NCBI GenBank assembly: GCA_038042985.1 | Contig: JBBTCZ010000042.1 | Coordinates: 6,856-70,855, forward strand | Length of the DNA: 64,000 nt | Origin: Pseudomonadota bacterium | GTDB taxonomy: Bacteria > Pseudomonadota > Gammaproteobacteria > Burkholderiales > Thiobacteraceae | Direction of reading: 5' to 3' | Part shown: positions 1 through 64,000 of the stretch, piece by piece | Layout of the letters: each line of letters starts with the position of its first letter | Position numbering within the stretch: the first letter of the stretch is position 1 | The notes under the pieces: model-generated | Database searches by the model: none | What the model saw: the letters and a program-made list of their open reading frames with translations, nothing else | What the model was told of the DNA's origin: nothing | Position numbers and translations under genes: made by a program

Positions 1-29
1 GGTCCGGTTGACCGATGGGTTGGGCGTCT
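1..29 (-). mobile_element. Partial integron-type attC site; the rest lies beyond the left window edge
   Basis: nt 14-29 GATGGGTTGGGCGTCT is identical to nt 799-814 of the complete attC-like site. It contains the GTTGGGC/GCCCAAC core (GTTRRRY/RYYYAAC) and lies 18 nt downstream of the stop of the 48..728 ORF. Confidence 0.55.
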
Positions 30-47
30 GACGACGAACTGAACTAT

Positions 48-728
48 TCATTCGCTGTACGGGAGACTTGAGATCGCGATGTCACACTCGATCCACGCTT
101 CCACAACCGTTCGAGTTATTGCGGATCCGCTGCCTTTCTCAACGACAAAGGCGAGATAGGTTTCCAGATTTCCCAGGGATGGAAACAGTGGGTCGCTCGC
201 GAAGTCTTTTGCAAGATCACCTGTCGGGTCGTCTCGCTCGGTCTGATTCTTTAGCCACGAGCAAAACGGCAGTGGTTTGTCCGTATTTACCGACGAAAGA
301 TCGCGAGTAACGTCGAAGACCAAGTCACGCGCGACCTTGAATTCAAGAGAATCGTCAGCGGCATCGCAGGCTAGGAAGACATCGGATGCGCGCGCAAGAC
401 GTGACACAAATACGCTGTGTCCGTGGGTGGCAGTGTCGTTCAGTCTTGCGTATACGGCTAAGGCAGGTTCTCTCTCAAACCATTCGCCGCGCACTGCGTG
501 GGAGCTCAGTAGGTTGTGAATGGCTCGCTCGACGGTGGGGCCGGCTTCAACCTGACCAAGGACGACGAGTTCTTCGTGCGAGCCCGTTTGCAAATTGCTG
601 AGACGGGACGAAACGAATCTGTCCGTCGTGAACCCGACCTTGACTGGGCCTGAGGTTCTGGCGCCAATGAAGTAGACAACGCCATAAATGTCAGACATCT
701 TCTTACTAGACAAGCTCTCTGTACGCAT
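48..728 (-). CDS. Cassette-borne protein: GIY-YIG-like (T5orf172/MUG113-type) N-terminal domain fused to a YozE/SAM-like C-terminal domain
   Basis: Track ORF 48..746 opens with TTG inside the attC core. The first ATG is at 728 (alternative ATG at 698). N-terminal pattern IYGVVYFIG..VKVGFT..RLSNLQTG..GEWF; C-terminal pattern DLAKDFASDPLFP..LETYLAF. The domain calls are from memory of these families. Confidence 0.6.
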   Translation of the reverse strand: MRTESLSSKKMSDIYGVVYFIGARTSGPVKVGFTTDRFVSSRLSNLQTGSHEELVVLGQVEAGPTVERAIHNLLSSHAVRGEWFEREPALAVYARLNDTATHGHSVFVSRLARASDVFLACDAADDSLEFKVARDLVFDVTRDLSSVNTDKPLPFCSWLKNQTERDDPTGDLAKDFASDPLFPSLGNLETYLAFVVEKGSGSAITRTVVEAWIECDIAISSLPYSE

Positions 729-736
729 CGGTTTTA

Positions 737-814
737 AGACGCCCAACGTTTGAATTCACAGGCGCTGCGCGGCTTTATCGCGCAGCGTCCGGTGGAATGA
801 TGGGTTGGGCGTCT
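737..814 (-). mobile_element. Complete attC-like recombination site between two cassettes
   Basis: Perfect 11-bp inverted repeat AGACGCCCAAC (737-747) / GTTGGGCGTCT (804-814). Inner stem CGCTGCGCG (763-771) / CGCGCAGCG (779-787). On the minus strand it reads GCCCAAC-5nt-ATTCCACC...TGTGAAT-TCAAAC-GTTGGGC, which is the R''-L''...L'-R' layout with one extra base in L''. Confidence 0.6.
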
Positions 815-1323
815 CACCGTTGAAAGAACCATTCCATGAACTCTTCCGCAACCTCGGGCGTGAGTTCAAGCACTGCCTCAGCGACACCGGTTTGACCTTT
901 GGCCGCAGCGATGGCTGCGAGAGCACAGGACAGAAACCCCGGTTCCCATTCTCGCGTGGCGGCACCCGCGACAAGGGCAGGCAACTGCGAAAGAGCGGAG
1001 AAGTATGCGGCCTGAAGGTCTTCCGGTATTTCGACGCCGCTCTTTTTACGACACACCTCAACCCATGCCGGAAACTGAAAGTATGTGAATTCAGCTTTGT
1101 CAGGCGCAGAAGCAAGTGCAAGAACGACATGAGGAACAGCAGCAAATGAGGCGGGGTAAACATCGCCTTGGTGGGCTAGAGCGCTCCACAAAGAAAACCA
1201 CGGCTCTTTGTTGTTCTCCGATGTGGGCAAACCGCTCAACTGGCCAAGTAGTGGCGGAATATCAGAGGCAGGCCCATAAGCATGCCGAAGTTCAGACCAA
1301 CGCGGACTATTCAGACTAAGCAA
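814..1323 (-). CDS. Cassette-borne hypothetical protein (W..L.HAYG.A.DIP.LL motif, helical-repeat-like)
   Basis: Track ORF 814..1347 has no in-frame ATG near its 5' end. The TTG at 1323 is preceded by AGGAG (1336-1332) with an 8-nt spacer. The TGA stop at 814-816 overlaps the attC R'' box. Confidence 0.5.
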   Translation of the reverse strand: MLSLNSPRWSELRHAYGPASDIPPLLGQLSGLPTSENNKEPWFSLWSALAHQGDVYPASFAAVPHVVLALASAPDKAEFTYFQFPAWVEVCRKKSGVEIPEDLQAAYFSALSQLPALVAGAATREWEPGFLSCALAAIAAAKGQTGVAEAVLELTPEVAEEFMEWFFQR

Positions 1324-1335
1324 TCCTGTGGCTCC

Positions 1336-1350
1336 TAAGACGCCCAACGT
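1336..1350 (-). mobile_element. Terminal cassette junction: R'-type core without a recognisable partner half-site
   Basis: TAAGACGCCCAACGT is identical to 735-749. No GTTRRRY partner or palindrome is seen in 1351-1548. The next gene to the right is yajQ. Confidence 0.45.
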
Positions 1351-1548
1351 AAAGTGTACAGCCTAAAAGACGGGGGATAATGCGTCACGCTGACGTATAA
1401 AGAAAAAAAGCGTTCAAAAAGTCATTAATAAGCGAAGATTCAAGCATTACATGCCATCCCATTCCGAAATTTAAATACGTCAATCGTTTGCCCCAGAACC
1501 CATCGTTTGGAGAGGTTTTGCTGCACGGCCAAGCAATGCTATAGAAAT

Positions 1549-2034
1549 TTAGTCGCGGAAATTTCCGAACTGCAAGGGAAAGTCGGTAATCGATTTTTTA
1601 ACCAGGGCAATCGCGTCTTGCAATACGTCGCGTTTCGCACCCGAGACGCGCACGGTATCGCCTTGAATGCTGGCTTGGACTTTCATCTTGCTGTCTTTGA
1701 GCAGTTTGACGATTTTTTTGGCTAGGTCGGATTCGACGCCGGTTTTGATGGTGGCGGTGCGTTTTACTTTGTTGCCGCTGACTTTTTCGGATTTGCCGAT
1801 TTCCATGCATTTGATATCCACGCCGCGTTTGATCAGTTTGGCGTTGAGGACTTCTTGCACTTGATCGAGTTTGAAGTCGTCGTCGGCAAATAGCGTCAGC
1901 ACATATTCGGCTTGTTCCACGCGCGCATCCGAGCCCTTGAAGTCGAAGCGGTTGGTGACTTCCTTGTTCACTTGTTCCACGGCGTTTTTGACTTCTTGCT
2001 TGTCCACTTCGGACATGATGTCGAACGAGGGCAT
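1549..2034 (-). CDS. yajQ: YajQ-family nucleotide / cyclic-di-GMP-binding protein (UPF0234)
   Basis: 161 aa; [28 protein letters not shown] is the characteristic YajQ N-terminus. Confidence 0.85.
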
Positions 2035-2042
2035 GGCGACTC

Positions 2043-2624
2043 CTATTTCTGTTTGGGTGCGCGGATGAGGTGGCTGCTGATCGGGCCGCCGGTGCTGTCG
2101 TCGAATTCGGCGGCGGCTTCCACCGCTAAGCGGGCCAGTGATTCGGCGTTGAGTTTGGGCTGATCGTAGGCGGCGTACAGCGCACCCATGGCGTAGTCCG
2201 CGCCTGCGCCGTAGGCGTAGAACTTGGAAAATTCCTGCACCGTGCGATGCGGCGCCACGCCGAAGATGCCGTGCGCGTTGACGATCAGTACGTACATGCG
2301 CGAGGTTTCAAGATCGTCTTCCTTGTCCTCGTGCGCATTCAGGAAATAGCGTTCTTTCATGGCCACGTGCAGTTCTTGCCAGGTGCGGAAAATGCTCGGT
2401 ACCGAGTCGAACTTGGGTGGGGTTTCAAGTTGCGAAAAGTACTCGGTGAGGATTAACTTAAAAGTAGTGGTGCCGGTAATCGCTAAAAAACTGTCGCCGA
2501 CTTGAAAGATTTTCTCGTGGTTGGTGACGTAGATCGACGACTCCTTAGTGCTGCCCCATTTAGTGAGCGTGTCCGCTGCGATGGCGAACTGGCCGTTTTT
2601 GCGGACGACAGCGAGGGTGGTCAT
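2043..2624 (-). CDS. Proteasome-type Ntn hydrolase, HslV-like (BPH-type betaproteobacterial proteasome homologue)
   Basis: 193 aa. It starts [18 protein letters not shown] (compare HslV MTTIVSVRRNGHVVIAGD), so Thr2 would be the nucleophile. It retains [11 protein letters not shown] and C-terminal DDSTGGP segments. Confidence 0.6.
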
Positions 2625-2627
2625 GGC

Positions 2628-2939
2628 TTATTTGAAGTGACAGACGTAATCGAGCGTTTCGATGGTTTCGATCTCGAAACTGCTGTTGCCCGGCACGCTG
2701 AAAGTTTGCCCGGCGGAGTAAGTTTGCCAATCATTGCTGCCTGCGAGTTTGATCTTGCACACGCCGCCGTTGATTTCCATGTCCTCGGGCGCACCGGTAT
2801 TGAACGTGAGTTTGCTGGGGAAAATGACGCCACAGGTTTTTTTCGTGCCGTCGGCAAACAGCACAGTGTGCGAGACGCACTTGCCATCGAAGTACAGGTT
2901 GGCTTTTTTGACGATGCTGACGTTATCGAATTGAGTCAT
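2628..2939 (-). CDS. ppnP: Pyrimidine/purine nucleoside phosphorylase PpnP (YaiE/DUF1255)
   Basis: ATG at 2939 (MTQFDNV..). [22 protein letters not shown] resembles E. coli YaiE. Confidence 0.75.
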
Positions 2940-2957
2940 GATTTTCCTTAAGAACAA

Positions 2958-3040
2958 TTAACCACGGGGTACACGGAGGTCACGGGGAAAGCAGTCAATG
3001 TTGCGCCTTCCCCGTGTGCCCCGTGATCCCCGTGGTTCAA
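2958..3040. repeat. Palindromic REP-like element, CACGGGG family (inverted doublet)
   Basis: Left arm TTAACCACGGGGTACACGGAGGTCACGGGGAA (2958-2989). Right arm TTCCCCGTGTGCCCCGTGATCCCCGTGGTTCAA (3008-3040). 18-nt loop. Lies between argG and ppnP. Confidence 0.8.
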
Positions 3041-4254
3041 CGATTTTTCCTCTTCGCCGCAATGCGCATGCGCAGCGCATTGAGTTTGATAAAGCCACCG
3101 GCATCGGCTTGGTTATAGGCGCCCGCATCGTCCTCAAACGTGGCGATGGTGGGATCGAATAGCGAATCGGTTTTCGAGTCGCGGCCCACTACGGTGACAT
3201 TGCCTTTGTAGAGTTTGACGCGCACCCAGCCATTGACGCTATCTTGCGTGTTGTCGATCAAGCCTTGCAGCGCAAGACGCTCCGGGCTCCACCAATAACC
3301 ATTGTAGATCAGCGAAGCATAGCGCGGCATCAGGTCGTCTTTGAGATGGGCTACTTCGCGGTCGAGGGTGATGGATTCGATGGCGCGGTGCGCTTTCAGC
3401 ATGATGGTGCCGCCGGGGGTTTCGTAGCAGCCGCGCGATTTCATGCCCACGTAGCGGTTTTCCACCAAATCCAGGCGGCCGATGCCGTGCTTGCCGCCGA
3501 GGCGGTTGAGTTCGGCCAAGACGCTCGCGGCGATCAGGGTTTTGCCGTTGAGCGCGACAATGTCGCCATGCTTGAATTCGAGTTCGAGATATTCGGGCGC
3601 ATCAGGGGCTTTCTCCGGGGATACCGTCCAGCGCCACATATCTTCTTCCGGCTCCACTGCCGGGTCTTCCAGCGCGCGGCCTTCATAGCTGATGTGCAGC
3701 AGGTTGGCGTCCATGCTGTAGGGGCTACCGCCGGCTTTGTGCTTCATCTCCACCGGGATACCGTGCTGGGCTGCATAAGCGAGGAGTTTTTCACGCGAGA
3801 GCAGATCCCACTCGCGCCACGGCGCGATGATTTTGATGTCGGGGTTCAGCGCATAGGCGCCGAGCTCAAAGCGCACTTGATCGTTGCCCTTGCCGGTGGC
3901 GCCGTGGGAAATGGCGCTGGCGCCGGTCATCTTGGCGATTTCGATTAAGCGCTTGGCGATGAGTGGGCGCGCGATTGAGGTGCCGAGCAAATACTCGCCT
4001 TCATACACCGTATTGGCACGGAACATCGGGAACACATAATCGCGCACGAATTCTTCGCGCAGGTCGTCGATGAAGATTTCTTTCACGCCGAATTGTTTGG
4101 CTTTCGCGCGCGCGGGTTCGAGTTCTTCCCCTTGGCCGATATCGGCGGTGAAGGTGACGACTTCACATTGGTAGGTATCTTGCAGCCATTTTAAAATGAC
4201 CGAGGTGTCCAGCCCGCCGGAGTAGGCGAGCACGACTTTATTGCTTGAGCTCAT
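3037..4254 (-). CDS. argG: Argininosuccinate synthase
   Basis: 405 aa; [13 protein letters not shown]-pyrophosphatase motif and overall ArgG pattern. Confidence 0.95.
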
Positions 4255-4295
4255 ATGTGACCTTGCGATAAAGGGTGAATCTTAAAACTGCTTTT

Positions 4296-4317
4296 TAACC
4301 ACGGGGGACACGGGGAA
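4296..4317. repeat. Single arm of the CACGGGG REP-like family
   Basis: TTAACCACGGGGGACACGGGGAAAAC, with the same head as the 2958 and 33944 copies. No inverted partner is seen nearby. Confidence 0.6.
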
Positions 4318-4375
4318 AACAAAAACCTTTCCTGGTTAGCAACGGTATTTAGCCAAAATGGGCTACCGCTATATT

Positions 4376-4460
4376 CCTTCCCCCTGCCAGGGGGAAGGTT
4401 AGGATGGGGGTGAAAAATTCTTGATCCCCGCCCTAACCCTCCCCTTGGCAAGGGGAGGGG
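4376..4460. repeat. Second REP-like family: inverted doublet of GGGGAAGGTTAGG-type hairpin units
   Basis: Left CCTTCCCCCTGCCAGGGGGAAGGTTAGGATGGGGG (4376-4410). The right arm (4426-4460) is its imperfect reverse complement. Each arm contains its own small hairpin. Confidence 0.7.
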
Positions 4461-4472
4461 ACTCACTTCGTT

Positions 4473-5393
4473 TCATGATTCGATACGACCCAGCAGTAAA
4501 TATTCGAGCAATGCTTTTTGCGCATGCAGCCGATTCTCGGCTTCATCCCACACAATGCTTTGCGGGCCGTCGATCACGGCGGCGGCGACTTCTTCGCCGC
4601 GGTGCGCGGGCAAGCAGTGCATGAACAGCGCGTCGGGTTTGGCCACCGCCATCATGTCTTCATCCACTTGCCAATCGGCGAAATCGCGTTTGCGTTCTTC
4701 GTTCTCCGCTTCAAACCCCATGCTGGTCCACACATCGGTGGTAACCAAATCGGCATCGCGCGCCGCTTGCATCGGGTCGGCGAATTCTTCGTAGTGATCG
4801 GTGCCGTACAGGCCCGCGCGTTCCGGCTCGACTTCGTAGCCGGGCGGGGTCGAGACGTGCACGTTGAAGTCGAATACTTCGGCCGCTTGCAGCCAGGTAT
4901 TGCACACATTGTTGGAGTCGCCGATCCAGGCCACGGTCTTGCCTTGAATCGAGCCGCGCTGCTCAATATAGGTGTAGATGTCGGCCAGAATTTGGCATGG
5001 ATGATATTCGTTGGTGAGGCCGTTGATCACCGGCACGCGCGAGTGGCCGGCAAAACGCTCGATGATGTCTTGCTCAAATGTGCGGATCATCACTACATCG
5101 CTCATGCGCGAAATCACCTGCGCCGCGTCTTCCACCGGCTCGCCGCGCCCGAGTTGGGAGTCGCGCGTGTTGAGGTAAATCGCCGCGCCGCCGAGCTGCT
5201 GCATACCGGCTTCAAACGAGAGCCGGGTGCGTGTGGAGGCTTTTTCGAAAATCATCACCAGCGTGCGGTCGGCCAAGGGCCAATAGCGACGGTAAGCCTT
5301 GAATTCAGTTTTAATCCAACGAGTGCGCGCGAACAGGTAATCCAGCTCGTCGCGGGTGAAATCTTTGAATTGCAGAAAATGCTTGATGGGCAT
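4473..5393 (-). CDS. argF: Ornithine carbamoyltransferase
   Basis: 306 aa; STRTR, HPCQ, DVWTSMG and HCLPA motifs. Confidence 0.9.
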   Translation of the reverse strand: MPIKHFLQFKDFTRDELDYLFARTRWIKTEFKAYRRYWPLADRTLVMIFEKASTRTRLSFEAGMQQLGGAAIYLNTRDSQLGRGEPVEDAAQVISRMSDVVMIRTFEQDIIERFAGHSRVPVINGLTNEYHPCQILADIYTYIEQRGSIQGKTVAWIGDSNNVCNTWLQAAEVFDFNVHVSTPPGYEVEPERAGLYGTDHYEEFADPMQAARDADLVTTDVWTSMGFEAENEERKRDFADWQVDEDMMAVAKPDALFMHCLPAHRGEEVAAAVIDGPQSIVWDEAENRLHAQKALLEYLLLGRIES

Positions 5394-5395
5394 GA

Positions 5396-6574
5396 TCAGG
5401 CCGCCTGGGCGAGGAATTCCTTCACCAGCGGTGCTACGCCGGCGATGAGAGCGCTTGCTTCCTGCTCATTCATGATGAGCGGGGGCACCAAGCGGATGAC
5501 TTTATCCGAGGTCACATTGATGATGAAACCTTGCGCCAGCGCACGCTGCACCAGATCGGCGCAGGGCCGATCGAGCTCGATGCCGATCATCAGGCCATGG
5601 CCGCGCACCTGCGTCACACCGGCCACGCCGGCAAACGCTTGCTTGAGACCATCCACGATGAATTGCCCGATGCGGCTGGCATTGGGCAGCAGGCCCTCGT
5701 CTTCGATGGCTTGCAGGGTAGTGAGTGCAGCCGTACACGCCAGCGGATTGCCACCGAAGGTCGAGCCATGATTGCCGGGCTTGAATAGCTCGGCCGCCGC
5801 GCCGCGCGCGAGACAAGCGCCGATCGGCATACCGCTGCCCAAGCCTTTGGCCAAGGTCATCACATCGGGCTTAATCGCGGTATGTTGATGCTCGAACCAT
5901 GTGCCGGTGCGGCCGATACCGCTTTGCACTTCGTCCAGCATGAACAGCCAGTCGTTCTCATCGCAAATCTGACGCAGCGCGCCCAGATACTCGGCGTCGG
6001 GAATGTTAATGCCGCCTTCGCCCTGCACCGGTTCGACCAGCAGCGCGACGATATTTTTATTGTGCGTGGCGGCTTGGCGCACCGCTTCTACATCGTTGTA
6101 CGGCACGCGCGCGAACCCGGCCAGTAGCGGCTCGAACCCGGCTTGCACCTTGCGGCTACCAGTGGCGGTCAAGGTCGCCATGGTGCGGCCGTGGAAGCTC
6201 TTGTCCATCACCACGATGGTGGGGATTTCGACGCCTTTCTGATGACCATAGAGCCGGGCCAATTTGATCGCGGCCTCGTTCGCTTCGCAGCCGGAATTGC
6301 AGAAAAAAACGTTATCCATGGCGGATATCTCGCACAGTTTGTCGGCGAGCTTTTCTTGCAGCGGAATTTGGTAAAGATTGGAGCTGTGGATCAAGGTCTT
6401 GGCTTGCTCGCAAATCGCTTGGGTGAGCTTGGGGTGGGCATGGCCCAAGGTATTGACCGCAACCCCGGCTACGCCGTCCAGGTAGCGCTGTCCCTCTGCA
6501 TCCCACAACCAAACGCCTTCGCCGCGCACGAACGCGACGGGGAGCCGGGCATAGGTATTCATCAAATGCGACAT
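5396..6574 (-). CDS. argD: Acetylornithine aminotransferase (class III PLP aminotransferase)
   Basis: 392 aa; class-III aminotransferase pattern (NSGCEANE, DEVQ.G.GRTG, TFGGNPLA). Lies 2 nt upstream of argF. Confidence 0.85.
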   Translation of the reverse strand: MSHLMNTYARLPVAFVRGEGVWLWDAEGQRYLDGVAGVAVNTLGHAHPKLTQAICEQAKTLIHSSNLYQIPLQEKLADKLCEISAMDNVFFCNSGCEANEAAIKLARLYGHQKGVEIPTIVVMDKSFHGRTMATLTATGSRKVQAGFEPLLAGFARVPYNDVEAVRQAATHNKNIVALLVEPVQGEGGINIPDAEYLGALRQICDENDWLFMLDEVQSGIGRTGTWFEHQHTAIKPDVMTLAKGLGSGMPIGACLARGAAAELFKPGNHGSTFGGNPLACTAALTTLQAIEDEGLLPNASRIGQFIVDGLKQAFAGVAGVTQVRGHGLMIGIELDRPCADLVQRALAQGFIINVTSDKVIRLVPPLIMNEQEASALIAGVAPLVKEFLAQAA

Positions 6575-6584
6575 TTCAACTCAC

Positions 6585-6618
6585 CAAAAAAGCACACGGC
6601 GGCAAAAGCCGCCGTGTG
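6585..6618 (-). terminator. Rho-independent terminator after the 6650..7135 gene
   Basis: Stem CACACGGCGGC (6593-6603) / GCCGCCGTGTG (6608-6618), 4-nt loop, followed on the minus strand by a T-run (A6 at 6586-6591 on the plus strand). Confidence 0.7.
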
Positions 6619-6649
6619 GATTGCGTAAGCGCTAAATTATAAGGTGTTT

Positions 6650-7135
6650 TTAGATGCCGTGCACCCCTACGCCCATGAAGAACAGCATGGGGATGGAGAG
6701 CATGGTATTGGTGCGCGAAGCCAGGAAGGCAACGCGGCGAGCGGTGGCCTTTTCCGCATCACTAGCGGGTTTCATGCCCAGGATCTTCTTCTGGTTAGGC
6801 CAAATCAGGCCCCAGACGTTGAACAGCATGATGGTGCCCAGCCAAGCGCCCAGGCCGATCATGGCGGCAGAAGGTTGCAGCGTAAATGCCGGCACAAAAC
6901 GTGCACCCAACAGCGCAGCGCCCGCCAGCCAAGTCACCAAGGCAGCCCAACGGAAGAAAAACAAGGCGCGCGGCGCGATATGCTTGGTGATGCCAGCATT
7001 GGTGCCGTCAGCGGTCGCGTCTTTCAGAGCAGCCACTTGCACGAAATTGAAGTAATACAGCAGGCCGATCCACATGACGCCCGCCATGAAGTGAATCCAA
7101 CGGAAAATAGCCATCGTTACAATCGATTGTTCCAT
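6650..7135 (-). CDS. Integral membrane protein; resembles the transmembrane domain of PuuD-type urate hydroxylases (function uncertain)
   Basis: 161 aa with about 4 hydrophobic segments. The motif IHFMAGVMWIGLLYYFNFVQ is the basis for the family guess. Confidence 0.6.
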   Translation of the reverse strand: MEQSIVTMAIFRWIHFMAGVMWIGLLYYFNFVQVAALKDATADGTNAGITKHIAPRALFFFRWAALVTWLAGAALLGARFVPAFTLQPSAAMIGLGAWLGTIMLFNVWGLIWPNQKKILGMKPASDAEKATARRVAFLASRTNTMLSIPMLFFMGVGVHGI

Positions 7136-7140
7136 GTTGC

Positions 7141-7242
7141 TTACCCCTTAATCAGAAAGTTGATGGCGACGTAGTACAACACTACGGTCAGGATCAGGCC
7201 GGAAATGACCGTCCCCCAGAGAGAGTCCAATGGATTTTTCAT
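7141..7242 (-). CDS. Small (33 aa) single-pass membrane peptide, below the ORF-track size cutoff
   Basis: ATG at 7242 preceded by AAGGAGG. It translates to MKNPLDSLWGTVISGLILTVVLYYVAINFLIKG. The TAA stop is 5 nt before the ATG of the 6650..7135 gene. Confidence 0.5.
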   Translation of the reverse strand: MKNPLDSLWGTVISGLILTVVLYYVAINFLIKG

Positions 7243-7491
7243 GCGGTTCCTCCTTGAAATGCACGATGGTTTAGGAATGGTGTAGCGATACAGTCGGATA
7301 TTTTTAGTGAAACCGCCGTCTCATGCAAGCGGAAAATAAAATTAGGCGATATTCCAGGGTCTTGAGGTGACGCCCTGGTGTGTGCTCAAGATAACGATTT
7401 ACAGCAGGAAGACGGCGAGGAATGGGTATAAACCCATCCTGAAGCGGCGGCCGTCGTGAATTGACGTCCCTCCGCTTGCAGGTGAAGGATA

Positions 7492-7755
7492 TTAAGCCAG
7501 CGCTTTGATTTGCGCAGACAAGCGGCTCTTATGGCGAGCAGCTTTGTTTTTGTGGACAATTTTCTTGTCCGCAATGCGGTCGATAACGCTGACGGATTCT
7601 TGATAAATCTTCTGGGCGGCGGCTTTGTCGCCGGCGCCAACCGCTTTTTGCACTTTCTTGATTGCAGTACGCAACTCCGAGCGCAGGCTCGCGTTGTGCA
7701 TATTCTGCTTGATCGACTGACGCGCGCGCTTGCGGGCTTGTGCCGAATTGGCCAT
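7492..7755 (-). CDS. rpsT: 30S ribosomal protein S20
   Basis: 87 aa; [14 protein letters not shown].. is the typical S20 N-terminus. Confidence 0.95.
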
Positions 7756-7898
7756 GACTATCTCCTAAAAGCTTTGAATTAGCGAAAACCGCGCATTTTA
7801 AGCGCTTAGATAGCCTTTGGCAATGACCTTGACACGATCTTGGCGGCTAAACTGCTTATAATCAGCGCTTTGTTAACATCTGCGTGCGTTGATTTCCC

Positions 7899-9437
7899 AT
7901 GAATCTTCTTAAGGCTCTAGCCACCGTGAGCGCGATGACGCTGCTCTCGCGCATTCTCGGATTCGTACGCGACACGGTAATCGCGCGCGCTTTTGGCGCC
8001 GGGCTAATGACCGACGCATTTTTCGTCGCGTTCAAAATCCCCAACTTGCTACGCCGCCTGTTTGCCGAGGGCGCTTTTTCGCAAGCCTTCGTGCCGATCC
8101 TCGGCGAATACAAAGCCAAACGCGAATTCGACGAGATGCGTCTACTCGTCGATCACGTCGCGGGTATATTGGCGCTGGCGCTATTCGTGGTGACACTGAT
8201 TGGCGTGATCGCAGCGCCGTTGGTGATCTATCTCAGCGCGCCGGGTTTTTCCGCCGACACGCAGAAATTCGACATCACCGTGTCCATGCTGCGTATTATT
8301 TTTCCGTACATATTTTTCATTTCGCTGGTGGCGTTGGCGGGCGGCATTCTCAATACTTACAGCCGGTTTTCGGTGCCGGCGTTCACCCCGGTTTTGCTCA
8401 ACCTATGCATGATTGCCGGCGCCTTGTGGTTGACGCCGTATTTTAATCCGCCGGTGCTGGCGCTGGCGTGGTCGGTACTCGCGGGCGGGGTACTACAGCT
8501 TGCATTTCAAGTACCGTTTTTGCGCCGGATTAAGCTGCTGCCGCGCCCCCGCTTAGATTTTCGCGATGCCGGCGTGCGGCGCATCATGAAGCTGATGGGG
8601 CCGGCAGTATTCGGCGTATCGGTCGGCCAGATATCGCTCTTGATCAACACCATCTTTGCTTCCTTCCTGGTGACTGGCAGCGTGTCCTGGCTGTATTACG
8701 CCGATCGTTTGATGGAATTCCCCGCCGGTATGTTGGGTGTGGCGCTGGGCACGATATTGCTGCCGAGTTTAGCTAAGCACTTTGCCACGGCTTCGCATGA
8801 GGAATATTCCAAGCTGCTGGATTGGGGCTTGCGCCTCACCTTGCTGCTCGCACTGCCGGCGGCGCTGGCGCTGGCGCTGCTTGCCGTTCCCTTGATTGCG
8901 ACGTTGTTCCACTACGGAAAATTTTCCGCGCATGATTTATTCATGACGCGCGAAGCCTTGCTGGCCTATAGCATTGGCTTGCTCGGCTTGATTATGGTGA
9001 AAGTGTTGGCGCCGGGTTTCTACGCGCGGCAAAACATTAAAACGCCGGTAAAAATCGCCATCGTCACCTTGATTGCGACCCAACTCATGAACTTGGCATT
9101 TGTCTGGAAATTGCAGCACGCGGGTCTCGCGCTGGCGATTGGTTTGGGTGCGTGCCTGAATGCAAGTTTGCTCTACTACCATTTACGCAAGGCTGGCATC
9201 TATACGCCACAGCCGGGTTGGGGCCTGTTTTTTTTGAAGGTTACGCTGTCGCTGGCGGTCATGGCCGGTGCCTTGTACTGGGCCATGGGCGATGCGCAAG
9301 CTTGGCTTTCTATGCCCGCTTTGAACAAAGTGGCCCATTTGACTGTGCTGGTAGCGGTGGGTGCGGGCACCTATTTCCTTACGCTGTTTGTGCTCGGGGT
9401 GCGTTCTCGAGATTTCATCAAACGCGGCGCGGAATAA
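7899..9437 (+). CDS. murJ: Lipid II flippase MurJ (MviN)
   Basis: 512 aa polytopic protein; [28 protein letters not shown] signature. Confidence 0.9.
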
Positions 9438-9496
9438 TATCAATGTCACCAATCAGCTAGACCGCGCTACGCCTAAGCCGTTAAAATTCAAGGCTT

Positions 9497-10456
9497 ATGT
9501 TTAGTCTACTGAATTTGAATCCCGCTTTACCCAAAGGGCCGGTTGCCTGCGCCATCACCATCGGCAATTTCGATGGTGTACATCTGGGCCATCAAGCCAT
9601 GCTCGCCCGCTTGCGGGAAGTGGCGGCGCAGCGTGGGCTGCCGGCGGCGGTGATGACCTTCGAACCACACCCACGCGAGGTGTTCACACCGGATCAAGCA
9701 CCGGCGCGGCTCACCAGCCTGCGCGAAAAACTCGAATTGTTCCATAGCCATGGCATTGATCGCGTGGTGTTGGCGCGATTTAGCCGACGCTTTGCTGCGC
9801 TGACGCCGCAAGAATTCATCGAACGCATTTTGATCACAGGCATTCAAGCGCGCTGGATATTGATCGGCGACGATTTCCGTTTTGGCGCCAAACGCGTCGG
9901 TGATTTTGCGTTGCTAAGCCAAGCGGGTGCGGCGCATGGTTTCGACGTGGAGAGCTTACCCAGCGTGTTGGTCGAGGGCGTGCGCGTGTCCTCCACTGCG
10001 GTACGTGATGCGCTGGCGCAAGGGGATATGGAACTTGCCGCGCAATTTCTCGGCCGCCCGTACAGTATCAGCGGGCGTGTGGTGCATGGCGACAAACTCG
10101 GACACGAGTTGGGTTTTCCCACCGCCAACATCCAGATGAAGCACAACAAGCCGCCGTTGGCCGGCATCTTTGCGGTAGAATTATGCGGGTTTGATGGCGT
10201 CCGCTTGCCGGGTGTCGCGAGCTTGGGTGTGCGCCCGACGGTGAAGCAAAACGGTGCGCCCACGCTGGAAGTGCATGTCTTCGATTTTCACGATCGCATC
10301 TACGGCGCCCACGTCCGGGTGGATTTTCTGCACAAATTAAGGGATGAAGCGAAGTATCCCGACCTGCCTACATTGATCGCGCAGATCGCGCGCGACGTGG
10401 CGGAAGCGAAGCAATTCTTTTTAACCGCGCAGCGCCCTTTGTACCCCGGAGGGTAG
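9497..10456 (+). CDS. ribF: Bifunctional riboflavin kinase / FMN adenylyltransferase
   Basis: 319 aa; GNFDGVHLGHQ and the C-terminal kinase segment GFPTAN. Lies upstream of ileS, as in E. coli. Confidence 0.9.
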   Translation: MFSLLNLNPALPKGPVACAITIGNFDGVHLGHQAMLARLREVAAQRGLPAAVMTFEPHPREVFTPDQAPARLTSLREKLELFHSHGIDRVVLARFSRRFAALTPQEFIERILITGIQARWILIGDDFRFGAKRVGDFALLSQAGAAHGFDVESLPSVLVEGVRVSSTAVRDALAQGDMELAAQFLGRPYSISGRVVHGDKLGHELGFPTANIQMKHNKPPLAGIFAVELCGFDGVRLPGVASLGVRPTVKQNGAPTLEVHVFDFHDRIYGAHVRVDFLHKLRDEAKYPDLPTLIAQIARDVAEAKQFFLTAQRPLYPGG

Positions 10457-10483
10457 GCTGCGCGCCGGTGAGATGTTTTTTAT

Positions 10484-13240
10484 ATGGCTGATTACAAGCA
10501 CACACTGAACCTTTTCGATACGCCGTTTCCGATGCGCGGCGATCTGGCTAAACGCGAGCCGACCATGCTCAAAGCGTGGCAAGACAAGCGCGTGTATCAA
10601 CGCATCCGCGAGGCGGCACAAGGTCGACCCAAATTCATTTTGCACGATGGCCCCCCGTATGCGAACGGCGATATTCATATCGGCCATGCGGTGAACAAGG
10701 TGCTCAAAGACATCATCATCAAGAGCAAAACCCTGGCCGGGTTCGATGCGCCCTACGTCCCCGGTTGGGATTGCCACGGCCTGCCGATCGAGTTGCAAGT
10801 CGAAAAAACGCACGGCAAGCAAATCGAGCCGGCGCTATTCCGCGCCCTGTGCCGCGAGTACGCGCAGTCGCAGATCGAACGTCAAAAACAGGATTTCATT
10901 CGCCTCGGTGTATTGGGCGATTGGGCGCATCCCTATCTCACCATGGATTTCAATGCCGAGGCCGATATCATCCGCACCCTCGGCCAAATTCTGGAAAACG
11001 GTTATCTGTATCAGGGCGCGAAGCCGGTGCATTGGTGCATCGATTGCGGCTCGGCGCTGGCTGAAGCCGAGGTCGAGTACGAAGACAAAACCTCGCCCGC
11101 GATAGACGTGATGTTCGCAGTGCTTGATGGCGCGAAGCTGGGCCTGGATCAAGCCGCCTTTGCTGTGATCTGGACCACCACACCGTGGACCCTGCCGGCC
11201 AATCAAGCAGTCTGCGTGCATCCGGAGTTTTATTACGACTTGGTACAAACACCGAAGGGCGTGCTGATTCTCGCGCGCGATCTGGTCGAAGCGTGCATGC
11301 AGCGCTACGGCTTTGAGGCTTGGGATGTATTGAAGAGCGTGAAAGGTAGCGAGCTGGAAGGCATCGCGTTGCAGCATCCATTCTATGAGCGTGTCGTCCC
11401 CATCATCTGCGGCGATCACGTCACGCTTGATACCGGTACCGGGCTGGTGCATACCGCACCCGGTCATGGCTTGGATGACTATGTGGTGGGCGCGCGCTAT
11501 AAGTTGGCGGTGGAAAATCCAGTTGGCGACGACGGCAAGTTTTACGCGAACACACCACTGGTTGGCGGGCAACTCGTGTGGGGCGCGAACAAGACCGTGG
11601 TCGCCACACTTGCCGAGCGGGGCCGTTTGTTAAAAGAAGAAAAACTCAAGCACAGCTACCCGCATTGCTGGCGGCACAAAACCCCGATTATTTTTCGCGC
11701 CACCAGCCAGTGGTTTATCGGCATGGATGCGGGTAAGCATGGCAAAACCCTGCGTGAGCAAGCGATGGCGGCGGTGGAGCACACCCAATTCTTCCCGGCC
11801 TGGGGCCGTGCACGCCTAGAGTCGATGATCAAAAATCGCCCCGACTGGTGCGTATCGCGCCAGCGCTTTTGGGGGGTGCCGATGGCGCTGTTTGTGCACA
11901 AGGAAACCGGCGAGTTGCATCCGCGCACGTCTGACTTGATAGAGCAGGTAGCCAAGCGCGTTGAGCAAGCGGGCATCGAAGCCTGGTTTAGCTTGGACGC
12001 CGGCGAATTGCTGGGCGCCGAGGCCAACCAATATAAAAAACTCTCGCACACTTTGGACGTATGGTTCGATTCCGGCGTGACGCACGCCTCGGTATTGAAG
12101 AAGCGCGCGGAATTGCGCTACCCCGCCGATCTTTATCTCGAAGGCTCCGATCAGCATCGCGGCTGGTTTCAATCCAGCTTGCTCACCGGTTGCGCCACCG
12201 ATGGTCGTGCACCGTACGAGGCGCTGCTCACACATGGTTTCGTGGTCGATGGCCAGGGCCATAAGATGAGCAAGTCCAAGGGCAATGTGGTCGCGCCGCA
12301 AAAAGTGATCGACACCCTGGGCGCGGATATTCTGCGGCTGTGGGTCGCGGCCACCGATTACTCGGGCGAGCTGTCGATCTCGGATGAAATTCTAAAACGC
12401 GTGGTGGAAAGCTACCGGCGGATTCGCAACACCCTGCGTTTCTTGCTCTCGAATATCGCTGATTACGATCCGCAACTACATGCCTTGCCGATTGACGAGT
12501 GGCTGGAAATCGATCGCTACGCCTGGGTCATGACGGCCGATTTGCAGCACACGCTGGAAGGCCATTACCACGCTTACGAGTTTCATCAGATTGTGCAAAA
12601 GCTCACTACTTTTTGTTCCGAAGAGATGGGCGGCTTCTATCTGGATATTCTGAAAGATCGGCTGTATACCGCCGGTGTCGATTCCAAACCGCGCCGCTCG
12701 GCACAAAATGCGCTGTATCACATCACGCATGCGCTGACGCGTTTGCTAGCGCCGATCTTGTCTTTCACCGGCGAGGAATTATGGGCGAGCTTGACCAAGA
12801 GTGAAGATGACACCGTGTTCGTGCAGCGCTGGCATCACTTCGATTTGCCTAAGCATGCAGCCGAGTTGCGCGCGCACTGGGGCGCGATTCGCGAAGTGCG
12901 CGCAGATGTGCAAAAGCAATTGGAAGCAGTGCGCGTCGCGGGCGAAATCGGTTCCTCGCTGCAAGCGGAAGTGACGATTCACGCCAGCGGCGCCAAACAT
13001 GCAGTGCTGGCCTCGCTGCAAGACGATCTACGCTTTGTGTTGATCACCTCGCAAGCACGCGTGGTGGAAGTGGCTGACCCCGCCGCCGAAAAAACCGTGG
13101 TTACCTCCAGCGCCCAACTGAAGTGCGAGCGCTGCTGGCATTACCGCGCCGATGTGAACGCTGATCCGAAACATCATGGTTTGTGCGGGCGCTGCGTGTC
13201 GAATCTGCATGGCCCCGGCGAGCCGCGCACGCATGCCTGA
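10484..13240 (+). CDS. ileS: Isoleucine--tRNA ligase
   Basis: 918 aa; HIGH-type motif (P.ANG.IHIGHA), KMSKS, and C-terminal Cys-rich zinc motif CERCWHY...CGRC. Confidence 0.95.
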
Positions 13241-13709
13241 TATCAAGCGCTGGTTGGGGATAAGCCTTGCGGTGATCGTGCTCGATCAACTCACCAAGCT
13301 GTGGATCGTCGGTGTCTTTCAGTACGGCGACAGCCTGTCGTTGACCAGCTTTTTCAATCTAGTGTATGCGCGCAACAGCGGCGCGGCATTCAGTTTCTTG
13401 GCGGGGGAGGGCGGCTGGCAGCGTTTTTTCTTCATCGCTATCGCGCTCGCGGCATCAGCGCTGATCGTGCATTTACTGCGCAAGCATGCGCAAGAGCGCG
13501 GGTTCTGTTTTGCGCTGAGCTTGATTCTGGGTGGCGCGCTGGGCAATTTGATCGATCGCGTACGATTCGGCTATGTGATCGATTTTCTGGATTTTTATTA
13601 TGCGGGCTATCATTTTCCCGCATTCAATGTGGCCGATTCGGCGATTACCCTCGGTGCGGCGTGGCTGATTTGGGATAGCTTGGGTAAGTCGACAGCCAAT
13701 CAAAAATGA
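13233..13709 (+). CDS. lspA: Lipoprotein signal peptidase II
   Basis: The ATG at 13233 overlaps the ileS stop (13238-13240). NSGAAFSF and FNVAD motifs. Confidence 0.9.
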
Positions 13710-13809
13710 TTTCACCACGGAGAACGCAGCGATAGTTTTCTAAGTGGTTGTTGAAAGATTAGAGTTGTGGTTCCCATACGACAAGTATTTCTACTAGAAG
13801 TACACTTCT

Positions 13810-13836
13810 AAAAAAGCGGCCTAAGCCGCTTTTTTG
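13810..13836. terminator. Bidirectional rho-independent terminator
   Basis: AAAAAAGCGGC-CTAA-GCCGCTTTTTT, between convergent lspA and the PEP-CTERM gene. Confidence 0.8.
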
Positions 13837-13849
13837 GTAGTGATTTTGG

Positions 13850-14533
13850 TCAGGCGCGTTGCTTGCGGCGCATGGCGCCGATACCCGCCAAACCGATGCC
13901 CAGCAGTGCCAGAGAGGCGGGTTCGGGTACATTGTTATTGCTACCAGTTGAAAATCTGAAGTTATCAATGGCGAACGAGAAAGTGTTGCGGCCATTGAGC
14001 GTAATTGAAATAATATCAGCGGCGTCACTACCAAACCCAAAGAACTCCGGAATGCTACTGCTCGAAAAAATCAATGTTTGATAGGGGCTTCCCGAAGCAA
14101 AGTTAACTCTCATGTTCATACCGTCGCCTATCAGAGAATTCGTGTCAAACCCAAAGTACTGTGTATTGCTGTCAAATGTGATGGTCAATACGCGGTTGGG
14201 GTCGAGCGTATCTAGAAAACCACCAACAAAGCCGCCACCAGCATCGATATTGAAGAAAAATCCGCTGCCAGGGAGGGGGGTCGAATAAGTAACGCCAGGT
14301 TTGATTGTGCCGGGAGCAATGCCGGCTTCGTTGGTCGCAGAGTTAAGAATTCCTGAGTTAATCGGGAAATGAGAGTTGGGGGTGAAATCTTCTACTGTGA
14401 TAGAAAGCGCCCCAACTGCTGTGTTAAAAGATGTTAAATTGTTGTAGGTAGTAATGGGGCCAGCGTAGGCTATTGAAAAACATAAAGTGGCAGTGGATAA
14501 AAAGACTGATGGAATTATTTTAAATGTGCGCAT
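13850..14533 (-). CDS. PEP-CTERM sorting-domain secreted protein
   Basis: ATG at 14533 with AGGAG upstream. Signal peptide MRTFKIIPSVFLSTATLCFSIAYA. The C-terminus VPEPASLALLGIGLAGIGAMRRKQRA has PEP + TM + basic tail. The gene is visibly more AT-rich than its neighbours. Confidence 0.8.
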   Translation of the reverse strand: MRTFKIIPSVFLSTATLCFSIAYAGPITTYNNLTSFNTAVGALSITVEDFTPNSHFPINSGILNSATNEAGIAPGTIKPGVTYSTPLPGSGFFFNIDAGGGFVGGFLDTLDPNRVLTITFDSNTQYFGFDTNSLIGDGMNMRVNFASGSPYQTLIFSSSSIPEFFGFGSDAADIISITLNGRNTFSFAIDNFRFSTGSNNNVPEPASLALLGIGLAGIGAMRRKQRA

Positions 14534-14768
14534 CACGAGACTCCTACAATATGATTTAAGTGAAAATATAACAAGCATGATACATGCCACATTCTCAATG
14601 TATTTATAAATTAATCATTAATACAATAACTTAAGAAGTTTGTAAGAAGTCTATATTCTGGGGAATGAAAATTTTTAAGCATATATGTAAAAATTTCCGA
14701 CTTCCACAGCACCTTGATTGATATCCAAGGCGCGCAGAGCGAGTCGAGTATCCAGCGAGGAGTGGTAC

Positions 14769-15236
14769 GTGAAGAGTGAGGTGGGCGTGGCGTCGGGGGA
14801 CACCATCCTGATGCACTATAAGCTGGGTAGCCAGAACGGTGCGGAGCTTGAAAATACTTTCGATGGCGCCCCAATTGAAATTACCCTGGGTCGGAATGAA
14901 TTAGCGCTGAATCTGGAGCGCTGTTTAATCGGCCTGCCCTTGCATGAGCGCCATGTTTTCATGCTCGATCCGGCGCAGGCGTTTGGGATTAGGGACGAGC
15001 GCTTAATTCAACGCATTCCCCTTGCCGAGTTTCCGCCCGAGATTACGCCGCACGTGAAGTCGATGATCGAATTTCAAATGCCGAACGGCACAACCTTGCC
15101 GGGGGTGATTCAAGCAATCGGTCCCAGCGAAGCGGTGGTGGATTTCAACCACCCACTCGCCGATTGTCCGGTGCTATTTGAAGTGGAGATACTGGAAATT
15201 AATTCGGTGGGGAATCAGCCGCTGGGCTCACATTGA
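14769..15236 (+). CDS. fkpB: FKBP-type peptidyl-prolyl cis-trans isomerase (FkpB/SlpA-like)
   Basis: GTG at 14769 with GAGGAG upstream. HYKL..G...E.T......I.LG and NHPLA motifs. Its position between lspA and ispH matches E. coli. Confidence 0.75.
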   Translation: MKSEVGVASGDTILMHYKLGSQNGAELENTFDGAPIEITLGRNELALNLERCLIGLPLHERHVFMLDPAQAFGIRDERLIQRIPLAEFPPEITPHVKSMIEFQMPNGTTLPGVIQAIGPSEAVVDFNHPLADCPVLFEVEILEINSVGNQPLGSH

Positions 15237-15417
15237 TGGCGTGAGCGCCTTTCTCCCCGTTCTGGACTTCGAACGCGACGCGCTGGCCGCCTTTCAGCGT
15301 GCGGTATCCCTCAACTTGAATCGACGAATAGTGCACAAAAAGGTCTTCACCCTCTTCCGGCGCGATGAACCCATAACCCTTCGTGTTATTGAACCACTTG
15401 ACGACGCCATTTGCCAT
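15199..15417 (-). CDS. Cold-shock protein, CspA family
   Basis: 72 aa; MANGVVKWFNNTKGYGFI (RNP1) and DLFVHYS (RNP2). Confidence 0.9.
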   Translation of the reverse strand: MANGVVKWFNNTKGYGFIAPEEGEDLFVHYSSIQVEGYRTLKGGQRVAFEVQNGEKGAHAINVSPAADSPPN

Positions 15418-15510
15418 GTTGATCCCCTCCTTTCTCTGGTGTCTACAGCCTTACGTAAAACCTTGTTATTATGAGCAATTGGCGATATTGATAAACTATT
15501 TGGAAAAATT

Positions 15511-16437
15511 ATGCAAGTGTTCTTAGCCAACCCGCGCGGCTTCTGCGCCGGGGTCGACCGCGCGATCGAAATCGTGGAGCGGGCGCTCACCCTGTATGGT
15601 GCGCCGATTTATGTGCGGCACGAGGTCGTGCACAACAAATTCGTGGTGGATGATCTGCGCACAAAAGGAGCGGTTTTTGTCGAGAAATTAGCGGACGTGC
15701 CGGCGGGCGGCACCGTTATTTTCAGCGCGCATGGTGTGTCGCAAACGGTACGGCAAGAGGCGGAAGCTCGCGGCTTGAAAGTCTTCGACGCTACTTGTCC
15801 GCTAGTGACTAAAGTTCACGTCGAAGTCGCCAAAATGCGCGCCACGGCTAAAGAAATCATCATGATCGGCCACAAAGGCCATCCCGAAGTCGAAGGCACG
15901 ATGGGCCAAGCGGCGGGGGGCATGTATTTGGTCGAGACGCCGGAGGACGTCGCGACACTACAAGTCAGCGACGAGAAAAATTTAGCCTTTGTCACACAGA
16001 CCACCCTCTCAGTGGACGACGCAGCCAAAATCATCGACGCATTGAAACAACGCTTTCCCACCATCCAAGGCCCGAAAAAAGACGATATCTGCTACGCCAC
16101 GCAAAACCGCCAAGACGCAGTGAAAGCGCTGGCGGCGCAATGCGATGTGGTGATTGTGGTCGGCTCGCCCAATAGTTCCAACTCAAACCGCTTGCGTGAA
16201 GTGGCGCAGAACCTCGGCGTACAGGCCTATATGGTGGATACTGCCACCGACCTCAAACCGGAATGGGTTGCTGGAAGAGCCCGGGTGGGTATTACTGCCG
16301 GGGCCTCGGCGCCGGAGGTATTGGTCAAAGAAGTCATTGTGCGTTTGAAAATGCTTGGTGCGGGTGATGTTAATGAGATACTGGGTGTGCCTGAAAATGT
16401 GGTGTTTCCGATGCCGAAGGGGCTATCAGTGATTTAA
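15511..16437 (+). CDS. ispH: 4-hydroxy-3-methylbut-2-enyl diphosphate reductase
   Basis: 308 aa; [18 protein letters not shown] and ATQNRQ motifs. Confidence 0.95.
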
Positions 16438-16479
16438 TTTGTGTCTTGTTTTCGTTCCGTTATATTCCTAACTTGCATT

Positions 16480-16515
16480 CTTCGGAGCTGACGTATCTCA
16501 GCTCCGAAGTTTTAT
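16480..16515 (+). terminator. Rho-independent terminator after ispH
   Basis: CTTCGGAGCTGA-CGTATC-TCAGCTCCGAAG followed by TTTTAT. Confidence 0.75.
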
Positions 16516-16538
16516 ATGCATGTTAAGGCAACAAAAGC

Positions 16539-19500
16539 TTACTCCGTAATAATCTCCCGCCAAGATACTCTATTGACGCCCCCAGAGTTCGTGGGTAAGG
16601 GCGCCGCTGTTACATCGACACTGCCATCCGACTGTTTAATAACGGTTTTAACCGTGCCATTCGGCAGCTTGACGATGGTTGGACGGCTCCCTAGCTTGTT
16701 ACCAAGTGATTTTGCTGTCCAACTGACGGTGGAGCCGGTGAGAAAGCCACCCGTTTTATAGTCCAAGAAGTAGAGCCAACTGGATCCACCTGGGGTGCAA
16801 GGGTCGATATTTGGAATATTACTGGTGAAAATGAGTGCCCCCAACGCCAACGCAGCGTTGGTTACAGCGCGTTCACCGCTATCAGGAAGGTCGACATACC
16901 ATCCTTTCTGAGTATTGTAGTTAACTGTGTTTGACGAGGCGGTGCGGAATAAACCGCTGGTAGTCAAAGTTTGCTGTTGAAGACTCGTACGTAAAGGGCT
17001 TATTAATGGGGAACTGGTCAAATCATCAACCAGACCATAATAAGATTGGGTTTGGGCGGCATGAATGTTCGCACCCGTTCCTGGTACATCTGAGTTTCCA
17101 AGATATTGGCCGGTGCCAACAAAAACCAAGCGTTTTCCGTTAACGATGCCGAGTTCGGGGGCAGTTGTAATGGGTTGGCTAGTAACAGCGCCATCTACCA
17201 GCGTAGCTAATTTAGCGACGCCCCATGCATTGCTATTGGTGCCCGTAAGATCAAAACGCCACAGGTTACCTTCCAGATCGCCGCCATATACGTATTCAAC
17301 CGTATTGTCGAGATTGCTAGTGGCGACATAGCCACTGATGTGCGCTAAACCGCTTGGGGTAGCCGAAGACCCTACCCCAGTGGGAATATCCTTGAGCAGG
17401 TCGCCTGTTTTCGCATCCAATACAAACAAGTGGCCTTGTCCATCTCCGCTGGTGTCACTGCCGTTGTTGTAGCCTGAAGTGACCAGGATAACCCATCCTT
17501 TGGCCGTCGTTTTGACCAGAATAGGGCTAGCATAGCTAAGGCCAATATTGTTTCTGACTATGGCATTAGTGCTCGAATTGGGGAACTCCCAGAGTACTTT
17601 GTTCGCAACGTCGGTGTCGCTGAGTGCCGACGGGTTAGTGACGTCTAGTGCGTAATATCCGCGACCGCCTTTTCCTAAGCCACCAACCAAAATTGTGTGC
17701 CAATCTGCTGGTGGGTTGCCGGTCACGCCTGCGGTATTACTAAAGTCCAAGTCGCCGACTATGGGGGTTCCATCTACGTAGTAATAGTGGACGAACCCAG
17801 ATTTCGCGCTCAAATTAACTAATTTGCTAGTAGTTGCGTTGCTGGGCAGCTTGGAATCGAAAAGCAAACCCGGGACATACGCCCACTGTTCGGCTCCGCC
17901 CCCTGCCCCCGCGCTGAATGCATGTAGCATGCCATCGTTGGCGGCTTGATAGACCATTTTGGCGCGGGAGGCATTCGCGGTTTTATATGCCGAATAGCCA
18001 CTATCTGCGTAAGAATAAATAGGCGCTGCAACATAAACCGACTCGGCATTAATGATGTCGCCTAGTACATGGCTGCGAGTACGATAGGTTGTGCCTTCTA
18101 AAGATCGATCTCCGCGCAGGAAATTAAGCACGGTTGCGCCGTCTGTACCGGAAGGAGGGGTATGCAGCGTCGCTTTTTGCCCCGTACTCAAACTCGCCCA
18201 CGTAAAAGGTATCCCCGCGCTTCCTGAGAAAGATCCAATCTTGCGGTTAGTCCACGTTAGGGCATCTAATTGTGCTTGGGCTGATGTTGTCCAAAGTGGT
18301 GCGTTGGTATCGGGGATACCGGTAGTTAAATTAATCGGATAAGCCTGCAAATCACCCGTCCAATTTCCCCCATGAAAACTAGAGGAATAAGAGCTATTGT
18401 CATTCGCTGTGACGTTATTGTTGCTAACGGTGACTGCTGCTGCAGCGCCTTCTCGTCCAACGATATCATTCAGCGCAGCGGTTAGGCCGTCTTTAAGCGT
18501 AGAAGGATCCTTGCCGCTGAAATATTGGCCATGCCCATTGATCGCGGCATGCCATAAGTCATCGATGGTGCTGGCGGTACCGGCTGTGGGCACAGGCCAG
18601 TTGGTTGTGCCGCTTTTGAGGTTGGCCAAGGTTGTGGCATTAAAGGCAAGCGTTCCATCAACCCCCATGCCTATTGTGAAAGTAGAAACGTGCTGCCAGG
18701 TTGCTGGATCTGAACTATTGGCAAGGACATTGTTGGTCAAAGTACGAAGGTCGGTGGCCCAGTAATACATGGCAATATCGGCTAAGTTGTTGCTACTGGC
18801 GGTTGTACCTTCATAAAAGGGTCGTGGCCAAGCGCTGGCGGGGGTAAGCGCAGTACCCGATATTGGATCTAGGCTGATTGTTGCCGGGAGCGTCGGCACA
18901 GTCTGATCATGATTGCCGACTGTCGTACTGACTGCGACGTTCCAATAGCCATCGGTTGAAACGATATGGTAGTTAGGCTGGCATGATTGCTGGATTGGAT
19001 CAATCGATCCGCTAGCGCCGGGAAGCGTTCCGGTTCGATAGTATTCGCCCACACGACGGAGCGATTCTGGAACAGGTGTGCCGCCATTGGGCGTCACGGC
19101 AAACAACCGGGTGAACCATGTGGCTTTTTGCCCGGTCGTAAAATCAGCAGTATTGAGGAAGTTGGCGCCGCTGGTATTGGTGCTACCACTATTGTCGTTA
19201 ATGGTATAAAACCCCACACGATATTGGTCGTTCAACGTTGAGAACGATAGGCTCAAGGCGCTTTTCATCGCCAACATGCGGGTGCGGTAGTAACTGTGCC
19301 AAATGATGAAATTCGTTTGTTGGGCGGTCGGGAGGTTGATACACGTAAAGTTGGCGTCGTTGTTGACGATTGCATTATCTGTTGGCGATGTGAGGATCGT
19401 GGTTGCACCAGCATTATAAGTGCAATAGTTGGCGGCGACAGCTGCATTGCAACCGTATTCATCCGCGCGAAAGCTGGTCGATATATTTCTGGTGCTGGTA

Positions 19501-19862
19501 CTGGTAAAGCCATCTATATAGGCATTCGGCCAGGCTGGAACGGGGAGAGTATTACCGTTTGCATCCACCGGTACTGGATAGGTGTAGTTCGGATTGTAGT
19601 AGACGCGGTTATAAGAGCTGGAACGATACGAGCGCTTACTACAATAGTTCCACACTTCGTCCGGCATTTCCTGCCAAGCCATGCTGCCGGAATTGTCTAA
19701 GGTAAACATGATATTGGGTTTGACGCGGTATTTTACCGCCATCGGTGAATCAGCAATGTCGGTGGCAGCGGCGTGGACGGGTTGCACGAGTTGAGCGGAG
19801 ACCAAAAAAATTATCAGTAGTCGGCCAGCGAGCGATTTAAAAGTCGAATTTAGGATAGTCAT
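16539..19862 (-). CDS. pilY1: Type IV pilus tip-associated adhesin / assembly protein PilY1
   Basis: 1107 aa with a signal peptide. N-terminal segment MFTLDNSGSM (vWA-like), large C-terminal beta-propeller-like region, and position after pilX. Confidence 0.85.
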   Translation of the reverse strand: MTILNSTFKSLAGRLLIIFLVSAQLVQPVHAAATDIADSPMAVKYRVKPNIMFTLDNSGSMAWQEMPDEVWNYCSKRSYRSSSYNRVYYNPNYTYPVPVDANGNTLPVPAWPNAYIDGFTSTSTRNISTSFRADEYGCNAAVAANYCTYNAGATTILTSPTDNAIVNNDANFTCINLPTAQQTNFIIWHSYYRTRMLAMKSALSLSFSTLNDQYRVGFYTINDNSGSTNTSGANFLNTADFTTGQKATWFTRLFAVTPNGGTPVPESLRRVGEYYRTGTLPGASGSIDPIQQSCQPNYHIVSTDGYWNVAVSTTVGNHDQTVPTLPATISLDPISGTALTPASAWPRPFYEGTTASSNNLADIAMYYWATDLRTLTNNVLANSSDPATWQHVSTFTIGMGVDGTLAFNATTLANLKSGTTNWPVPTAGTASTIDDLWHAAINGHGQYFSGKDPSTLKDGLTAALNDIVGREGAAAAVTVSNNNVTANDNSSYSSSFHGGNWTGDLQAYPINLTTGIPDTNAPLWTTSAQAQLDALTWTNRKIGSFSGSAGIPFTWASLSTGQKATLHTPPSGTDGATVLNFLRGDRSLEGTTYRTRSHVLGDIINAESVYVAAPIYSYADSGYSAYKTANASRAKMVYQAANDGMLHAFSAGAGGGAEQWAYVPGLLFDSKLPSNATTSKLVNLSAKSGFVHYYYVDGTPIVGDLDFSNTAGVTGNPPADWHTILVGGLGKGGRGYYALDVTNPSALSDTDVANKVLWEFPNSSTNAIVRNNIGLSYASPILVKTTAKGWVILVTSGYNNGSDTSGDGQGHLFVLDAKTGDLLKDIPTGVGSSATPSGLAHISGYVATSNLDNTVEYVYGGDLEGNLWRFDLTGTNSNAWGVAKLATLVDGAVTSQPITTAPELGIVNGKRLVFVGTGQYLGNSDVPGTGANIHAAQTQSYYGLVDDLTSSPLISPLRTSLQQQTLTTSGLFRTASSNTVNYNTQKGWYVDLPDSGERAVTNAALALGALIFTSNIPNIDPCTPGGSSWLYFLDYKTGGFLTGSTVSWTAKSLGNKLGSRPTIVKLPNGTVKTVIKQSDGSVDVTAAPLPTNSGGVNRVSWREIITE

Positions 19863-19930
19863 GGTCTTTTTCCTTTACCTTTCGTCAAGCGAAGTAACCG
19901 AATATCAAGCGCCCACTTGTGAAGCAACTG

Positions 19931-20575
19931 TTATAAGCCGAGGGTGCCTTGGATAATGCTTGTTGCGTTTCTGGGGCCTTGCACCCTCACCGTGGCCCGG
20001 TAATACACTTTAGTGCTGGTAGTAAATTGGGGAGCATTGTTTTTCTTACTGCCATCGTCCAGGGGATTTTTGGCAACGCAATTTTCAAGAATGTTGGTGA
20101 CAGGCAAGGTTCCGCCACACAAACGGTCAATGACGTATTGGATTCGATAGAGCGAGTTATCCCCGCAACTTACGACCGTACCTGCCGTGTCGCGGCAAGG
20201 AACCGTACCCCAATTGATAGTGGTGGGAAGACCCGTCGCATCGACTGGCTGCTCTAATGCGAAATACTGATTTGCAATATTCTGCTCTGCGCTGGCAAGG
20301 ACAATGCCGGGCAATGCGGCTGCGGCTATTTCTATCCCTGCATCGCCAGTTTGAACTGTCGCCTGCTTAAATGCGGCGTTGCCCGAGATGGATATTGAAG
20401 TATCCACTGACCGCACCAGTGCAATCGCAGCGAGCGACATTACCACCAACGCGATTAAAGTGAAAAACAGAATCACACCTTTTTGTCGCGTGCCCGAGCT
20501 TGAGCGTATTTTTGGCCAGGCCAAAATAAAGGGGGCTGGGTTTGGCGCAGGTCGATGTACTAGAGATTGGCCCAT
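19931..20575 (-). CDS. pilX: Type IV pilus minor pilin PilX
   Basis: 214 aa; hydrophobic N-terminus GVILFFTLIALVVMSLAAIALV followed by a PilX_N-like segment. Sits between pilW and pilY1. Confidence 0.7.
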   Translation of the reverse strand: MGQSLVHRPAPNPAPFILAWPKIRSSSGTRQKGVILFFTLIALVVMSLAAIALVRSVDTSISISGNAAFKQATVQTGDAGIEIAAAALPGIVLASAEQNIANQYFALEQPVDATGLPTTINWGTVPCRDTAGTVVSCGDNSLYRIQYVIDRLCGGTLPVTNILENCVAKNPLDDGSKKNNAPQFTTSTKVYYRATVRVQGPRNATSIIQGTLGL

Positions 20576-21714
20576 AGCACATTCCTTAAAGGGATAATGG
20601 TTTGGAAAGTTTTATAGCGATAGCACTGCCAGTTCGCATTGGCAGTGAGGTCGATCGCAGGCCCACCTGTCCAAGATTGGGGCGCATTGGCGGCTGTGGT
20701 TGCGGTGCATACGCCTGCAGTCTGTCTTTCGCTGAGTGCACTCCGCGCGACAACTGCAATGCGGATCGCTTTAATACGCAGAATGTTTGCGCTCGTCGGG
20801 TTGGCCCAATCACTTGCATCACAAGCGTTGCCTAAAGTTGCATTGACCCAGCAGTTGACTTGTTGGCTGCCGACCGGCGCAATCCCATATTGCGCCTGCA
20901 GGCTAACAATATCCCCCACTGTGGCTACAGGTGCTGCATCGGTTGGGAGCTGAGCCATCAACGCCAACGTAGGGCCGGAAGTGCCTACCGAATAAGTGCG
21001 CTGGGTGGTGCCCCCCCCTAAGCTGAATACTTGTGCACCAGCGTTATACGCTGGCCAACTGTTAGCATTTTGAAAATTAGCGGCGGGGTTGTAGCTGGGG
21101 GCATTCCCGGGGTTGTGTTGTATTTTATATGCGGCGGGCTGCACTTGCGTAATCTGCATGACCGTGCAATTGCCGCCTTGAGCGACGATGACTAGATCGT
21201 TTAATCGAAAACCGGCGGTAGATACGACATCCAGTTCTGCAGAGGGTTGGGGCATGTTCTTAGAAATCGCGGAGGATATGCCCGAGCGGACTGAGTTACC
21301 ATAGGTAAATGTGATGGTATCCGGAGCATTTCCACCATCTATGATGCGCACAGGCATTAGCGAAAGCAGACCGCCTACAAAATTTGGGGCGGGGGATGTT
21401 TGCGTGGTGCCATTGTCAAAGTAGCTAAATATATTTGCACATGAAAACAGATTAGAGTCGGCGATCCCTGCCCCGGCCATGCGTGCGTCTCTCTCAATGG
21501 ATAACGTTGCGAACATGCCATTTTCAGTTGCATCGGCACCACTGGTGGTGGTGCGCTTTTGACCCTCGAAAGCACTATACATTTGAAAAATAATGAGGGT
21601 GGCGGCCAAAGCAATCACCATCCCGACCATGGTTTCAATGATGCTGAATCCGCGTGAATGCGATGGTAAAAAGGGTAGGTAAGATTTTCTCATCATGCTG
21701 CTTTCGTCATCCAT
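20560..21714 (-). CDS. pilW: Type IV pilus minor pilin / assembly protein PilW
   Basis: 384 aa; prepilin leader ..SRG|FSIIETMVGM with Glu+5. Contains a G8 tract (C8 at 21011-21018 on the plus strand). Confidence 0.75.
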   Translation of the reverse strand: MDDESSMMRKSYLPFLPSHSRGFSIIETMVGMVIALAATLIIFQMYSAFEGQKRTTTSGADATENGMFATLSIERDARMAGAGIADSNLFSCANIFSYFDNGTTQTSPAPNFVGGLLSLMPVRIIDGGNAPDTITFTYGNSVRSGISSAISKNMPQPSAELDVVSTAGFRLNDLVIVAQGGNCTVMQITQVQPAAYKIQHNPGNAPSYNPAANFQNANSWPAYNAGAQVFSLGGGTTQRTYSVGTSGPTLALMAQLPTDAAPVATVGDIVSLQAQYGIAPVGSQQVNCWVNATLGNACDASDWANPTSANILRIKAIRIAVVARSALSERQTAGVCTATTAANAPQSWTGGPAIDLTANANWQCYRYKTFQTIIPLRNVLWANL

Positions 21715-22183
21715 TAATTTGCGTCGTTACTGTGTGGCTGTGATACGTCGCGTCTTGTGGCGAGCGCCAACAAACAGTTATCGTTACAAGATTATTCGCG
21801 CCCACGACGATCCGTTGCCGGTTTGCGGTGGCTTGGGGCAGCGTTGCCGCAACATCCGCTAACCAACTTACTAAATTGGCTGGCGCGCCTGGCGCAGCGG
21901 CGCCCGCTGCGCAAGTAGCCGCACCGGCGTTGAAGCCATATGCAGCAATATTATTCGTGCCCCCATTATTGCGATCCGTCCAAACATATCCAGACATCTG
22001 ATTCGCAAGAAAAGCCGCATCATTGCGAAATTTTGCATCTCGCGAGGTGTTAATCGTGGTTCCTTGTAATCCTGCAATGGCAAGTATCCCGAATGAAAAA
22101 ATGAGAATAGAGATGAGACCTTCCAGGAGAACGCTGCCTTGTTGGGAGGTCGCGGTGCGGCAAGGGTGGGTAACATGGCTCAT
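21707..22183 (-). CDS. pilV: Type IV pilus minor pilin PilV
   Basis: 158 aa; leader ..QQG|SVLLEGLISILIF with Glu+5. Confidence 0.75.
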   Translation of the reverse strand: MSHVTHPCRTATSQQGSVLLEGLISILIFSFGILAIAGLQGTTINTSRDAKFRNDAAFLANQMSGYVWTDRNNGGTNNIAAYGFNAGAATCAAGAAAPGAPANLVSWLADVAATLPQATANRQRIVVGANNLVTITVCWRSPQDATYHSHTVTTQING

Positions 22184-22201
22184 ATTTAATCTCTGAGGTA
22201 A

Positions 22202-22786
22202 CTAACAGCTTTGAACGTTTGCTGTCGGCAGATTGGGATCGCACATCCGAATTTGGCCGCCGGGCGTAACCACGACGTTTAGCGGGCGTGTACCGCCTGT
22301 ATTATTCGTGACATTGATAGTAATGTTGGCGCCTGGTGTGGGGGTAACTCTACCTAGCGAATTGAACGTTATGGTGGCTTGTGAGGCGGCGACAACCGCA
22401 TTTGGGGAACCATCCGCGCCAGACCGTCCCTGGATGAAATCAGTAGCGGTATAAACGCCACCCGTTTGAAAAGTGCGTACCATCCAGCTGGTGCCAGTCG
22501 TGGCCGGAGTGATAGTGTTCACATTGCCAACTATTGGCAGGTTATTAGTAAAAACAAATGAAGTGGGTGCGTTTCGACGTACAGCCTCAGCGCGCGCCAA
22601 GTTGAATCCATTTAGGATAGATTCTGCAGATGTTCTAATTTGGGTGTTCTGTATCCAAGTGCCAAAGCTAGGTACGCCCAGGCCTAATAGCAGTGCAACC
22701 AGGGTAATAGCGATCATCAGCTCTATCAGCGTGACCCCGCCGATTTTTTGCGCTGTTGCGGGCGATAATAGGTTGCTATAGCTCAT
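22202..22786 (-). CDS. Type IV minor pilin FimT/FimU (GspH-domain)
   Basis: The ATG at 22786 forms an ATGA overlap with the pilE-like stop. Leader ..IGG|[13 protein letters not shown], then SF.TWIQN..IRT.AE.....L.AR.EAV. Confidence 0.7.
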
Positions 22787-23214
22787 GGTTTTTTTGTTAA
22801 CCAACTATTGTTCGATGTGGCAGAGCCCCATACAGCGCCTGTAGCGGAGGTGCGTGTATTGGTCTCATTGATGGTGTAGCTAAAGCCTGCGACTAAGGTG
22901 CCGGCGACGCCAGTAGCAGTGCTAGTGAAAGTTTGACCAGTGGCGGCGCATGTATAGGTGAAGTTTGGCGTATTGGCTGACGCCGTCTGATTACAGCCAC
23001 CTGTGCCATTGGCATTCACAGAGTAAACACGGTTGTCTTGATACCACTGCTCCATCTGCACGCGGTGACTTGCAAGGTTGCCGGTGGCTTCGGTGATTTG
23101 GCCGCGCCGTACGTAATCGGTGTAGCTAGGCAGTGCGATGGCTGCCAAAATGCCTATGATCGCAACGGTGACCATCACTTCTATCAACGTAAAGCCCTTG
23201 TTATCTTGTCTCAT
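22783..23214 (-). CDS. pilE: Type IV pilin-like protein PilE (minor pilin)
   Basis: 143 aa; MRQDNKG|[30 protein letters not shown] is a classical type IVa prepilin N-terminus. Confidence 0.8.
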
Positions 23215-23378
23215 GACAAATCCTTTATATATTGCTTCGGCTCTTAATGAATCGCTTCCAAATTCATTTGCAGATTCTTGACGCTGAAGTGTAGCAAGAC
23301 AAATGAATAAGTCTTGTGAAGTCCGACAAACGTTAGCGTTTGTTAGAATGAACGGTACAAGGGGTTGAGTAAGTTAAT

Positions 23379-24452
23379 TTGAAACAACATGTTTGCATTA
23401 TCGGCGGCGGCGTTATCGGCTGTGCCACGGCCCTGGCGCTAGCCACGGCGGGCTGCCATGTCACGCTCATTGAGCGCGGGGCTCTCGGCAGCGAATCCTC
23501 CTGGGCGGGTGCGGGTTTGTTGTCGCCGTTGCTGCCGTGGCATTACCGGGATGAGGTGACGCGGCTCACGGATTGGTCGCGTGCCCTTTACCCGGCCTGG
23601 ATCGACGATTTGCGCGCGGCGAGCGGCGTCGATCCGGAATATCGCGCCAGCGGCATGTTGGTGCTGCCGCCGTATGATCGGGCAGCGGCGCTGGCTTGGG
23701 CGAGTGCGGGCGGCGAGCCGGTGCAAGAACTTTCCGCGCGCGCGATGTTGCCGGATTTGGCGATTGATGATTCCGCGCTTTGGATGTGTCAGGTGGCGCA
23801 GGTGCGCAATCCACGTTTGTTGCAAGCGCTGCGACTAGCTTTGCTGCGACATGGCGTGCAAATTTTGGAGCAAACCGCGGTGACTGGTTGGCGCGCAACG
23901 CCCACCCGCATCGATGCCGTGACCACCGCGCAGGGCGCGATTGCGGCGGATGTATTCGTGCTGGCCGCCGGCGCCTGGAGCCGCGAGCTGCTGGGTGAGC
24001 AGGGTGCGGACATTCCGATCAAGCCGGTACGCGGGCAAATCGTGTTGTTTAAGGCCGAGCCGGGTCGCTTAAAGCAGGTGGTGTATCGCGATGGCTTGTA
24101 CATCATTCCGCGCGACGATGGCCATATATTGGTCGGCAGCACCTTGGAAGAGGTCGGTTTCGATAAAGGCGTGACGGAAGCGGCGCGCATCGATTTAAGC
24201 CTGCGCGCGGTTGAGTTGCTGCCCTTTCTTGCACAAACATCAATGGTCGGCCACTGGGCCGGGCTGCGCCCCGGTTCGCCGGACAATATCCCGATCATGG
24301 CGGGCCACCCCACGCTCGAAAATCTCTATCTGAGCAGCGGCCATTACCGTTATGGTGTCACCATGGCCCCGGCCAGCGCGCAGTTGATGGCGAATCTGAT
24401 TCTGGGCCGGCCCAATCCAATTGATGTCTCACCTTACCGCTGGCCCGCCTAA
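23379..24452 (+). CDS. FAD-dependent oxidoreductase, glycine oxidase (ThiO)-like / DAO family
   Basis: 357 aa with a TTG start. Rossmann motif IIGGGVIGCATA at the N-terminus. The ThiO assignment is tentative. Confidence 0.6.
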   Translation: MKQHVCIIGGGVIGCATALALATAGCHVTLIERGALGSESSWAGAGLLSPLLPWHYRDEVTRLTDWSRALYPAWIDDLRAASGVDPEYRASGMLVLPPYDRAAALAWASAGGEPVQELSARAMLPDLAIDDSALWMCQVAQVRNPRLLQALRLALLRHGVQILEQTAVTGWRATPTRIDAVTTAQGAIAADVFVLAAGAWSRELLGEQGADIPIKPVRGQIVLFKAEPGRLKQVVYRDGLYIIPRDDGHILVGSTLEEVGFDKGVTEAARIDLSLRAVELLPFLAQTSMVGHWAGLRPGSPDNIPIMAGHPTLENLYLSSGHYRYGVTMAPASAQLMANLILGRPNPIDVSPYRWPA

Positions 24453-24542
24453 AGTCTTGATTTCTTGTGGCGATAATCCTTATCATGGCTTTGTATGAAG
24501 GATTGATTAGACAAAGTCCAAACATTAGCTTAAGATTATCTT

Positions 24543-24965
24543 ATGGAAAAACAGCACTACACGCGCGACGACATGGCCGGCTTGCTACGCGAGCATGACA
24601 TCACTCCCACGCATCAACGGATTGAAATCGCCTATGCCTTGTTCAGCCGCCAAGAACATTTGTCGGCAGACCAGATCATGGCGATTGTGAATGATCGCCA
24701 CAGCGAGACCTCCAAGGCCACGGTGTACAACACGCTGAATTTATTCAAGCAGCACAAACTGGTGCGGGAAGTGATCGTCGATCCGAGCAAGGTGTTCTAC
24801 GATCCCAACACCGGTCCGCATCATCATTTTTATAATTTGCAAAGCGGCGAGTTGATCGACATTGACGCGCGCGACGTGCAAATCCAAGGTTTACCCGCTT
24901 TGCCTACCGGCATGGTCACCGAAGGGGTGGATGTGATTATTCGCATTCGCCCGCAACACGCTTAA
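24543..24965 (+). CDS. Fur-family transcriptional regulator, Irr-like
   Basis: 140 aa with a winged-helix core (T.QR...., ATVYNTL). It has no CxxC pairs. The HHH motif in FYDPNTGPHHHFYNL..GELIDI closely parallels the Bradyrhizobium Irr segment YFDTN..HHHYYLE...ELVDI. Confidence 0.65.
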   Translation: MEKQHYTRDDMAGLLREHDITPTHQRIEIAYALFSRQEHLSADQIMAIVNDRHSETSKATVYNTLNLFKQHKLVREVIVDPSKVFYDPNTGPHHHFYNLQSGELIDIDARDVQIQGLPALPTGMVTEGVDVIIRIRPQHA

Positions 24966-24969
24966 CGCG

Positions 24970-24998
24970 TTGCTGGGCGCCACCCAAACCACTATAAT
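24970..24998 (+). promoter_or_regulatory. Candidate sigma70 promoter for tRNA-Thr
   Basis: TTGCTG (24970-24975), 17-nt spacer, TATAAT (24993-24998), 10 nt upstream of the tRNA 5' end. Confidence 0.5.
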
Positions 24999-25008
24999 GC
25001 CCCGCTTT

Positions 25009-25084
25009 GCCGGTGTAGCTCAGTTGGTAGAGCAGCGCATTCGTAATGCGAAGGTCGGGAGTTCGACTCTTCTCACCGGCACCA
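25009..25084 (+). tRNA. tRNA-Thr (anticodon CGT)
   Basis: 76-nt cloverleaf folded by hand: acceptor GCCGGTG/CACCGGC, D-arm GCTC-AGTTGGTA-GAGC, anticodon loop TTCGTAA, T-loop TTCGACT, encoded CCA. Confidence 0.85.
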
Positions 25085-25093
25085 AATCCTAAG

Positions 25094-25126
25094 CGGCCTG
25101 CAGCAATGTAGGCCGTTTTGCTTTTG
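25094..25126 (+). terminator. Terminator-like hairpin after the tRNA
   Basis: CGGCCT (25094-25099) / AGGCCG (25110-25115) followed by TTTTGCTTTTG. Confidence 0.5.
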
Positions 25127-25171
25127 TGGATAGCGTGTTGCAGTATCTACATGAAAAAGCGTGAGGGGACG

Positions 25172-27304
25172 ATGCTCAAAAAAATAATTCGTTTGCTGAC
25201 CCGGTGGATACTTCCTGTTGAATTGCGCGGCGATACCGCCGAGTTGCGCGCCGAGCGTTTGCTTATCATCGCCAATCACCAATCGTTTCTCGATGGCTTG
25301 CTGTTGGGCTTGTACCTGCCGTTGAATCCGGTGTTCATCGTGAATACCGGCATTGCCAAGCATTGGGGTTTCCGCTTGATCTTGTCCCTGGTCGATCATC
25401 TGGCGGTCGATCCCAGTAACCCGATGGCGATGAAGCGCGTGGTGAAGCTGCTCGAATCCGGGCGGCCGGTGGTGATTTTTCCCGAGGGGCGGATCACGGT
25501 GACCGGCAGTTTGATGAAGGTGTACGAGGGCCCGGCCTTCGTCGCGGCGCGCACCGGCGCCACCATTGTGCCGGTGCGTTTGGAAGGCGCGACCCGCTCG
25601 TATTTCAGCCGCACTTCAGGCGATATTCCGAAACGATTATTTCCGCGCATCACGCTGACCGTGCTGCCCGCTACGCGCATTCCGATGCCGGATGCACCGA
25701 GCGCAAAATTGCGGCGCAGAAAAGCCGGCGATGCGATGCGCAAAATTATGCAAAACATGCTATTTGCTTCCGCACCGCAGCGCTCGCTGTTCGATGCGCT
25801 GGTCGATGCGGTACGCATCCACGGCCGCGCCACCCCCATCGTCGAAGACATGCGCCAGATCGAGGAAACCTACGGCGACATTCTGCGCGCCGCCTTGGCG
25901 CTGGGGCGCATCGGCAGCCGCTTAGGCGGTGAGGGCGAGCGCATCGGCGTGCTGCTGCCGAATCTCAGCGCCACCGTGAACCTGATTTTCGGTTTGAGCG
26001 CGTTTCAGCGCGTCCCGGCCATGCTGAATTACACGGCCGGCGCCGAGGGCATGCAAAACGCGTGCGCCGCCGCCGGGGTGAAGGTGGCGATCACTTCGCG
26101 CCAGTTTCTCGACACGGCAAAACTGAGCGAGACCGTCGCGGCGGTGCAAGGCGTGCGCTGGGTGTATTTAGAAGATTTGAAACCCAGCTTCGGTCTGCTG
26201 GATAAAGCGTGGCTGATGGGGTTCGCGCTATGGTTTCCGCGCTGGGCCGCGCATCGCGTCGATCCGGAAGCGACCGCGGTGGTGTTATTTACTTCCGGCT
26301 CAGAGGGCAAGCCGAAAGGCGTAGCGCTCTCGCACCGCGCGCTGCTTGCCAATGTCGCGCAAATTTGCGCCGTGATCGATTTTTCACCCAGCGATAAGTT
26401 CTTTTGCGCCCTGCCGATTTTCCACGCCTTTGGGCTCACCGCCGGTGCGATCCTGCCCTTAGTTACCGGCACTAAACTTTTTCTATATCCCTCGCCCTTG
26501 CATTACAAAGTGATTCCCGAGTTAATCTACGATCGCAATTGCACGGTGCTATTCAGCACCAGCACCTTTCTGGGCAACTATGCCAAATTCGCCAACCCCT
26601 ACGATTTTTACCGCTTGCGCTATGTGGTGGCGGGCGCGGAGAAATTGAACGATGAAGTGCGTAAAGCATGGTTCGATAAGTTCGGTATCCGCATCCTGGA
26701 AGGCTATGGCGCGACCGAGACCGCGCCGGTGCTGGCAGTCAACACGCCGATGGCGTATCAGGCGGGCAGCGTGGGCCAGTTGCTGCCTGGCATCGAGTCA
26801 CGGATTGAGCCCGTGAGCGGCATCGAAGGCGGCGGCATCCTGCATGTGCGCGGGCCGAATGTGATGTCCGGCTATTACCGCTTTGAGCAGCCAGGTGTGT
26901 TGATTCCACCCCAATCCGAAATTGGCGCGGGCTGGTACAACACCGGCGATGTGGTCGAAATCGATGCTGATGGTTTTGTGATTATCAAAGGGCGAGTCAA
27001 GCGCTTTGCCAAAATCGCGGGCGAGATGGTGTCGCTGGAAGTAGTGGAGCGCATCGCGACACTTGCCTCCCCAGCGCATCAGCACGCGGCATCCTGTCAA
27101 GCCGACCCACAGCGGGGCGAGAGCATCGTGTTGTTCACTACCGATACCGCGCTCAACCGCGAGCGCCTGCTGGAGGCGGCGCGCACCAACGGCAGCCCGG
27201 AGCTGGCGGTGCCGAAAAAAATCGTGGTGGTGGAAGCGCTGCCCATCCTCGGTACGGGCAAGACCGATTATGTAACGTTGAAAAAAATGGCGGAGACAGC
27301 ATGA
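25172..27304 (+). CDS. aas: Bifunctional 2-acylglycerophosphoethanolamine acyltransferase / acyl-ACP synthetase (Aas-like)
   Basis: ATG at 25172 with GAGGGG upstream. N-terminal PlsC-type domain (NHQSFLDG, FPEGRIT) and C-terminal AMP-binding domain (FTSGSEGKPKGV, GYG.TE, GD). Confidence 0.8.
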   Translation: MLKKIIRLLTRWILPVELRGDTAELRAERLLIIANHQSFLDGLLLGLYLPLNPVFIVNTGIAKHWGFRLILSLVDHLAVDPSNPMAMKRVVKLLESGRPVVIFPEGRITVTGSLMKVYEGPAFVAARTGATIVPVRLEGATRSYFSRTSGDIPKRLFPRITLTVLPATRIPMPDAPSAKLRRRKAGDAMRKIMQNMLFASAPQRSLFDALVDAVRIHGRATPIVEDMRQIEETYGDILRAALALGRIGSRLGGEGERIGVLLPNLSATVNLIFGLSAFQRVPAMLNYTAGAEGMQNACAAAGVKVAITSRQFLDTAKLSETVAAVQGVRWVYLEDLKPSFGLLDKAWLMGFALWFPRWAAHRVDPEATAVVLFTSGSEGKPKGVALSHRALLANVAQICAVIDFSPSDKFFCALPIFHAFGLTAGAILPLVTGTKLFLYPSPLHYKVIPELIYDRNCTVLFSTSTFLGNYAKFANPYDFYRLRYVVAGAEKLNDEVRKAWFDKFGIRILEGYGATETAPVLAVNTPMAYQAGSVGQLLPGIESRIEPVSGIEGGGILHVRGPNVMSGYYRFEQPGVLIPPQSEIGAGWYNTGDVVEIDADGFVIIKGRVKRFAKIAGEMVSLEVVERIATLASPAHQHAASCQADPQRGESIVLFTTDTALNRERLLEAARTNGSPELAVPKKIVVVEALPILGTGKTDYVTLKKMAETA

Positions 27305-28548
27305 ATCGCCGCAGATTTATTTTGATGGCGGGAACCGGTGTGGCCGCCGCCGCGATCTGGAATAAATGGCCGGAGCAAGGCTTCTTCAATGCATGCTTGG
27401 TGAACTTGCCCCCCGAAATCGCGCAGCATGATTTGGTGCGCGCGGCGTGGGATGGCATCGATGCAAAGCAGGTGTGGGATTGCCACGTGCATTTGGTCGG
27501 CGTGGGCGACCGTGATAGCGGCGCTTGGACCAACCCCAAGCTCGATTCGCTGTGGCATCCGATCCAACGTCTGCAAAAGCTGTTTTATTTGAATGCCGGT
27601 TGCGTGCATGAAGCGCCGGGGCGGCTCGACCAAAGTTATATCGAGCGTTTGCACAATCTGGTGGACGGTATGCGGCCCGGCGCCAAGCTCATGCTGCTCG
27701 CGTTCGACCGCAATGTGCGCACCGACGGCAAGCCGGATTGGGGGAGCTCGACCTTCTACACGCCGAACAGTTACGCGCGCGACATGGCGCGCCAGCATCC
27801 GCAATATTTCGAGTGGATTGCCTCGATCCATCCGTATCGCGTGGATGCGATCAAAGCCTTGGAACAAGCCGTGCAAGACGGCGCGCGCGCGGTGAAATGG
27901 CTGCCCAATGCGATGAATATCGACCCCGCTTCAGCGCGTTGCGATGCCTTTTATGCGCTGATGGCCAAGCACGATCTGCCGCTGTTGACCCACGCCGGCA
28001 AAGAGCGCGCGGTGTCTGGTGGCGAAGCGCAGGACTATGGCAACCCGCTGAAAATGCGCCGTGCGCTCGACCATGGGGTGCGCGTCATCATGGCGCACTG
28101 CGCATCCCTGGGGGATGACCGGGATTTAGATCAAGGTGCGCAGGGCCCGTCTGTGCCGAGTTTCGATCTGTTCGCGCGCTTGATGCGCGAGCCGCGCTAC
28201 GAGGGGCGATTGTTCGGCGATATCTCTGCGCTCACGCAATTCGACCGGGCGGAATATTTGAAACGCGTGTTGGCGACGCCGGCGTGGCATCACCGTTTGT
28301 TAAACGGATCGGATTATCCCTTGCCGGGCATTTTGCCGATTTATTCCGCGACCACTTTTGTGGAACTCGGGCTGTTGGAACAAGCCGCCGTGCCGGTGTT
28401 GAATGCCATCCAGCAACACAACCCGCTGCTGTTCGATTTCGTGTTGAAACGCAGCTTGCGGCTGAATGGCGCAGGTCTACCCGCGCGCATCTTTGAAACC
28501 CGATCCTTCTTCGAGCGATCCCGGCATGTCCTCTCCCCAGCCCCCTAA
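27301..28548 (+). CDS. Tat-exported amidohydrolase-family metal hydrolase
   Basis: ATGA overlap with the aas stop. Twin-arginine leader MNRRRFILMAGTGVAAAAIW. CHVHL (HxH) and AHCAS segments are typical of amidohydrolase_2-type TIM-barrel hydrolases. Confidence 0.65.
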   Translation: MNRRRFILMAGTGVAAAAIWNKWPEQGFFNACLVNLPPEIAQHDLVRAAWDGIDAKQVWDCHVHLVGVGDRDSGAWTNPKLDSLWHPIQRLQKLFYLNAGCVHEAPGRLDQSYIERLHNLVDGMRPGAKLMLLAFDRNVRTDGKPDWGSSTFYTPNSYARDMARQHPQYFEWIASIHPYRVDAIKALEQAVQDGARAVKWLPNAMNIDPASARCDAFYALMAKHDLPLLTHAGKERAVSGGEAQDYGNPLKMRRALDHGVRVIMAHCASLGDDRDLDQGAQGPSVPSFDLFARLMREPRYEGRLFGDISALTQFDRAEYLKRVLATPAWHHRLLNGSDYPLPGILPIYSATTFVELGLLEQAAVPVLNAIQQHNPLLFDFVLKRSLRLNGAGLPARIFETRSFFERSRHVLSPAP

Positions 28549-29734
28549 CGCTTCACTTTTTTCGCCTGCCATGATCGCGGTGTTGGTGGCGCAGTTTCTG
28601 TCCGCCGCTGCGGATAACGCGCTCTTGTTCGCCGCCATCGGCCTGATCAAAGCCAACGGCTTTCCCGATTATTTCGAGTCCATGCTGCAAGAGTTTTTTG
28701 CGGGCGCCTTTATTCTGCTTGCGCCCTTCGTCGGCCCGTTTGCCGATGCCTATGCCAAAGGCCGCGTGATGCTGGTGGCGAATGCAGTCAAGTTGCTTGG
28801 CGCTTGTGCGATGTTGTTCGGACTGCATCCGCTGCTGGCCTATGGCATCGTGGGCTTGGGCGCGGCGGCTTATTCGCCGGCAAAATACGGCATTTTGAGT
28901 GAGCTGGTGACGCCGGATAAATTGGTGAAAGCCAATGGCTTGATGGAGGGCTCCACCATTGTGGCGATTCTCTTGGGCGCGCTATTGGGTGGCTGGTTGT
29001 CGGACGTGTCGGTGAATTGGGCCTTGGGTGTCGTGGCGGGACTGTATATCGCAGCCGCCCTCGCCAATTTGCGTATTCCCAAATTACCCGCCGCGCATCC
29101 GGTGGAATCGTTCAACTTGCTGGTGCTGGTGCGCGATTTTTGGATTGCGCTCAAGCAACTCTACCGCCATCCCGAAACCCGCTTTACGCTGCTGGGCACC
29201 AGCTTGTTTTGGGGCGCCGGCAGCACCTTGCGCTTCATGCTGGTGGCGTGGGTGCCGGTGGCGCTGTTGATCGACAACAACCACACCCCCGCCAATTTGA
29301 ATGGCGTGGTGGCGATCGGCATCGCCGTGGGCGCGGCGCTGGCGGCGCGTTGGGTCAACCTGAAAACGGTGAATCGCGCGCTGATCGGGGGCTTGCTGCT
29401 GGGTGTGGGCGTGTGGATATTCGCCCATGCCACGCACTTGTATGTCGCCATCGGGCTGCTGGTGTTGATCGGTGCCTGCGGCGGGTTTTTTGTGGTGCCC
29501 TTGAATGCCTTGTTGCAAGAACGCGGTCACGCAACCGTCGGCGCCGGGCACGCCATCGCGGTACAGAATTTCAGTGAAGGCATCGCCATGTTGACCTTGG
29601 TCGGCGCATTCACTGCCGCGCGTAAAGCCGAGTGGCCGGTGATTCCCATGGCCGAAGGCTTTGGCCTAGCGATTATCGGATTCATGGTATTGCTCACGCT
29701 CTTGCGTCTCACGCGCTGGAAATCACCCACCTAA
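28526..29734 (+). CDS. lplT: Lysophospholipid transporter LplT (MFS)
   Basis: Strong resemblance to E. coli LplT: VAQFLSA..DNALLFA, ILFAPFVG..AD...KGRVM, GAAAYSPAKYGIL.EL, KLVKANGLME. The start at 28526 overlaps the upstream gene (alternative ATG at 28571). Confidence 0.85.
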   Translation: MSSPQPPNASLFSPAMIAVLVAQFLSAAADNALLFAAIGLIKANGFPDYFESMLQEFFAGAFILLAPFVGPFADAYAKGRVMLVANAVKLLGACAMLFGLHPLLAYGIVGLGAAAYSPAKYGILSELVTPDKLVKANGLMEGSTIVAILLGALLGGWLSDVSVNWALGVVAGLYIAAALANLRIPKLPAAHPVESFNLLVLVRDFWIALKQLYRHPETRFTLLGTSLFWGAGSTLRFMLVAWVPVALLIDNNHTPANLNGVVAIGIAVGAALAARWVNLKTVNRALIGGLLLGVGVWIFAHATHLYVAIGLLVLIGACGGFFVVPLNALLQERGHATVGAGHAIAVQNFSEGIAMLTLVGAFTAARKAEWPVIPMAEGFGLAIIGFMVLLTLLRLTRWKSPT

Positions 29735-29836
29735 ACGCGGCGGCAAGGCTCGGATTCGAGCTTCCCTGGCCCCACTTCCTCAATTTCCGGCTATTTTGGG
29801 CGATAAACAAGCTACTGGTTCATTTCTGGAGCGTTT

Positions 29837-31501
29837 GTGTTCGCACTTAAGCCGCGTTTTTGCTTTACCACCGATGGCCTCCGAGATTGGTTCGGCCAAC
29901 GGCTGCGGCACGCTCCTCTCCCAATGACCGTGGAGGAGGCCGAGACATGGTGCGCCGAGTTGCCGGCGCATGACGCCTATGCCGCGTTGCACGCTATCGC
30001 GGCGATGCTGGATTCCTTGACCGGCGCTAAGAATCTGCCTGGGTCCAATCGCGTAGCGGTAGCACGCGTGATCGACCGCGCTGCCGCACCCTTCGCGGCG
30101 AAACTGTATGCCGACTATTTAGCGCTGTTGCGTGGCCAAGCCACGCAGGAAGCGCGCTTGTGGCTTGCGCTGGCCGGCTATTGGCGCAGTGTGGAACAAG
30201 TGTATGCAAGCCTTGCTTGTGAATTGTACGAGCCCGAGCCAGGTGCAGGCAGCGAATGGCTGGCGCTGATCGGCCATGCACTGACCGCTTTAAGCGAACA
30301 GGCCAAGCTGGCGCGCCTGCGTTATTGCGCAGTAGATGCGCGTATCTGGCGCGAGTTGGGGCGATTAATTGCGGTAGCCGAAACGGCGCAAGCAGGTGTG
30401 CCGAACTCGGTGATGCAGGCGTGGGCGCGCTTATTCATGCGAGAGATGGCTTCGCCGCAGAATTTGTTGCCGCGCGAAATCGAGATCGTGGATAGGCTGG
30501 CGATGCACTATGCCGCGCAATTTGTGTGTCAACGCAAGGCCTCGCCTGAGGCCGGATATTACTTCGATCTCACTGCTGGCCAAGCGCCGTCACGGCGCAT
30601 TCCTTCAGGCCAACTCACTGGACACAGCCGTTTCTTCAGTGCGGGTGAGACTTATCGCCAAGCCGAGTTGGACGCGCACACCATCGAACAGCAGGGCGCC
30701 TTGGATGCGTTTCCGGCCTTGGTGCATTTCGCACCGGAGGAGGTGGTGCGGATGCTGCGCCATGTAGCGCGATTGTGGTCGCCGACGCCCCCGGCGCGCG
30801 GGCAAGACCGGAGCGAGGTACTAAGTCGGGTCATGTTCGTTTTTGATTTGAATGAAATTCGTCGAAAAGTCGACAAGGGTGACAGTATCGCAATGGCGAT
30901 CGCATCGGGTAATCGGGATAGCTTGGAGCAGACCGACCTCAAGCGTTATGGCTTCGTTACCGAACGTACCCGGCAGCAGGTAGTCGAGGCTGACGATACC
31001 CTGCCGGCCAAAGATGACGCGTTAACGGAGAGTTGGGTGGTGCGTGATGAGAGCGGCGGTGGCTTCGGCGCCGATGTGCCGAGCCACACGGCGGATTGGC
31101 TGTGCGCCGGCAAGCTCATCGGATTCAAACGCGAAGGTGGGGAACAGTGGGGCGTGGGCGTGATACGGCGGGTGGAGTTCGATTCGCATCAGAATGGCCG
31201 CGTCGGCATTCAAATACTGAGCGAGCAGCCACGCACGGTGCGGCTGCGCCCCCTGTGCGCAGCGCAGCTTGCCGGATGGGACAAACACCAGGAAGCGCCG
31301 AGCTACGAGTACCGCAACGGTATTCTGCTGAGCTTGCCGCAAGGCCGGGATATCGGTGTGCTATTGCTGCCGTTCGGTACTTATAGCCAGGAACAGCATT
31401 TCGAATGGGTCCACGGCGCGTCGAGTGATCTGATGGCGGTGACAAGTCACGCGATGCATGCCGATGAGTTTGATTTGCTGATGTTTCGCTTGGTGGCATG
31501 A
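29837..31501 (+). CDS. Paralog 1 of a ~550-aa family with a C-terminal PilZ-like beta-barrel signature (most divergent copy)
   Basis: 554 aa (GTG start; alternative ATG at 29924). Motifs RGQDR ... DESGGG (DxSxxG) ... GKLIGFK..G..WGVGVIRR are shared with the 31548 and 34091 ORFs. Confidence 0.7.
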   Translation: MFALKPRFCFTTDGLRDWFGQRLRHAPLPMTVEEAETWCAELPAHDAYAALHAIAAMLDSLTGAKNLPGSNRVAVARVIDRAAAPFAAKLYADYLALLRGQATQEARLWLALAGYWRSVEQVYASLACELYEPEPGAGSEWLALIGHALTALSEQAKLARLRYCAVDARIWRELGRLIAVAETAQAGVPNSVMQAWARLFMREMASPQNLLPREIEIVDRLAMHYAAQFVCQRKASPEAGYYFDLTAGQAPSRRIPSGQLTGHSRFFSAGETYRQAELDAHTIEQQGALDAFPALVHFAPEEVVRMLRHVARLWSPTPPARGQDRSEVLSRVMFVFDLNEIRRKVDKGDSIAMAIASGNRDSLEQTDLKRYGFVTERTRQQVVEADDTLPAKDDALTESWVVRDESGGGFGADVPSHTADWLCAGKLIGFKREGGEQWGVGVIRRVEFDSHQNGRVGIQILSEQPRTVRLRPLCAAQLAGWDKHQEAPSYEYRNGILLSLPQGRDIGVLLLPFGTYSQEQHFEWVHGASSDLMAVTSHAMHADEFDLLMFRLVA

Positions 31502-31547
31502 AATCTGCTTTTGTTAGGGCAAATACGTAGATCGCTTTTAGGCAACC

Positions 31548-33263
31548 ATGTTGAAATTCCTCGCTACCATCGGGCGCAAGCCCATTCCGCCGCTCACGAA
31601 TTTGCACTCCATCACACGCTGGATGGAAGAATTGCCCATGGGCGATGCCGTCGAGACGATCGAAGCGGTAGTAAAGCAGATCAAGGAATACTGTGATCAG
31701 GGGTTGCCAACCACGAAAGAGCGCTTGGCTGTGCTCACCGCGCTGGATCAAGGCGCGCAGGAAGCGCTGGAAACGTTGCGCGATCAATATCTGCAAAATC
31801 CCCGCATGTCGCGCATGATGGAAAGCCGGCTGTGGAATACGGTGCTGGTGTATTACCAGGAAATTTTGCGCGCCTACCATGGCCACCTGATGGAATATAT
31901 CGGCAACCCGACGGGTAGCCGCATCGGACCATCGATCCCGCTATTGACCGCGCGCGCGGTAAATTATTTCGCCTTGGATGCAAAATGGAGTTATTACCGC
32001 TACACCCAGGCCAATCCAAAATTATGGAAACGGCTGCACAATCTGTATCACTTCGCAGAGTACGAAGAGTTCGAGCGTCAACCGCTGAAACTCTATGCGG
32101 AGGGGCTGGAAACCTCCGTCGCCGATCTCTATTTGCAAGCGCTGATGCTGGAAACGCTAAATACCGGCAGCCTGGCGCCGCGTCAGTTGTCTCTGATCGA
32201 GCGCTGGTTGCCGATGTTAATTAAAGATATCCACATAGATCGCGAGTTCAAGCCGACGCAACATACGTTCTATCTCGACTTGAATGAAAACCGCGGGGCG
32301 CATCGGGTGCGCCGGGTCGTGCCGCAGGAAAATCTGCGCTATTGGGATACCTACGGTTTGAAGGAAAAGCTCGATCATCTGCGCGACCAACTCACGGCAG
32401 GGGCGCTGCCAGTCAGGCTGGGGTTAACCGAAGATTGCAAGCTGCCGACTTGCCTGGAATTACTGGAACGCATCGCCTATTTTTGGTCGCCCACCGGGGT
32501 CAAGCGCGTGCAGCGCGCATTCGAGCGCAAGAACGCCATGCAGTCCATCGAAGTCGTGCGCGGCCTAAACGATATCAGCCTGAATGTGCGCGCTGACAAC
32601 GCGCGCGTAGTAAGTTCAGTGAACACATCTGGTACGGGCGATATCAGCTATGCAGAAATGTTGGACGTGCGTCTCTATGGTTTTGTCACCCAACGTACAC
32701 AGAGCAGCCAAGGCAAGGACGAAAAAATAGAACATGTCATCGCGCACGAGCGCTGGGTGATGGAGAATGAAAGCGAAGGCGGTTACGGCGCGAACATCAA
32801 CGATCAAGCCGACGATTGGGTGCGGCTCGGCAAATTGGTCGGGTTGAAACCGGAGAAAAAAGGTCACTGGAATGTGGGCGTGATCCGTCGCATGCGGCGC
32901 ATCAGCCCTCATCAGCAGTATGTAGGCATCGAAGTGATTGCTGAACGACCAACCGCGCTGCTGTTGCGCGCGGACAAATCTGAAAACCGGCCGCTGAGCA
33001 TCGAGGGTATCGATGCGGTCGGCTTTGTGATGCCGATCCCCACGCTCTACCTCAAGGCGGCGCAAGCCGATCAACCGGGGAATCAAGTGGATTCGTTGAT
33101 ATTGCAAAGCGCGGAATACGCCAAGGGGCGCGAGCTTTGGTTCAATGCGAAGGGCTTTACCTATCACATCCGTTTGAAACAAGCTGTGGAGCGCGGCGAC
33201 GACTGGCTGCGCGCCTCGTTCGACGTGCTGGCGAAAACCGCAGCTAAGCAGCCAGCACCATAG
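31548..33263 (+). CDS. Paralog 2 of the PilZ-like family
   Basis: 571 aa; RAFER ... NESEGG (NxSxxG) ... GKLVGLKPEKKGHWNVGVIRR. The N-terminal helical region aligns with paralog 3 (LLTARA..YFA..AKW.Y.RY, LP.RLGL.EDC.LP.CLEL). Confidence 0.8.
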   Translation: MLKFLATIGRKPIPPLTNLHSITRWMEELPMGDAVETIEAVVKQIKEYCDQGLPTTKERLAVLTALDQGAQEALETLRDQYLQNPRMSRMMESRLWNTVLVYYQEILRAYHGHLMEYIGNPTGSRIGPSIPLLTARAVNYFALDAKWSYYRYTQANPKLWKRLHNLYHFAEYEEFERQPLKLYAEGLETSVADLYLQALMLETLNTGSLAPRQLSLIERWLPMLIKDIHIDREFKPTQHTFYLDLNENRGAHRVRRVVPQENLRYWDTYGLKEKLDHLRDQLTAGALPVRLGLTEDCKLPTCLELLERIAYFWSPTGVKRVQRAFERKNAMQSIEVVRGLNDISLNVRADNARVVSSVNTSGTGDISYAEMLDVRLYGFVTQRTQSSQGKDEKIEHVIAHERWVMENESEGGYGANINDQADDWVRLGKLVGLKPEKKGHWNVGVIRRMRRISPHQQYVGIEVIAERPTALLLRADKSENRPLSIEGIDAVGFVMPIPTLYLKAAQADQPGNQVDSLILQSAEYAKGRELWFNAKGFTYHIRLKQAVERGDDWLRASFDVLAKTAAKQPAP

Positions 33264-33915
33264 CCAGCCAATTCCCGATATCCCCCACTTCCTGCGCACA
33301 TACCGTGTGCGGCATCGCATATTCGCGCCATTCCACCCGGTAGCCGAGTTGGGTCAAGATTGCACGCGAGCCATCAGCGAGCGCATAGGGCACGATGTCA
33401 TCTGCAGTGCCATGTGCCATGAAGATCGGCAATGTACGATTGACGGTGCTGGCCTCTGCCGCTAAGCAGTCTTTCAAACCCAAGTACGAAGACAGAATCA
33501 ACGCGCCGGCGAGCGGCTGGGGATAACGCAGCGCGCCATTCAAGGCGATATTACCGCCTTGGGAGAAGCCGGCGAGCACGATGCGCTGGGAAATAACACC
33601 GCGTTGCAGCTCACGTTCGATCAAGCGATCAAGATAAGCCATGGATGTACGGATGCCGGCTTCATCCTCGGGTGCATCTGCATACAAACCGATGATGTCA
33701 TACCAACTGGGCATGACATAGCCGCCATTCAAGGTGACGGGCTGCTCAGCGGCATGCGGAAAGATAAAGCGCGTCGGCGGTAGATGGGCCAGCGCCAACT
33801 CATCGACGATGGGCAAAAAATCAAAACCATTCGCGCCCAAGCCGTGCAGCCAGATGACGCTGGCGTCAGGCGAGGTGCCGGTTTCGACTTCGAGCGGTGC
33901 GCGGTAGGAGAGCAT
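33244..33915 (-). CDS. Alpha/beta-hydrolase, phospholipase/carboxylesterase family
   Basis: 223 aa; nucleophile elbow GFSQGG, plus WLHGLGA and MAHGT.D segments typical of carboxylesterase II / YpfH-type enzymes. Its 3' end overlaps paralog 2 by 20 nt (convergent). Confidence 0.8.
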   Translation of the reverse strand: MLSYRAPLEVETGTSPDASVIWLHGLGANGFDFLPIVDELALAHLPPTRFIFPHAAEQPVTLNGGYVMPSWYDIIGLYADAPEDEAGIRTSMAYLDRLIERELQRGVISQRIVLAGFSQGGNIALNGALRYPQPLAGALILSSYLGLKDCLAAEASTVNRTLPIFMAHGTADDIVPYALADGSRAILTQLGYRVEWREYAMPHTVCAQEVGDIGNWLAMVLAA

Positions 33916-33943
33916 TTGAGTGTCGTTTGAAGCAAAAAACTAC

Positions 33944-34076
33944 TTAACCACGGGGGGCACGGGGCACACGGGGAACCCCAAAACCTTTTGCGTTTGAATT
34001 TGTTTGCCCATGGAATGCAAAGGTTCGAGCTGGTGCCTGATTGGTTTCCCCGTGAACCCCGTGCCCCCCGTGGTAA
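33944..34076. repeat. CACGGGG-family REP-like inverted doublet with an internal hairpin
   Basis: Left TTAACCACGGGGGGCACGGGGCACACGGGGAACC. Right TTTCCCCGTGAACCCCGTGCCCCCCGTGGTAA. The spacer contains CCTTTTGC...GCAAAGG. Confidence 0.8.
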
Positions 34077-34090
34077 ATGGTTTTTAGAGT

Positions 34091-35722
34091 TCAGTGATGC
34101 CGCGCGAGGACGTCGAACGGCACGCGGCTATAGTCTTCTGCTTCTTCTAGCGCGTTTTGCAGACGGATGGTGTAAGCCTTGCCTTGTGCCTTGAGTTGCA
34201 GCAGACGGCCCGGCTCATAGTCCTGGCGTGCGAGGAGCAGGCTGCGTGCCACTTGGGCTTGCGGCATTTCCAACAAATACACTGCGCTCGCCCGCTGTGC
34301 GCGGCTGTCGCCATCGGAAAGGGAATTCAATTCGACCGGAATCGGCGACTGGCTTAAGGTTTCAATACCGACGTAGGTTTTGCTCGTTGGGTTCTTGTTG
34401 ATGCGGCGGATGACGCCGATCAGAAAATGGCGGCTGCTTTCCGGCTTGAGCCCGATCAGCGAACCGATTTTGAGGCCCTTGTGACCGCTCGGGTTGAAGG
34501 TGACGCCGTAGCCGGATGCGCTTTCGTTTTCCATGATCCATTGTTCCAGCGCGGGCTCAAATAGATCATTGTTGCCCTGCGTATTCATATCCATCGGCGA
34601 ACCGCCGACGGTATAGCCCATGACTTGGTAGCCGATCATTTCACCCTTGGGCTTGCGTTGAATTTTTGCACCCGGTTTGAGCTGGGACAGGATGTCGCCT
34701 AAGCCTTGCACGACATGTACGACTTTGACGTTTGGCTTACGCTCATGTTTGCGCTGCACATCTTTCTTTGCCCAGCGGTTTTTCACCAACTCAATCAATT
34801 CGAGGCATAGCGGCAAGCGACAATCCTCGCCCAAGCCTAAGCGCGCTGGTAATTCGCCGCCTTTCAAGTGTTCGATGGTCTTTTCGATGGTCACCAGCAG
34901 CAGGCCGACACCCCAGTAGCGGTATTTTTCGCCCAGCATATTGCGGCGCAGGGAGCGCGCCGGCTTGGTATCGCCGAGGTTCACCGCATACAACTGACGA
35001 TGCGGGCGGAATTCCATTTCCAGGCTGACGCTCTTGGCCCAGGTATCGAGCCAACCATCCACTTGATTGATTTGTTGCGGCTGCAAGCTCTCCGGATTGG
35101 CGAGCATGAGCATCATGGGTTGCAGGTATTCAGATAGGCAGGAGGTTTCGTCGCTGCTGTCTGGAAATAACTTAACCGGTGTTTTCTCGAAATTCTCACG
35201 CTCGGCGAAGAGATAAAGCCGGTGCAGGTTGCGCCACACCGCGCCTTCAACCGGCATATAGCGTAGATACGCCCATTTGGCTTGCATCGCGAAGTGATAC
35301 AGGGCGCGCGCGGTGAGAACGTGGATGGTCGGCCACAATTTAGCGCTGGGGTCTTGGGCGAAGCTGCGGATGCAGATTTGATAGGCCACGGCCATTTCAT
35401 CCCAGAACGCCAGAATCGTATGCAGATAGGCGCGCTCGGGGGCTTTCTCGTCTTCCATCGTGACTAGATAGTCGTGGCACAGATTGTCTTGCAGTGCGCG
35501 CGCCTTCTCATTCAGGTACATGCAGACCCGAATCCGCTCCTTGAGCGGCATTTTTTTGTTTTCGTTGATGCTGGAGAGCGCGCGCACAATTTCAATTTGC
35601 GCATTGTGGATATCCGCGAGCGGCAGCTCTTGAACCCAAATGGTGGCCGATTTTAAATCGCCTACCGGGTCATCGGATTTTTTGCGCAAGATCGCGTTGA
35701 TGAGCCCGCTAAAGTCGAACAT
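34091..35722 (-). CDS. Paralog 3 of the PilZ-like family
   Basis: 543 aa; RKHER ... NESASG ... GSLIGLKPESSRHFLIGVIRR. Collinear with paralog 2 over the full length. Confidence 0.8.
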   Translation of the reverse strand: MFDFSGLINAILRKKSDDPVGDLKSATIWVQELPLADIHNAQIEIVRALSSINENKKMPLKERIRVCMYLNEKARALQDNLCHDYLVTMEDEKAPERAYLHTILAFWDEMAVAYQICIRSFAQDPSAKLWPTIHVLTARALYHFAMQAKWAYLRYMPVEGAVWRNLHRLYLFAERENFEKTPVKLFPDSSDETSCLSEYLQPMMLMLANPESLQPQQINQVDGWLDTWAKSVSLEMEFRPHRQLYAVNLGDTKPARSLRRNMLGEKYRYWGVGLLLVTIEKTIEHLKGGELPARLGLGEDCRLPLCLELIELVKNRWAKKDVQRKHERKPNVKVVHVVQGLGDILSQLKPGAKIQRKPKGEMIGYQVMGYTVGGSPMDMNTQGNNDLFEPALEQWIMENESASGYGVTFNPSGHKGLKIGSLIGLKPESSRHFLIGVIRRINKNPTSKTYVGIETLSQSPIPVELNSLSDGDSRAQRASAVYLLEMPQAQVARSLLLARQDYEPGRLLQLKAQGKAYTIRLQNALEEAEDYSRVPFDVLARHH

Positions 35723-35886
35723 GGTGGTACCAGGAGAATTATGAAAATAGCGTAATGTTGACGAATACTAAAGCAAGGGACGTACCCGGGCAAGCACGGG
35801 AGCAAGTCGGCCATGCCAATGGCTTGGATCGGCCTAGCTATGAACGAGGCAGCCGCAACGGCGACATACCACGCGGGGAAGGGGGG

Positions 35887-36696
35887 TTATTGGTGGTTTT
35901 CCAACAGGCGTTGGGCGATACCGATTTCGTCCGATTTGCTGAAAAAATAGGGATAGATCGATTTTTCGCCCTTGGCCGCCTCGGCTTGGCCGCCGAATTT
36001 ACGGATTTGCGCATCCATGTAAGCGGTCTCAACCCGCATCAGCACCGCCGGCGCGTTGACGCGCTCGCACTGGCGCTCTTCCCCGAGTTGCTGGAAGCCC
36101 AACATGCGCTCGTAGAACGCGACGTGACGCGGATTGACCTCGGCCAGAAGGTCGGTGCTGCCATTGAGATAGCGGGCGTGGATGTAGGCGATATGGAATA
36201 AGGAGGCCAGCACTTTGCGCGAGCGCACGTTAGAGTCCACCGCGAGCTTGGTCATCTCGCATATTATGCGGCCCGCTTTGCGCAAAGGGTCGATCCGGTC
36301 TTGGTACATGGCGTCGGCCGAGAGTCCTTCGGCTGCGTCGAGGCCCACCGTGAGGGTGCCGATCGTTTGCTCGGCGAAAAAAACCGAGAGGCATATTTTA
36401 TTGGGGGTGTGGGCTACTGGCGTGGCAGCCGTGGTGTAGCCGCGCCAAGAGTACATTTTGCGGATGAGAAGATTGGCGGATTGCGCGTGGTTCGCATCGC
36501 GAGTGAGCCGGATCTTGAATTTCTGCATGCCCATTTGCACGCTATTGAGCGCCTCGCCCAAGGGATCGGCGCACATGTGTTGCAGTCCGAGCCGTGCTTC
36601 GACCGACACAATGGTGTGCTGTCCGACGGTAGATTGCCGTTGCCGCCGCTCAGCGGGCTTGGCGAGAATACCTAACATTTCCGCCTCCTTATCCAT
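35887..36696 (-). CDS. GNAT-fold N-acyltransferase resembling FeeM-type long-chain N-acyl amino acid synthases
   Basis: 269 aa; segments LLIRKMYSWRGY, TIGTLTVGLD, E.TKLAVD...RS..VLASLFH.AY and EVNPRHV.FYERMLGF match my recollection of the FeeM/Acetyltransf_5 family. Not verified by search. Confidence 0.55.
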   Translation of the reverse strand: MDKEAEMLGILAKPAERRQRQSTVGQHTIVSVEARLGLQHMCADPLGEALNSVQMGMQKFKIRLTRDANHAQSANLLIRKMYSWRGYTTAATPVAHTPNKICLSVFFAEQTIGTLTVGLDAAEGLSADAMYQDRIDPLRKAGRIICEMTKLAVDSNVRSRKVLASLFHIAYIHARYLNGSTDLLAEVNPRHVAFYERMLGFQQLGEERQCERVNAPAVLMRVETAYMDAQIRKFGGQAEAAKGEKSIYPYFFSKSDEIGIAQRLLENHQ

Positions 36697-36782
36697 TTTT
36701 GCTTGCTAGGCCTTTACCCGACGCAAAGAATATGCCATTTGTCCGGACGATTCCCCAGACTTTAGCTTAGTTTTTGTTAATG

Positions 36783-36816
36783 TTGACAAAATTTCAGGTT
36801 CTCCTCAGTTTGTCAA
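36783..36816. promoter_or_regulatory. 8-18-8 inverted repeat upstream of the FeeM-like gene (possible operator/promoter)
   Basis: TTGACAAA (36783-36790) and TTTGTCAA (36809-36816). Each arm also reads as a TTGACA -35-like hexamer on one strand. Confidence 0.3.
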
Positions 36817-36876
36817 GCGCTAATCAAAGCGCATAACCGGCCACGGGGGTGACGGCCTGGGGCAATAATCCGGCAT

Positions 36877-37437
36877 CTATGTCCACTTTATGTCGGTTTT
36901 TTGCGCTGATTTTGGCCGAAATGCTTTCAGCACTTCGTCACGGGTTTCAATATATGGCCCACCCAGCAGGTCAATGCAGTAAGGCACCGCCGCGAATACC
37001 CCATCCAAAGTTTCCTTGATCGCCTTAGGCTGACCAGGTAAATTTAAAATCAAGCACTTACCACGTATTACCCCGACTTGGCGCGAGAGGATCGCCGTGG
37101 GAACATATTTCAAGCTCACCGCACGCATTTGCTCGCCGAAGCCATCCAATACACGTTCCGCGATGGCGAGGGTGGCATCCGGCGTGACATCGCGCGGTGC
37201 TGGACCCGTGCCGCCGGTGGTTAGGATCAGATTGCAGTGAATCACATCCACCAGGTCGATCAAAGTTTGCTCGATGAGCGGTCGTTCATCGGGGATGAGC
37301 CGCGTTTCGGCATGCCATGGGGATTGGATGGCGGCGGCGAGCCAATCTTTCAAGGCGGGTAGACCTTTATCTTCGTAGATACCCAGGCTGGCGCGATCGC
37401 TCACGCTGACCAAACCAACAATCAATTCCCGCATCAT
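36877..37437 (-). CDS. mogA: Molybdopterin adenylyltransferase MogA
   Basis: 186 aa; near-collinear with E. coli MogA (LVS.SDRAS.G.Y.DKG.PAL..WL, LTTGGTGPA.RDVTPDATLA, LPGQPK.IKETL). Confidence 0.9.
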   Translation of the reverse strand: MMRELIVGLVSVSDRASLGIYEDKGLPALKDWLAAAIQSPWHAETRLIPDERPLIEQTLIDLVDVIHCNLILTTGGTGPAPRDVTPDATLAIAERVLDGFGEQMRAVSLKYVPTAILSRQVGVIRGKCLILNLPGQPKAIKETLDGVFAAVPYCIDLLGGPYIETRDEVLKAFRPKSAQKTDIKWT

Positions 37438-37517
37438 AGGTGCCGTACCTTAAAACAGAGTAGGGGGGCGGCGCAATCGCAATTGCGTGAAAGATTCGTC
37501 ATATTACGGTCGAACGC

Positions 37518-38042
37518 TTAGTTGTCTTCAGGTGGCGCGCTGTGCATGATCTCGCGCAACATGCGGAACAGCGCGCGATAATTTGCCAAGGGTTTATTCA
37601 GTGCGCGCTCCTTACGCGTGTTGCGAATCAGGGTGCGCAAGGGTTGAGCATCGCAGGTTGGATATTGCGCGATGAATTCCGCCAGGGCTGCGTCATCTTC
37701 GACTAAACGATCGCGCCAGCGCTCGAGTTGATGCTGCTTAGCGGTTTCCTGATCGTTCACGCCGTTCCAGGCGTCGATTTGCGCCTGAATCGGCGCGGGA
37801 TCCACGCTGCGCATGATGCGCCCGATGAATTGCATTTGGCGCCGGATAGCTTCGTTTTTAGTCAGGCGTTTGGCTTCTATCACCGCATCGAGCAAGGCTT
37901 CGGGCAAGTGGAGTTGCTCGATCTGGCTGGATTTAAGCAAAACCAGCGTTGCGCCCAACTTTTGCAAGGCGGTCATGTCGCGCTTGCGCTGGGATTTGCT
38001 AACTTCGTCTTCGTCGTCTTCTAAGGGGGTAGATGCGGACAT
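37518..38042 (-). CDS. yjgA: Ribosome-associated protein YjgA/DarP (DUF615)
   Basis: 174 aa; acidic N-terminus then SKSQRKRDM.ALQ.LG..L. Divergent from pmbA, as in E. coli. Confidence 0.8.
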   Translation of the reverse strand: MSASTPLEDDEDEVSKSQRKRDMTALQKLGATLVLLKSSQIEQLHLPEALLDAVIEAKRLTKNEAIRRQMQFIGRIMRSVDPAPIQAQIDAWNGVNDQETAKQHQLERWRDRLVEDDAALAEFIAQYPTCDAQPLRTLIRNTRKERALNKPLANYRALFRMLREIMHSAPPEDN

Positions 38043-38112
38043 GCGGATTTCGCCGTGCGGGCTAAAATTGCTATGATAACCGCTTTCCCCAACCTAGCCT
38101 TAGACGACATTC

Positions 38113-39453
38113 GTGGAACCCAGCCGTTTTTCCTACTCGATCGACCAGCTTCAGCAAATTACCCAAGACATCTTGACCCAAGCCAAAGCCGCAGGCGCCA
38201 CCGCGTGCGAGGCGGAGGTAAACCAAGGTTTTGGCCAAAATGTGACCGTGCGCCTGAATCAAGTCGAGACCATCGAATACAACCGCGATAAAGGCCTGGG
38301 TGTCACCTGTTATTTCGGTCAGAAGCGCGGCCATGCCAGCACCTCGGATTTATCCGCCGAAGCGATTCGCGATACGGTGGCCAAAGCGCTGACCATTGCC
38401 AAATACACCGCCGAGGATGAATTCGCCGGCCTGCCCGAAGCCGATCGGCTGGCGCGCGACATACCCGATCTGGATTTGTACCACCCGTGGGACCTGCCGG
38501 TGGAGCAGGCCATCGAATTGGCGCAAACCTGTGAAGCCGCTGCGCTGGCGGTTGACCCGCGCATCAATAATTCCGAGGGCGGCTCCGTTTCCACGCAGGA
38601 ATCGATTTTCGTTTATGGCAACAGCCTGGGGTTTATCGCCGGCTATCCCACTTCGCGCCACAGCATTTCGTGCGCGGTGATCGCCGAATCGGATGCCGGT
38701 ATGCAGCGCGACTATTGGTACACCACTTCGCGCCAAGCCAGCGCATTGGAGCGCGCCGAATCCGTTGGCCGCATCACGGGTGAGCGCACGTTGCGTCGCC
38801 TGGATGCGAAGAAGCTCAAGACTATGCAAGCGCCGGTGATCTTCGAGGCGTCGATTGCCGCAGGTTTATTGGGCAGCTTCGTCTCCGCGGTGAGCGGCGG
38901 CAGTCTATATCGCAAGAGCTCGTTTCTGCTCGATAGCCTGGGCACGCAAATCTTCTCGCCTTTCATACAGATCGTCGAACGCCCCCATTTGAAGCAAGGT
39001 TTAGCCAGTGCGCCGTTCGATAACGAAGGGGTAACCACCACCGACCGTGCTGTGGTCAAAGATGGCGTGCTGCAAGGTTATTTTCTCTCCAGCTATTCGG
39101 CACGCAAGCTCGGCATGCACACTACGGGTAATGCGGGTGGCAACCATAACTTGATCATCGATACCAGCGACCTCGATTTCGCCGCACTACTAAAAAAAAT
39201 GGGGCGTGGCCTGGTGGTGACCGAGTTGTTGGGCCAAGGCGTCAACGCGATTACAGGCGACTATTCACGTGGCGCGGCGGGATTCTGGGTGGAAAATGGC
39301 GAGATTCAGTATCCGGTGGAAGAGATTACCATTGCGGGCAATTTGAAGGATATGTTTAAACAGATTGTGGCGGTGGGAAACGACATCGTGGTGCGCGGCG
39401 CGCGCCAGACCGGCTCGATCTTGATTGAAAATATGACTATTGCCGGCGAATAA
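38113..39453 (+). CDS. pmbA: Metalloprotease PmbA (TldE)
   Basis: 446 aa with a GTG start. The C-terminus GDYSRGAAGFWVENGEIQYPV.EITIAGNLKDM is almost identical to E. coli PmbA. Confidence 0.9.
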   Translation: MEPSRFSYSIDQLQQITQDILTQAKAAGATACEAEVNQGFGQNVTVRLNQVETIEYNRDKGLGVTCYFGQKRGHASTSDLSAEAIRDTVAKALTIAKYTAEDEFAGLPEADRLARDIPDLDLYHPWDLPVEQAIELAQTCEAAALAVDPRINNSEGGSVSTQESIFVYGNSLGFIAGYPTSRHSISCAVIAESDAGMQRDYWYTTSRQASALERAESVGRITGERTLRRLDAKKLKTMQAPVIFEASIAAGLLGSFVSAVSGGSLYRKSSFLLDSLGTQIFSPFIQIVERPHLKQGLASAPFDNEGVTTTDRAVVKDGVLQGYFLSSYSARKLGMHTTGNAGGNHNLIIDTSDLDFAALLKKMGRGLVVTELLGQGVNAITGDYSRGAAGFWVENGEIQYPVEEITIAGNLKDMFKQIVAVGNDIVVRGARQTGSILIENMTIAGE

Positions 39454-39481
39454 GCCGAGTGATGGCGTGGAGGAGGAAATA

Positions 39482-40567
39482 ATGGAACGTCGCAACTTCT
39501 TAAAACGCGCAGGTGCGGGTCTGGCCGTTGGCGCATCGTTTTCCTCACCCGCTATCGCCTCCACCGAGCCAGAAATAAAATGGCGTCTCGCTTCCAGTTT
39601 CCCTAAAAGCCTCGACACGATCTACGGCGCGGCCGAGTTGTTGGCCAAGCGCGTCGCAGCGCTCACCAACAATAAATTCCAGATTCGCGTGTTTGCTGGC
39701 GGCGAACTCGTGCCGGGGCTGCAAGTGTTAGATGCGGTGAGCCAAGGGACAGTGGAATGTGGGCACACCGCGAGCTATTACTACGCAGGTAAAAATAAAG
39801 CGTTTGTATTTGATACCGCGATGCCGTTTGGTTTGACCGCGCGCCAACAGAATGCCTGGTTTTATTACGGCGGCGGGTTGGCCCTGATGCGCGATTTGTA
39901 TAAACAATATGGCATCGTGAATTTCCCCGGCGGCAATACGGGCACGCAGATGGGTGGCTGGTTTCGCAAGGAGATCAAAAGCCTCGCCGACCTGAAAGGG
40001 TTGAAAATGCGCATTCCCGGTATCGGCGGCGAAATCATGTCGCGCTTAGGCGTGGTGACGCAAACCCTGGCGGGCGCGGACATTTATCCCGCCCTGGAAA
40101 AAGGTACGCTGGACGCTGCCGAATGGGTCGGGCCGTACGACGACGAGAAGCTGGGCTTTCACAAAGTGGCCAAGCACTACTACTACCCCGGCTGGTGGGA
40201 GGGTGGACCGAACCTGTCTTTCCTCGTCAATGCGAAAGAATGGGAAAAATTGCCGGCGCAATACCGCGAGGCATTCGACGTAGCGACGGCGGAGGCCAAT
40301 CTGCACATGCTGGCCGAATACGACGCGAAAAATCCCGCCGCGCTCGGGCGCCTGTTGAAGGGCGGCGCCAAGCTGCATGCGTTCCCGCCCGATATGATGA
40401 AAGCTGCGCTCAAGGTGGCGGAAGATATCTATCGCGAAGAGGCGGCAAAGAATCCTGCATTCAAAAAGATTTACGAGCCCTGGGCGCGTTTCCGCAACGA
40501 TCAGTTCCAATGGTTCCGCGTGGCCGAGGCCAGCTACGCCAACTTCACTTTTAATAACGTCAAGTAA
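39482..40567 (+). CDS. TRAP transporter substrate-binding protein (COG4663 / FcbT1-type), Tat leader
   Basis: ATG at 39482 with GGAGGAGG upstream. Leader MERRNFLKRAGAGLAVGASF. Typical WRL.SS.PK and GGW segments. Confidence 0.8.
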   Translation: MERRNFLKRAGAGLAVGASFSSPAIASTEPEIKWRLASSFPKSLDTIYGAAELLAKRVAALTNNKFQIRVFAGGELVPGLQVLDAVSQGTVECGHTASYYYAGKNKAFVFDTAMPFGLTARQQNAWFYYGGGLALMRDLYKQYGIVNFPGGNTGTQMGGWFRKEIKSLADLKGLKMRIPGIGGEIMSRLGVVTQTLAGADIYPALEKGTLDAAEWVGPYDDEKLGFHKVAKHYYYPGWWEGGPNLSFLVNAKEWEKLPAQYREAFDVATAEANLHMLAEYDAKNPAALGRLLKGGAKLHAFPPDMMKAALKVAEDIYREEAAKNPAFKKIYEPWARFRNDQFQWFRVAEASYANFTFNNVK

Positions 40568-40575
40568 TCGCGTTC

Positions 40576-41301
40576 ATGGAATTATCCGTCATCGTCCCGG
40601 TTAAAAACGAGCAGGAAAACATCCTGCCGCTGCTGACCGAGATTCGCGCCGCACTCGAAGGTAAGAGCGAATACGAAGTGATCTACATCGACGACGGCAG
40701 CACTGATCGCACCGCTTCGATCTTGCTGGAGGCGATGCGCGAATTTCCCCGGCTGCGCGTGCTGAGCCATGCGCAAAGCTGCGGCCAAAGCGCGGCAGTG
40801 ATCAGCGGCGTGCGCGTGGCCCTTGGCGAGTGGATCGCCACCCTCGACGGCGACGGGCAAAACGATCCGGCCGACATTCCGAATTTACTCGCCGTGGCGC
40901 GCGACCCGGCGCAGCCGAAAAATCTGCAACTCATCGCCGGCTGGCGCAAGCAGCGCAAAGACACTTGGTTGAAGCGCCTGTCTTCACGCATCGCCAACGG
41001 TGTGCGCTCGCGCATGCTGGGTGATGCCACACCCGACACCGGCTGCGGCCTCAAGCTCATCCCGCGCGCGGTGTATTTGCAATTGCCCTTCTTTAATCAC
41101 ATGCATCGCTTTCTGCCTGCACTAGTGCGGCGCAACGGCGGCGCGACCATCTCGGTCGAGGTCAATCACCGGCCGCGCATGCGTGGCGTGTCCAATTACG
41201 GGCTGCATAACCGGCTGTGGGTCGGCATCGTCGATATCTTCGGCGTGATGTGGCTGCAACGCCGCATGCGCCACCCGCAAGTGAGCGAGGTTTCGCGCTA
41301 A
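40576..41301 (+). CDS. Family-2 glycosyltransferase, polyprenyl-phosphate sugar transferase type (ArnC/GtrB/DPM1-like)
   Basis: 241 aa; LSVIVPVKNE, YIDDGSTD and DGDGQNDP (DxD) motifs, plus two C-terminal hydrophobic segments. Confidence 0.8.
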   Translation: MELSVIVPVKNEQENILPLLTEIRAALEGKSEYEVIYIDDGSTDRTASILLEAMREFPRLRVLSHAQSCGQSAAVISGVRVALGEWIATLDGDGQNDPADIPNLLAVARDPAQPKNLQLIAGWRKQRKDTWLKRLSSRIANGVRSRMLGDATPDTGCGLKLIPRAVYLQLPFFNHMHRFLPALVRRNGGATISVEVNHRPRMRGVSNYGLHNRLWVGIVDIFGVMWLQRRMRHPQVSEVSR

Positions 41302-42002
41302 TGCAGGCGCGCGCCATTCTGCGCGGCTTGATTTTCATCGCGTCACTCGTTGCCCTGGGCTATGTACTCGAAGCCACGCATTTCGGCGCCAGCATCAATC
41401 AAGCGTGGATCGACACCGAGATTCGCGGCAAAGGCCTGAGCGGCGAGTTGCTGTTTGTCGGTGTCGGCGCCCTTGCCGCCGCGCTCGCCATGCCGCGCCA
41501 GATCATCAGCTTCCTCGGCGGTTATGCATTCGGCTTTGTGCTCGGTGTTGCGCTGACCCTGGCCGCGGTCATAGCGGGCTGCATTGTTTCTTTTTTCTAC
41601 GCGCGCTGGATTGGGCGGCATTTCATCACGGCGCGTTTCGGTGCGCGCATTCAGCGCATCGATGATTTTCTCAGTTGGAGCCCATTTTCCATGACCTTGC
41701 TGATCCGCCTGCTGCCGATCGGCAACAACTTGGCCACCAATCTGGCGGCGGGCGTGACCAGCGTGCGCGCATTGCCGTTTTTTCTGGGTTCCTTGCTCGG
41801 CTATATCCCGCAGACCCTGGTATTTGCCTTGGTCGGCAGCGGCGTCAACGTCGATCCGGCGCTGCGCATCGGGCTAGCGGTGTTGCTGTTTCTGGTGTCA
41901 GGCGTGATCGGTGTGTGGTTGTATCGCAAATATCGCCACGGCCATACGCTGGGCGCGGAAGTGGATGCGGAGTTGGATCCTGAGGCGGCACGAGGCGGTT
42001 AA
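41301..42002 (+). CDS. TVP38/TMEM64 (DedA-superfamily) membrane protein
   Basis: TAATG overlap with the GT2 stop. Polytopic; the LIRL.P..P....N..AG segment is typical of the SNARE-associated / DedA fold. Confidence 0.65.
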   Translation: MQARAILRGLIFIASLVALGYVLEATHFGASINQAWIDTEIRGKGLSGELLFVGVGALAAALAMPRQIISFLGGYAFGFVLGVALTLAAVIAGCIVSFFYARWIGRHFITARFGARIQRIDDFLSWSPFSMTLLIRLLPIGNNLATNLAAGVTSVRALPFFLGSLLGYIPQTLVFALVGSGVNVDPALRIGLAVLLFLVSGVIGVWLYRKYRHGHTLGAEVDAELDPEAARGG

Positions 42003-42027
42003 TTTATTTTTTGATTTTTAAATTTCT

Positions 42028-43629
42028 ATGCGCCTACTCAAACAAGACCGCTATCTAATCGCGCTATTGCTCGGCTGGGCCGCACTCGCGCTCGCCGCGC
42101 TCTTCCTGCGCCCGCTATGGCCAGTGGACGAGACGCGCTATCTCGCGGTGGCGTGGGAGATGTGGCATCGCGGCGATTTTCTGGTGCCCTATCTCAATGG
42201 CGAGCCGTATAGCCACAAGCCGCCGCTGTTGTTCTGGCTGATTCATGCGGGCTGGGCGGTGTTCGGGGTGAACGAGTGGTGGCCGCGCTTGGTGCCGCCC
42301 TTGCTCGCGTTTGCCGGCGTGGTGCTGATGCGGCGCTTGGCGCGGCAGCTCTGGCCAGCACAAGCGGAATTGGCGAATACGGCGACCTGGATCATCTTCG
42401 GTACGCTTCTGTTTGCCGGCTTGTTCACGCTGTTGGGCTTCGATCCGCTGCTCATGTGCAGCACATTGATCGGCATGTCAGGCCTGGTGCGCGCGGTGCA
42501 GGGCGAGCGCATGCGCGGCCTGCTCTGGTTGGGCGTGGGCATTGGCCTGGGCGTGCTGTCCAAAGGGCCGGTGATTCTCTTGCACTTGCTGCCGGCCGCC
42601 GTGCTCGCGCCGTGGTGGGCGACATTGCCACGCGGCACCATCGTGCGCTGGTACCTCGGTGTGCTGGGCGCGCTGCTGTTGGGTGCGGTCATTGCGCTGG
42701 CTTGGGCCGCGCCCGCCGCTTATTTCGGCGGTGAGGCGTATCGCAATGCGATTTTCTGGGGACAGACCGCGGGGCGCATGACCGAATCATTCGCGCATCG
42801 CGCGCCGTGGTGGCATTACCTGTCGATGTTGCCGTTGATGTTGTTTCCATGGTTTTTGTGGCCCGCGTTTTGGCGCGGTATGTCGGGTTTGCGTCAATCA
42901 ATGAATGAACCGGGCATGCGTTTTTTAATTGCATGGATAGTGCCGGTGTTCATCGGCTTCTCGCTCATCAGCGGCAAGCAAATCCGCTATTTGCTGCCGC
43001 TCATCCCCGCCTTCGCCTTGCTCGCCGCCTATGCGCTGCAACGCGTGAAAGACAAACCCGCGCGCTTCGATTTGCTGTTGCCGGCATTGGCATGTTTCCT
43101 GTTGTCAGGAGTGTGGATCTATCTGCGCCTGCATCCTGCCAAGTTGGATTTACCCGAATACACATCAACTTTTCCGGCATGGCCGGCGTGGGCCTTTGCA
43201 CTGGTGGGTGCGGCGCTACTATTCGCTGGCCACACGCTGGCAACTCGGTTGCGCGTATTAGCGCTGGGCATGCTGGCGTTATTGACAGTGGCCTATCTCA
43301 GTGTGATCCCCCTGCTCGTGCCCTACATCGATACGCGACCGGTGGCGCAGCATCTGGCGAGCTTACAGGCGCGCGATATTCCCATCGCGTATTGGGGCAA
43401 GTACCACGCGCAATTCAATTTCGCTGGCCGTCTGACCAAACCATTGGCGCTGGTCGATAATGAATCAGTGCATGCCTGGGCGCGGCAGTATCCGCAGGGG
43501 CGCATTGTGGTGATCGATCGAGAGCCAACAGCAAGCGCAGCAAAGCCTGAGGTAGAGCGGCTGTTTCGCGGTGCTTATGTCAAAGTCTGGACGGGAGAAG
43601 GCTTGCTTGCCGCCAAAAGCGGGCCTTAG
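42028..43629 (+). CDS. GT-C fold glycosyltransferase (family 39/83, ArnT/PMT-like)
   Basis: 533 aa with more than 10 TM segments. N-terminal DETRY..VAWEM.....LVP.LNG.PY..KPPL..W motif. Confidence 0.8.
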   Translation: MRLLKQDRYLIALLLGWAALALAALFLRPLWPVDETRYLAVAWEMWHRGDFLVPYLNGEPYSHKPPLLFWLIHAGWAVFGVNEWWPRLVPPLLAFAGVVLMRRLARQLWPAQAELANTATWIIFGTLLFAGLFTLLGFDPLLMCSTLIGMSGLVRAVQGERMRGLLWLGVGIGLGVLSKGPVILLHLLPAAVLAPWWATLPRGTIVRWYLGVLGALLLGAVIALAWAAPAAYFGGEAYRNAIFWGQTAGRMTESFAHRAPWWHYLSMLPLMLFPWFLWPAFWRGMSGLRQSMNEPGMRFLIAWIVPVFIGFSLISGKQIRYLLPLIPAFALLAAYALQRVKDKPARFDLLLPALACFLLSGVWIYLRLHPAKLDLPEYTSTFPAWPAWAFALVGAALLFAGHTLATRLRVLALGMLALLTVAYLSVIPLLVPYIDTRPVAQHLASLQARDIPIAYWGKYHAQFNFAGRLTKPLALVDNESVHAWARQYPQGRIVVIDREPTASAAKPEVERLFRGAYVKVWTGEGLLAAKSGP

Positions 43630-43768
43630 ATTTCCCCGCCGTATACGCCCGCATCGGCAGCCTGACCTGTACCGCGCCATTATTTTTTCCACTATGTGTA
43701 TTACTTACGCTTCTGAGGCGACTAAGCGTATCGAAACCATCATGAACTAGAAATTTTCTGGGTCAATA

Positions 43769-45610
43769 ATGAAAAATGTATGGGTAGGGCAAATAGGGAA
43801 GTGGCAGCGGGGAGCGATTTTATGCGCAGCCCTTTGCGGATTGTGGGCGAGCCAAGCCGCCGCGCTGACGGCTCAAGACATCTTTCGCCAAGCGAGCGAC
43901 AGGATATGGGTGCTGGAGACCCTGGATGCTAAAGATCGGCTGATTTCATCCGCCGGGGCGGTGGTGATCGATGCCGGCAAGGCAATCGTGCAATGCGATG
44001 GGTTACAAGGTGCGGCCACGATACGCCTGGTTCGAGGCGAGAAAATTATTCGTGCCGAGCAAACAGGCGGCGCTGATCGCGAAGGGCTTTGTCTGTTGGC
44101 GTTGTCCAACCTTGTAGTAGCGGCGCCGGTGGAGTTCTTGCAAAAAGACCCTGAGGTAGGGGTGCGCGTGTTTGCCGTGAGTAACGCTTTGCAGCTCGGC
44201 CTGAGCATCTCCGAGGGGGTGGTGTCGGGTATACGTGATTTCGGCGGCGATACCTACATTCAATTCACGGCTGCCATCGCGCCGGGCTCCGAAGGCGGCG
44301 GGCTTTTCGACGCGGAAGGCAAGCTGCTTGGTTTTATCACTTACCGTGCCCGTGACGGACAGAACGTGAATTTCGCTATTCCCATTCGACGCTTGGCCGA
44401 GATCGAAAAACGCCTGGGTGCGGCCAGCGCAGCGGATGGCCTCAGTGCCACCGCAACTGGTCTCTTGCAGCAAGGTAAATGGGCGGATCTGGCGCAGCAT
44501 GCAAAAACATGGCTGGCGGCGGATGCTAACAGTGGTGCAGCTTGGGCATGGCTTGGCATTGCAGCGCAGCAGATGGGTGATTGGCCCGAGGCGGAGCGGG
44601 CTTATCGTGAAGTCCTGAAACGTGAGCCGAATGCGATCCTGTTTGGCGTCGGTTTATCCAATGCATTGCTCTATCAAAAAAAGGCGCAGGAAGCAGCCGA
44701 TGTCGCGCGCAGTTTGCTAGCGATCCGACAAGAAGATGCGAGTATTTGGGTAGCCCTGGGGCAAGCGGAGCTAAGCCTGGATCATGGCGCGCAAGCCAAG
44801 CAAGCTTTTGTAAGAGCGCTACAGGTGGATTCATTGAATTATGACGCCCACCTGGGCTTATCTCGAATTGCACGTGCCAACCGCGACTGGCGCGCGGCTG
44901 CCGCGGCGCATCGAGCGATGGCACGCGTGACGCCGAATGATGTAAACACTTGGTTGTTGCTTACAGAGGTGTATCTATTTGATCAACGTCCTAAACGTGC
45001 GCTTGCCAGTGCAGAGCAGGCCATCGCCTTGGCGCCAGACAACAGCGATGCCAAGTTATTCAAAGGCGCAGCGCTGGTCATGGACCGCCGTTATCGTGAA
45101 GGCATCAAAGTACTCCAGTACGCAACGGAAGGGCCAACGCAACGGCCTGGTTGGGCCTGGGAAAATCTTGGCAGCGCCTACTACGCGCTCAAGATGTACC
45201 CGGAAGCAATCGGCGCGTATACCCAGGCGGTGAAGCTTCAGCCAGCCGCTATATCGGCAAAGCAAAGTCTAGGTCTAGCGCTGAAAGATGGGTTGCGTTT
45301 TACAGAGGCGCTCGCGCTGTTTGAAGAACTCAAGACCGCCAATCCAGACGATCCATTTCCCTGGCGTCAAATCGGCTACGTGCATAGCTATCGTGCCAAT
45401 CCGGAGCAAGCGATTCCTGCATACAAGCAATCGCTGCAATTGGATAGCAAACAGCCCCGAGTCTGGCAGGCCCTAATCGAGGCCTATCATGTTGCGGGGC
45501 GCAAGGAAGAAATGAAACGGGCCTACGAACAACTGCGAACCATCGATGCCCAAACTGCAGAAACCGTCTACAAGCGAATGATTTTTCCCTATGAAGGGAG
45601 CGCGCTATGA
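43769..45610 (+). CDS. Periplasmic trypsin-like-fold + TPR protein with all three catalytic residues substituted (predicted pseudoprotease)
   Basis: 613 aa with a signal peptide. Aligned by eye with the downstream paralog: NCHVV->QCDGL, RDLCRL->EGLCLL, PGSSGGG->PGSEGGG. Long C-terminal TPR array. Confidence 0.75.
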   Translation: MKNVWVGQIGKWQRGAILCAALCGLWASQAAALTAQDIFRQASDRIWVLETLDAKDRLISSAGAVVIDAGKAIVQCDGLQGAATIRLVRGEKIIRAEQTGGADREGLCLLALSNLVVAAPVEFLQKDPEVGVRVFAVSNALQLGLSISEGVVSGIRDFGGDTYIQFTAAIAPGSEGGGLFDAEGKLLGFITYRARDGQNVNFAIPIRRLAEIEKRLGAASAADGLSATATGLLQQGKWADLAQHAKTWLAADANSGAAWAWLGIAAQQMGDWPEAERAYREVLKREPNAILFGVGLSNALLYQKKAQEAADVARSLLAIRQEDASIWVALGQAELSLDHGAQAKQAFVRALQVDSLNYDAHLGLSRIARANRDWRAAAAAHRAMARVTPNDVNTWLLLTEVYLFDQRPKRALASAEQAIALAPDNSDAKLFKGAALVMDRRYREGIKVLQYATEGPTQRPGWAWENLGSAYYALKMYPEAIGAYTQAVKLQPAAISAKQSLGLALKDGLRFTEALALFEELKTANPDDPFPWRQIGYVHSYRANPEQAIPAYKQSLQLDSKQPRVWQALIEAYHVAGRKEEMKRAYEQLRTIDAQTAETVYKRMIFPYEGSAL

Positions 45611-47934
45611 GGCTGTTATTTGGCGCATTGCTTTTCGTAACATCTGTTGCCCATGGTGGCGAGGCCGAGCGGGTATTCGAGCAAGTGCGCGGCTCCATGG
45701 TGATCGTGACGATATTGGATGAACGCAACGAGATCGAAGGGGAAGGAAGCGGAGTCGTGATCAGTGATGGCAAGATCATCACCAATTGCCATGTGGTGCG
45801 CGACGCAGGTTCGATTCGCGTGACATGGACCGATCAGACGTTTCCCGCGACGCTGGAATTGGATGACACCGAGCGGGATTTATGTCGATTGCAGGTGAAA
45901 AGCCTCAACGCAAAGCCCATCAAACTACGCGCTATTAAAGACGTGGCCCCGGGCGAAACCGTTTTTGCTATCGGCAACCCACTCGGCTTGGGGCTGTCGG
46001 TAAGCGCAGGCATAGTGTCTGCGGTGAAGGAGTATCAGGGGCAGCAGCTAGTGTTTTCCTCCACGCCGGTTGCGCCGGGTTCCAGCGGGGGCGGGCTGTT
46101 CGATGCAGAAGGAAGGCTGGTCGGCATTACTTCAGCCATATTGAGTCGCGGCCAGAATTTTAATTTGTCGGTGCCAGCCGATGGCATCGCCGAATTGGAT
46201 AAGCGGGGGAAAGTCCCAAAAGTTTCGCCTGATGTCGGGCCAGACCCAGACTGGGTAGGACAGGCCGATATCTTTCGCACCGCGGGGCAGTGGCTCAAGC
46301 TTGCTGAGTTAGCGCGGCAATGGGCGGCTGTTTACCCAACAGCCTCGCTACCCGATGGTTTTCTCGGCTTGGCGCTTTATAACCTGGGCGAGTTCGATCG
46401 CGCGCAGAAAATATTGCTCAATGCTACGCGTGATCCAGGCAACGCTGCGGCGCGTGCCTATCTGGCCATGACGCTGCATGCGTTGGGTGATAAGCAGCAG
46501 GCGAATAAATTTCTTGAACAAGCCATGCAGTTGGAGCCTCACGCAGGTTTCTACTGGCTGGTTCGGGCAGACTGGCAACTGAAAGCGCGTGAATATGAAG
46601 CAATGCTCGTGTCCACCCGGGAGGTAGTGCGGCGCGAGCCATGGAATGAGCGCGGCTGGACGTTGCAGGGGGCGGCGTTACAAAGCCTAGGGCGCTTCCA
46701 AGAAGCTGCGCTGGCATACCGAACGAGTCTGCGTTTAAAGCCGGGCGATGAGGGCGTCACTAGCGGTTTGGCGGCGGTGTTGGCGGCGAGTGGCGCAAAT
46801 ACCGATGCGCGGCGTGTGCTGGCGGGCGCATCGAAAGAACAGGCATACGATGCCCAAAGCTGGTTCAACATCGGCGTGGATGAGGAGAAGAAAAAAAACA
46901 TCGCGGAGGCGGAGCGCGCCTACCGTAAGGCATTGGAACTCGACCCCAAGGCCGAGCATGCCTGGCACCGTTTAGGGATAGTGCTGATGACATCTGGTCG
47001 TAGTCAGGAAGCGGAAAAAGCTATGCGCAAGTCTTTGGAGCTGAAGCCGGATAGTGCCGCTGTAATGGCCGATCTGGCTGAAATGTTAAAAGCGCGGGGC
47101 GAAAAAATAGAACGCAAAACGCTGCTTGAGAAAGCCTACGCGCTAGCGCCTGCATCGCCGCATGTTGCTTATGGCATGGTCGCCTTGCGCCAAGAGATGC
47201 GCGATTACCCCGGTATGATTGCGCCCTTGCAGATGCTGGCACAGGCCTATCCTAAGGATGCACAAACTTGGGCGACACTGGGTGATGCGCTAGTGCGAAT
47301 GGGAAAGCTGGAAGAAGGCTACAAGGCACTCAAGACGGCTCAGGAAATCGACCCAAAAAACACCGTCATGCTTAGCGCATTGGCTACCTATCACGGCTTG
47401 CGCGGCCAGTACGCCGATGCGCTTTCATTTGCGGAGCAGTCTCTTGCCATCAATGGGGCCGATGCTTATGGCTGGAGCAACAAGGGCTACACGCTGCTCA
47501 AGCTGAAGCGATTTGCGGAGGCCGCTCAAGCCTTGGAAACGGCGGTACGTTTGCAACCCGATTTTGCGACCGCCTGGATCAATCTCGGAGAAGCCTACTT
47601 ACGCCTAGGTCAATTGGGTAAGGCCATCGTGATACTGGAAAAGGCGCTCACCCTCGCCCCGACTGCGGCAGATGCCAAGCTATTTCTAACGCAGGCCTAC
47701 CTGGCAAGCAAACAGCCCGACAAGGCTAAGCCTTACGCCGAATCGTTGGTGCAGCAATTGCCACAGAATCCGGGCGGCTGGTACCTCTTGACGGGCATAC
47801 ACCTCACGCTAAATAACCGCAAAGAGGCGCTGGAGGCCTACGACAGACTCAAGCAATTGAGCCCGACCACTGCGAGCGATTTGCGAGAGAAAACCCGTGG
47901 GCGTTTACCAGCAGGTTTCGAGCTTCCGCAGTGA
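45607..47934 (+). CDS. Periplasmic trypsin-like (S1/DegP-like fold) serine protease fused to a long TPR array
   Basis: 775 aa; ATGA overlap with the upstream gene; signal peptide. His (TNCHVV), Asp (ERDLCRL) and Ser (PGSSGGGLFD) are intact. Confidence 0.8.
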   Translation: MRLLFGALLFVTSVAHGGEAERVFEQVRGSMVIVTILDERNEIEGEGSGVVISDGKIITNCHVVRDAGSIRVTWTDQTFPATLELDDTERDLCRLQVKSLNAKPIKLRAIKDVAPGETVFAIGNPLGLGLSVSAGIVSAVKEYQGQQLVFSSTPVAPGSSGGGLFDAEGRLVGITSAILSRGQNFNLSVPADGIAELDKRGKVPKVSPDVGPDPDWVGQADIFRTAGQWLKLAELARQWAAVYPTASLPDGFLGLALYNLGEFDRAQKILLNATRDPGNAAARAYLAMTLHALGDKQQANKFLEQAMQLEPHAGFYWLVRADWQLKAREYEAMLVSTREVVRREPWNERGWTLQGAALQSLGRFQEAALAYRTSLRLKPGDEGVTSGLAAVLAASGANTDARRVLAGASKEQAYDAQSWFNIGVDEEKKKNIAEAERAYRKALELDPKAEHAWHRLGIVLMTSGRSQEAEKAMRKSLELKPDSAAVMADLAEMLKARGEKIERKTLLEKAYALAPASPHVAYGMVALRQEMRDYPGMIAPLQMLAQAYPKDAQTWATLGDALVRMGKLEEGYKALKTAQEIDPKNTVMLSALATYHGLRGQYADALSFAEQSLAINGADAYGWSNKGYTLLKLKRFAEAAQALETAVRLQPDFATAWINLGEAYLRLGQLGKAIVILEKALTLAPTAADAKLFLTQAYLASKQPDKAKPYAESLVQQLPQNPGGWYLLTGIHLTLNNRKEALEAYDRLKQLSPTTASDLREKTRGRLPAGFELPQ

Positions 47935-47978
47935 ATGCGCTTTGCCTATGGTGGATGAGAAGGCTGTAGTTTTTTCCG

Positions 47979-48226
47979 ATGGTCAAACTACTACGCTTAC
48001 TTTTCTTCGCGCTTATCGTGCGTCCCTTGGCACTAGTCATCATCGGTCTCAACTTTCGCCACCGCGAGCGTCTGCCCAAGGGCGAGGCGCTGCTGGTGCT
48101 CTTTTTCTGCGGCGTGTTCGTGGGTGTGGCGATTCATTGGCAGGGTGCAAGCAGACGTTCATGAATGAACTCGATGCCCGCATGCATGCGCTTGCCGACG
48201 AGGGAAAATTCGCGCCGTGGGCGTGA
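47979..48226 (+). pseudogene. Remnant of a PlsC/LPLAT-family acyltransferase gene (N- and C-terminal ends only, frameshifted)
   Basis: LLRLLFFALIVRPLALVIIGLNFRHRERLP joins directly to KGEALLVLFFCGVFVG..W.G. A different frame then continues FMNELDARMHALADEGKFAPWA. The HX4D catalytic core is absent. Confidence 0.45.
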
Positions 48227-48476
48227 ACCTATTCGCCTTCTGTGGAAAATTGCCAAGGCGAGTTGTGCTTCATCGTCCTGACTAGCCGTCATCGTAGCTG
48301 CGGCGAGGGGGCAGCACGCGGCGGTAACTCACGCCGATAGTGCTTTGAAACAATATCAAAAAATTGTGCTAAGTTTAATTCGTGGGCTTGGAAATTGATG
48401 CGGCCCAAACCTCGAAGTAAATTTCAATAGCCTGCTAACGCCACATTTACAGGTATCAATAAAAAAAGGGGATACG

Positions 48477-50990
48477 ATGAAACCGCTAATGTTGCTTGTC
48501 GCTTTGTTTTTCTCTTTATGCAATGTTGCTTCTGCCCAAACGCTTGATCGACCCGCTAGAGTCACAGTCGACTCAGCCAGCAACATTTACGTCAGTGAAC
48601 AGCCCGCGGGTGTAACGGTTGGTGAGGTGGTTGTCATTGCGCCGTCGGGTACGATCACCATGCGCATCCATAGTGCAGGCTCGACGATTGCTAACCCCGG
48701 CTATTTTTCTTCAATACGTGATCTCGCGATTGGCCCCGATGGTAATCTGTATCTATTGGATGGCGTGCAAAAGCGCATCGTGCGCATGAGCACGGCGGGC
48801 GCACCGCTCGGAGCGATTTCGCTACCTGCGACCTCGAAAGCGAGCGCATTTGTGTTTTTGGCCAATGGCAATCTGCTGATTGCGGATGCCAGTAACGGCA
48901 AAGTCTTAACGCTAAATGCCAGTGGCCAGTTGCTGGGTAGCTTCAATGTGTTTGACCTCCCCGTGCGGCCAAATGAATTTTTCGATATTGCGCTCGATGC
49001 GAACGGCCATTTGCTGGTGATTGACCCGGACAATAACCGCATCATCAAATTTGATTTAAGCGGGGCGCAACCCAGCAGACTCGGTTGGCTGGGTGGTTGT
49101 AGCAGCGGGAGCAGCTGCATCAAAGCGCCAGGCAGCTCCATTGGACATACCAACGGATTTTGCAACGGCACGGTCGCGCAATGCGGTACACCGATTGCGG
49201 TGCGCATCCCTGGCGGCTTCGAGCGGGCGTTTTATGTAGCGACCGATCCGGCAGGCGATTTCTATGTCACTGATCTGATCCAAGGCGTGCAGCATTTTAG
49301 TCCAACGTCTGCGCCTTTAGGCGCGCTGCCGCGTGGGCGCAATGTTGGCCAGACCGGCGGCGGCCACATTTTTGTCGCTGCCAATGGTGATCTGTATGTA
49401 GCCGACACGGGGAACAATCGCGTCAGCCGCTTTAGCCGCGCGGGCGCGCCAATTACCGTCGTGGGCGGAGGCGTAGATATTTCCGTGATGCCCGGCGATA
49501 CCGATCTCAATCGGATCGCCTTGAGCGAGCAAACCCCTACAAACGTTGCAGTGCCTGCGGTGGTGTTGGTTTCGTCCTTGGGTTATACCGGGCCCGTCAC
49601 GCTGGCGGCCACGGCTTGCTTGCGTGAGACGGCATCGCCGCCGTATGTGCCCTGCGCGAACTACGGGCTCTCGACGCAGTTATCCAAAACCACGTTGTCA
49701 CTCACTGCTGGCGGTCAGGATACATCGAACCTCACCGTCACAGCCAACACCGTTATCCCAGGACGCACGCTGAATGGGAAATATTTGGTCGCCATCTCCG
49801 CAGTGGATGCGTCTGGTCGCGTGCTTGTCTCATGGGGCGGTGCAGCGATAAATGTGAATCTTGCCGACAAGTTCGGCATCGTTGCCAACCCCGGCCAATT
49901 AAAAATGTTTCCGGGCGAAACTAAGAACGTGCAATTGGCACTCACCAACTTAAGCGGTGTGGCCGGTCGAGTCGATCTGGAAACTGGCGTCTCACCGCCA
50001 CAAGCGGCCGGGCATATGAGTAACATGCTGACGCCGAACTTTGTTACCACCACTCGATTTGCCGCTGTGCCGACCACACCGCAATTGCAGATAAAACTTG
50101 CTGAAAAAGCACGCAGTGGCAACCCGAATATAAATATTTTTGCGAAACGGGCGGCGGCGCAAATTGGCAACACCACGGTCGATTTACAAATTGACTGTAA
50201 CTGCCGTGATACGGGCGCCTTTGTCGAGCCCAATCTACTGACGGTGATACCCTCGGCCAGCAATCCGCTTACGGGTACTTCGCCTTCCGGTACTTACATC
50301 GTCAACACGGGTTTCATTCCGAGCGGTGCGGGGCCGATACCCTGGGTGGAAATCCCCGGTAAAGTGGGGCAAGTGTCGAACGCCGCCGCGTGGGGCTTCA
50401 GCCCGAATGAGAAATATTTTTTGGTTGCAACGCTGAATGCCTCGATCCCGAATCAAACTTACCTTACGGTTTATGATCTCTCGGCGTACAACCGTATCGT
50501 GCAAAATACGACGATCATGGGCTCCGCTTTATGGGGGTTTAGCCCCGACGACAAGACTTTTCTGATCGCGCACGATGTATCTGTCTCCCCCTCGCGCATA
50601 TATACCTTGCTCGCCTATGACCTGGCCCATGCGTATTCCGCGCCGATGTTGAACCAGCAATTTAATGGCGGCAATGAGTTTTTTCGTTTCAGCCCCTGCG
50701 GCGACATGATCATGCACTATGAACAGCGCGCGGTCGGCGGCGGTGCCACGGAGCGCGATGCACGGTTCTGGGCGCTCGATGGCGGGCATTCGCCTGCCAG
50801 CCAGCTGCTTGCCAAGGCGGTCTATATCGGCAATACCGCGAGTAATAATGCTCCCGCGGCGCGTGTCGTTGCTGCTTCCTCGATTCCCACCGGATCGAAT
50901 GGCGATTTCGATGTCCTGCTGTCGTATTTAGCGGTGCAAGGAAGTTCACGCATCGATGGTTTCCAGAGTCTGCAATGCCGCGCACGCTAA
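48477..50990 (+). CDS. Large secreted NHL-repeat / beta-propeller protein
   Basis: 837 aa; signal peptide MKPLMLLVALFFSLCNVASA. Repeated NHL-type blades (GNLYLLD...RIVR, GHLLVIDPDNNRIIKF, GDLYVADTGNNRVSRF). C-terminal FSP(N/D) PD40-like repeats. Confidence 0.8.
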   Translation: MKPLMLLVALFFSLCNVASAQTLDRPARVTVDSASNIYVSEQPAGVTVGEVVVIAPSGTITMRIHSAGSTIANPGYFSSIRDLAIGPDGNLYLLDGVQKRIVRMSTAGAPLGAISLPATSKASAFVFLANGNLLIADASNGKVLTLNASGQLLGSFNVFDLPVRPNEFFDIALDANGHLLVIDPDNNRIIKFDLSGAQPSRLGWLGGCSSGSSCIKAPGSSIGHTNGFCNGTVAQCGTPIAVRIPGGFERAFYVATDPAGDFYVTDLIQGVQHFSPTSAPLGALPRGRNVGQTGGGHIFVAANGDLYVADTGNNRVSRFSRAGAPITVVGGGVDISVMPGDTDLNRIALSEQTPTNVAVPAVVLVSSLGYTGPVTLAATACLRETASPPYVPCANYGLSTQLSKTTLSLTAGGQDTSNLTVTANTVIPGRTLNGKYLVAISAVDASGRVLVSWGGAAINVNLADKFGIVANPGQLKMFPGETKNVQLALTNLSGVAGRVDLETGVSPPQAAGHMSNMLTPNFVTTTRFAAVPTTPQLQIKLAEKARSGNPNINIFAKRAAAQIGNTTVDLQIDCNCRDTGAFVEPNLLTVIPSASNPLTGTSPSGTYIVNTGFIPSGAGPIPWVEIPGKVGQVSNAAAWGFSPNEKYFLVATLNASIPNQTYLTVYDLSAYNRIVQNTTIMGSALWGFSPDDKTFLIAHDVSVSPSRIYTLLAYDLAHAYSAPMLNQQFNGGNEFFRFSPCGDMIMHYEQRAVGGGATERDARFWALDGGHSPASQLLAKAVYIGNTASNNAPAARVVAASSIPTGSNGDFDVLLSYLAVQGSSRIDGFQSLQCRAR

Positions 50991-51092
50991 TCTAGCTCGC
51001 GTTCTTTCATACAATCCACAATGTGTTTTATTACTGATTCCGGCCCTCATGGCCGGGATCAGCTAAGTGGATGCCACTGCAATCGTGCAGCG

Positions 51093-52499
51093 CTACTCCG
51101 CCTGCAGCTCAATTTTAAGCGGCGTATCTTCAGTCACTTTTTTACTGAAATCGCCGACCAGTTGCGGGAAGGCGAGCACCATCGCCACCATGGCGATTTG
51201 AATCAACACGAAGGGCACCGCGCCCCAATAGATTTGTGCGGTGCTCACGCCCCCGGTTAATTTCCCCGTGACTTTGTCCACGTAATCTTCTTTCGGTGCG
51301 ACGCTGCGCAGGAAAAAAAGCGCGAAGCCGAATGGCGGATGCAGGAATGAAGTCTGCATGTTGATCGCCAGCAGCACGCCGAACCAAACCAAGTCGATAC
51401 CGAGCAGGGTCGCGACTGGGGCGAGCAGCGGCACCAGGATGAAGGCCAGCTCGAAGAAATCCAGAAAGAAGGCGAGCACGAAGACCAGTAGGTTCACCAC
51501 GATCAGAAAGCCGAGCGCGCCGCCGGGTAACCCGCCCAATAATTGTTCTACCCACAGGTCGCCGTTCACCGCGCGGAACACCAGTCCGAACACGGTGGAG
51601 CCGATCAGAATGAACATCACGAACGAAGATAGCTTGGCGGTGGAATCCAAGGCTTGCTTCAGCAGCGAAAGGTTGAAGCGCCGGTTCAGCAACGCCAAGG
51701 CCAGCGCGCCGACCGCACCCATGGCCCCGCCTTCGGTGGGTGTGGCTATTCCTAAGAAGATGGTGCCCAACACCAGAAAAATCAGCGCCAAGGGTGGCAC
51801 CAGCGAGACCATTACTTTGACGGCGAGTTGGCGTCCGTTGAGCGCGCGCGCGCTCAAGGGCAGCGCCGGGGCCGCCATCGGTTTGATCAGGGTGATGACT
51901 AGCACATACACCATGTACAGACCGGCGAGCATGAGGCCGGGTAGCAGCGCGCCTTGGTACAAATCGCTGACGGGCTGCTGCAATTGATCGGCGAGCACGA
52001 TCAGCACCAGGCTCGGTGGAATGATTTGCGCTAGCGTGCCGGAGGCGGCGATGACACCGGCGGCCAAGCGTCGGTCGTAGCCATAGCGCAGCATCAAGGG
52101 CAGCGAGATCAAGCCCATCGAGATCACCGCTGCGGCCACGACGCCGGTAGTGGCCGCGAGTAAGGCGCCGACGAAAATCACCGCATAGGCAATGCCGCCG
52201 CGCATTGGGCCGAAGAGTTGACCGATGGTGTCGAGCAGATCCTCAGCTAAACCGCTGCGCTCCATGACCAGCCCCATAAAGGTGAAGAAGGGAATCGCCA
52301 GCAGCGTTTCGTTTTGCATGATGCCGTAAATGCGATGCGGCAACGCGCCCAGCAGATCGGGCGTGAGCAGGCCGTATTCGATGCCGATTATTGCGAACAG
52401 CAAACCGTTGGCGGCGAGCGCGAAGGCGACCGGATAGCCCAGCAACAAAAACAGCACCAGGGCGGCGAACATGAGCGGAGCCAGCCAGTCGGCGCTCAT
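51093..52499 (-). CDS. TRAP transporter large permease (DctM, COG4664/FcbT3-type)
   Basis: 468 aa polytopic protein; overlaps dctQ by 4 nt. Confidence 0.85.
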   Translation of the reverse strand: MSADWLAPLMFAALVLFLLLGYPVAFALAANGLLFAIIGIEYGLLTPDLLGALPHRIYGIMQNETLLAIPFFTFMGLVMERSGLAEDLLDTIGQLFGPMRGGIAYAVIFVGALLAATTGVVAAAVISMGLISLPLMLRYGYDRRLAAGVIAASGTLAQIIPPSLVLIVLADQLQQPVSDLYQGALLPGLMLAGLYMVYVLVITLIKPMAAPALPLSARALNGRQLAVKVMVSLVPPLALIFLVLGTIFLGIATPTEGGAMGAVGALALALLNRRFNLSLLKQALDSTAKLSSFVMFILIGSTVFGLVFRAVNGDLWVEQLLGGLPGGALGFLIVVNLLVFVLAFFLDFFELAFILVPLLAPVATLLGIDLVWFGVLLAINMQTSFLHPPFGFALFFLRSVAPKEDYVDKVTGKLTGGVSTAQIYWGAVPFVLIQIAMVAMVLAFPQLVGDFSKKVTEDTPLKIELQAE

Positions 52500-53020
52500 G
52501 ATTTATGCTCCGGCGGTTCCTCGCCGGCAAGATAGCCGATGCGTTTGATGATTTCCGCCACGCCTTGCAGCAGCAGCAGGGTGAAGCCGAGCGGGATCAT
52601 CAGTTTCGCCGGCCACAGCATCAAGCCGCCCGGATTATTCGACCACTCTTGTGCGGAATAGGAATTCAGAAAAAACGGCCAGGCGTGATAGAGCACGAGG
52701 GCGCACAGCGGTAGCAGAAACAGCAGCCCGCCGACAATGTCGATCCACGCTTGCGCGCGTGGACCAAAGCGGCTTACGAGAATGTCGATGCGCACATGCT
52801 CGTTCTTCAACAGCGTATAACCCGCCGCGAGCAGAAATACCGCTGCGAACAAGGTCCATTGAATTTCGAGAAATGCATTGGAACTCATCTGGAATGCCTT
52901 GCGCATGATGGCGTTGCCGGCGCTGATCAGCACAGTGGCGAGAATCAGCCACGACACCGCGCGGCCGATGCGCTGATTCAGACGATCGATAAAATGGGCG
53001 AGGGTGAGCAGTGGTTTCAT
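52496..53020 (-). CDS. TRAP transporter small permease (DctQ, COG4665/FcbT2-type)
   Basis: 174 aa, 4 TM segments, immediately upstream of the large permease. Confidence 0.8.
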   Translation of the reverse strand: MKPLLTLAHFIDRLNQRIGRAVSWLILATVLISAGNAIMRKAFQMSSNAFLEIQWTLFAAVFLLAAGYTLLKNEHVRIDILVSRFGPRAQAWIDIVGGLLFLLPLCALVLYHAWPFFLNSYSAQEWSNNPGGLMLWPAKLMIPLGFTLLLLQGVAEIIKRIGYLAGEEPPEHKS

Positions 53021-53102
53021 GATGGGGATAGGGTGGGTGTAGGACGCGATTATAGGCAGGCCGGCTGTTCCCCGTCGAATTGACCCCTGTTACCATGGGC
53101 CT

Positions 53103-53891
53103 ATGCGTAACTATCGCGTTTTGATCGGTATGGGTGGCGTGCCGCCGCACGACAACCCCCAAGCCTATGTGTGGGAGCACCGGCTGCATTGGCTCATGGT
53201 GGCGGTGGCGCTGCTTGCGCTGCCGGCTTTCTATTTTGAAGAAGTAGCGACCAACGGCTTGTTGCGCCATGTGGGGCAGGCGCTGGACGCTTTTATCCTG
53301 CTTGCCTTCAGCGCGGAATTTTTCTGGATGCTGCGCCAGACGCGCCAACCGCGCTTGTACGTGGCCTACAATTGGCTCGATCTGCTGATTATTTTCGCCG
53401 CTGCAATCAGCTTCGCCGGCGTTGCGTCGGAATGGGTGCCGCTGGCGCGCTTGCTGCGCATCGCTTATGTCACGCTGGTGTTGGCGCGGGCGCTGGGTTC
53501 GATGCGCAATGTGTTGTCGCCCACTAGCTTGCCGTATTTTCTGGGCTGGGGCGCGGTCACGCTGGCGCTGGCCGGGGCGGGATTTTACTGGCTGGAGCCG
53601 ACGATTCACTCCTATGGCGACGGTCTGTGGCTCGCGTTCGTGACCGGCGCCACCGTGGGCTATGGCGATTTCGTGCCGACCACCGCCGCTTCGCGCTTTT
53701 TTGCAGTGATCATGGTGATCGCCGGATTCGCGATGTTGTCCTTGGTAACCGCGAGTATCGCCGCGTATTTCATCGGCGAGGACGAGAAAATATTGCGCCG
53801 CGAAATGCATCAAGACATCAAAGCGCTGCGCGAGGAAGTGGCCAAGCTGCGTACGGATATCGCCGAGCTCTCCGGCAAACGCCCCGAATAG
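53103..53891 (+). CDS. Potassium channel (voltage-gated-like ion transport family)
   Basis: 262 aa; selectivity filter TVGYGD in [14 protein letters not shown]; S4-like segment [16 protein letters not shown]. Confidence 0.85.
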
Positions 53892-53916
53892 AACGGTTCG
53901 CTACCCCGCCTCCGCG

Positions 53917-53925
53917 TGGTAAAAT
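53917..53925 (+). promoter_or_regulatory. Possible extended -10 element for glyA
   Basis: TGGTAAAAT (TGn + TAAAAT) 32 nt upstream of the glyA ATG. No clear -35. Confidence 0.3.
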
Positions 53926-53956
53926 CCGTTTTTTTCAATTACTTGAGCCATCTCCC

Positions 53957-55207
53957 ATGTTCAGTTCCAGTCAGACTATTCAAGCCATCGATCCCGATTT
54001 GTGGAAAGCGATGGAGCAAGAGCGCCAGCGCCAGGAAGATCACATCGAGTTGATCGCCTCCGAAAACTACACCAGCCCGGCGGTGATGCAGGCTCAGGGT
54101 TCGGTACTCACCAATAAATACGCTGAGGGTTATCCCGGCAAGCGCTACTACGGCGGCTGCGAGTACGTGGATATCGCCGAGCAATTGGCAATCGACCGGG
54201 TCAAGGCTCTGTTCGGTGCCGAATATGCCAATGTGCAACCGCACTCTGGTTCGCAAGCCAACGCCGCGGTTTACATGTCCGTGTTGCAGCCAGGCGATAC
54301 GATTCTCGGCATGTCGCTCGCGCATGGTGGTCATTTGACCCACGGTTCTTCGGTCAACTTCAGCGGCAAGATATATAAAGCGGTCACCTATGGCCTGCAC
54401 CCCGAGACCGAAGCCATCGATTACGACGAAGTGCAGCGCTTGGCGACGGAGCACAAGCCGAAGATGGTTGTGGCCGGCGCGTCTGCGTATTCGCTGGTGA
54501 TTGATTGGAAACGTTTCCGCCACATCGCCGATAGTGTCGGCGCGTATCTATTCGTGGACATGGCGCACTACGCTGGCCTGGTGGCAGCGGGTGTGTATCC
54601 AAGCCCGGTGGGCATCGCCGATTTCGTGACCAGTACCACGCACAAGACCCTGCGCGGTCCGCGCGGCGGCATCATTCTGGCCAAGGCCGAATTTGAAAAG
54701 CCGCTTAACTCCACCATTTTCCCCGGCACCCAAGGCGGCCCGCTGATGCACGTCATCGCGGCGAAAGCTGTGGCGTTTAAAGAGGCGATGGGCAAGGATT
54801 TCAAACACTATCAAGAACAAGTGATCGCCAATGCGCGCGTGATGGCAAAAGTGCTGCAAGAGCGCGGCGTGCGCATCGTCTCCGGCCGCACCGATTCGCA
54901 TCTGTTCCTGGTCGATCTGCGCGCCAAAAACCTGACCGGCAAAGAAGCTGAAGCCGCCTTGGGTCGTGCGCATATCACGGTGAATAAAAACGCGATTCCG
55001 AACGACCCGCAAAAGCCTTTCGTCACCAGCGGCATTCGCATCGGCACGCCCGCCATGACCACGCGCGGATTTAAGGAAATCGAAGCCGAGCATTTATCCA
55101 ACCTCATCGCCGATGTGCTGGACGCGCCGAACGACGAAGCCGTGATCGCGCGCGTGGCAAAAGATGCGCAGGCGATGTGCGCGAAGTTTCCGGTATATGG
55201 AAAATAG
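53957..55207 (+). CDS. glyA: Serine hydroxymethyltransferase
   Basis: The ATG at 53957 gives 416 aa. [19 protein letters not shown] and the overall SHMT pattern. Confidence 0.95.
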
Positions 55208-55234
55208 GCGTCAGGCGTCGGGCGTCGGGCGTCA
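55207..55234. repeat. Heptanucleotide tandem repeat (GGCGTCR)x4
   Basis: GGCGTCA GGCGTCG GGCGTCG GGCGTCA, starting in the glyA stop codon and followed by the hairpin TCAGGG-GAAAA-CCCTGA. Confidence 0.85.
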
Positions 55235-55265
55235 GGGGAAAACCCTGAAGCCGGGAGCCTAAGCG

Positions 55266-55751
55266 ATGAAATGCCCCTTCTGCGGCGCGATAGACACGCA
55301 AGTGATCGACTCGCGCGTGAGCGAGGAAGGGGATAGCATTCGCCGCCGTCGGCGCTGTGCCGAATGCAGCAAGCGTTTCACCACCTACGAAACCGCCGAA
55401 CTGCGCATGCCGCAAATCGTTAAGCAGAACGGTATCCGCGAAGAATTCAAACGCGAAAAACTGCGCACCAGTTTTGTCCGCGCATTGCACAAACGCCCGG
55501 TACCAACAGAGTACGTGGATGCCGCCATTCAACATATTGAGCAAGAACTATTGAGCCTGGGCGAGCGCGAAATTCCGGCGCGGCGCATCGGCGAGATGGT
55601 GATGGCGGCGCTCTACAAGCTGGATAAAGTGGCTTATATCCGCTTCGCCTCGGTCTATCGCAGCTTCCAGGATGTGGAAGATTTCCGCGAAGTGATTCAG
55701 GACATCGATAGCAGCGCGAAGCAGGCTAAGCCTCCTAAGCGCGCGAAGTAG
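55266..55751 (+). CDS. nrdR: Transcriptional repressor NrdR
   Basis: 161 aa; zinc ribbon MKCPFCG...CAEC plus an ATP-cone. Confidence 0.95.
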
Positions 55752-55778
55752 TTTCTATTTCATTTCTCTGGCGCATTC

Positions 55779-56864
55779 ATGTTCTCCAGCGACGATCATC
55801 GTTTCATGGCCCAAGCACTGCGCTTGGCTGAGCGTGGGCTGTATAGCGCTAGCCCCAATCCGCGCGTCGGTTGTGTCATCGTGCGTGAAGGTCAAGTGGT
55901 GGGCGAAGGCTGGCACGAACGCGCCGGTACGCCGCACGCTGAAATACATGCCTTACAGCAAGCGGGCGAAAGAATGCGTGGCGCCACGGTATATGTCACG
56001 CTAGAGCCGTGCTCGCATCATGGGCGCACGCCACCTTGCGCCGATGCACTCATCGCAGCGGACGTTGCGCGTGTCGTCGCAGCAATGCGCGACCCCAATC
56101 CGCAAGTGGCGGGCCAAGGCATGGCACGCCTAGCGCGAACAGGTATCCAAGTTGAAGTTGGCTTGATGGAGCAGCAAGCGCTGGAGATGAATATCGGCTT
56201 CGTCTCGCGCATGACGCGCGGCCGGCCTTGGGTGCGGCTCAAAGCAGCGGCGAGCCTGGATGGCAAGACTGCGCTGAATAATGGCGTGTCGAAATGGATT
56301 ACCGGCTCGGCGGCCAGAGCAGATGTGCAGCATTGGCGCGCTCGGTCTTGCGCCATCCTGACCGGGGTCGGTACCGTGTTGGCGGATGATCCACAAATGA
56401 ATGTGCGCGAGATCGAGACCACCCGCCAGCCACTGCGCGTGATCGTGGATTCACGGCTGACGACACCGCCCAGCGCAAAGATACTGGCTGGAGGAAATGC
56501 GCTGATTGTGTGTGCAACAGATGATGCAGCCAAAACTCAAGCCTTGCGCAGCGCCGGTGCCGAAGTGCTGGTGTTGGCTGGCCGTGATGGCCGCGTCGAT
56601 TTAGCGCGTTTGCTGCAATTGCTGGCCGAGCGCGAAGTGAACGAATTGATGATCGAAGCAGGCGCCACGCTCAACGGCGCGCTGCTCAATGCCGGTCTGG
56701 TGGATGAGCTAGTGTTGTATCTTGCACCGGTATTGATGGGCGATGCGGCGCGCGGACTATTCGCGCTGCCAGCATTGCAGCAAATGGATCAACGCAAAAT
56801 CTTAGCCGTGCAGGATGTGCGGCTAGTGGGACAAGATATTCGCGTCATGGCACGAGTGAGTTAA
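55779..56864 (+). CDS. ribD: Bifunctional riboflavin biosynthesis protein RibD (deaminase/reductase)
   Basis: 361 aa; HAE...PCSHHGRTPPC deaminase zinc motif and a C-terminal reductase domain. Confidence 0.9.
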   Translation: MFSSDDHRFMAQALRLAERGLYSASPNPRVGCVIVREGQVVGEGWHERAGTPHAEIHALQQAGERMRGATVYVTLEPCSHHGRTPPCADALIAADVARVVAAMRDPNPQVAGQGMARLARTGIQVEVGLMEQQALEMNIGFVSRMTRGRPWVRLKAAASLDGKTALNNGVSKWITGSAARADVQHWRARSCAILTGVGTVLADDPQMNVREIETTRQPLRVIVDSRLTTPPSAKILAGGNALIVCATDDAAKTQALRSAGAEVLVLAGRDGRVDLARLLQLLAEREVNELMIEAGATLNGALLNAGLVDELVLYLAPVLMGDAARGLFALPALQQMDQRKILAVQDVRLVGQDIRVMARVS

Positions 56865-56866
56865 CT

Positions 56867-57466
56867 ATGTTTACCGGAATCATCCAAGCGGTCGGCAAAA
56901 TCGCACGCACTGAGCCGCGCGGCCAAGATCAACGGCTCGCCATCCAGGCGGGCGCGCTGGATATGAGCGACGTGCAACTGGGCGACAGCATTGCCGTGAA
57001 CGGCGTGTGTTTAACCGTGGTGCGCTTCGATCAAAAGAGCTTCGATGTGGATGTATCCGCAGAAACCCTGCGCTGCACCGTCGGGTTCGATTTGGAGAGC
57101 GAAGTGAATCTGGAAAAAGCGCTGCGCCTGGCCGATCGCTTGGGCGGCCATTTGGTCAGCGGCCATGTGGATGGCGTGGGCGAAGTGGTGCGCTTTGATC
57201 CAACGGGCGATTGTTATGTGCTAGAAATCACCGCCCCCGACGACATCGCTCGGTTTGTGGCCACTAAGGGGTCGGTTACGGTCAATGGCGTGAGCCTGAC
57301 GGTGAATCAAGTGGCGGGTAAGCGCTTCGCGCTGAATTTGATCCCGCACACGCTAGAGATGACCACACTCAAGCATCTCAAGCCGGGTAGCCGCGTGAAT
57401 CTGGAAGTGGATTTGCTGGCGCGCTATGCCGAGCGCCTGTTGCATTACACATCCAGCCCCGAATAG
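56867..57466 (+). CDS. ribE: Riboflavin synthase
   Basis: 199 aa; MFTGII N-terminus and an internally duplicated lumazine-binding fold (GDSIAVNGVCLTV / GSVTVNGVSLTV). Confidence 0.9.
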   Translation: MFTGIIQAVGKIARTEPRGQDQRLAIQAGALDMSDVQLGDSIAVNGVCLTVVRFDQKSFDVDVSAETLRCTVGFDLESEVNLEKALRLADRLGGHLVSGHVDGVGEVVRFDPTGDCYVLEITAPDDIARFVATKGSVTVNGVSLTVNQVAGKRFALNLIPHTLEMTTLKHLKPGSRVNLEVDLLARYAERLLHYTSSPE

Positions 57467-57519
57467 ATTGCCGAGTAGGGAAACTACGCAATAGCACTTT
57501 GGGCACCCAAGAAACGCAA

Positions 57520-57840
57520 TCAGTCGTTAAATATATATTTGGCCGATGTGAGCTGGCCTTCACGAAACTCGACTTCACACAAGAACCTCCCCATGGAGCG
57601 CGAGTCATGAACAAGCGCTCGCTGTTCTTTCGACACCGTCGTCAGGCGGTAGCCCTTTTCGGAAGCGAGTTTGTCGAGTTCGGCAACAGACAGGCCTGCC
57701 GTTAGCGAGCGACAAAATGATTCCATATGAGAGCCACCGACAATGAACGGCCACACGCCAAGATAAAAGAAGGCGCTGAGCAGTACTATGCCAAGTATGC
57801 TAAAAGTTTTTTTCGTTCGCGACATGGGTGACATTCTCAA
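57520..57840 (-). CDS. Hypothetical small membrane-anchored protein
   Basis: 106 aa (alternative ATG at 57825) with one N-terminal TM segment. No recognisable family. Confidence 0.45.
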   Translation of the reverse strand: MRMSPMSRTKKTFSILGIVLLSAFFYLGVWPFIVGGSHMESFCRSLTAGLSVAELDKLASEKGYRLTTVSKEQRALVHDSRSMGRFLCEVEFREGQLTSAKYIFND

Positions 57841-57926
57841 TTGATATGGTGATCGGGTCGCTTTGTCATCGGCGGTTTTTCACGATCTCGGTTCCCACCG
57901 GCGCATCACATCGAGAATGATTGGCA

Positions 57927-58079
57927 GCAAGCGTAGGGCGGGTGACACCCGCCATTTCAACATTACTCACATTCAACTTCATTCGCTAAATCCCAAACCC
58001 AGCGTTGGCGCGGCAATAGTTGGGCATGTTGTCCCTGTTTATTTTGTTATGCGGCGGGTGTGACCCGCCCTACGCTTGC
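57927..58079. repeat. REP doublet (REPIN/MITE-like): two inverted GTAG-type REP units
   Basis: GCAAGCGTAGGGCGGGTGACACCCGCC (57927-57953) and its inverted copy GGCGGGTGTGACCCGCCCTACGCTTGC (58053-58079). Each unit is GTAG plus a hairpin. 99-nt spacer. Confidence 0.75.
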
Positions 58080-58179
58080 TTAAACAAACCGTGACAATCA
58101 GCAGGCGAGGTAGACCACGCGGTGTCGGCATCGGGCCGTGTTGTGGGCGACTGAACGGGATGGCGGCGGTATGCCTCAT
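58080..58179 (-). pseudogene. 5' remnant of a third tandem paralog of the 58176/59834 genes, truncated at the REP doublet
   Basis: The ATG at 58179 forms the same AAATGA junction as between the two intact paralogs. MRHTAAIPFSRPQHGPMPTPRGLPRLLIVTVCLS parallels MKQATVFPFHHPQYDAITTPRGLLRLLIATLCLS. Similarity stops at TGTTTAAGC, where the REP begins. Confidence 0.6.
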
Positions 58180-59837
58180 TTCTTGGCCTGCTGTTTCAGC
58201 ATTCCGGCGATGACATTTTGTGCTTTTACAATTTTCCATGCGGTGTAATGGAGCGACTCGAAAACTTGTTGGGGATTGTCGGATGGCGGAAAGGATTTCA
58301 GATAGCCGGCCAAGTCCAGAAAAGGAGCGGTGTTCAAGGGACAATCGTTGCTCTTGTCGCCGTCATCCAGAATTTTGTGCCAGTCTGAAACTTGAGTGAC
58401 GGGCTGGATCGGGGGCTGCGTGTCTGACGTTGATGGTCGAGTTTGGTTTGGCGTGTTGGTGTTACCAGCCTTTGCCTGAATCGCCGCAATTTCGCTGCGT
58501 GCTACACGCTTGAAATATTCGATCGGTATTAGTTCGGCAGTCTTTTGTGCGTCAGCGAAATCCCCCGCCTTTGCTTGAGCCACCGCGATGATTCCGTATC
58601 TGTCATTTTTGAAATTTACGTCATCAATAGACTCGATGCTCTTTAGAGCGCCGGCAAATTCCTTGACCTTTATTAGCGCTTCCACAATCGCCCTCTGAGC
58701 AGATGTCTGGAAATGCTGTGCTTGCCTTTTCTCTAACGGATCCTGAATAAGGCCTGCGGTTTTTTGAGCAGATGCCAGAGTATTTTGAGCACCTGCAATA
58801 TCGCCGCTATTTGCTTGAGCTTCAGCGATATTTCTCTGTGCAAAAGCCTTTAAAGAAGCTGACGCATCAATCAGACCGGCAGCTTTTTGAGCAGCCGCCA
58901 AAGTTCTTTGAGCACCGGCATGATCCCCAGCATGTATTTGAGCTTTGGCGACCGCAAGTCTAGCTTCGGCCGTCATTTGATGACCTGAACTTTTATCATC
59001 ACCATATTGGCGCTCAATAAGATTAGCGTTCTTTTGTGCAGCCACCAAAGTGACGTGAGCACCTGCAATATCACCAGCCTTGATTTGAAGTTGAGCAATG
59101 GCTGACTGTGACCAGCTTTTTTGTGTTGCGCTTTGAATAAGATCAGCGGTCTTTAGCGCAGTGGCCAACGTCTTTTTAGCGCCAGCAATGTCACCAGTTT
59201 CTATTTGAATTCCAGCGATGGCCGCCTGTATGTTTGTCTGTTGTTCGCTTTTATAAGGCCCATCCTCAATAAGGTCGGCGACTCTGAGAGCCGCAGTAAT
59301 ATCGCTGGCTTTCGCCCACAACTTGGCCACGCGCTGTAGGCCATCGATTTTGTCGTAACGTGGTAATTGACCGACCGCATCCTGCGCGGTCTTAAGGAAG
59401 CGCGAAGTGTTGCTCTGATTTCTCACGTCCAGCACGGCGATCTGCTCTCTCACCGCCGCCGCGTTCGGCGCATCGGGGTAGGCCGCGAGATACGCGGCAA
59501 ACCAGGCCATCGCCCGCAGCTCTCGCCCCGGAATTCTCGATTCGGCCAGACCCAGGTTCAGATAGGTGACCGGTGCCGCCGGGGCGATCTTGCGTGCATC
59601 TTCGAAGAACCGGATCGCCAGTAGGTAGTCCGGCACTTTTGCCGCGATGATCCCTTTGTTGAGCGCTTCCTGCGCGGCGGGTGGAAGAGGTGCGGATGAG
59701 TTCGTCTGTGCCAGTGCGGAAAACGGTTGGGCGAGGCTTAAACAAAGCGTAGCGATCAGCAGACGAAGCAGGCCACGCGGTGTTGTTATGGCATCGTATT
59801 GCGGGTGGTGGAACGGGAAGACGGTGGCTTGTTTCAT
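58176..59837 (-). CDS. Secreted helical-repeat protein (about 7 units carrying the motif GD(I/H/F)AGA..TL..A.K.A.LI)
   Basis: 553 aa. The N-terminal TPR-like module and the C-terminal KIVKAQNVI.GMLKQQA tail are shared with the upstream paralog. Confidence 0.75.
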   Translation of the reverse strand: MKQATVFPFHHPQYDAITTPRGLLRLLIATLCLSLAQPFSALAQTNSSAPLPPAAQEALNKGIIAAKVPDYLLAIRFFEDARKIAPAAPVTYLNLGLAESRIPGRELRAMAWFAAYLAAYPDAPNAAAVREQIAVLDVRNQSNTSRFLKTAQDAVGQLPRYDKIDGLQRVAKLWAKASDITAALRVADLIEDGPYKSEQQTNIQAAIAGIQIETGDIAGAKKTLATALKTADLIQSATQKSWSQSAIAQLQIKAGDIAGAHVTLVAAQKNANLIERQYGDDKSSGHQMTAEARLAVAKAQIHAGDHAGAQRTLAAAQKAAGLIDASASLKAFAQRNIAEAQANSGDIAGAQNTLASAQKTAGLIQDPLEKRQAQHFQTSAQRAIVEALIKVKEFAGALKSIESIDDVNFKNDRYGIIAVAQAKAGDFADAQKTAELIPIEYFKRVARSEIAAIQAKAGNTNTPNQTRPSTSDTQPPIQPVTQVSDWHKILDDGDKSNDCPLNTAPFLDLAGYLKSFPPSDNPQQVFESLHYTAWKIVKAQNVIAGMLKQQAKK

Positions 59838-60796
59838 TTCCCGGCCTGTTGTTTCAGCATCCCGATGATGACATTTTGCGCTTTAACAATTTTTTCGGCG
59901 GTTTCTTGGAGTGCCCAAAAATGTTCATAGATGCTTTTGGATGGCGGCGGCAGAGATTTCAGATGGCCGACCAAGTCCAGAAAAGGTTCGGTTCTCAATT
60001 GGCCTTTATTGCTGCACACGAAGTCTGTACTAGAACTACAGCCGCCTTTCAGCGTATAGAGCCATTCGGAAACTCCAGTAACAGGTTGGCTCACAGATTG
60101 GGGTTTTGCTGCAAGTTCAGTGATGGCTTTTTGTATGGCGATTCCTTTATCCTTGTCCTGAATACGACCAGCGGTCTGCGAAGCACCTGCAATATCGCCC
60201 GCTTTAAATTGCGCTTCAGCGATAGCCAGATATGCAGCGTCTTTCCACATTGCGTAACCGATGATGAGCTCGGCGGTCTTTTGCGCATGTGCAGTGTCAC
60301 CAATACCTGCCCACAATTTCGACACTTCAGACAGGATATGTCCTTTGTCGCGTCCCATCGTGGGCATTTGGTCGTCTTCTGGTATTTGGCTGGCAACATC
60401 CTGCACCATCTTGATCAAACGTGAGAGGTTACTTTGGCTCTTCACGACCAGAACGGCAATCTCCTCCTTCACCGCCGCCGCGTTAGGCGCATCGGGGTAG
60501 GCTGCGAGATACGCACCAAACCATGCAATCGCCCGCAACTCCCGCCCCGGAATTCTCGATTCGGCCAGCCCCAGGTTCAAATAGAGCACCGGGGCCTGCG
60601 GGGCGAGCTTGCGCGCCTCTTCGAAGAACCGGATCGCCAGCAGGTAGTCCGGCACCTTTGCCGCGATGATTCCCTTGTTGAGTGCTTCCTGCGCGGCGGG
60701 CGGCAGGGGCGCGGGGGCGGGTGGGGCCGCGTGTGCACTCGCAAACAGAGTCAGGAATGCGGAAACGACAATGAGTGATCGGGTAATAAATTTCAT
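59834..60796 (-). CDS. Secreted helical-repeat protein, short paralog (2 repeat units)
   Basis: 320 aa; signal peptide MKFITRSLIVVSAFLTLFASAHA. Same N- and C-terminal modules as 58176..59837. ATGA overlap with it. Confidence 0.75.
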   Translation of the reverse strand: MKFITRSLIVVSAFLTLFASAHAAPPAPAPLPPAAQEALNKGIIAAKVPDYLLAIRFFEEARKLAPQAPVLYLNLGLAESRIPGRELRAIAWFGAYLAAYPDAPNAAAVKEEIAVLVVKSQSNLSRLIKMVQDVASQIPEDDQMPTMGRDKGHILSEVSKLWAGIGDTAHAQKTAELIIGYAMWKDAAYLAIAEAQFKAGDIAGASQTAGRIQDKDKGIAIQKAITELAAKPQSVSQPVTGVSEWLYTLKGGCSSSTDFVCSNKGQLRTEPFLDLVGHLKSLPPPSKSIYEHFWALQETAEKIVKAQNVIIGMLKQQAGK

Positions 60797-60902
60797 GGTG
60801 CGTTGTCCCTCATTCGGTTGGTTGATTTTCGTCGGTGTATTTATGCACCTGTTGTTTGCCGTGTATTCGGGATACCACGGCAGGGTGTGCTATGCGCACC
60901 AT

Positions 60903-60929
60903 GGTGCATGGAATGCACCCTACGCTTGC
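60903..60929. repeat. Single REP unit of the GTAG family
   Basis: GGTGCATGGAATGCACC hairpin + CTACGCTTGC tail, directly after the stop of 60930..62021. Confidence 0.6.
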
Positions 60930-62021
60930 TCAACGGATATTGATGATAGATCCGGGCGGTATGCCCAACGTCTCGTCCCAAACTTGGCGTAGCGTGGCAT
61001 CTTCCAACGTCATTCGGTCGTAGCCCCTGGACGGAACGTAATAATACACATCGTCCGGACGGGGCGGCCGCGGCTCGCTCACTGGCCCGGCTGTCGACGG
61101 GGCAGCCTGCCTGTTACGCTCCGGCGTGTGACCCGCAAGCGCAACAAAGCGCTTCAGGCCGACGTTACCTGGGTCGCGATTGAGTGCGTCTTCGAACCAA
61201 GCCTTGGCAGCCTTCCAGTCGCGGTCCATGACCGCCTGGAATCCTTTGCGAACCCGGTCGCTGACACCGGGAGGCGCATTCTGATACATGCCGGCAATGG
61301 TGTTTTCCACGTCTTTGGGCAGACCCGATGGCACCTTGCGCGCATCGACCACCTTGGGGTCGCCCGACGGCGAAGCGAGCGCGGGCTTCGCTTGGCTGGG
61401 CATCGCAATGGCGGCGGTAAAATCCAGCCCGCCGCTATTGCCGACGCTGGGCGCAACACCGGCAGTGCGCGCGTCGAAATCCAATCCGCCCGACACCGGC
61501 GCGGCATTCAATGTCTGCGCAAAGTTCTGGATGGACTGCTGCATGTTATCCGCCGCCGCTTTGTTCTGGCGCTGCCGCTCCATCGCCTCTCTTTCTTGCC
61601 TTTCTCTTGCCTGCTGGTTCGCCATATTGGCCTGGGCGTTGGCAAGATTCTTGCGGATGACCGGATCGTCTGGGCTGTTTTGTAACGTCTGTTGGAAAAG
61701 CGAAATCGCAGTGGCCCAATCGCCCTTGTTGTAGGCTTGGACGCCTTGTTGGTTAGCCGTGTGTGCCTGCTGGTCGGCCTGATCGGCAGCGGAAGGGCCG
61801 GAATTCCTTAACCAGTTCCAAAGGTTCGGCCCGTTGTATCCACCGCCCCCGCCGCCTGAGCCGCTGTTTGAGTCAGGAGTACATCCGCGAGGATCCTTGC
61901 ATACGCCTATCGGATCCGCCGTCACCGCAGGAGCGGATACAAAGCAAACCATCCCCAAGGCAGCCCAAAGCGCAGTGCGCAACAGACCAGAAATTGGTAT
62001 CCGGATCAGACGGTTCTTCAT
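60930..62021 (-). CDS. Hypothetical secreted protein with a Gly-rich linker, one TPR-like motif and a coiled-coil/charged segment
   Basis: 363 aa with a signal peptide. Segments GSGGGGGGY, AYNKGDWATAISLFQQTLQNSPDDP and QQARERQEREAMERQRQ. No recognisable family. Confidence 0.6.
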   Translation of the reverse strand: MKNRLIRIPISGLLRTALWAALGMVCFVSAPAVTADPIGVCKDPRGCTPDSNSGSGGGGGGYNGPNLWNWLRNSGPSAADQADQQAHTANQQGVQAYNKGDWATAISLFQQTLQNSPDDPVIRKNLANAQANMANQQARERQEREAMERQRQNKAAADNMQQSIQNFAQTLNAAPVSGGLDFDARTAGVAPSVGNSGGLDFTAAIAMPSQAKPALASPSGDPKVVDARKVPSGLPKDVENTIAGMYQNAPPGVSDRVRKGFQAVMDRDWKAAKAWFEDALNRDPGNVGLKRFVALAGHTPERNRQAAPSTAGPVSEPRPPRPDDVYYYVPSRGYDRMTLEDATLRQVWDETLGIPPGSIINIR

Positions 62022-62180
62022 AAGGAATTACTCCTTTTTAAGTAACGGCAACTCTTTATTTTGCGCAAAATTAAAGCCCCTGGAGCTACATCCTAGCATG
62101 GCAGTAATCGCGCCCTTCGCGGTTCAAGCCTTAAAGTGAGATAATCTCCCCCCTGCGCAAATCGGACTTGGAAGTAGTAC

Positions 62181-63299
62181 ATGGCAATCAGCCCAATACA
62201 AGACATTATCGCCGACCTGAAGGCCGGCAGAATTGTCGTCCTGGTGGACGAGGAAGACCGCGAGAACGAAGGTGATTTGGTGATGGCGGCGGAATTCGTT
62301 ACGCCGGACGCCATCAATTTCATGGCCAAGTTCGGGCGCGGTTTGATCTGCCTGACGCTGACCGATGCGCGCTGCAAGCAACTGGGCTTGCGCCAAATGG
62401 TGTCGGATAATCAGACGCCGCATGGCACGGCTTTTACCGTGTCGATCGAAGCGGCGGAAGGGGTAACCACCGGCATATCGGCGGCGGATCGGTCGGTGAC
62501 GATTCAAGCGGCGGTGGCAAAGCATGCGCAAGCCACGGACATCATCCAGCCCGGCCATATTTTTCCGCTGCGCGCACAACCAGGCGGCGTGTTGGTGCGC
62601 GCCGGGCATACCGAGGCCGGGTGTGATCTGGCGGGGCTTGCCGGGCTGGAGCCGGCATCTGTGATCTGCGAGATTCTCAAAGACGACGGCACCATGGCGC
62701 GTCTGCCGGACTTGATCGTATTCGCAAAAGAACATGGCTTGAAAATCGGCACCATCGTCGATTTGATTCACTACCGTTCGCAAAACGAGATGTTGGTGGA
62801 GCGCGTGGCCGAGCGTCGGGTGGAAACGGTCTATGGCGAATTTCAACTGATTGCCTATCGCGATAAGACTTCGAATGAATTGCATCTGGCGATGGTGAAA
62901 GGCGAGATTAAGCCGGAAGAAGAAACCTTGGTGCGGGTACACGAGCCGCTGTCGGTGATCGACTTTCTGGACGATGCGGGCAGCCCCCACTCCTGGAATG
63001 TGCATCAAGCGCTGCAAGCTATTAGTGAAGCGCCGTCCGGCGTAGTAGTATTTTTCCGCCGTCCGGAATTGACTGAAAGCCTGCTGGCACGCATCGAACA
63101 CGCGGCACACAAACCATCGACCAAAGTGGACTTGCGCGATTATGGTATCGGCGCGCAAATCTTGCGTGATCTGAATGTACGCAAAATGCGGCTCTTGGCC
63201 GCGCCGCGCAAAATGCCGAGCTTGGAGGGCTTCGACCTCGAAGTGTGCGGCTATGTGCTGCCCCAGGATTGGGCCCAAGCAACCAATATAGAAGAGTGA
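62181..63299 (+). CDS. ribB: 3,4-dihydroxy-2-butanone-4-phosphate synthase fused to a degenerate GTP cyclohydrolase II-like domain (RibBX-type)
   Basis: 372 aa. The N-terminal DHBPS domain is intact (VDEEDRENEGDL, HTE). The C-terminal domain reads VRVHEPLSVIDFLDD where RibA has VRVHSECLTGD..CDCG, so the zinc Cys ligands are absent. Confidence 0.85.
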   Translation: MAISPIQDIIADLKAGRIVVLVDEEDRENEGDLVMAAEFVTPDAINFMAKFGRGLICLTLTDARCKQLGLRQMVSDNQTPHGTAFTVSIEAAEGVTTGISAADRSVTIQAAVAKHAQATDIIQPGHIFPLRAQPGGVLVRAGHTEAGCDLAGLAGLEPASVICEILKDDGTMARLPDLIVFAKEHGLKIGTIVDLIHYRSQNEMLVERVAERRVETVYGEFQLIAYRDKTSNELHLAMVKGEIKPEEETLVRVHEPLSVIDFLDDAGSPHSWNVHQALQAISEAPSGVVVFFRRPELTESLLARIEHAAHKPSTKVDLRDYGIGAQILRDLNVRKMRLLAAPRKMPSLEGFDLEVCGYVLPQDWAQATNIEE

Positions 63300-63308
63300 G
63301 GTAATCCC

Positions 63309-63779
63309 ATGGTAAAGAAATACGACGGCATCACCGAATATGAAAAAGACTTGAATGGCAAAGGGCTGCGCATCGGCATCGTGATGAGCCGTTTCAATGT
63401 CGATATCGGCGAAGGCTTGCTCGGCAGTTGCGTAACGGAGCTGGATAAGCTGGGCGTGCAGCAAACCGACGTGACGCTGGTGACCGTGCCGGGCGCGCTG
63501 GAAGTGCCGCTGGTATTGTTGAAAATGGCCTTAAGCGATAACTACGATGCCTTGATCGCGCTCGGCGCGGTCGTACGCGGCGAAACCTATCACTTCGAAT
63601 TAGTGGCCAACGAATCGGGCACCGGCATCACCCAAGTGCAGTTGGATTCTGGTGTGCCTATCGCCAATGGCATCCTTACCACCGATACCGACGATCAAGC
63701 GCTGGCGCGCATGGAAGTCAAAGGCGCCGATTGCGCGCTGGTCGCGGTGGAGATGGCGAATTTGTTGAAACGGATTTAA
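63309..63779 (+). CDS. ribH: 6,7-dimethyl-8-ribityllumazine synthase
   Basis: 156 aa; VPGA.E.P and G.T.HF..V motifs. Confidence 0.9.
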
Positions 63780-63838
63780 GAAACTTCTTAACCGCCGCAG
63801 TTGCAAGCATTGCTCTTTAAAGAACCAGGTCGATCGAT

Positions 63839-64000
63839 ATGAAAAAAAGCCGCCGCAAAGCGCGCGAATTCGCGCTCAAAGCGCTCTACGAGTGGAAGTT
63901 GAGCGGCAATGACGCCGCCAGCATCGCCCAGCATTTGCGCGATGAAGAAGGCTATTCCAACATCGACGACAAATATTTCCTGATTTTGCTCAACGGCGTG
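63839..64000 (+). CDS. nusB: Transcription antitermination factor NusB (5' part; runs off the window)
   Basis: MKKSRRKAREFALKALYEW is the typical NusB N-terminus, and it follows ribH as in many bacteria. Confidence 0.85.
   Translation, partial: MKKSRRKAREFALKALYEWKLSGNDAASIAQHLRDEEGYSNIDDKYFLILLNGV

What the first reader, a model, noticed from the sequence alone, without database searches (positions are those of the whole stretch)
29837..35722. Three clustered paralogs of an uncharacterised ~550-aa protein with PilZ-like motifs: main candidate for an undescribed system
ORFs 29837-31501 (+), 31548-33263 (+) and 34091-35722 (-) are collinear paralogs. They share an N-terminal helical region: W..ELP..D, LLTARA..YFA..AKW.Y.RY, LP.RLGL.EDC.LP.CLEL. 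The C-terminal region carries an RxxxR motif (RGQDR, RAFER, RKHER) and a (D/N)xSxxG motif (DESGGG, NESEGG, NESASG). This is followed by G.L(I/V)G.K......W.(V/I)GVIRR. Those two motifs define c-di-GMP-binding PilZ domains. However, by my count they are about 80 residues apart here, against the usual 20-30, so this is at best a divergent or insertion-bearing PilZ. Three diverged copies converge on an esterase gene and sit next to a FeeM-like acyltransferase. I cannot match this arrangement to any described pathway.
Basis: partly seen in the sequence, partly recalled or inferred. Interest (0 to 1): 0.75.

Follow-up and report, generated by a model that had tools for sequence, protein, structure and literature searches.

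The report
Three FimW-family c-di-GMP receptor paralogs
The three clustered ~550-residue genes are real, diverged copies of FimW, a known bacterial sensor of the signalling molecule c-di-GMP that controls type IV pilus assembly in Pseudomonas, so this is an uncharacterised multi-copy example of a known protein family, not an undescribed system.

Summary
The ORFs at 29837-31501(+), 31548-33263(+) and 34091-35722(-) are full-length paralogs (BLASTP E 4e-27 to 4e-96). All carry RxxxR and (D/N)xSxxG, 71-80 residues apart. The PilZ reading is supported by structure, not sequence. AlphaFold2 models put RxxxR before strand 1 of a beta-barrel and the second motif at the next strand pair. A helix plus a disordered loop lies between them. 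Foldseek's best PDB matches are almost all c-di-GMP-bound PilZ proteins. No PilZ HMM or PDB sequence is hit.

The "undescribed system" reading fails. Precomputed Pfam calls place all three copies in PF27104 FimW_N. Close orthologs also hit PF27125 FimW_C. FimW (PA4958) is a published c-di-GMP effector that goes to the cell poles and promotes type IV pilus assembly. The family is large (5,190 clusters at 50% identity), with near-invariant motifs.

The FeeM neighbour is missing from a close relative (copy 3 93% identical), so it is probably incidental. The layout copy 2 -> <- esterase <- copy 3 is conserved down to about 43-55% identity and is unexplained.

I could not retrieve PA4958 itself, so the FimW link rests on Pfam family names. 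Verdict: new member of a known kind; modest interest.

The parts
29837..31501 (+). Copy 1 (554 aa), the most diverged FimW-family paralog. Helical N-terminal domain, then a PilZ-like barrel with RGQDR (30797-30811) and DESGGG (31046-31063).
   Evidence: ORF; PF27104 FimW_N in precomputed Pfam; BLASTP to the other copies; motifs. Orthologs in L001, L003, L004, L010, L011. It has its own lineage among the representatives.
31548..33263 (+). Copy 2 (571 aa), FimW-family paralog, 46 bp downstream of copy 1 on the same strand. RAFER (32514-32528) and NESEGG (32766-32783). Its 3' end overlaps the esterase 3' end by 20 bp (convergent).
   Evidence: Copy-2-type orthologs down to about 43% identity keep the convergent arrangement with the esterase.
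33244..33915 (-). Abhydrolase_2 (phospholipase/carboxylesterase family) serine hydrolase, 223 aa, with a GFSQG nucleophile motif. Lies downstream of copy 3 on the same strand.
   Evidence: PF02230 E 1.6e-51; GxSxG at residue 116. Same-strand adjacency to copy 3 in 21 of 29 loci with gaps of 11-209 bp, and also in L035.
34091..35722 (-). Copy 3 (543 aa), FimW-family paralog and the best-conserved of the three. Helical domain residues ~20-320, PilZ-like barrel ~318-470 (34313-34771), extra C-terminal beta domain ~476-543 (34094-34297).
   Evidence: AF2 full-length model pLDDT 78.2, pTM 0.74. C-terminal model pLDDT 85.2, pTM 0.79. Foldseek.
34739..34753 (-). RxxxR motif of copy 3 (RKHER, residues 324-328), immediately before barrel strand 1 (residues 329-339).
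34547..34705 (-). Insertion between barrel strands 1 and 2 of copy 3 (residues ~340-392): a short helix, then a low-confidence loop. It carries the semi-conserved element 'lyGfvt.rt' of long-form family members.
   Evidence: pLDDT below 50 for residues 353-391. Motif spacing in the family is bimodal, 34-49 vs 60-88 residues. Conserved element.
34511..34528 (-). (D/N)xSxxG motif of copy 3 (NESASG, residues 399-404) at the junction of barrel strands 393-400 and 404-409.
35887..36696 (-). FeeM-family N-acyl amino acid synthase-like gene. A neighbour, probably not part of the unit.
   Evidence: PF21926 E 1.5e-53. Present only in L002 and L004-L008. Absent in L003 (copy 3 93% identical, Mog directly abuts copy 3) and in all more distant loci.
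36877..37437 (-). MoCF_biosynth (Mog-like) gene, a conserved upstream neighbour of copy 3 on the same strand. Listed as context.
16539..23214 (-). Type IV pilus minor-pilin/PilY1 operon, about 7-10 kb from the cluster. It shows the organism has the machinery that FimW acts on in Pseudomonas. Listed as context.
   Evidence: PilY1 PF05567 2.3e-47 and PilW PF16074 8e-10. GspH/FimU-like gene and a ComP_DUS pilin with N_methyl motifs.

Best explanation
The three genes encode old, diverged paralogs of the FimW family of cytoplasmic c-di-GMP receptors. Each has a ~320-residue all-helical N-terminal domain (Pfam FimW_N). This is followed by a PilZ-type beta-barrel whose RxxxR arm and (D/N)xSxxG turn form the c-di-GMP site, and then by a small extra beta domain. 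In this 'long form' of the family, the link between barrel strands 1 and 2 carries a ~40-residue insertion: a helix, a flexible loop and a semi-conserved YGFVT-like element. That insertion is why the two motifs are 71-80 residues apart and why PilZ HMMs miss the domain. Shown here: paralogy, family membership, motif invariance and the predicted fold. Inferred by analogy with P. aeruginosa FimW: when c-di-GMP rises, the proteins bind it, change oligomeric state or location, and stimulate type IV pilus assembly. The organism encodes that machinery. Inferred more weakly: the three copies may decode c-di-GMP with different thresholds or partners. Copy 3 is probably co-transcribed with a serine esterase whose role in this is unknown.
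For: Paralogy. Family: precomputed Pfam gives PF27104 FimW_N for all three window proteins and PF27104 plus PF27125 FimW_C for most orthologs. An exhaustive profile search finds 5,190 clusters (50% identity) at E<=1e-3 and 1,092 at E<=1e-30. Motifs: R324 143/148, R328 146/148, D/N399 148/148, S401 137/148, G404 144/148. Fold: full-length model pLDDT 78, C-terminal model pLDDT 85 with the barrel core above 90. Foldseek vs PDB with the C-terminal model: MrkH prob 1.00 (E 1e-3), VCA0042 0.99, BcsA 1.00 (rmsd 3.6-3.9 A over ~141 columns), PA0012 1.00 (TMt 0.80), YcgR PilZ 0.99 (TMt 0.53), MapZ 0.98, Alg44 0.72-0.75. The full-length model gives the same set. Source names in the family include 'PilZ domain-containing protein' and 'cyclic-di-GMP-binding protein'. 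FimW function: c-di-GMP binding, polar recruitment, stimulation of T4P assembly (PMC10212136, PMC7322531, PMC12564702, PMC11656802). T4P genes in the window: PilY1, PilW and minor pilins.
Against: No P. aeruginosa FimW (PA4958) sequence could be retrieved, so homology to the characterised protein rests on the Pfam family names, not on an alignment made here. FimW_C is not on record for the three window proteins themselves and is only 'weak' in close orthologs. No Foldseek match is below E 1e-3. No PilZ HMM and no PDB sequence is hit. No T4P gene is immediately adjacent to a family member in any locus examined, and there is no fimX-like GGDEF-EAL neighbour as in Pseudomonas. Even in Pseudomonas the molecular action of FimW is unknown and its phenotypes are debated (PMC11656802; bioRxiv 10.64898/2026.09.03.749161; PMC12288467). 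Three paralogs need not share one output.
Confidence: 0.7

Rival explanations
1. These are FimW-type c-di-GMP receptors whose output here is not pili. Instead they act on the conserved partner esterase: copy 3 (and perhaps copy 2) would control, or act together with, the Abhydrolase_2 hydrolase, for example in lipid or acyl-ester turnover at the membrane.
For: Copy 3 and the esterase are adjacent on the same strand in 21 of 29 loci, mostly 11-76 bp apart, down to ~54% copy-3 identity. The genes abut in Sulfurirhabdus. The full layout copy 2 -> <- esterase <- copy 3 recurs in L035, where copy 2 is only 43% identical. In the window the cluster borders the lplT-aas lysophospholipid recycling genes.
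Against: The adjacency is confined to the Sulfuricellaceae-like lineage. Chitinivorax-like loci, Crenobacter, Burkholderiaceae DAT-1 and Rhodocyclales members lack it. The housekeeping gene mog is conserved alongside just as well, so this may be neutral synteny. No known PilZ-esterase partnership was found. The lplT-aas neighbourhood is not kept in Sulfurirhabdus.
Confidence: 0.15
2. These are PilZ-fold adaptors that no longer bind c-di-GMP, like the protein PilZ (PA2960) itself, and act only as scaffolds.
For: The barrel is atypical: a 71-80 residue gap between motifs, no PilZ HMM hit and modest Foldseek E-values.
Against: Both halves of the binding signature are nearly invariant across 148 representatives sharing ~20-30% identity, which indicates selection on the ligand site. 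FimW is reported to bind c-di-GMP (PMC7322531, PMC11656802). Short-form members with 34-49 residue spacing keep the same motifs.
Confidence: 0.08
3. One reading: an undescribed multi-gene system in which the three paralogs work with the FeeM-like acyltransferase and the esterase in a novel acyl-signal or lipid pathway.
For: The genes are physically clustered in the window. The FeeM-family gene is kept next to copy 3 in L002 and L004-L008.
Against: FeeM is absent in L003 (copy 3 93% identical), where Mog directly abuts copy 3, and in every Sulfuricellaceae and more distant locus. The protein family is already curated (FimW_N/FimW_C) and has a characterised prototype. There is no PADLOC hit.
Confidence: 0.04

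Closest known systems
FimW (PA4958) of Pseudomonas aeruginosa; Pfam PF27104 FimW_N plus PF27125 FimW_C
   Same: The same Pfam N-terminal domain is called on all three window proteins. The C-terminal domain is called on close orthologs. The proteins share the PilZ-type c-di-GMP signature, lack predicted enzymatic domains, and occur in an organism with type IVa pilus genes.
   Different: There are three diverged copies in one cluster, not a single gene. There is no fimX (GGDEF-EAL) neighbour. Copy 3 has a conserved esterase partner. The long-form insertion is present, and whether PA4958 has it is unknown to me. No alignment to PA4958 could be made here.
Canonical single-domain PilZ receptors (Pfam PF07238; e.g. 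PA0012 8u0i, MapZ 4xrn, Alg44 4rt0, YcgR PilZ 5y6g, BcsA PilZ 4p00)
   Same: RxxxR precedes strand 1 and (D/N)xSxxG sits at the strand 2/3 turn of a small beta-barrel. These are the best structural matches (prob 0.72-1.00, TMt up to 0.80).
   Different: There is no sequence-profile match. Motif spacing is 71-80 residues (34-49 in short-form relatives) against the usual 20-30. The barrel is embedded in a ~550-aa protein, after a 320-residue helical domain and before an extra beta domain.
Two-barrel PilZ proteins (MrkH 5ked/5kgo, VCA0042/PlzD 2rde, PlzA 7mie, YcgR 5y6f, MotI 5vx6)
   Same: They top the Foldseek list, with ~185-190 aligned columns covering both beta domains of the C-terminal region. 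This suggests a PilZ barrel paired with a second beta domain.
   Different: The superpositions are poor (rmsd 10-17 A, TM ~0.25). Here the domain order is PilZ barrel first and accessory beta domain second. These proteins have no equivalent of the FimW_N helical domain.

Membership tests
FimW family (Pfam FimW_N/FimW_C; prototype P. aeruginosa PA4958) | Match to PF27104 FimW_N | tested here: met
   Precomputed Pfam hits at E<=1e-5 on the products of all three genes on an identical contig and on all listed homologs but one fragment. The model is not in my local Pfam copy, so I could not rerun it.
FimW family (Pfam FimW_N/FimW_C; prototype P. aeruginosa PA4958) | Match to PF27125 FimW_C | tested here: inconclusive
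   No hit is on record for the three window proteins. It is listed for many orthologs of copy 3 at 80-94% identity, marked 'weak' in Sulfurirhabdus, and unmarked in the Rhodocyclales branch.
FimW family (Pfam FimW_N/FimW_C; prototype P. aeruginosa PA4958) | Significant alignment to the characterised protein PA4958 itself | not tested
   No Pseudomonas sequence was retrieved by the genome scan, by the three homolog searches, or among the top 150 of the representative search. The link is inferred from the Pfam family names plus the agreement of PilZ-type features with the literature.
FimW family (Pfam FimW_N/FimW_C; prototype P. aeruginosa PA4958) | Binds c-di-GMP, relocates to the poles, promotes T4P assembly | not testable with these tools
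   Literature only (PMC10212136, PMC7322531, PMC11656802). T4P genes are present in the window.
FimW family (Pfam FimW_N/FimW_C; prototype P. aeruginosa PA4958) | Encoded next to fimX (Pseudomonas context, not a strict family criterion) | tested here: not met
   No GGDEF/EAL gene lies within +/-10 kb or among the other window ORFs scanned. The other family loci examined lack one too.
PilZ domain (Pfam PF07238) | Match to the PilZ profile HMM | tested here: not met
   No PF07238 hit at E<=1 for the window proteins, and none for 18 short-form or distant relatives scanned at E<=0.1 or E<=1. A barrel-only profile finds no PDB sequence at E<=10.
PilZ domain (Pfam PF07238) | RxxxR and (D/N)xSxxG motifs | tested here: met
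   Present in all three copies and nearly invariant in 148 representatives.
PilZ domain (Pfam PF07238) | Motifs separated by about 20-30 residues (typical value from general knowledge of the family) | tested here: not met
   79, 80 and 71 residues in copies 1-3. Family spacing is bimodal at 34-49 and 60-88.
PilZ domain (Pfam PF07238) | Small beta-barrel fold superposable on solved PilZ domains | tested here: met
   This is a predicted structure only. Strands at residues 329-339 and 393-467. Foldseek: PA0012 prob 1.00, TMt 0.80, rmsd 3.6 A; BcsA prob 1.00, rmsd 3.6-3.9 A; YcgR PilZ prob 0.99, TMt 0.53. E-values are modest (1e-3 to 0.3).
Zorya ZorC (EH signature domain) | Match to EH_Signature/ZorC profiles | tested here: not met
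   UniRef labels a few relatives 'ZorC EH domain-containing'. Those proteins give no such Pfam hit at E<=1, and the window proteins hit no Zorya model in PADLOC.

The most novel reading that the evidence does not exclude
The deeply conserved layout 'FimW copy 2 -> <- Abhydrolase_2 esterase <- FimW copy 3' (plus copy 1 in some lineages) is a functional module. In it, two or three FimW-type receptors, possibly as hetero-oligomers with different c-di-GMP thresholds, control a serine esterase or a shared target at the membrane. That would give the FimW family an output other than, or in addition to, pilus assembly, and could point to the still-unknown molecular action of FimW.
Probability: 0.12. 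Interest if true: 0.55.

Novelty: new member of a known kind. Interest (0 to 1): 0.3.

Why it matters
FimW is one of the c-di-GMP effectors behind rapid surface commitment in P. aeruginosa. A 2024 review states that its exact function and partners remain unknown (PMC11656802). This analysis shows three things about the family. It is very large (more than 5,000 clusters at 50% identity). It comes in a short and a long form that differ by an insertion inside the PilZ barrel. In groundwater Sulfuricellaceae-like betaproteobacteria it occurs as two or three old paralogs arranged around a conserved esterase. That gives comparative handles for working out how FimW acts: invariant residues in both domains, a conserved insertion element, and a recurrent gene partner. 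It is not a new kind of system.

Tried and rejected
1. Local Pfam, NCBIfam and PADLOC scans of the three proteins found no meaningful hit. The family models are newer than the local Pfam copy.

2. Sequence-profile searches against PDB found nothing, both with the 3-paralog profile and with a 35-sequence barrel-only profile of short-form members.

3. I tried to reach P. aeruginosa FimW in four ways. The genome-contig scan used a single peptide pattern and returned only copy-3 orthologs. A profile of 64 short-form members returned Chitinibacteraceae. The distant member P0334 returned Rhodocyclales. The primary paper, Laventie 2019, is not held. The direct test therefore remains undone.

4. The ZorC/EH-domain lead from UniRef names was rejected.

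5. The promoter and terminator scan of the cluster gave fewer sites than shuffles and was uninformative.

6. The Rfam scan found no c-di-GMP riboswitch, only one tRNA.

7. tblastn against the plasmid collection gave no match.

8. The viral fold library gave nothing informative about the N-terminal domain.

9. The FeeM linkage was rejected on its presence/absence pattern.

10. Recent tandem triplication was rejected. The copies share only 24-33% identity, and each has its own lineage among the representatives.
Full report
OBSERVATION. The three ORFs are present exactly as reported: 29837-31501(+) 554 aa, 31548-33263(+) 571 aa and 34091-35722(-) 543 aa. I call them copies 1, 2 and 3. Independent gene calls on an identical groundwater metagenome contig give the same products. 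They align over nearly their whole length. Pairwise BLASTP gives E 9e-40 (copies 1 and 2, 26% identity), 4e-96 (copies 2 and 3, 33%) and 4e-27 (copies 1 and 3, 24%). The distance from the last R of RxxxR to the D/N of (D/N)xSxxG is 79, 80 and 71 residues. In a single protein, such an ordered motif pair appears in 4-6% of composition-preserving shuffles, so the motifs alone prove little.

Conservation is what carries the weight. I aligned 148 family representatives that share only about 20-30% identity. At the aligned positions, R324 is kept in 143, R328 in 146, D/N399 in 148, S401 in 137 and G404 in 144. Only copy 2 converges on the esterase, with a 20-bp tail-to-tail overlap. Copy 3 lies upstream of the esterase on the same strand.

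WHAT THE FAMILY IS. My local Pfam, NCBIfam and PADLOC libraries give no hit for the three proteins. The large protein collection, however, carries precomputed hits to two newer Pfam models, PF27104 and PF27125. The contig look-up names these FimW_N and FimW_C. All three window proteins are called FimW_N. FimW_C is recorded for many close orthologs of copy 3, sometimes only weakly, but not for the window proteins themselves. It is strong in a distant Rhodocyclales branch.

FimW (PA4958) of Pseudomonas aeruginosa is listed among PilZ-domain c-di-GMP effectors (PMC12564702, PMC10335732). On surface contact, c-di-GMP rises and binds FimW, which accumulates at the poles and stimulates type IV pilus assembly (PMC10212136, PMC7322531, PMC10118264). 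A 2024 review adds that its exact function is unknown and that no interaction with FimX or PilB has been shown (PMC11656802). Recent work also disagrees about its phenotypes (PMC12288467; bioRxiv 10.64898/2026.09.03.749161).

An exhaustive profile search shows that the family is large: 5,190 clusters (50% identity) at E<=1e-3, 3,672 at E<=1e-10 and 1,092 at E<=1e-30. Named members found here are all betaproteobacterial: Sulfuricellaceae, Chitinibacteraceae and relatives, and Rhodocyclales. Their sources call them 'hypothetical', 'PilZ domain-containing protein' or 'cyclic-di-GMP-binding protein'.

There is one important limit. I could not obtain a Pseudomonas sequence with any search available. 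Identity with the characterised FimW therefore rests on the Pfam family names and on the agreement of features, not on an alignment made here. From my own knowledge, the other protein called FimW, in Salmonella, is a small LuxR-type regulator of type 1 fimbriae and does not fit a 550-residue PilZ-like protein.

IS THERE A PilZ BARREL? By sequence, no. The Pfam PilZ model is missed by the window proteins and by 18 other family members, including short forms. Profiles of the whole protein or of the barrel alone find no PDB sequence even at E<=10.

By predicted structure, yes. The full-length AF2 model of copy 3 (pLDDT 78.2, pTM 0.74) has an all-helical region up to about residue 320. RKHER lies at 324-328, directly followed by a strand (329-339) and a helix (341-348). 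A low-confidence loop follows (353-391). Then come six strands (393-467), with NESASG at the junction of the first two, and finally a further beta domain (478-542). A model of residues 314-543 built from a 142-sequence alignment is better: pLDDT 85.2, pTM 0.79, with the barrel core above 90.

Foldseek against the PDB returns almost only c-di-GMP-binding PilZ proteins at the top:
- MrkH: prob 1.00, E 1e-3.
- VCA0042/PlzD: prob 0.99.
- BcsA: prob 1.00, rmsd 3.6-3.9 A over ~141 columns.
- PA0012: prob 1.00, TMt 0.80.
- YcgR PilZ domain: prob 0.99, TMt 0.53.
- MapZ: prob 0.98.
- Alg44, PlzA and MotI also appear.

The full-length model gives the same set. The E-values are modest and none is below 1e-3. 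I therefore treat this as good but not conclusive evidence of the fold, strengthened by the motifs lying exactly where a PilZ domain has them.

The unusual spacing is explained by an insertion between strands 1 and 2. Across the family the spacing is bimodal: 34-49 residues in 64 'short-form' representatives and 60-88 in 82 'long-form' ones. The long-form insertion carries a semi-conserved element, consensus e..d..lyGfvt.rt. It reads YGFVTxRT in copies 1 and 2 and MGYTVGGS in copy 3. The N-terminal helical domain has no informative structural match in the PDB or in the viral library. A UniRef label 'ZorC EH domain' on a few relatives was tested and found unsupported.

THE CLUSTER AND ITS NEIGHBOURS. 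The window matches a Burkholderiales/Sulfuricellaceae-like MAG (L002, 99% identity). I screened 29 related loci for the window's genes:
- Copy 3 is followed on the same strand by the Abhydrolase_2 esterase in 21 loci. Gaps are mostly 11-76 bp, and this holds down to ~54% copy-3 identity. The two genes abut in Sulfurirhabdus autotrophica.
- The mog-like gene upstream is equally conserved.
- Copy 2 is present, convergent on the esterase, in about half of the loci.
- Copy 1 is present in five loci.

The complete arrangement (mog, copy 3, esterase, copy 2, copy 1) is found in the isolate genome of S. autotrophica. The core 'copy 2 -> <- esterase <- copy 3' recurs in a contig where copy 2 is only 43% identical.

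The copies are old lineages, not a recent triplication. Among 147 representatives, 65 score best to copy 2, 47 to copy 3 and 35 to copy 1.

The FeeM-family gene is found only in the closest relatives (L002, L004-L008). It is missing in L003, where copy 3 is 93% identical and mog directly abuts it. Its position is therefore most simply an incidental insertion.

Other branches of the family (Chitinivorax-like loci, Crenobacter, Burkholderiaceae DAT-1, Rhodocyclales) have neither esterase, mog nor pilus genes next door. The window does contain a type IVa minor-pilin/PilY1 operon at 16539-23214(-). So the machinery FimW acts on in Pseudomonas is present. At 7-10 kb away and unconserved, though, this is weak evidence of linkage. 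No GGDEF/EAL gene, c-di-GMP riboswitch or useful promoter/terminator signal was found near the cluster.

MECHANISM. Most likely (0.7 overall), each copy is a cytoplasmic c-di-GMP receptor. Family membership I put at about 0.9 and ligand binding at about 0.8. The RxxxR arm and the (D/N)xSxxG turn of the barrel clamp c-di-GMP. The helical FimW_N domain and the C-terminal beta domain provide the output surface.

By analogy with Pseudomonas FimW, ligand binding changes oligomeric state or location and promotes pilus assembly. I put at about 0.45 the chance that at least one copy does this here. Three diverged copies suggest different thresholds, partners or hetero-oligomers.

The main rival (0.15) is that, in this lineage, the output involves the co-transcribed esterase. 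A non-binding scaffold (0.08) is disfavoured by motif invariance.

VERDICT. The PilZ idea is right in substance: this is a divergent, insertion-bearing barrel. The claim of an undescribed system is not upheld, because the family is curated as FimW and has a characterised prototype. This is a new, multi-copy member of a known kind. The conserved esterase partnership and the barrel insertion are the only points that go beyond what is described. Interest 0.3.

Noticed in passing
window 16539-23214 (-): A complete-looking type IVa pilus minor-pilin operon. It contains a pilin with N-methylation motif and ComP_DUS domain (22783-23214), a FimU/GspH-like gene (22202-22804), a PilV-sized ORF (21707-22183), PilW (20560-21714), a PilX-sized ORF (19931-20575) and a 1107-aa PilY1 (16539-19862).
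   Followed up: partly
window 35887-36696 (-); loci L002-L008: The FeeM-family N-acyl amino acid synthase-like gene between mog and copy 3 is a presence/absence polymorphism among close relatives. It is present in L002 and L004-L008 and absent in L003. NCBIfam gives only a partial hit, to PRK14852 (E 6.7e-14). Its substrate and role are unknown.
   Followed up: partly
L001 12720-13163; L035 3480-3914; L036 130-567: In other genomes, a small CBS-domain protein gene repeatedly flanks the outer FimW-family copy (copy 1 or copy 2 type). In the window that position is taken by lplT. This is a possible additional conserved partner.
   Followed up: no
L013 5260-6795; L020 4980-6497: In two Sulfuricella MAG loci, a second, very distant FimW-like ORF (23% identical to copy 3) lies about 3-4 kb upstream of the copy-3 ortholog. 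Those loci lack the mog and esterase neighbours.
   Followed up: no
window 13850-14590 (-): A 246-aa protein with a C-terminal PEP-CTERM sorting motif (PF07589, E 4e-8), which implies an exosortase system in this organism.
   Followed up: no
window 43769-45610 and 45607-47934 (+): Two adjacent, overlapping genes for large Trypsin_2 protease plus multi-TPR proteins (613 and 775 aa), followed by an 837-aa NHL-repeat protein (48477-50990).
   Followed up: no
window 62124-63464 (-), 52635-53813 (-), 59834-62021 (-): ORFs of 446 and 392 aa have no Pfam hit at E<=0.01. Two neighbouring ORFs (320 and 363 aa) have only weak TPR hits. The 392-aa ORF overlaps other long ORFs, so it may not be a real gene.
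   Followed up: no
window 48-746 (-): A 232-aa protein with T5orf172/MUG113 (GIY-YIG-like) and YozE SAM-like domains at the window edge. It may be related to a mobile element.
   Followed up: no
window 25009-25081 (+): A single tRNA gene (Rfam 65.7 bits) between the Fur-family gene and aas. It is the only Rfam hit in the 64 kb.
   Followed up: no
proteins P0278, P0286, P0294, P0312: UniRef names several short-form family members 'Zorya protein ZorC EH domain-containing protein'. No Pfam hit supports this, so it may be a propagated mis-annotation.
   Followed up: yes
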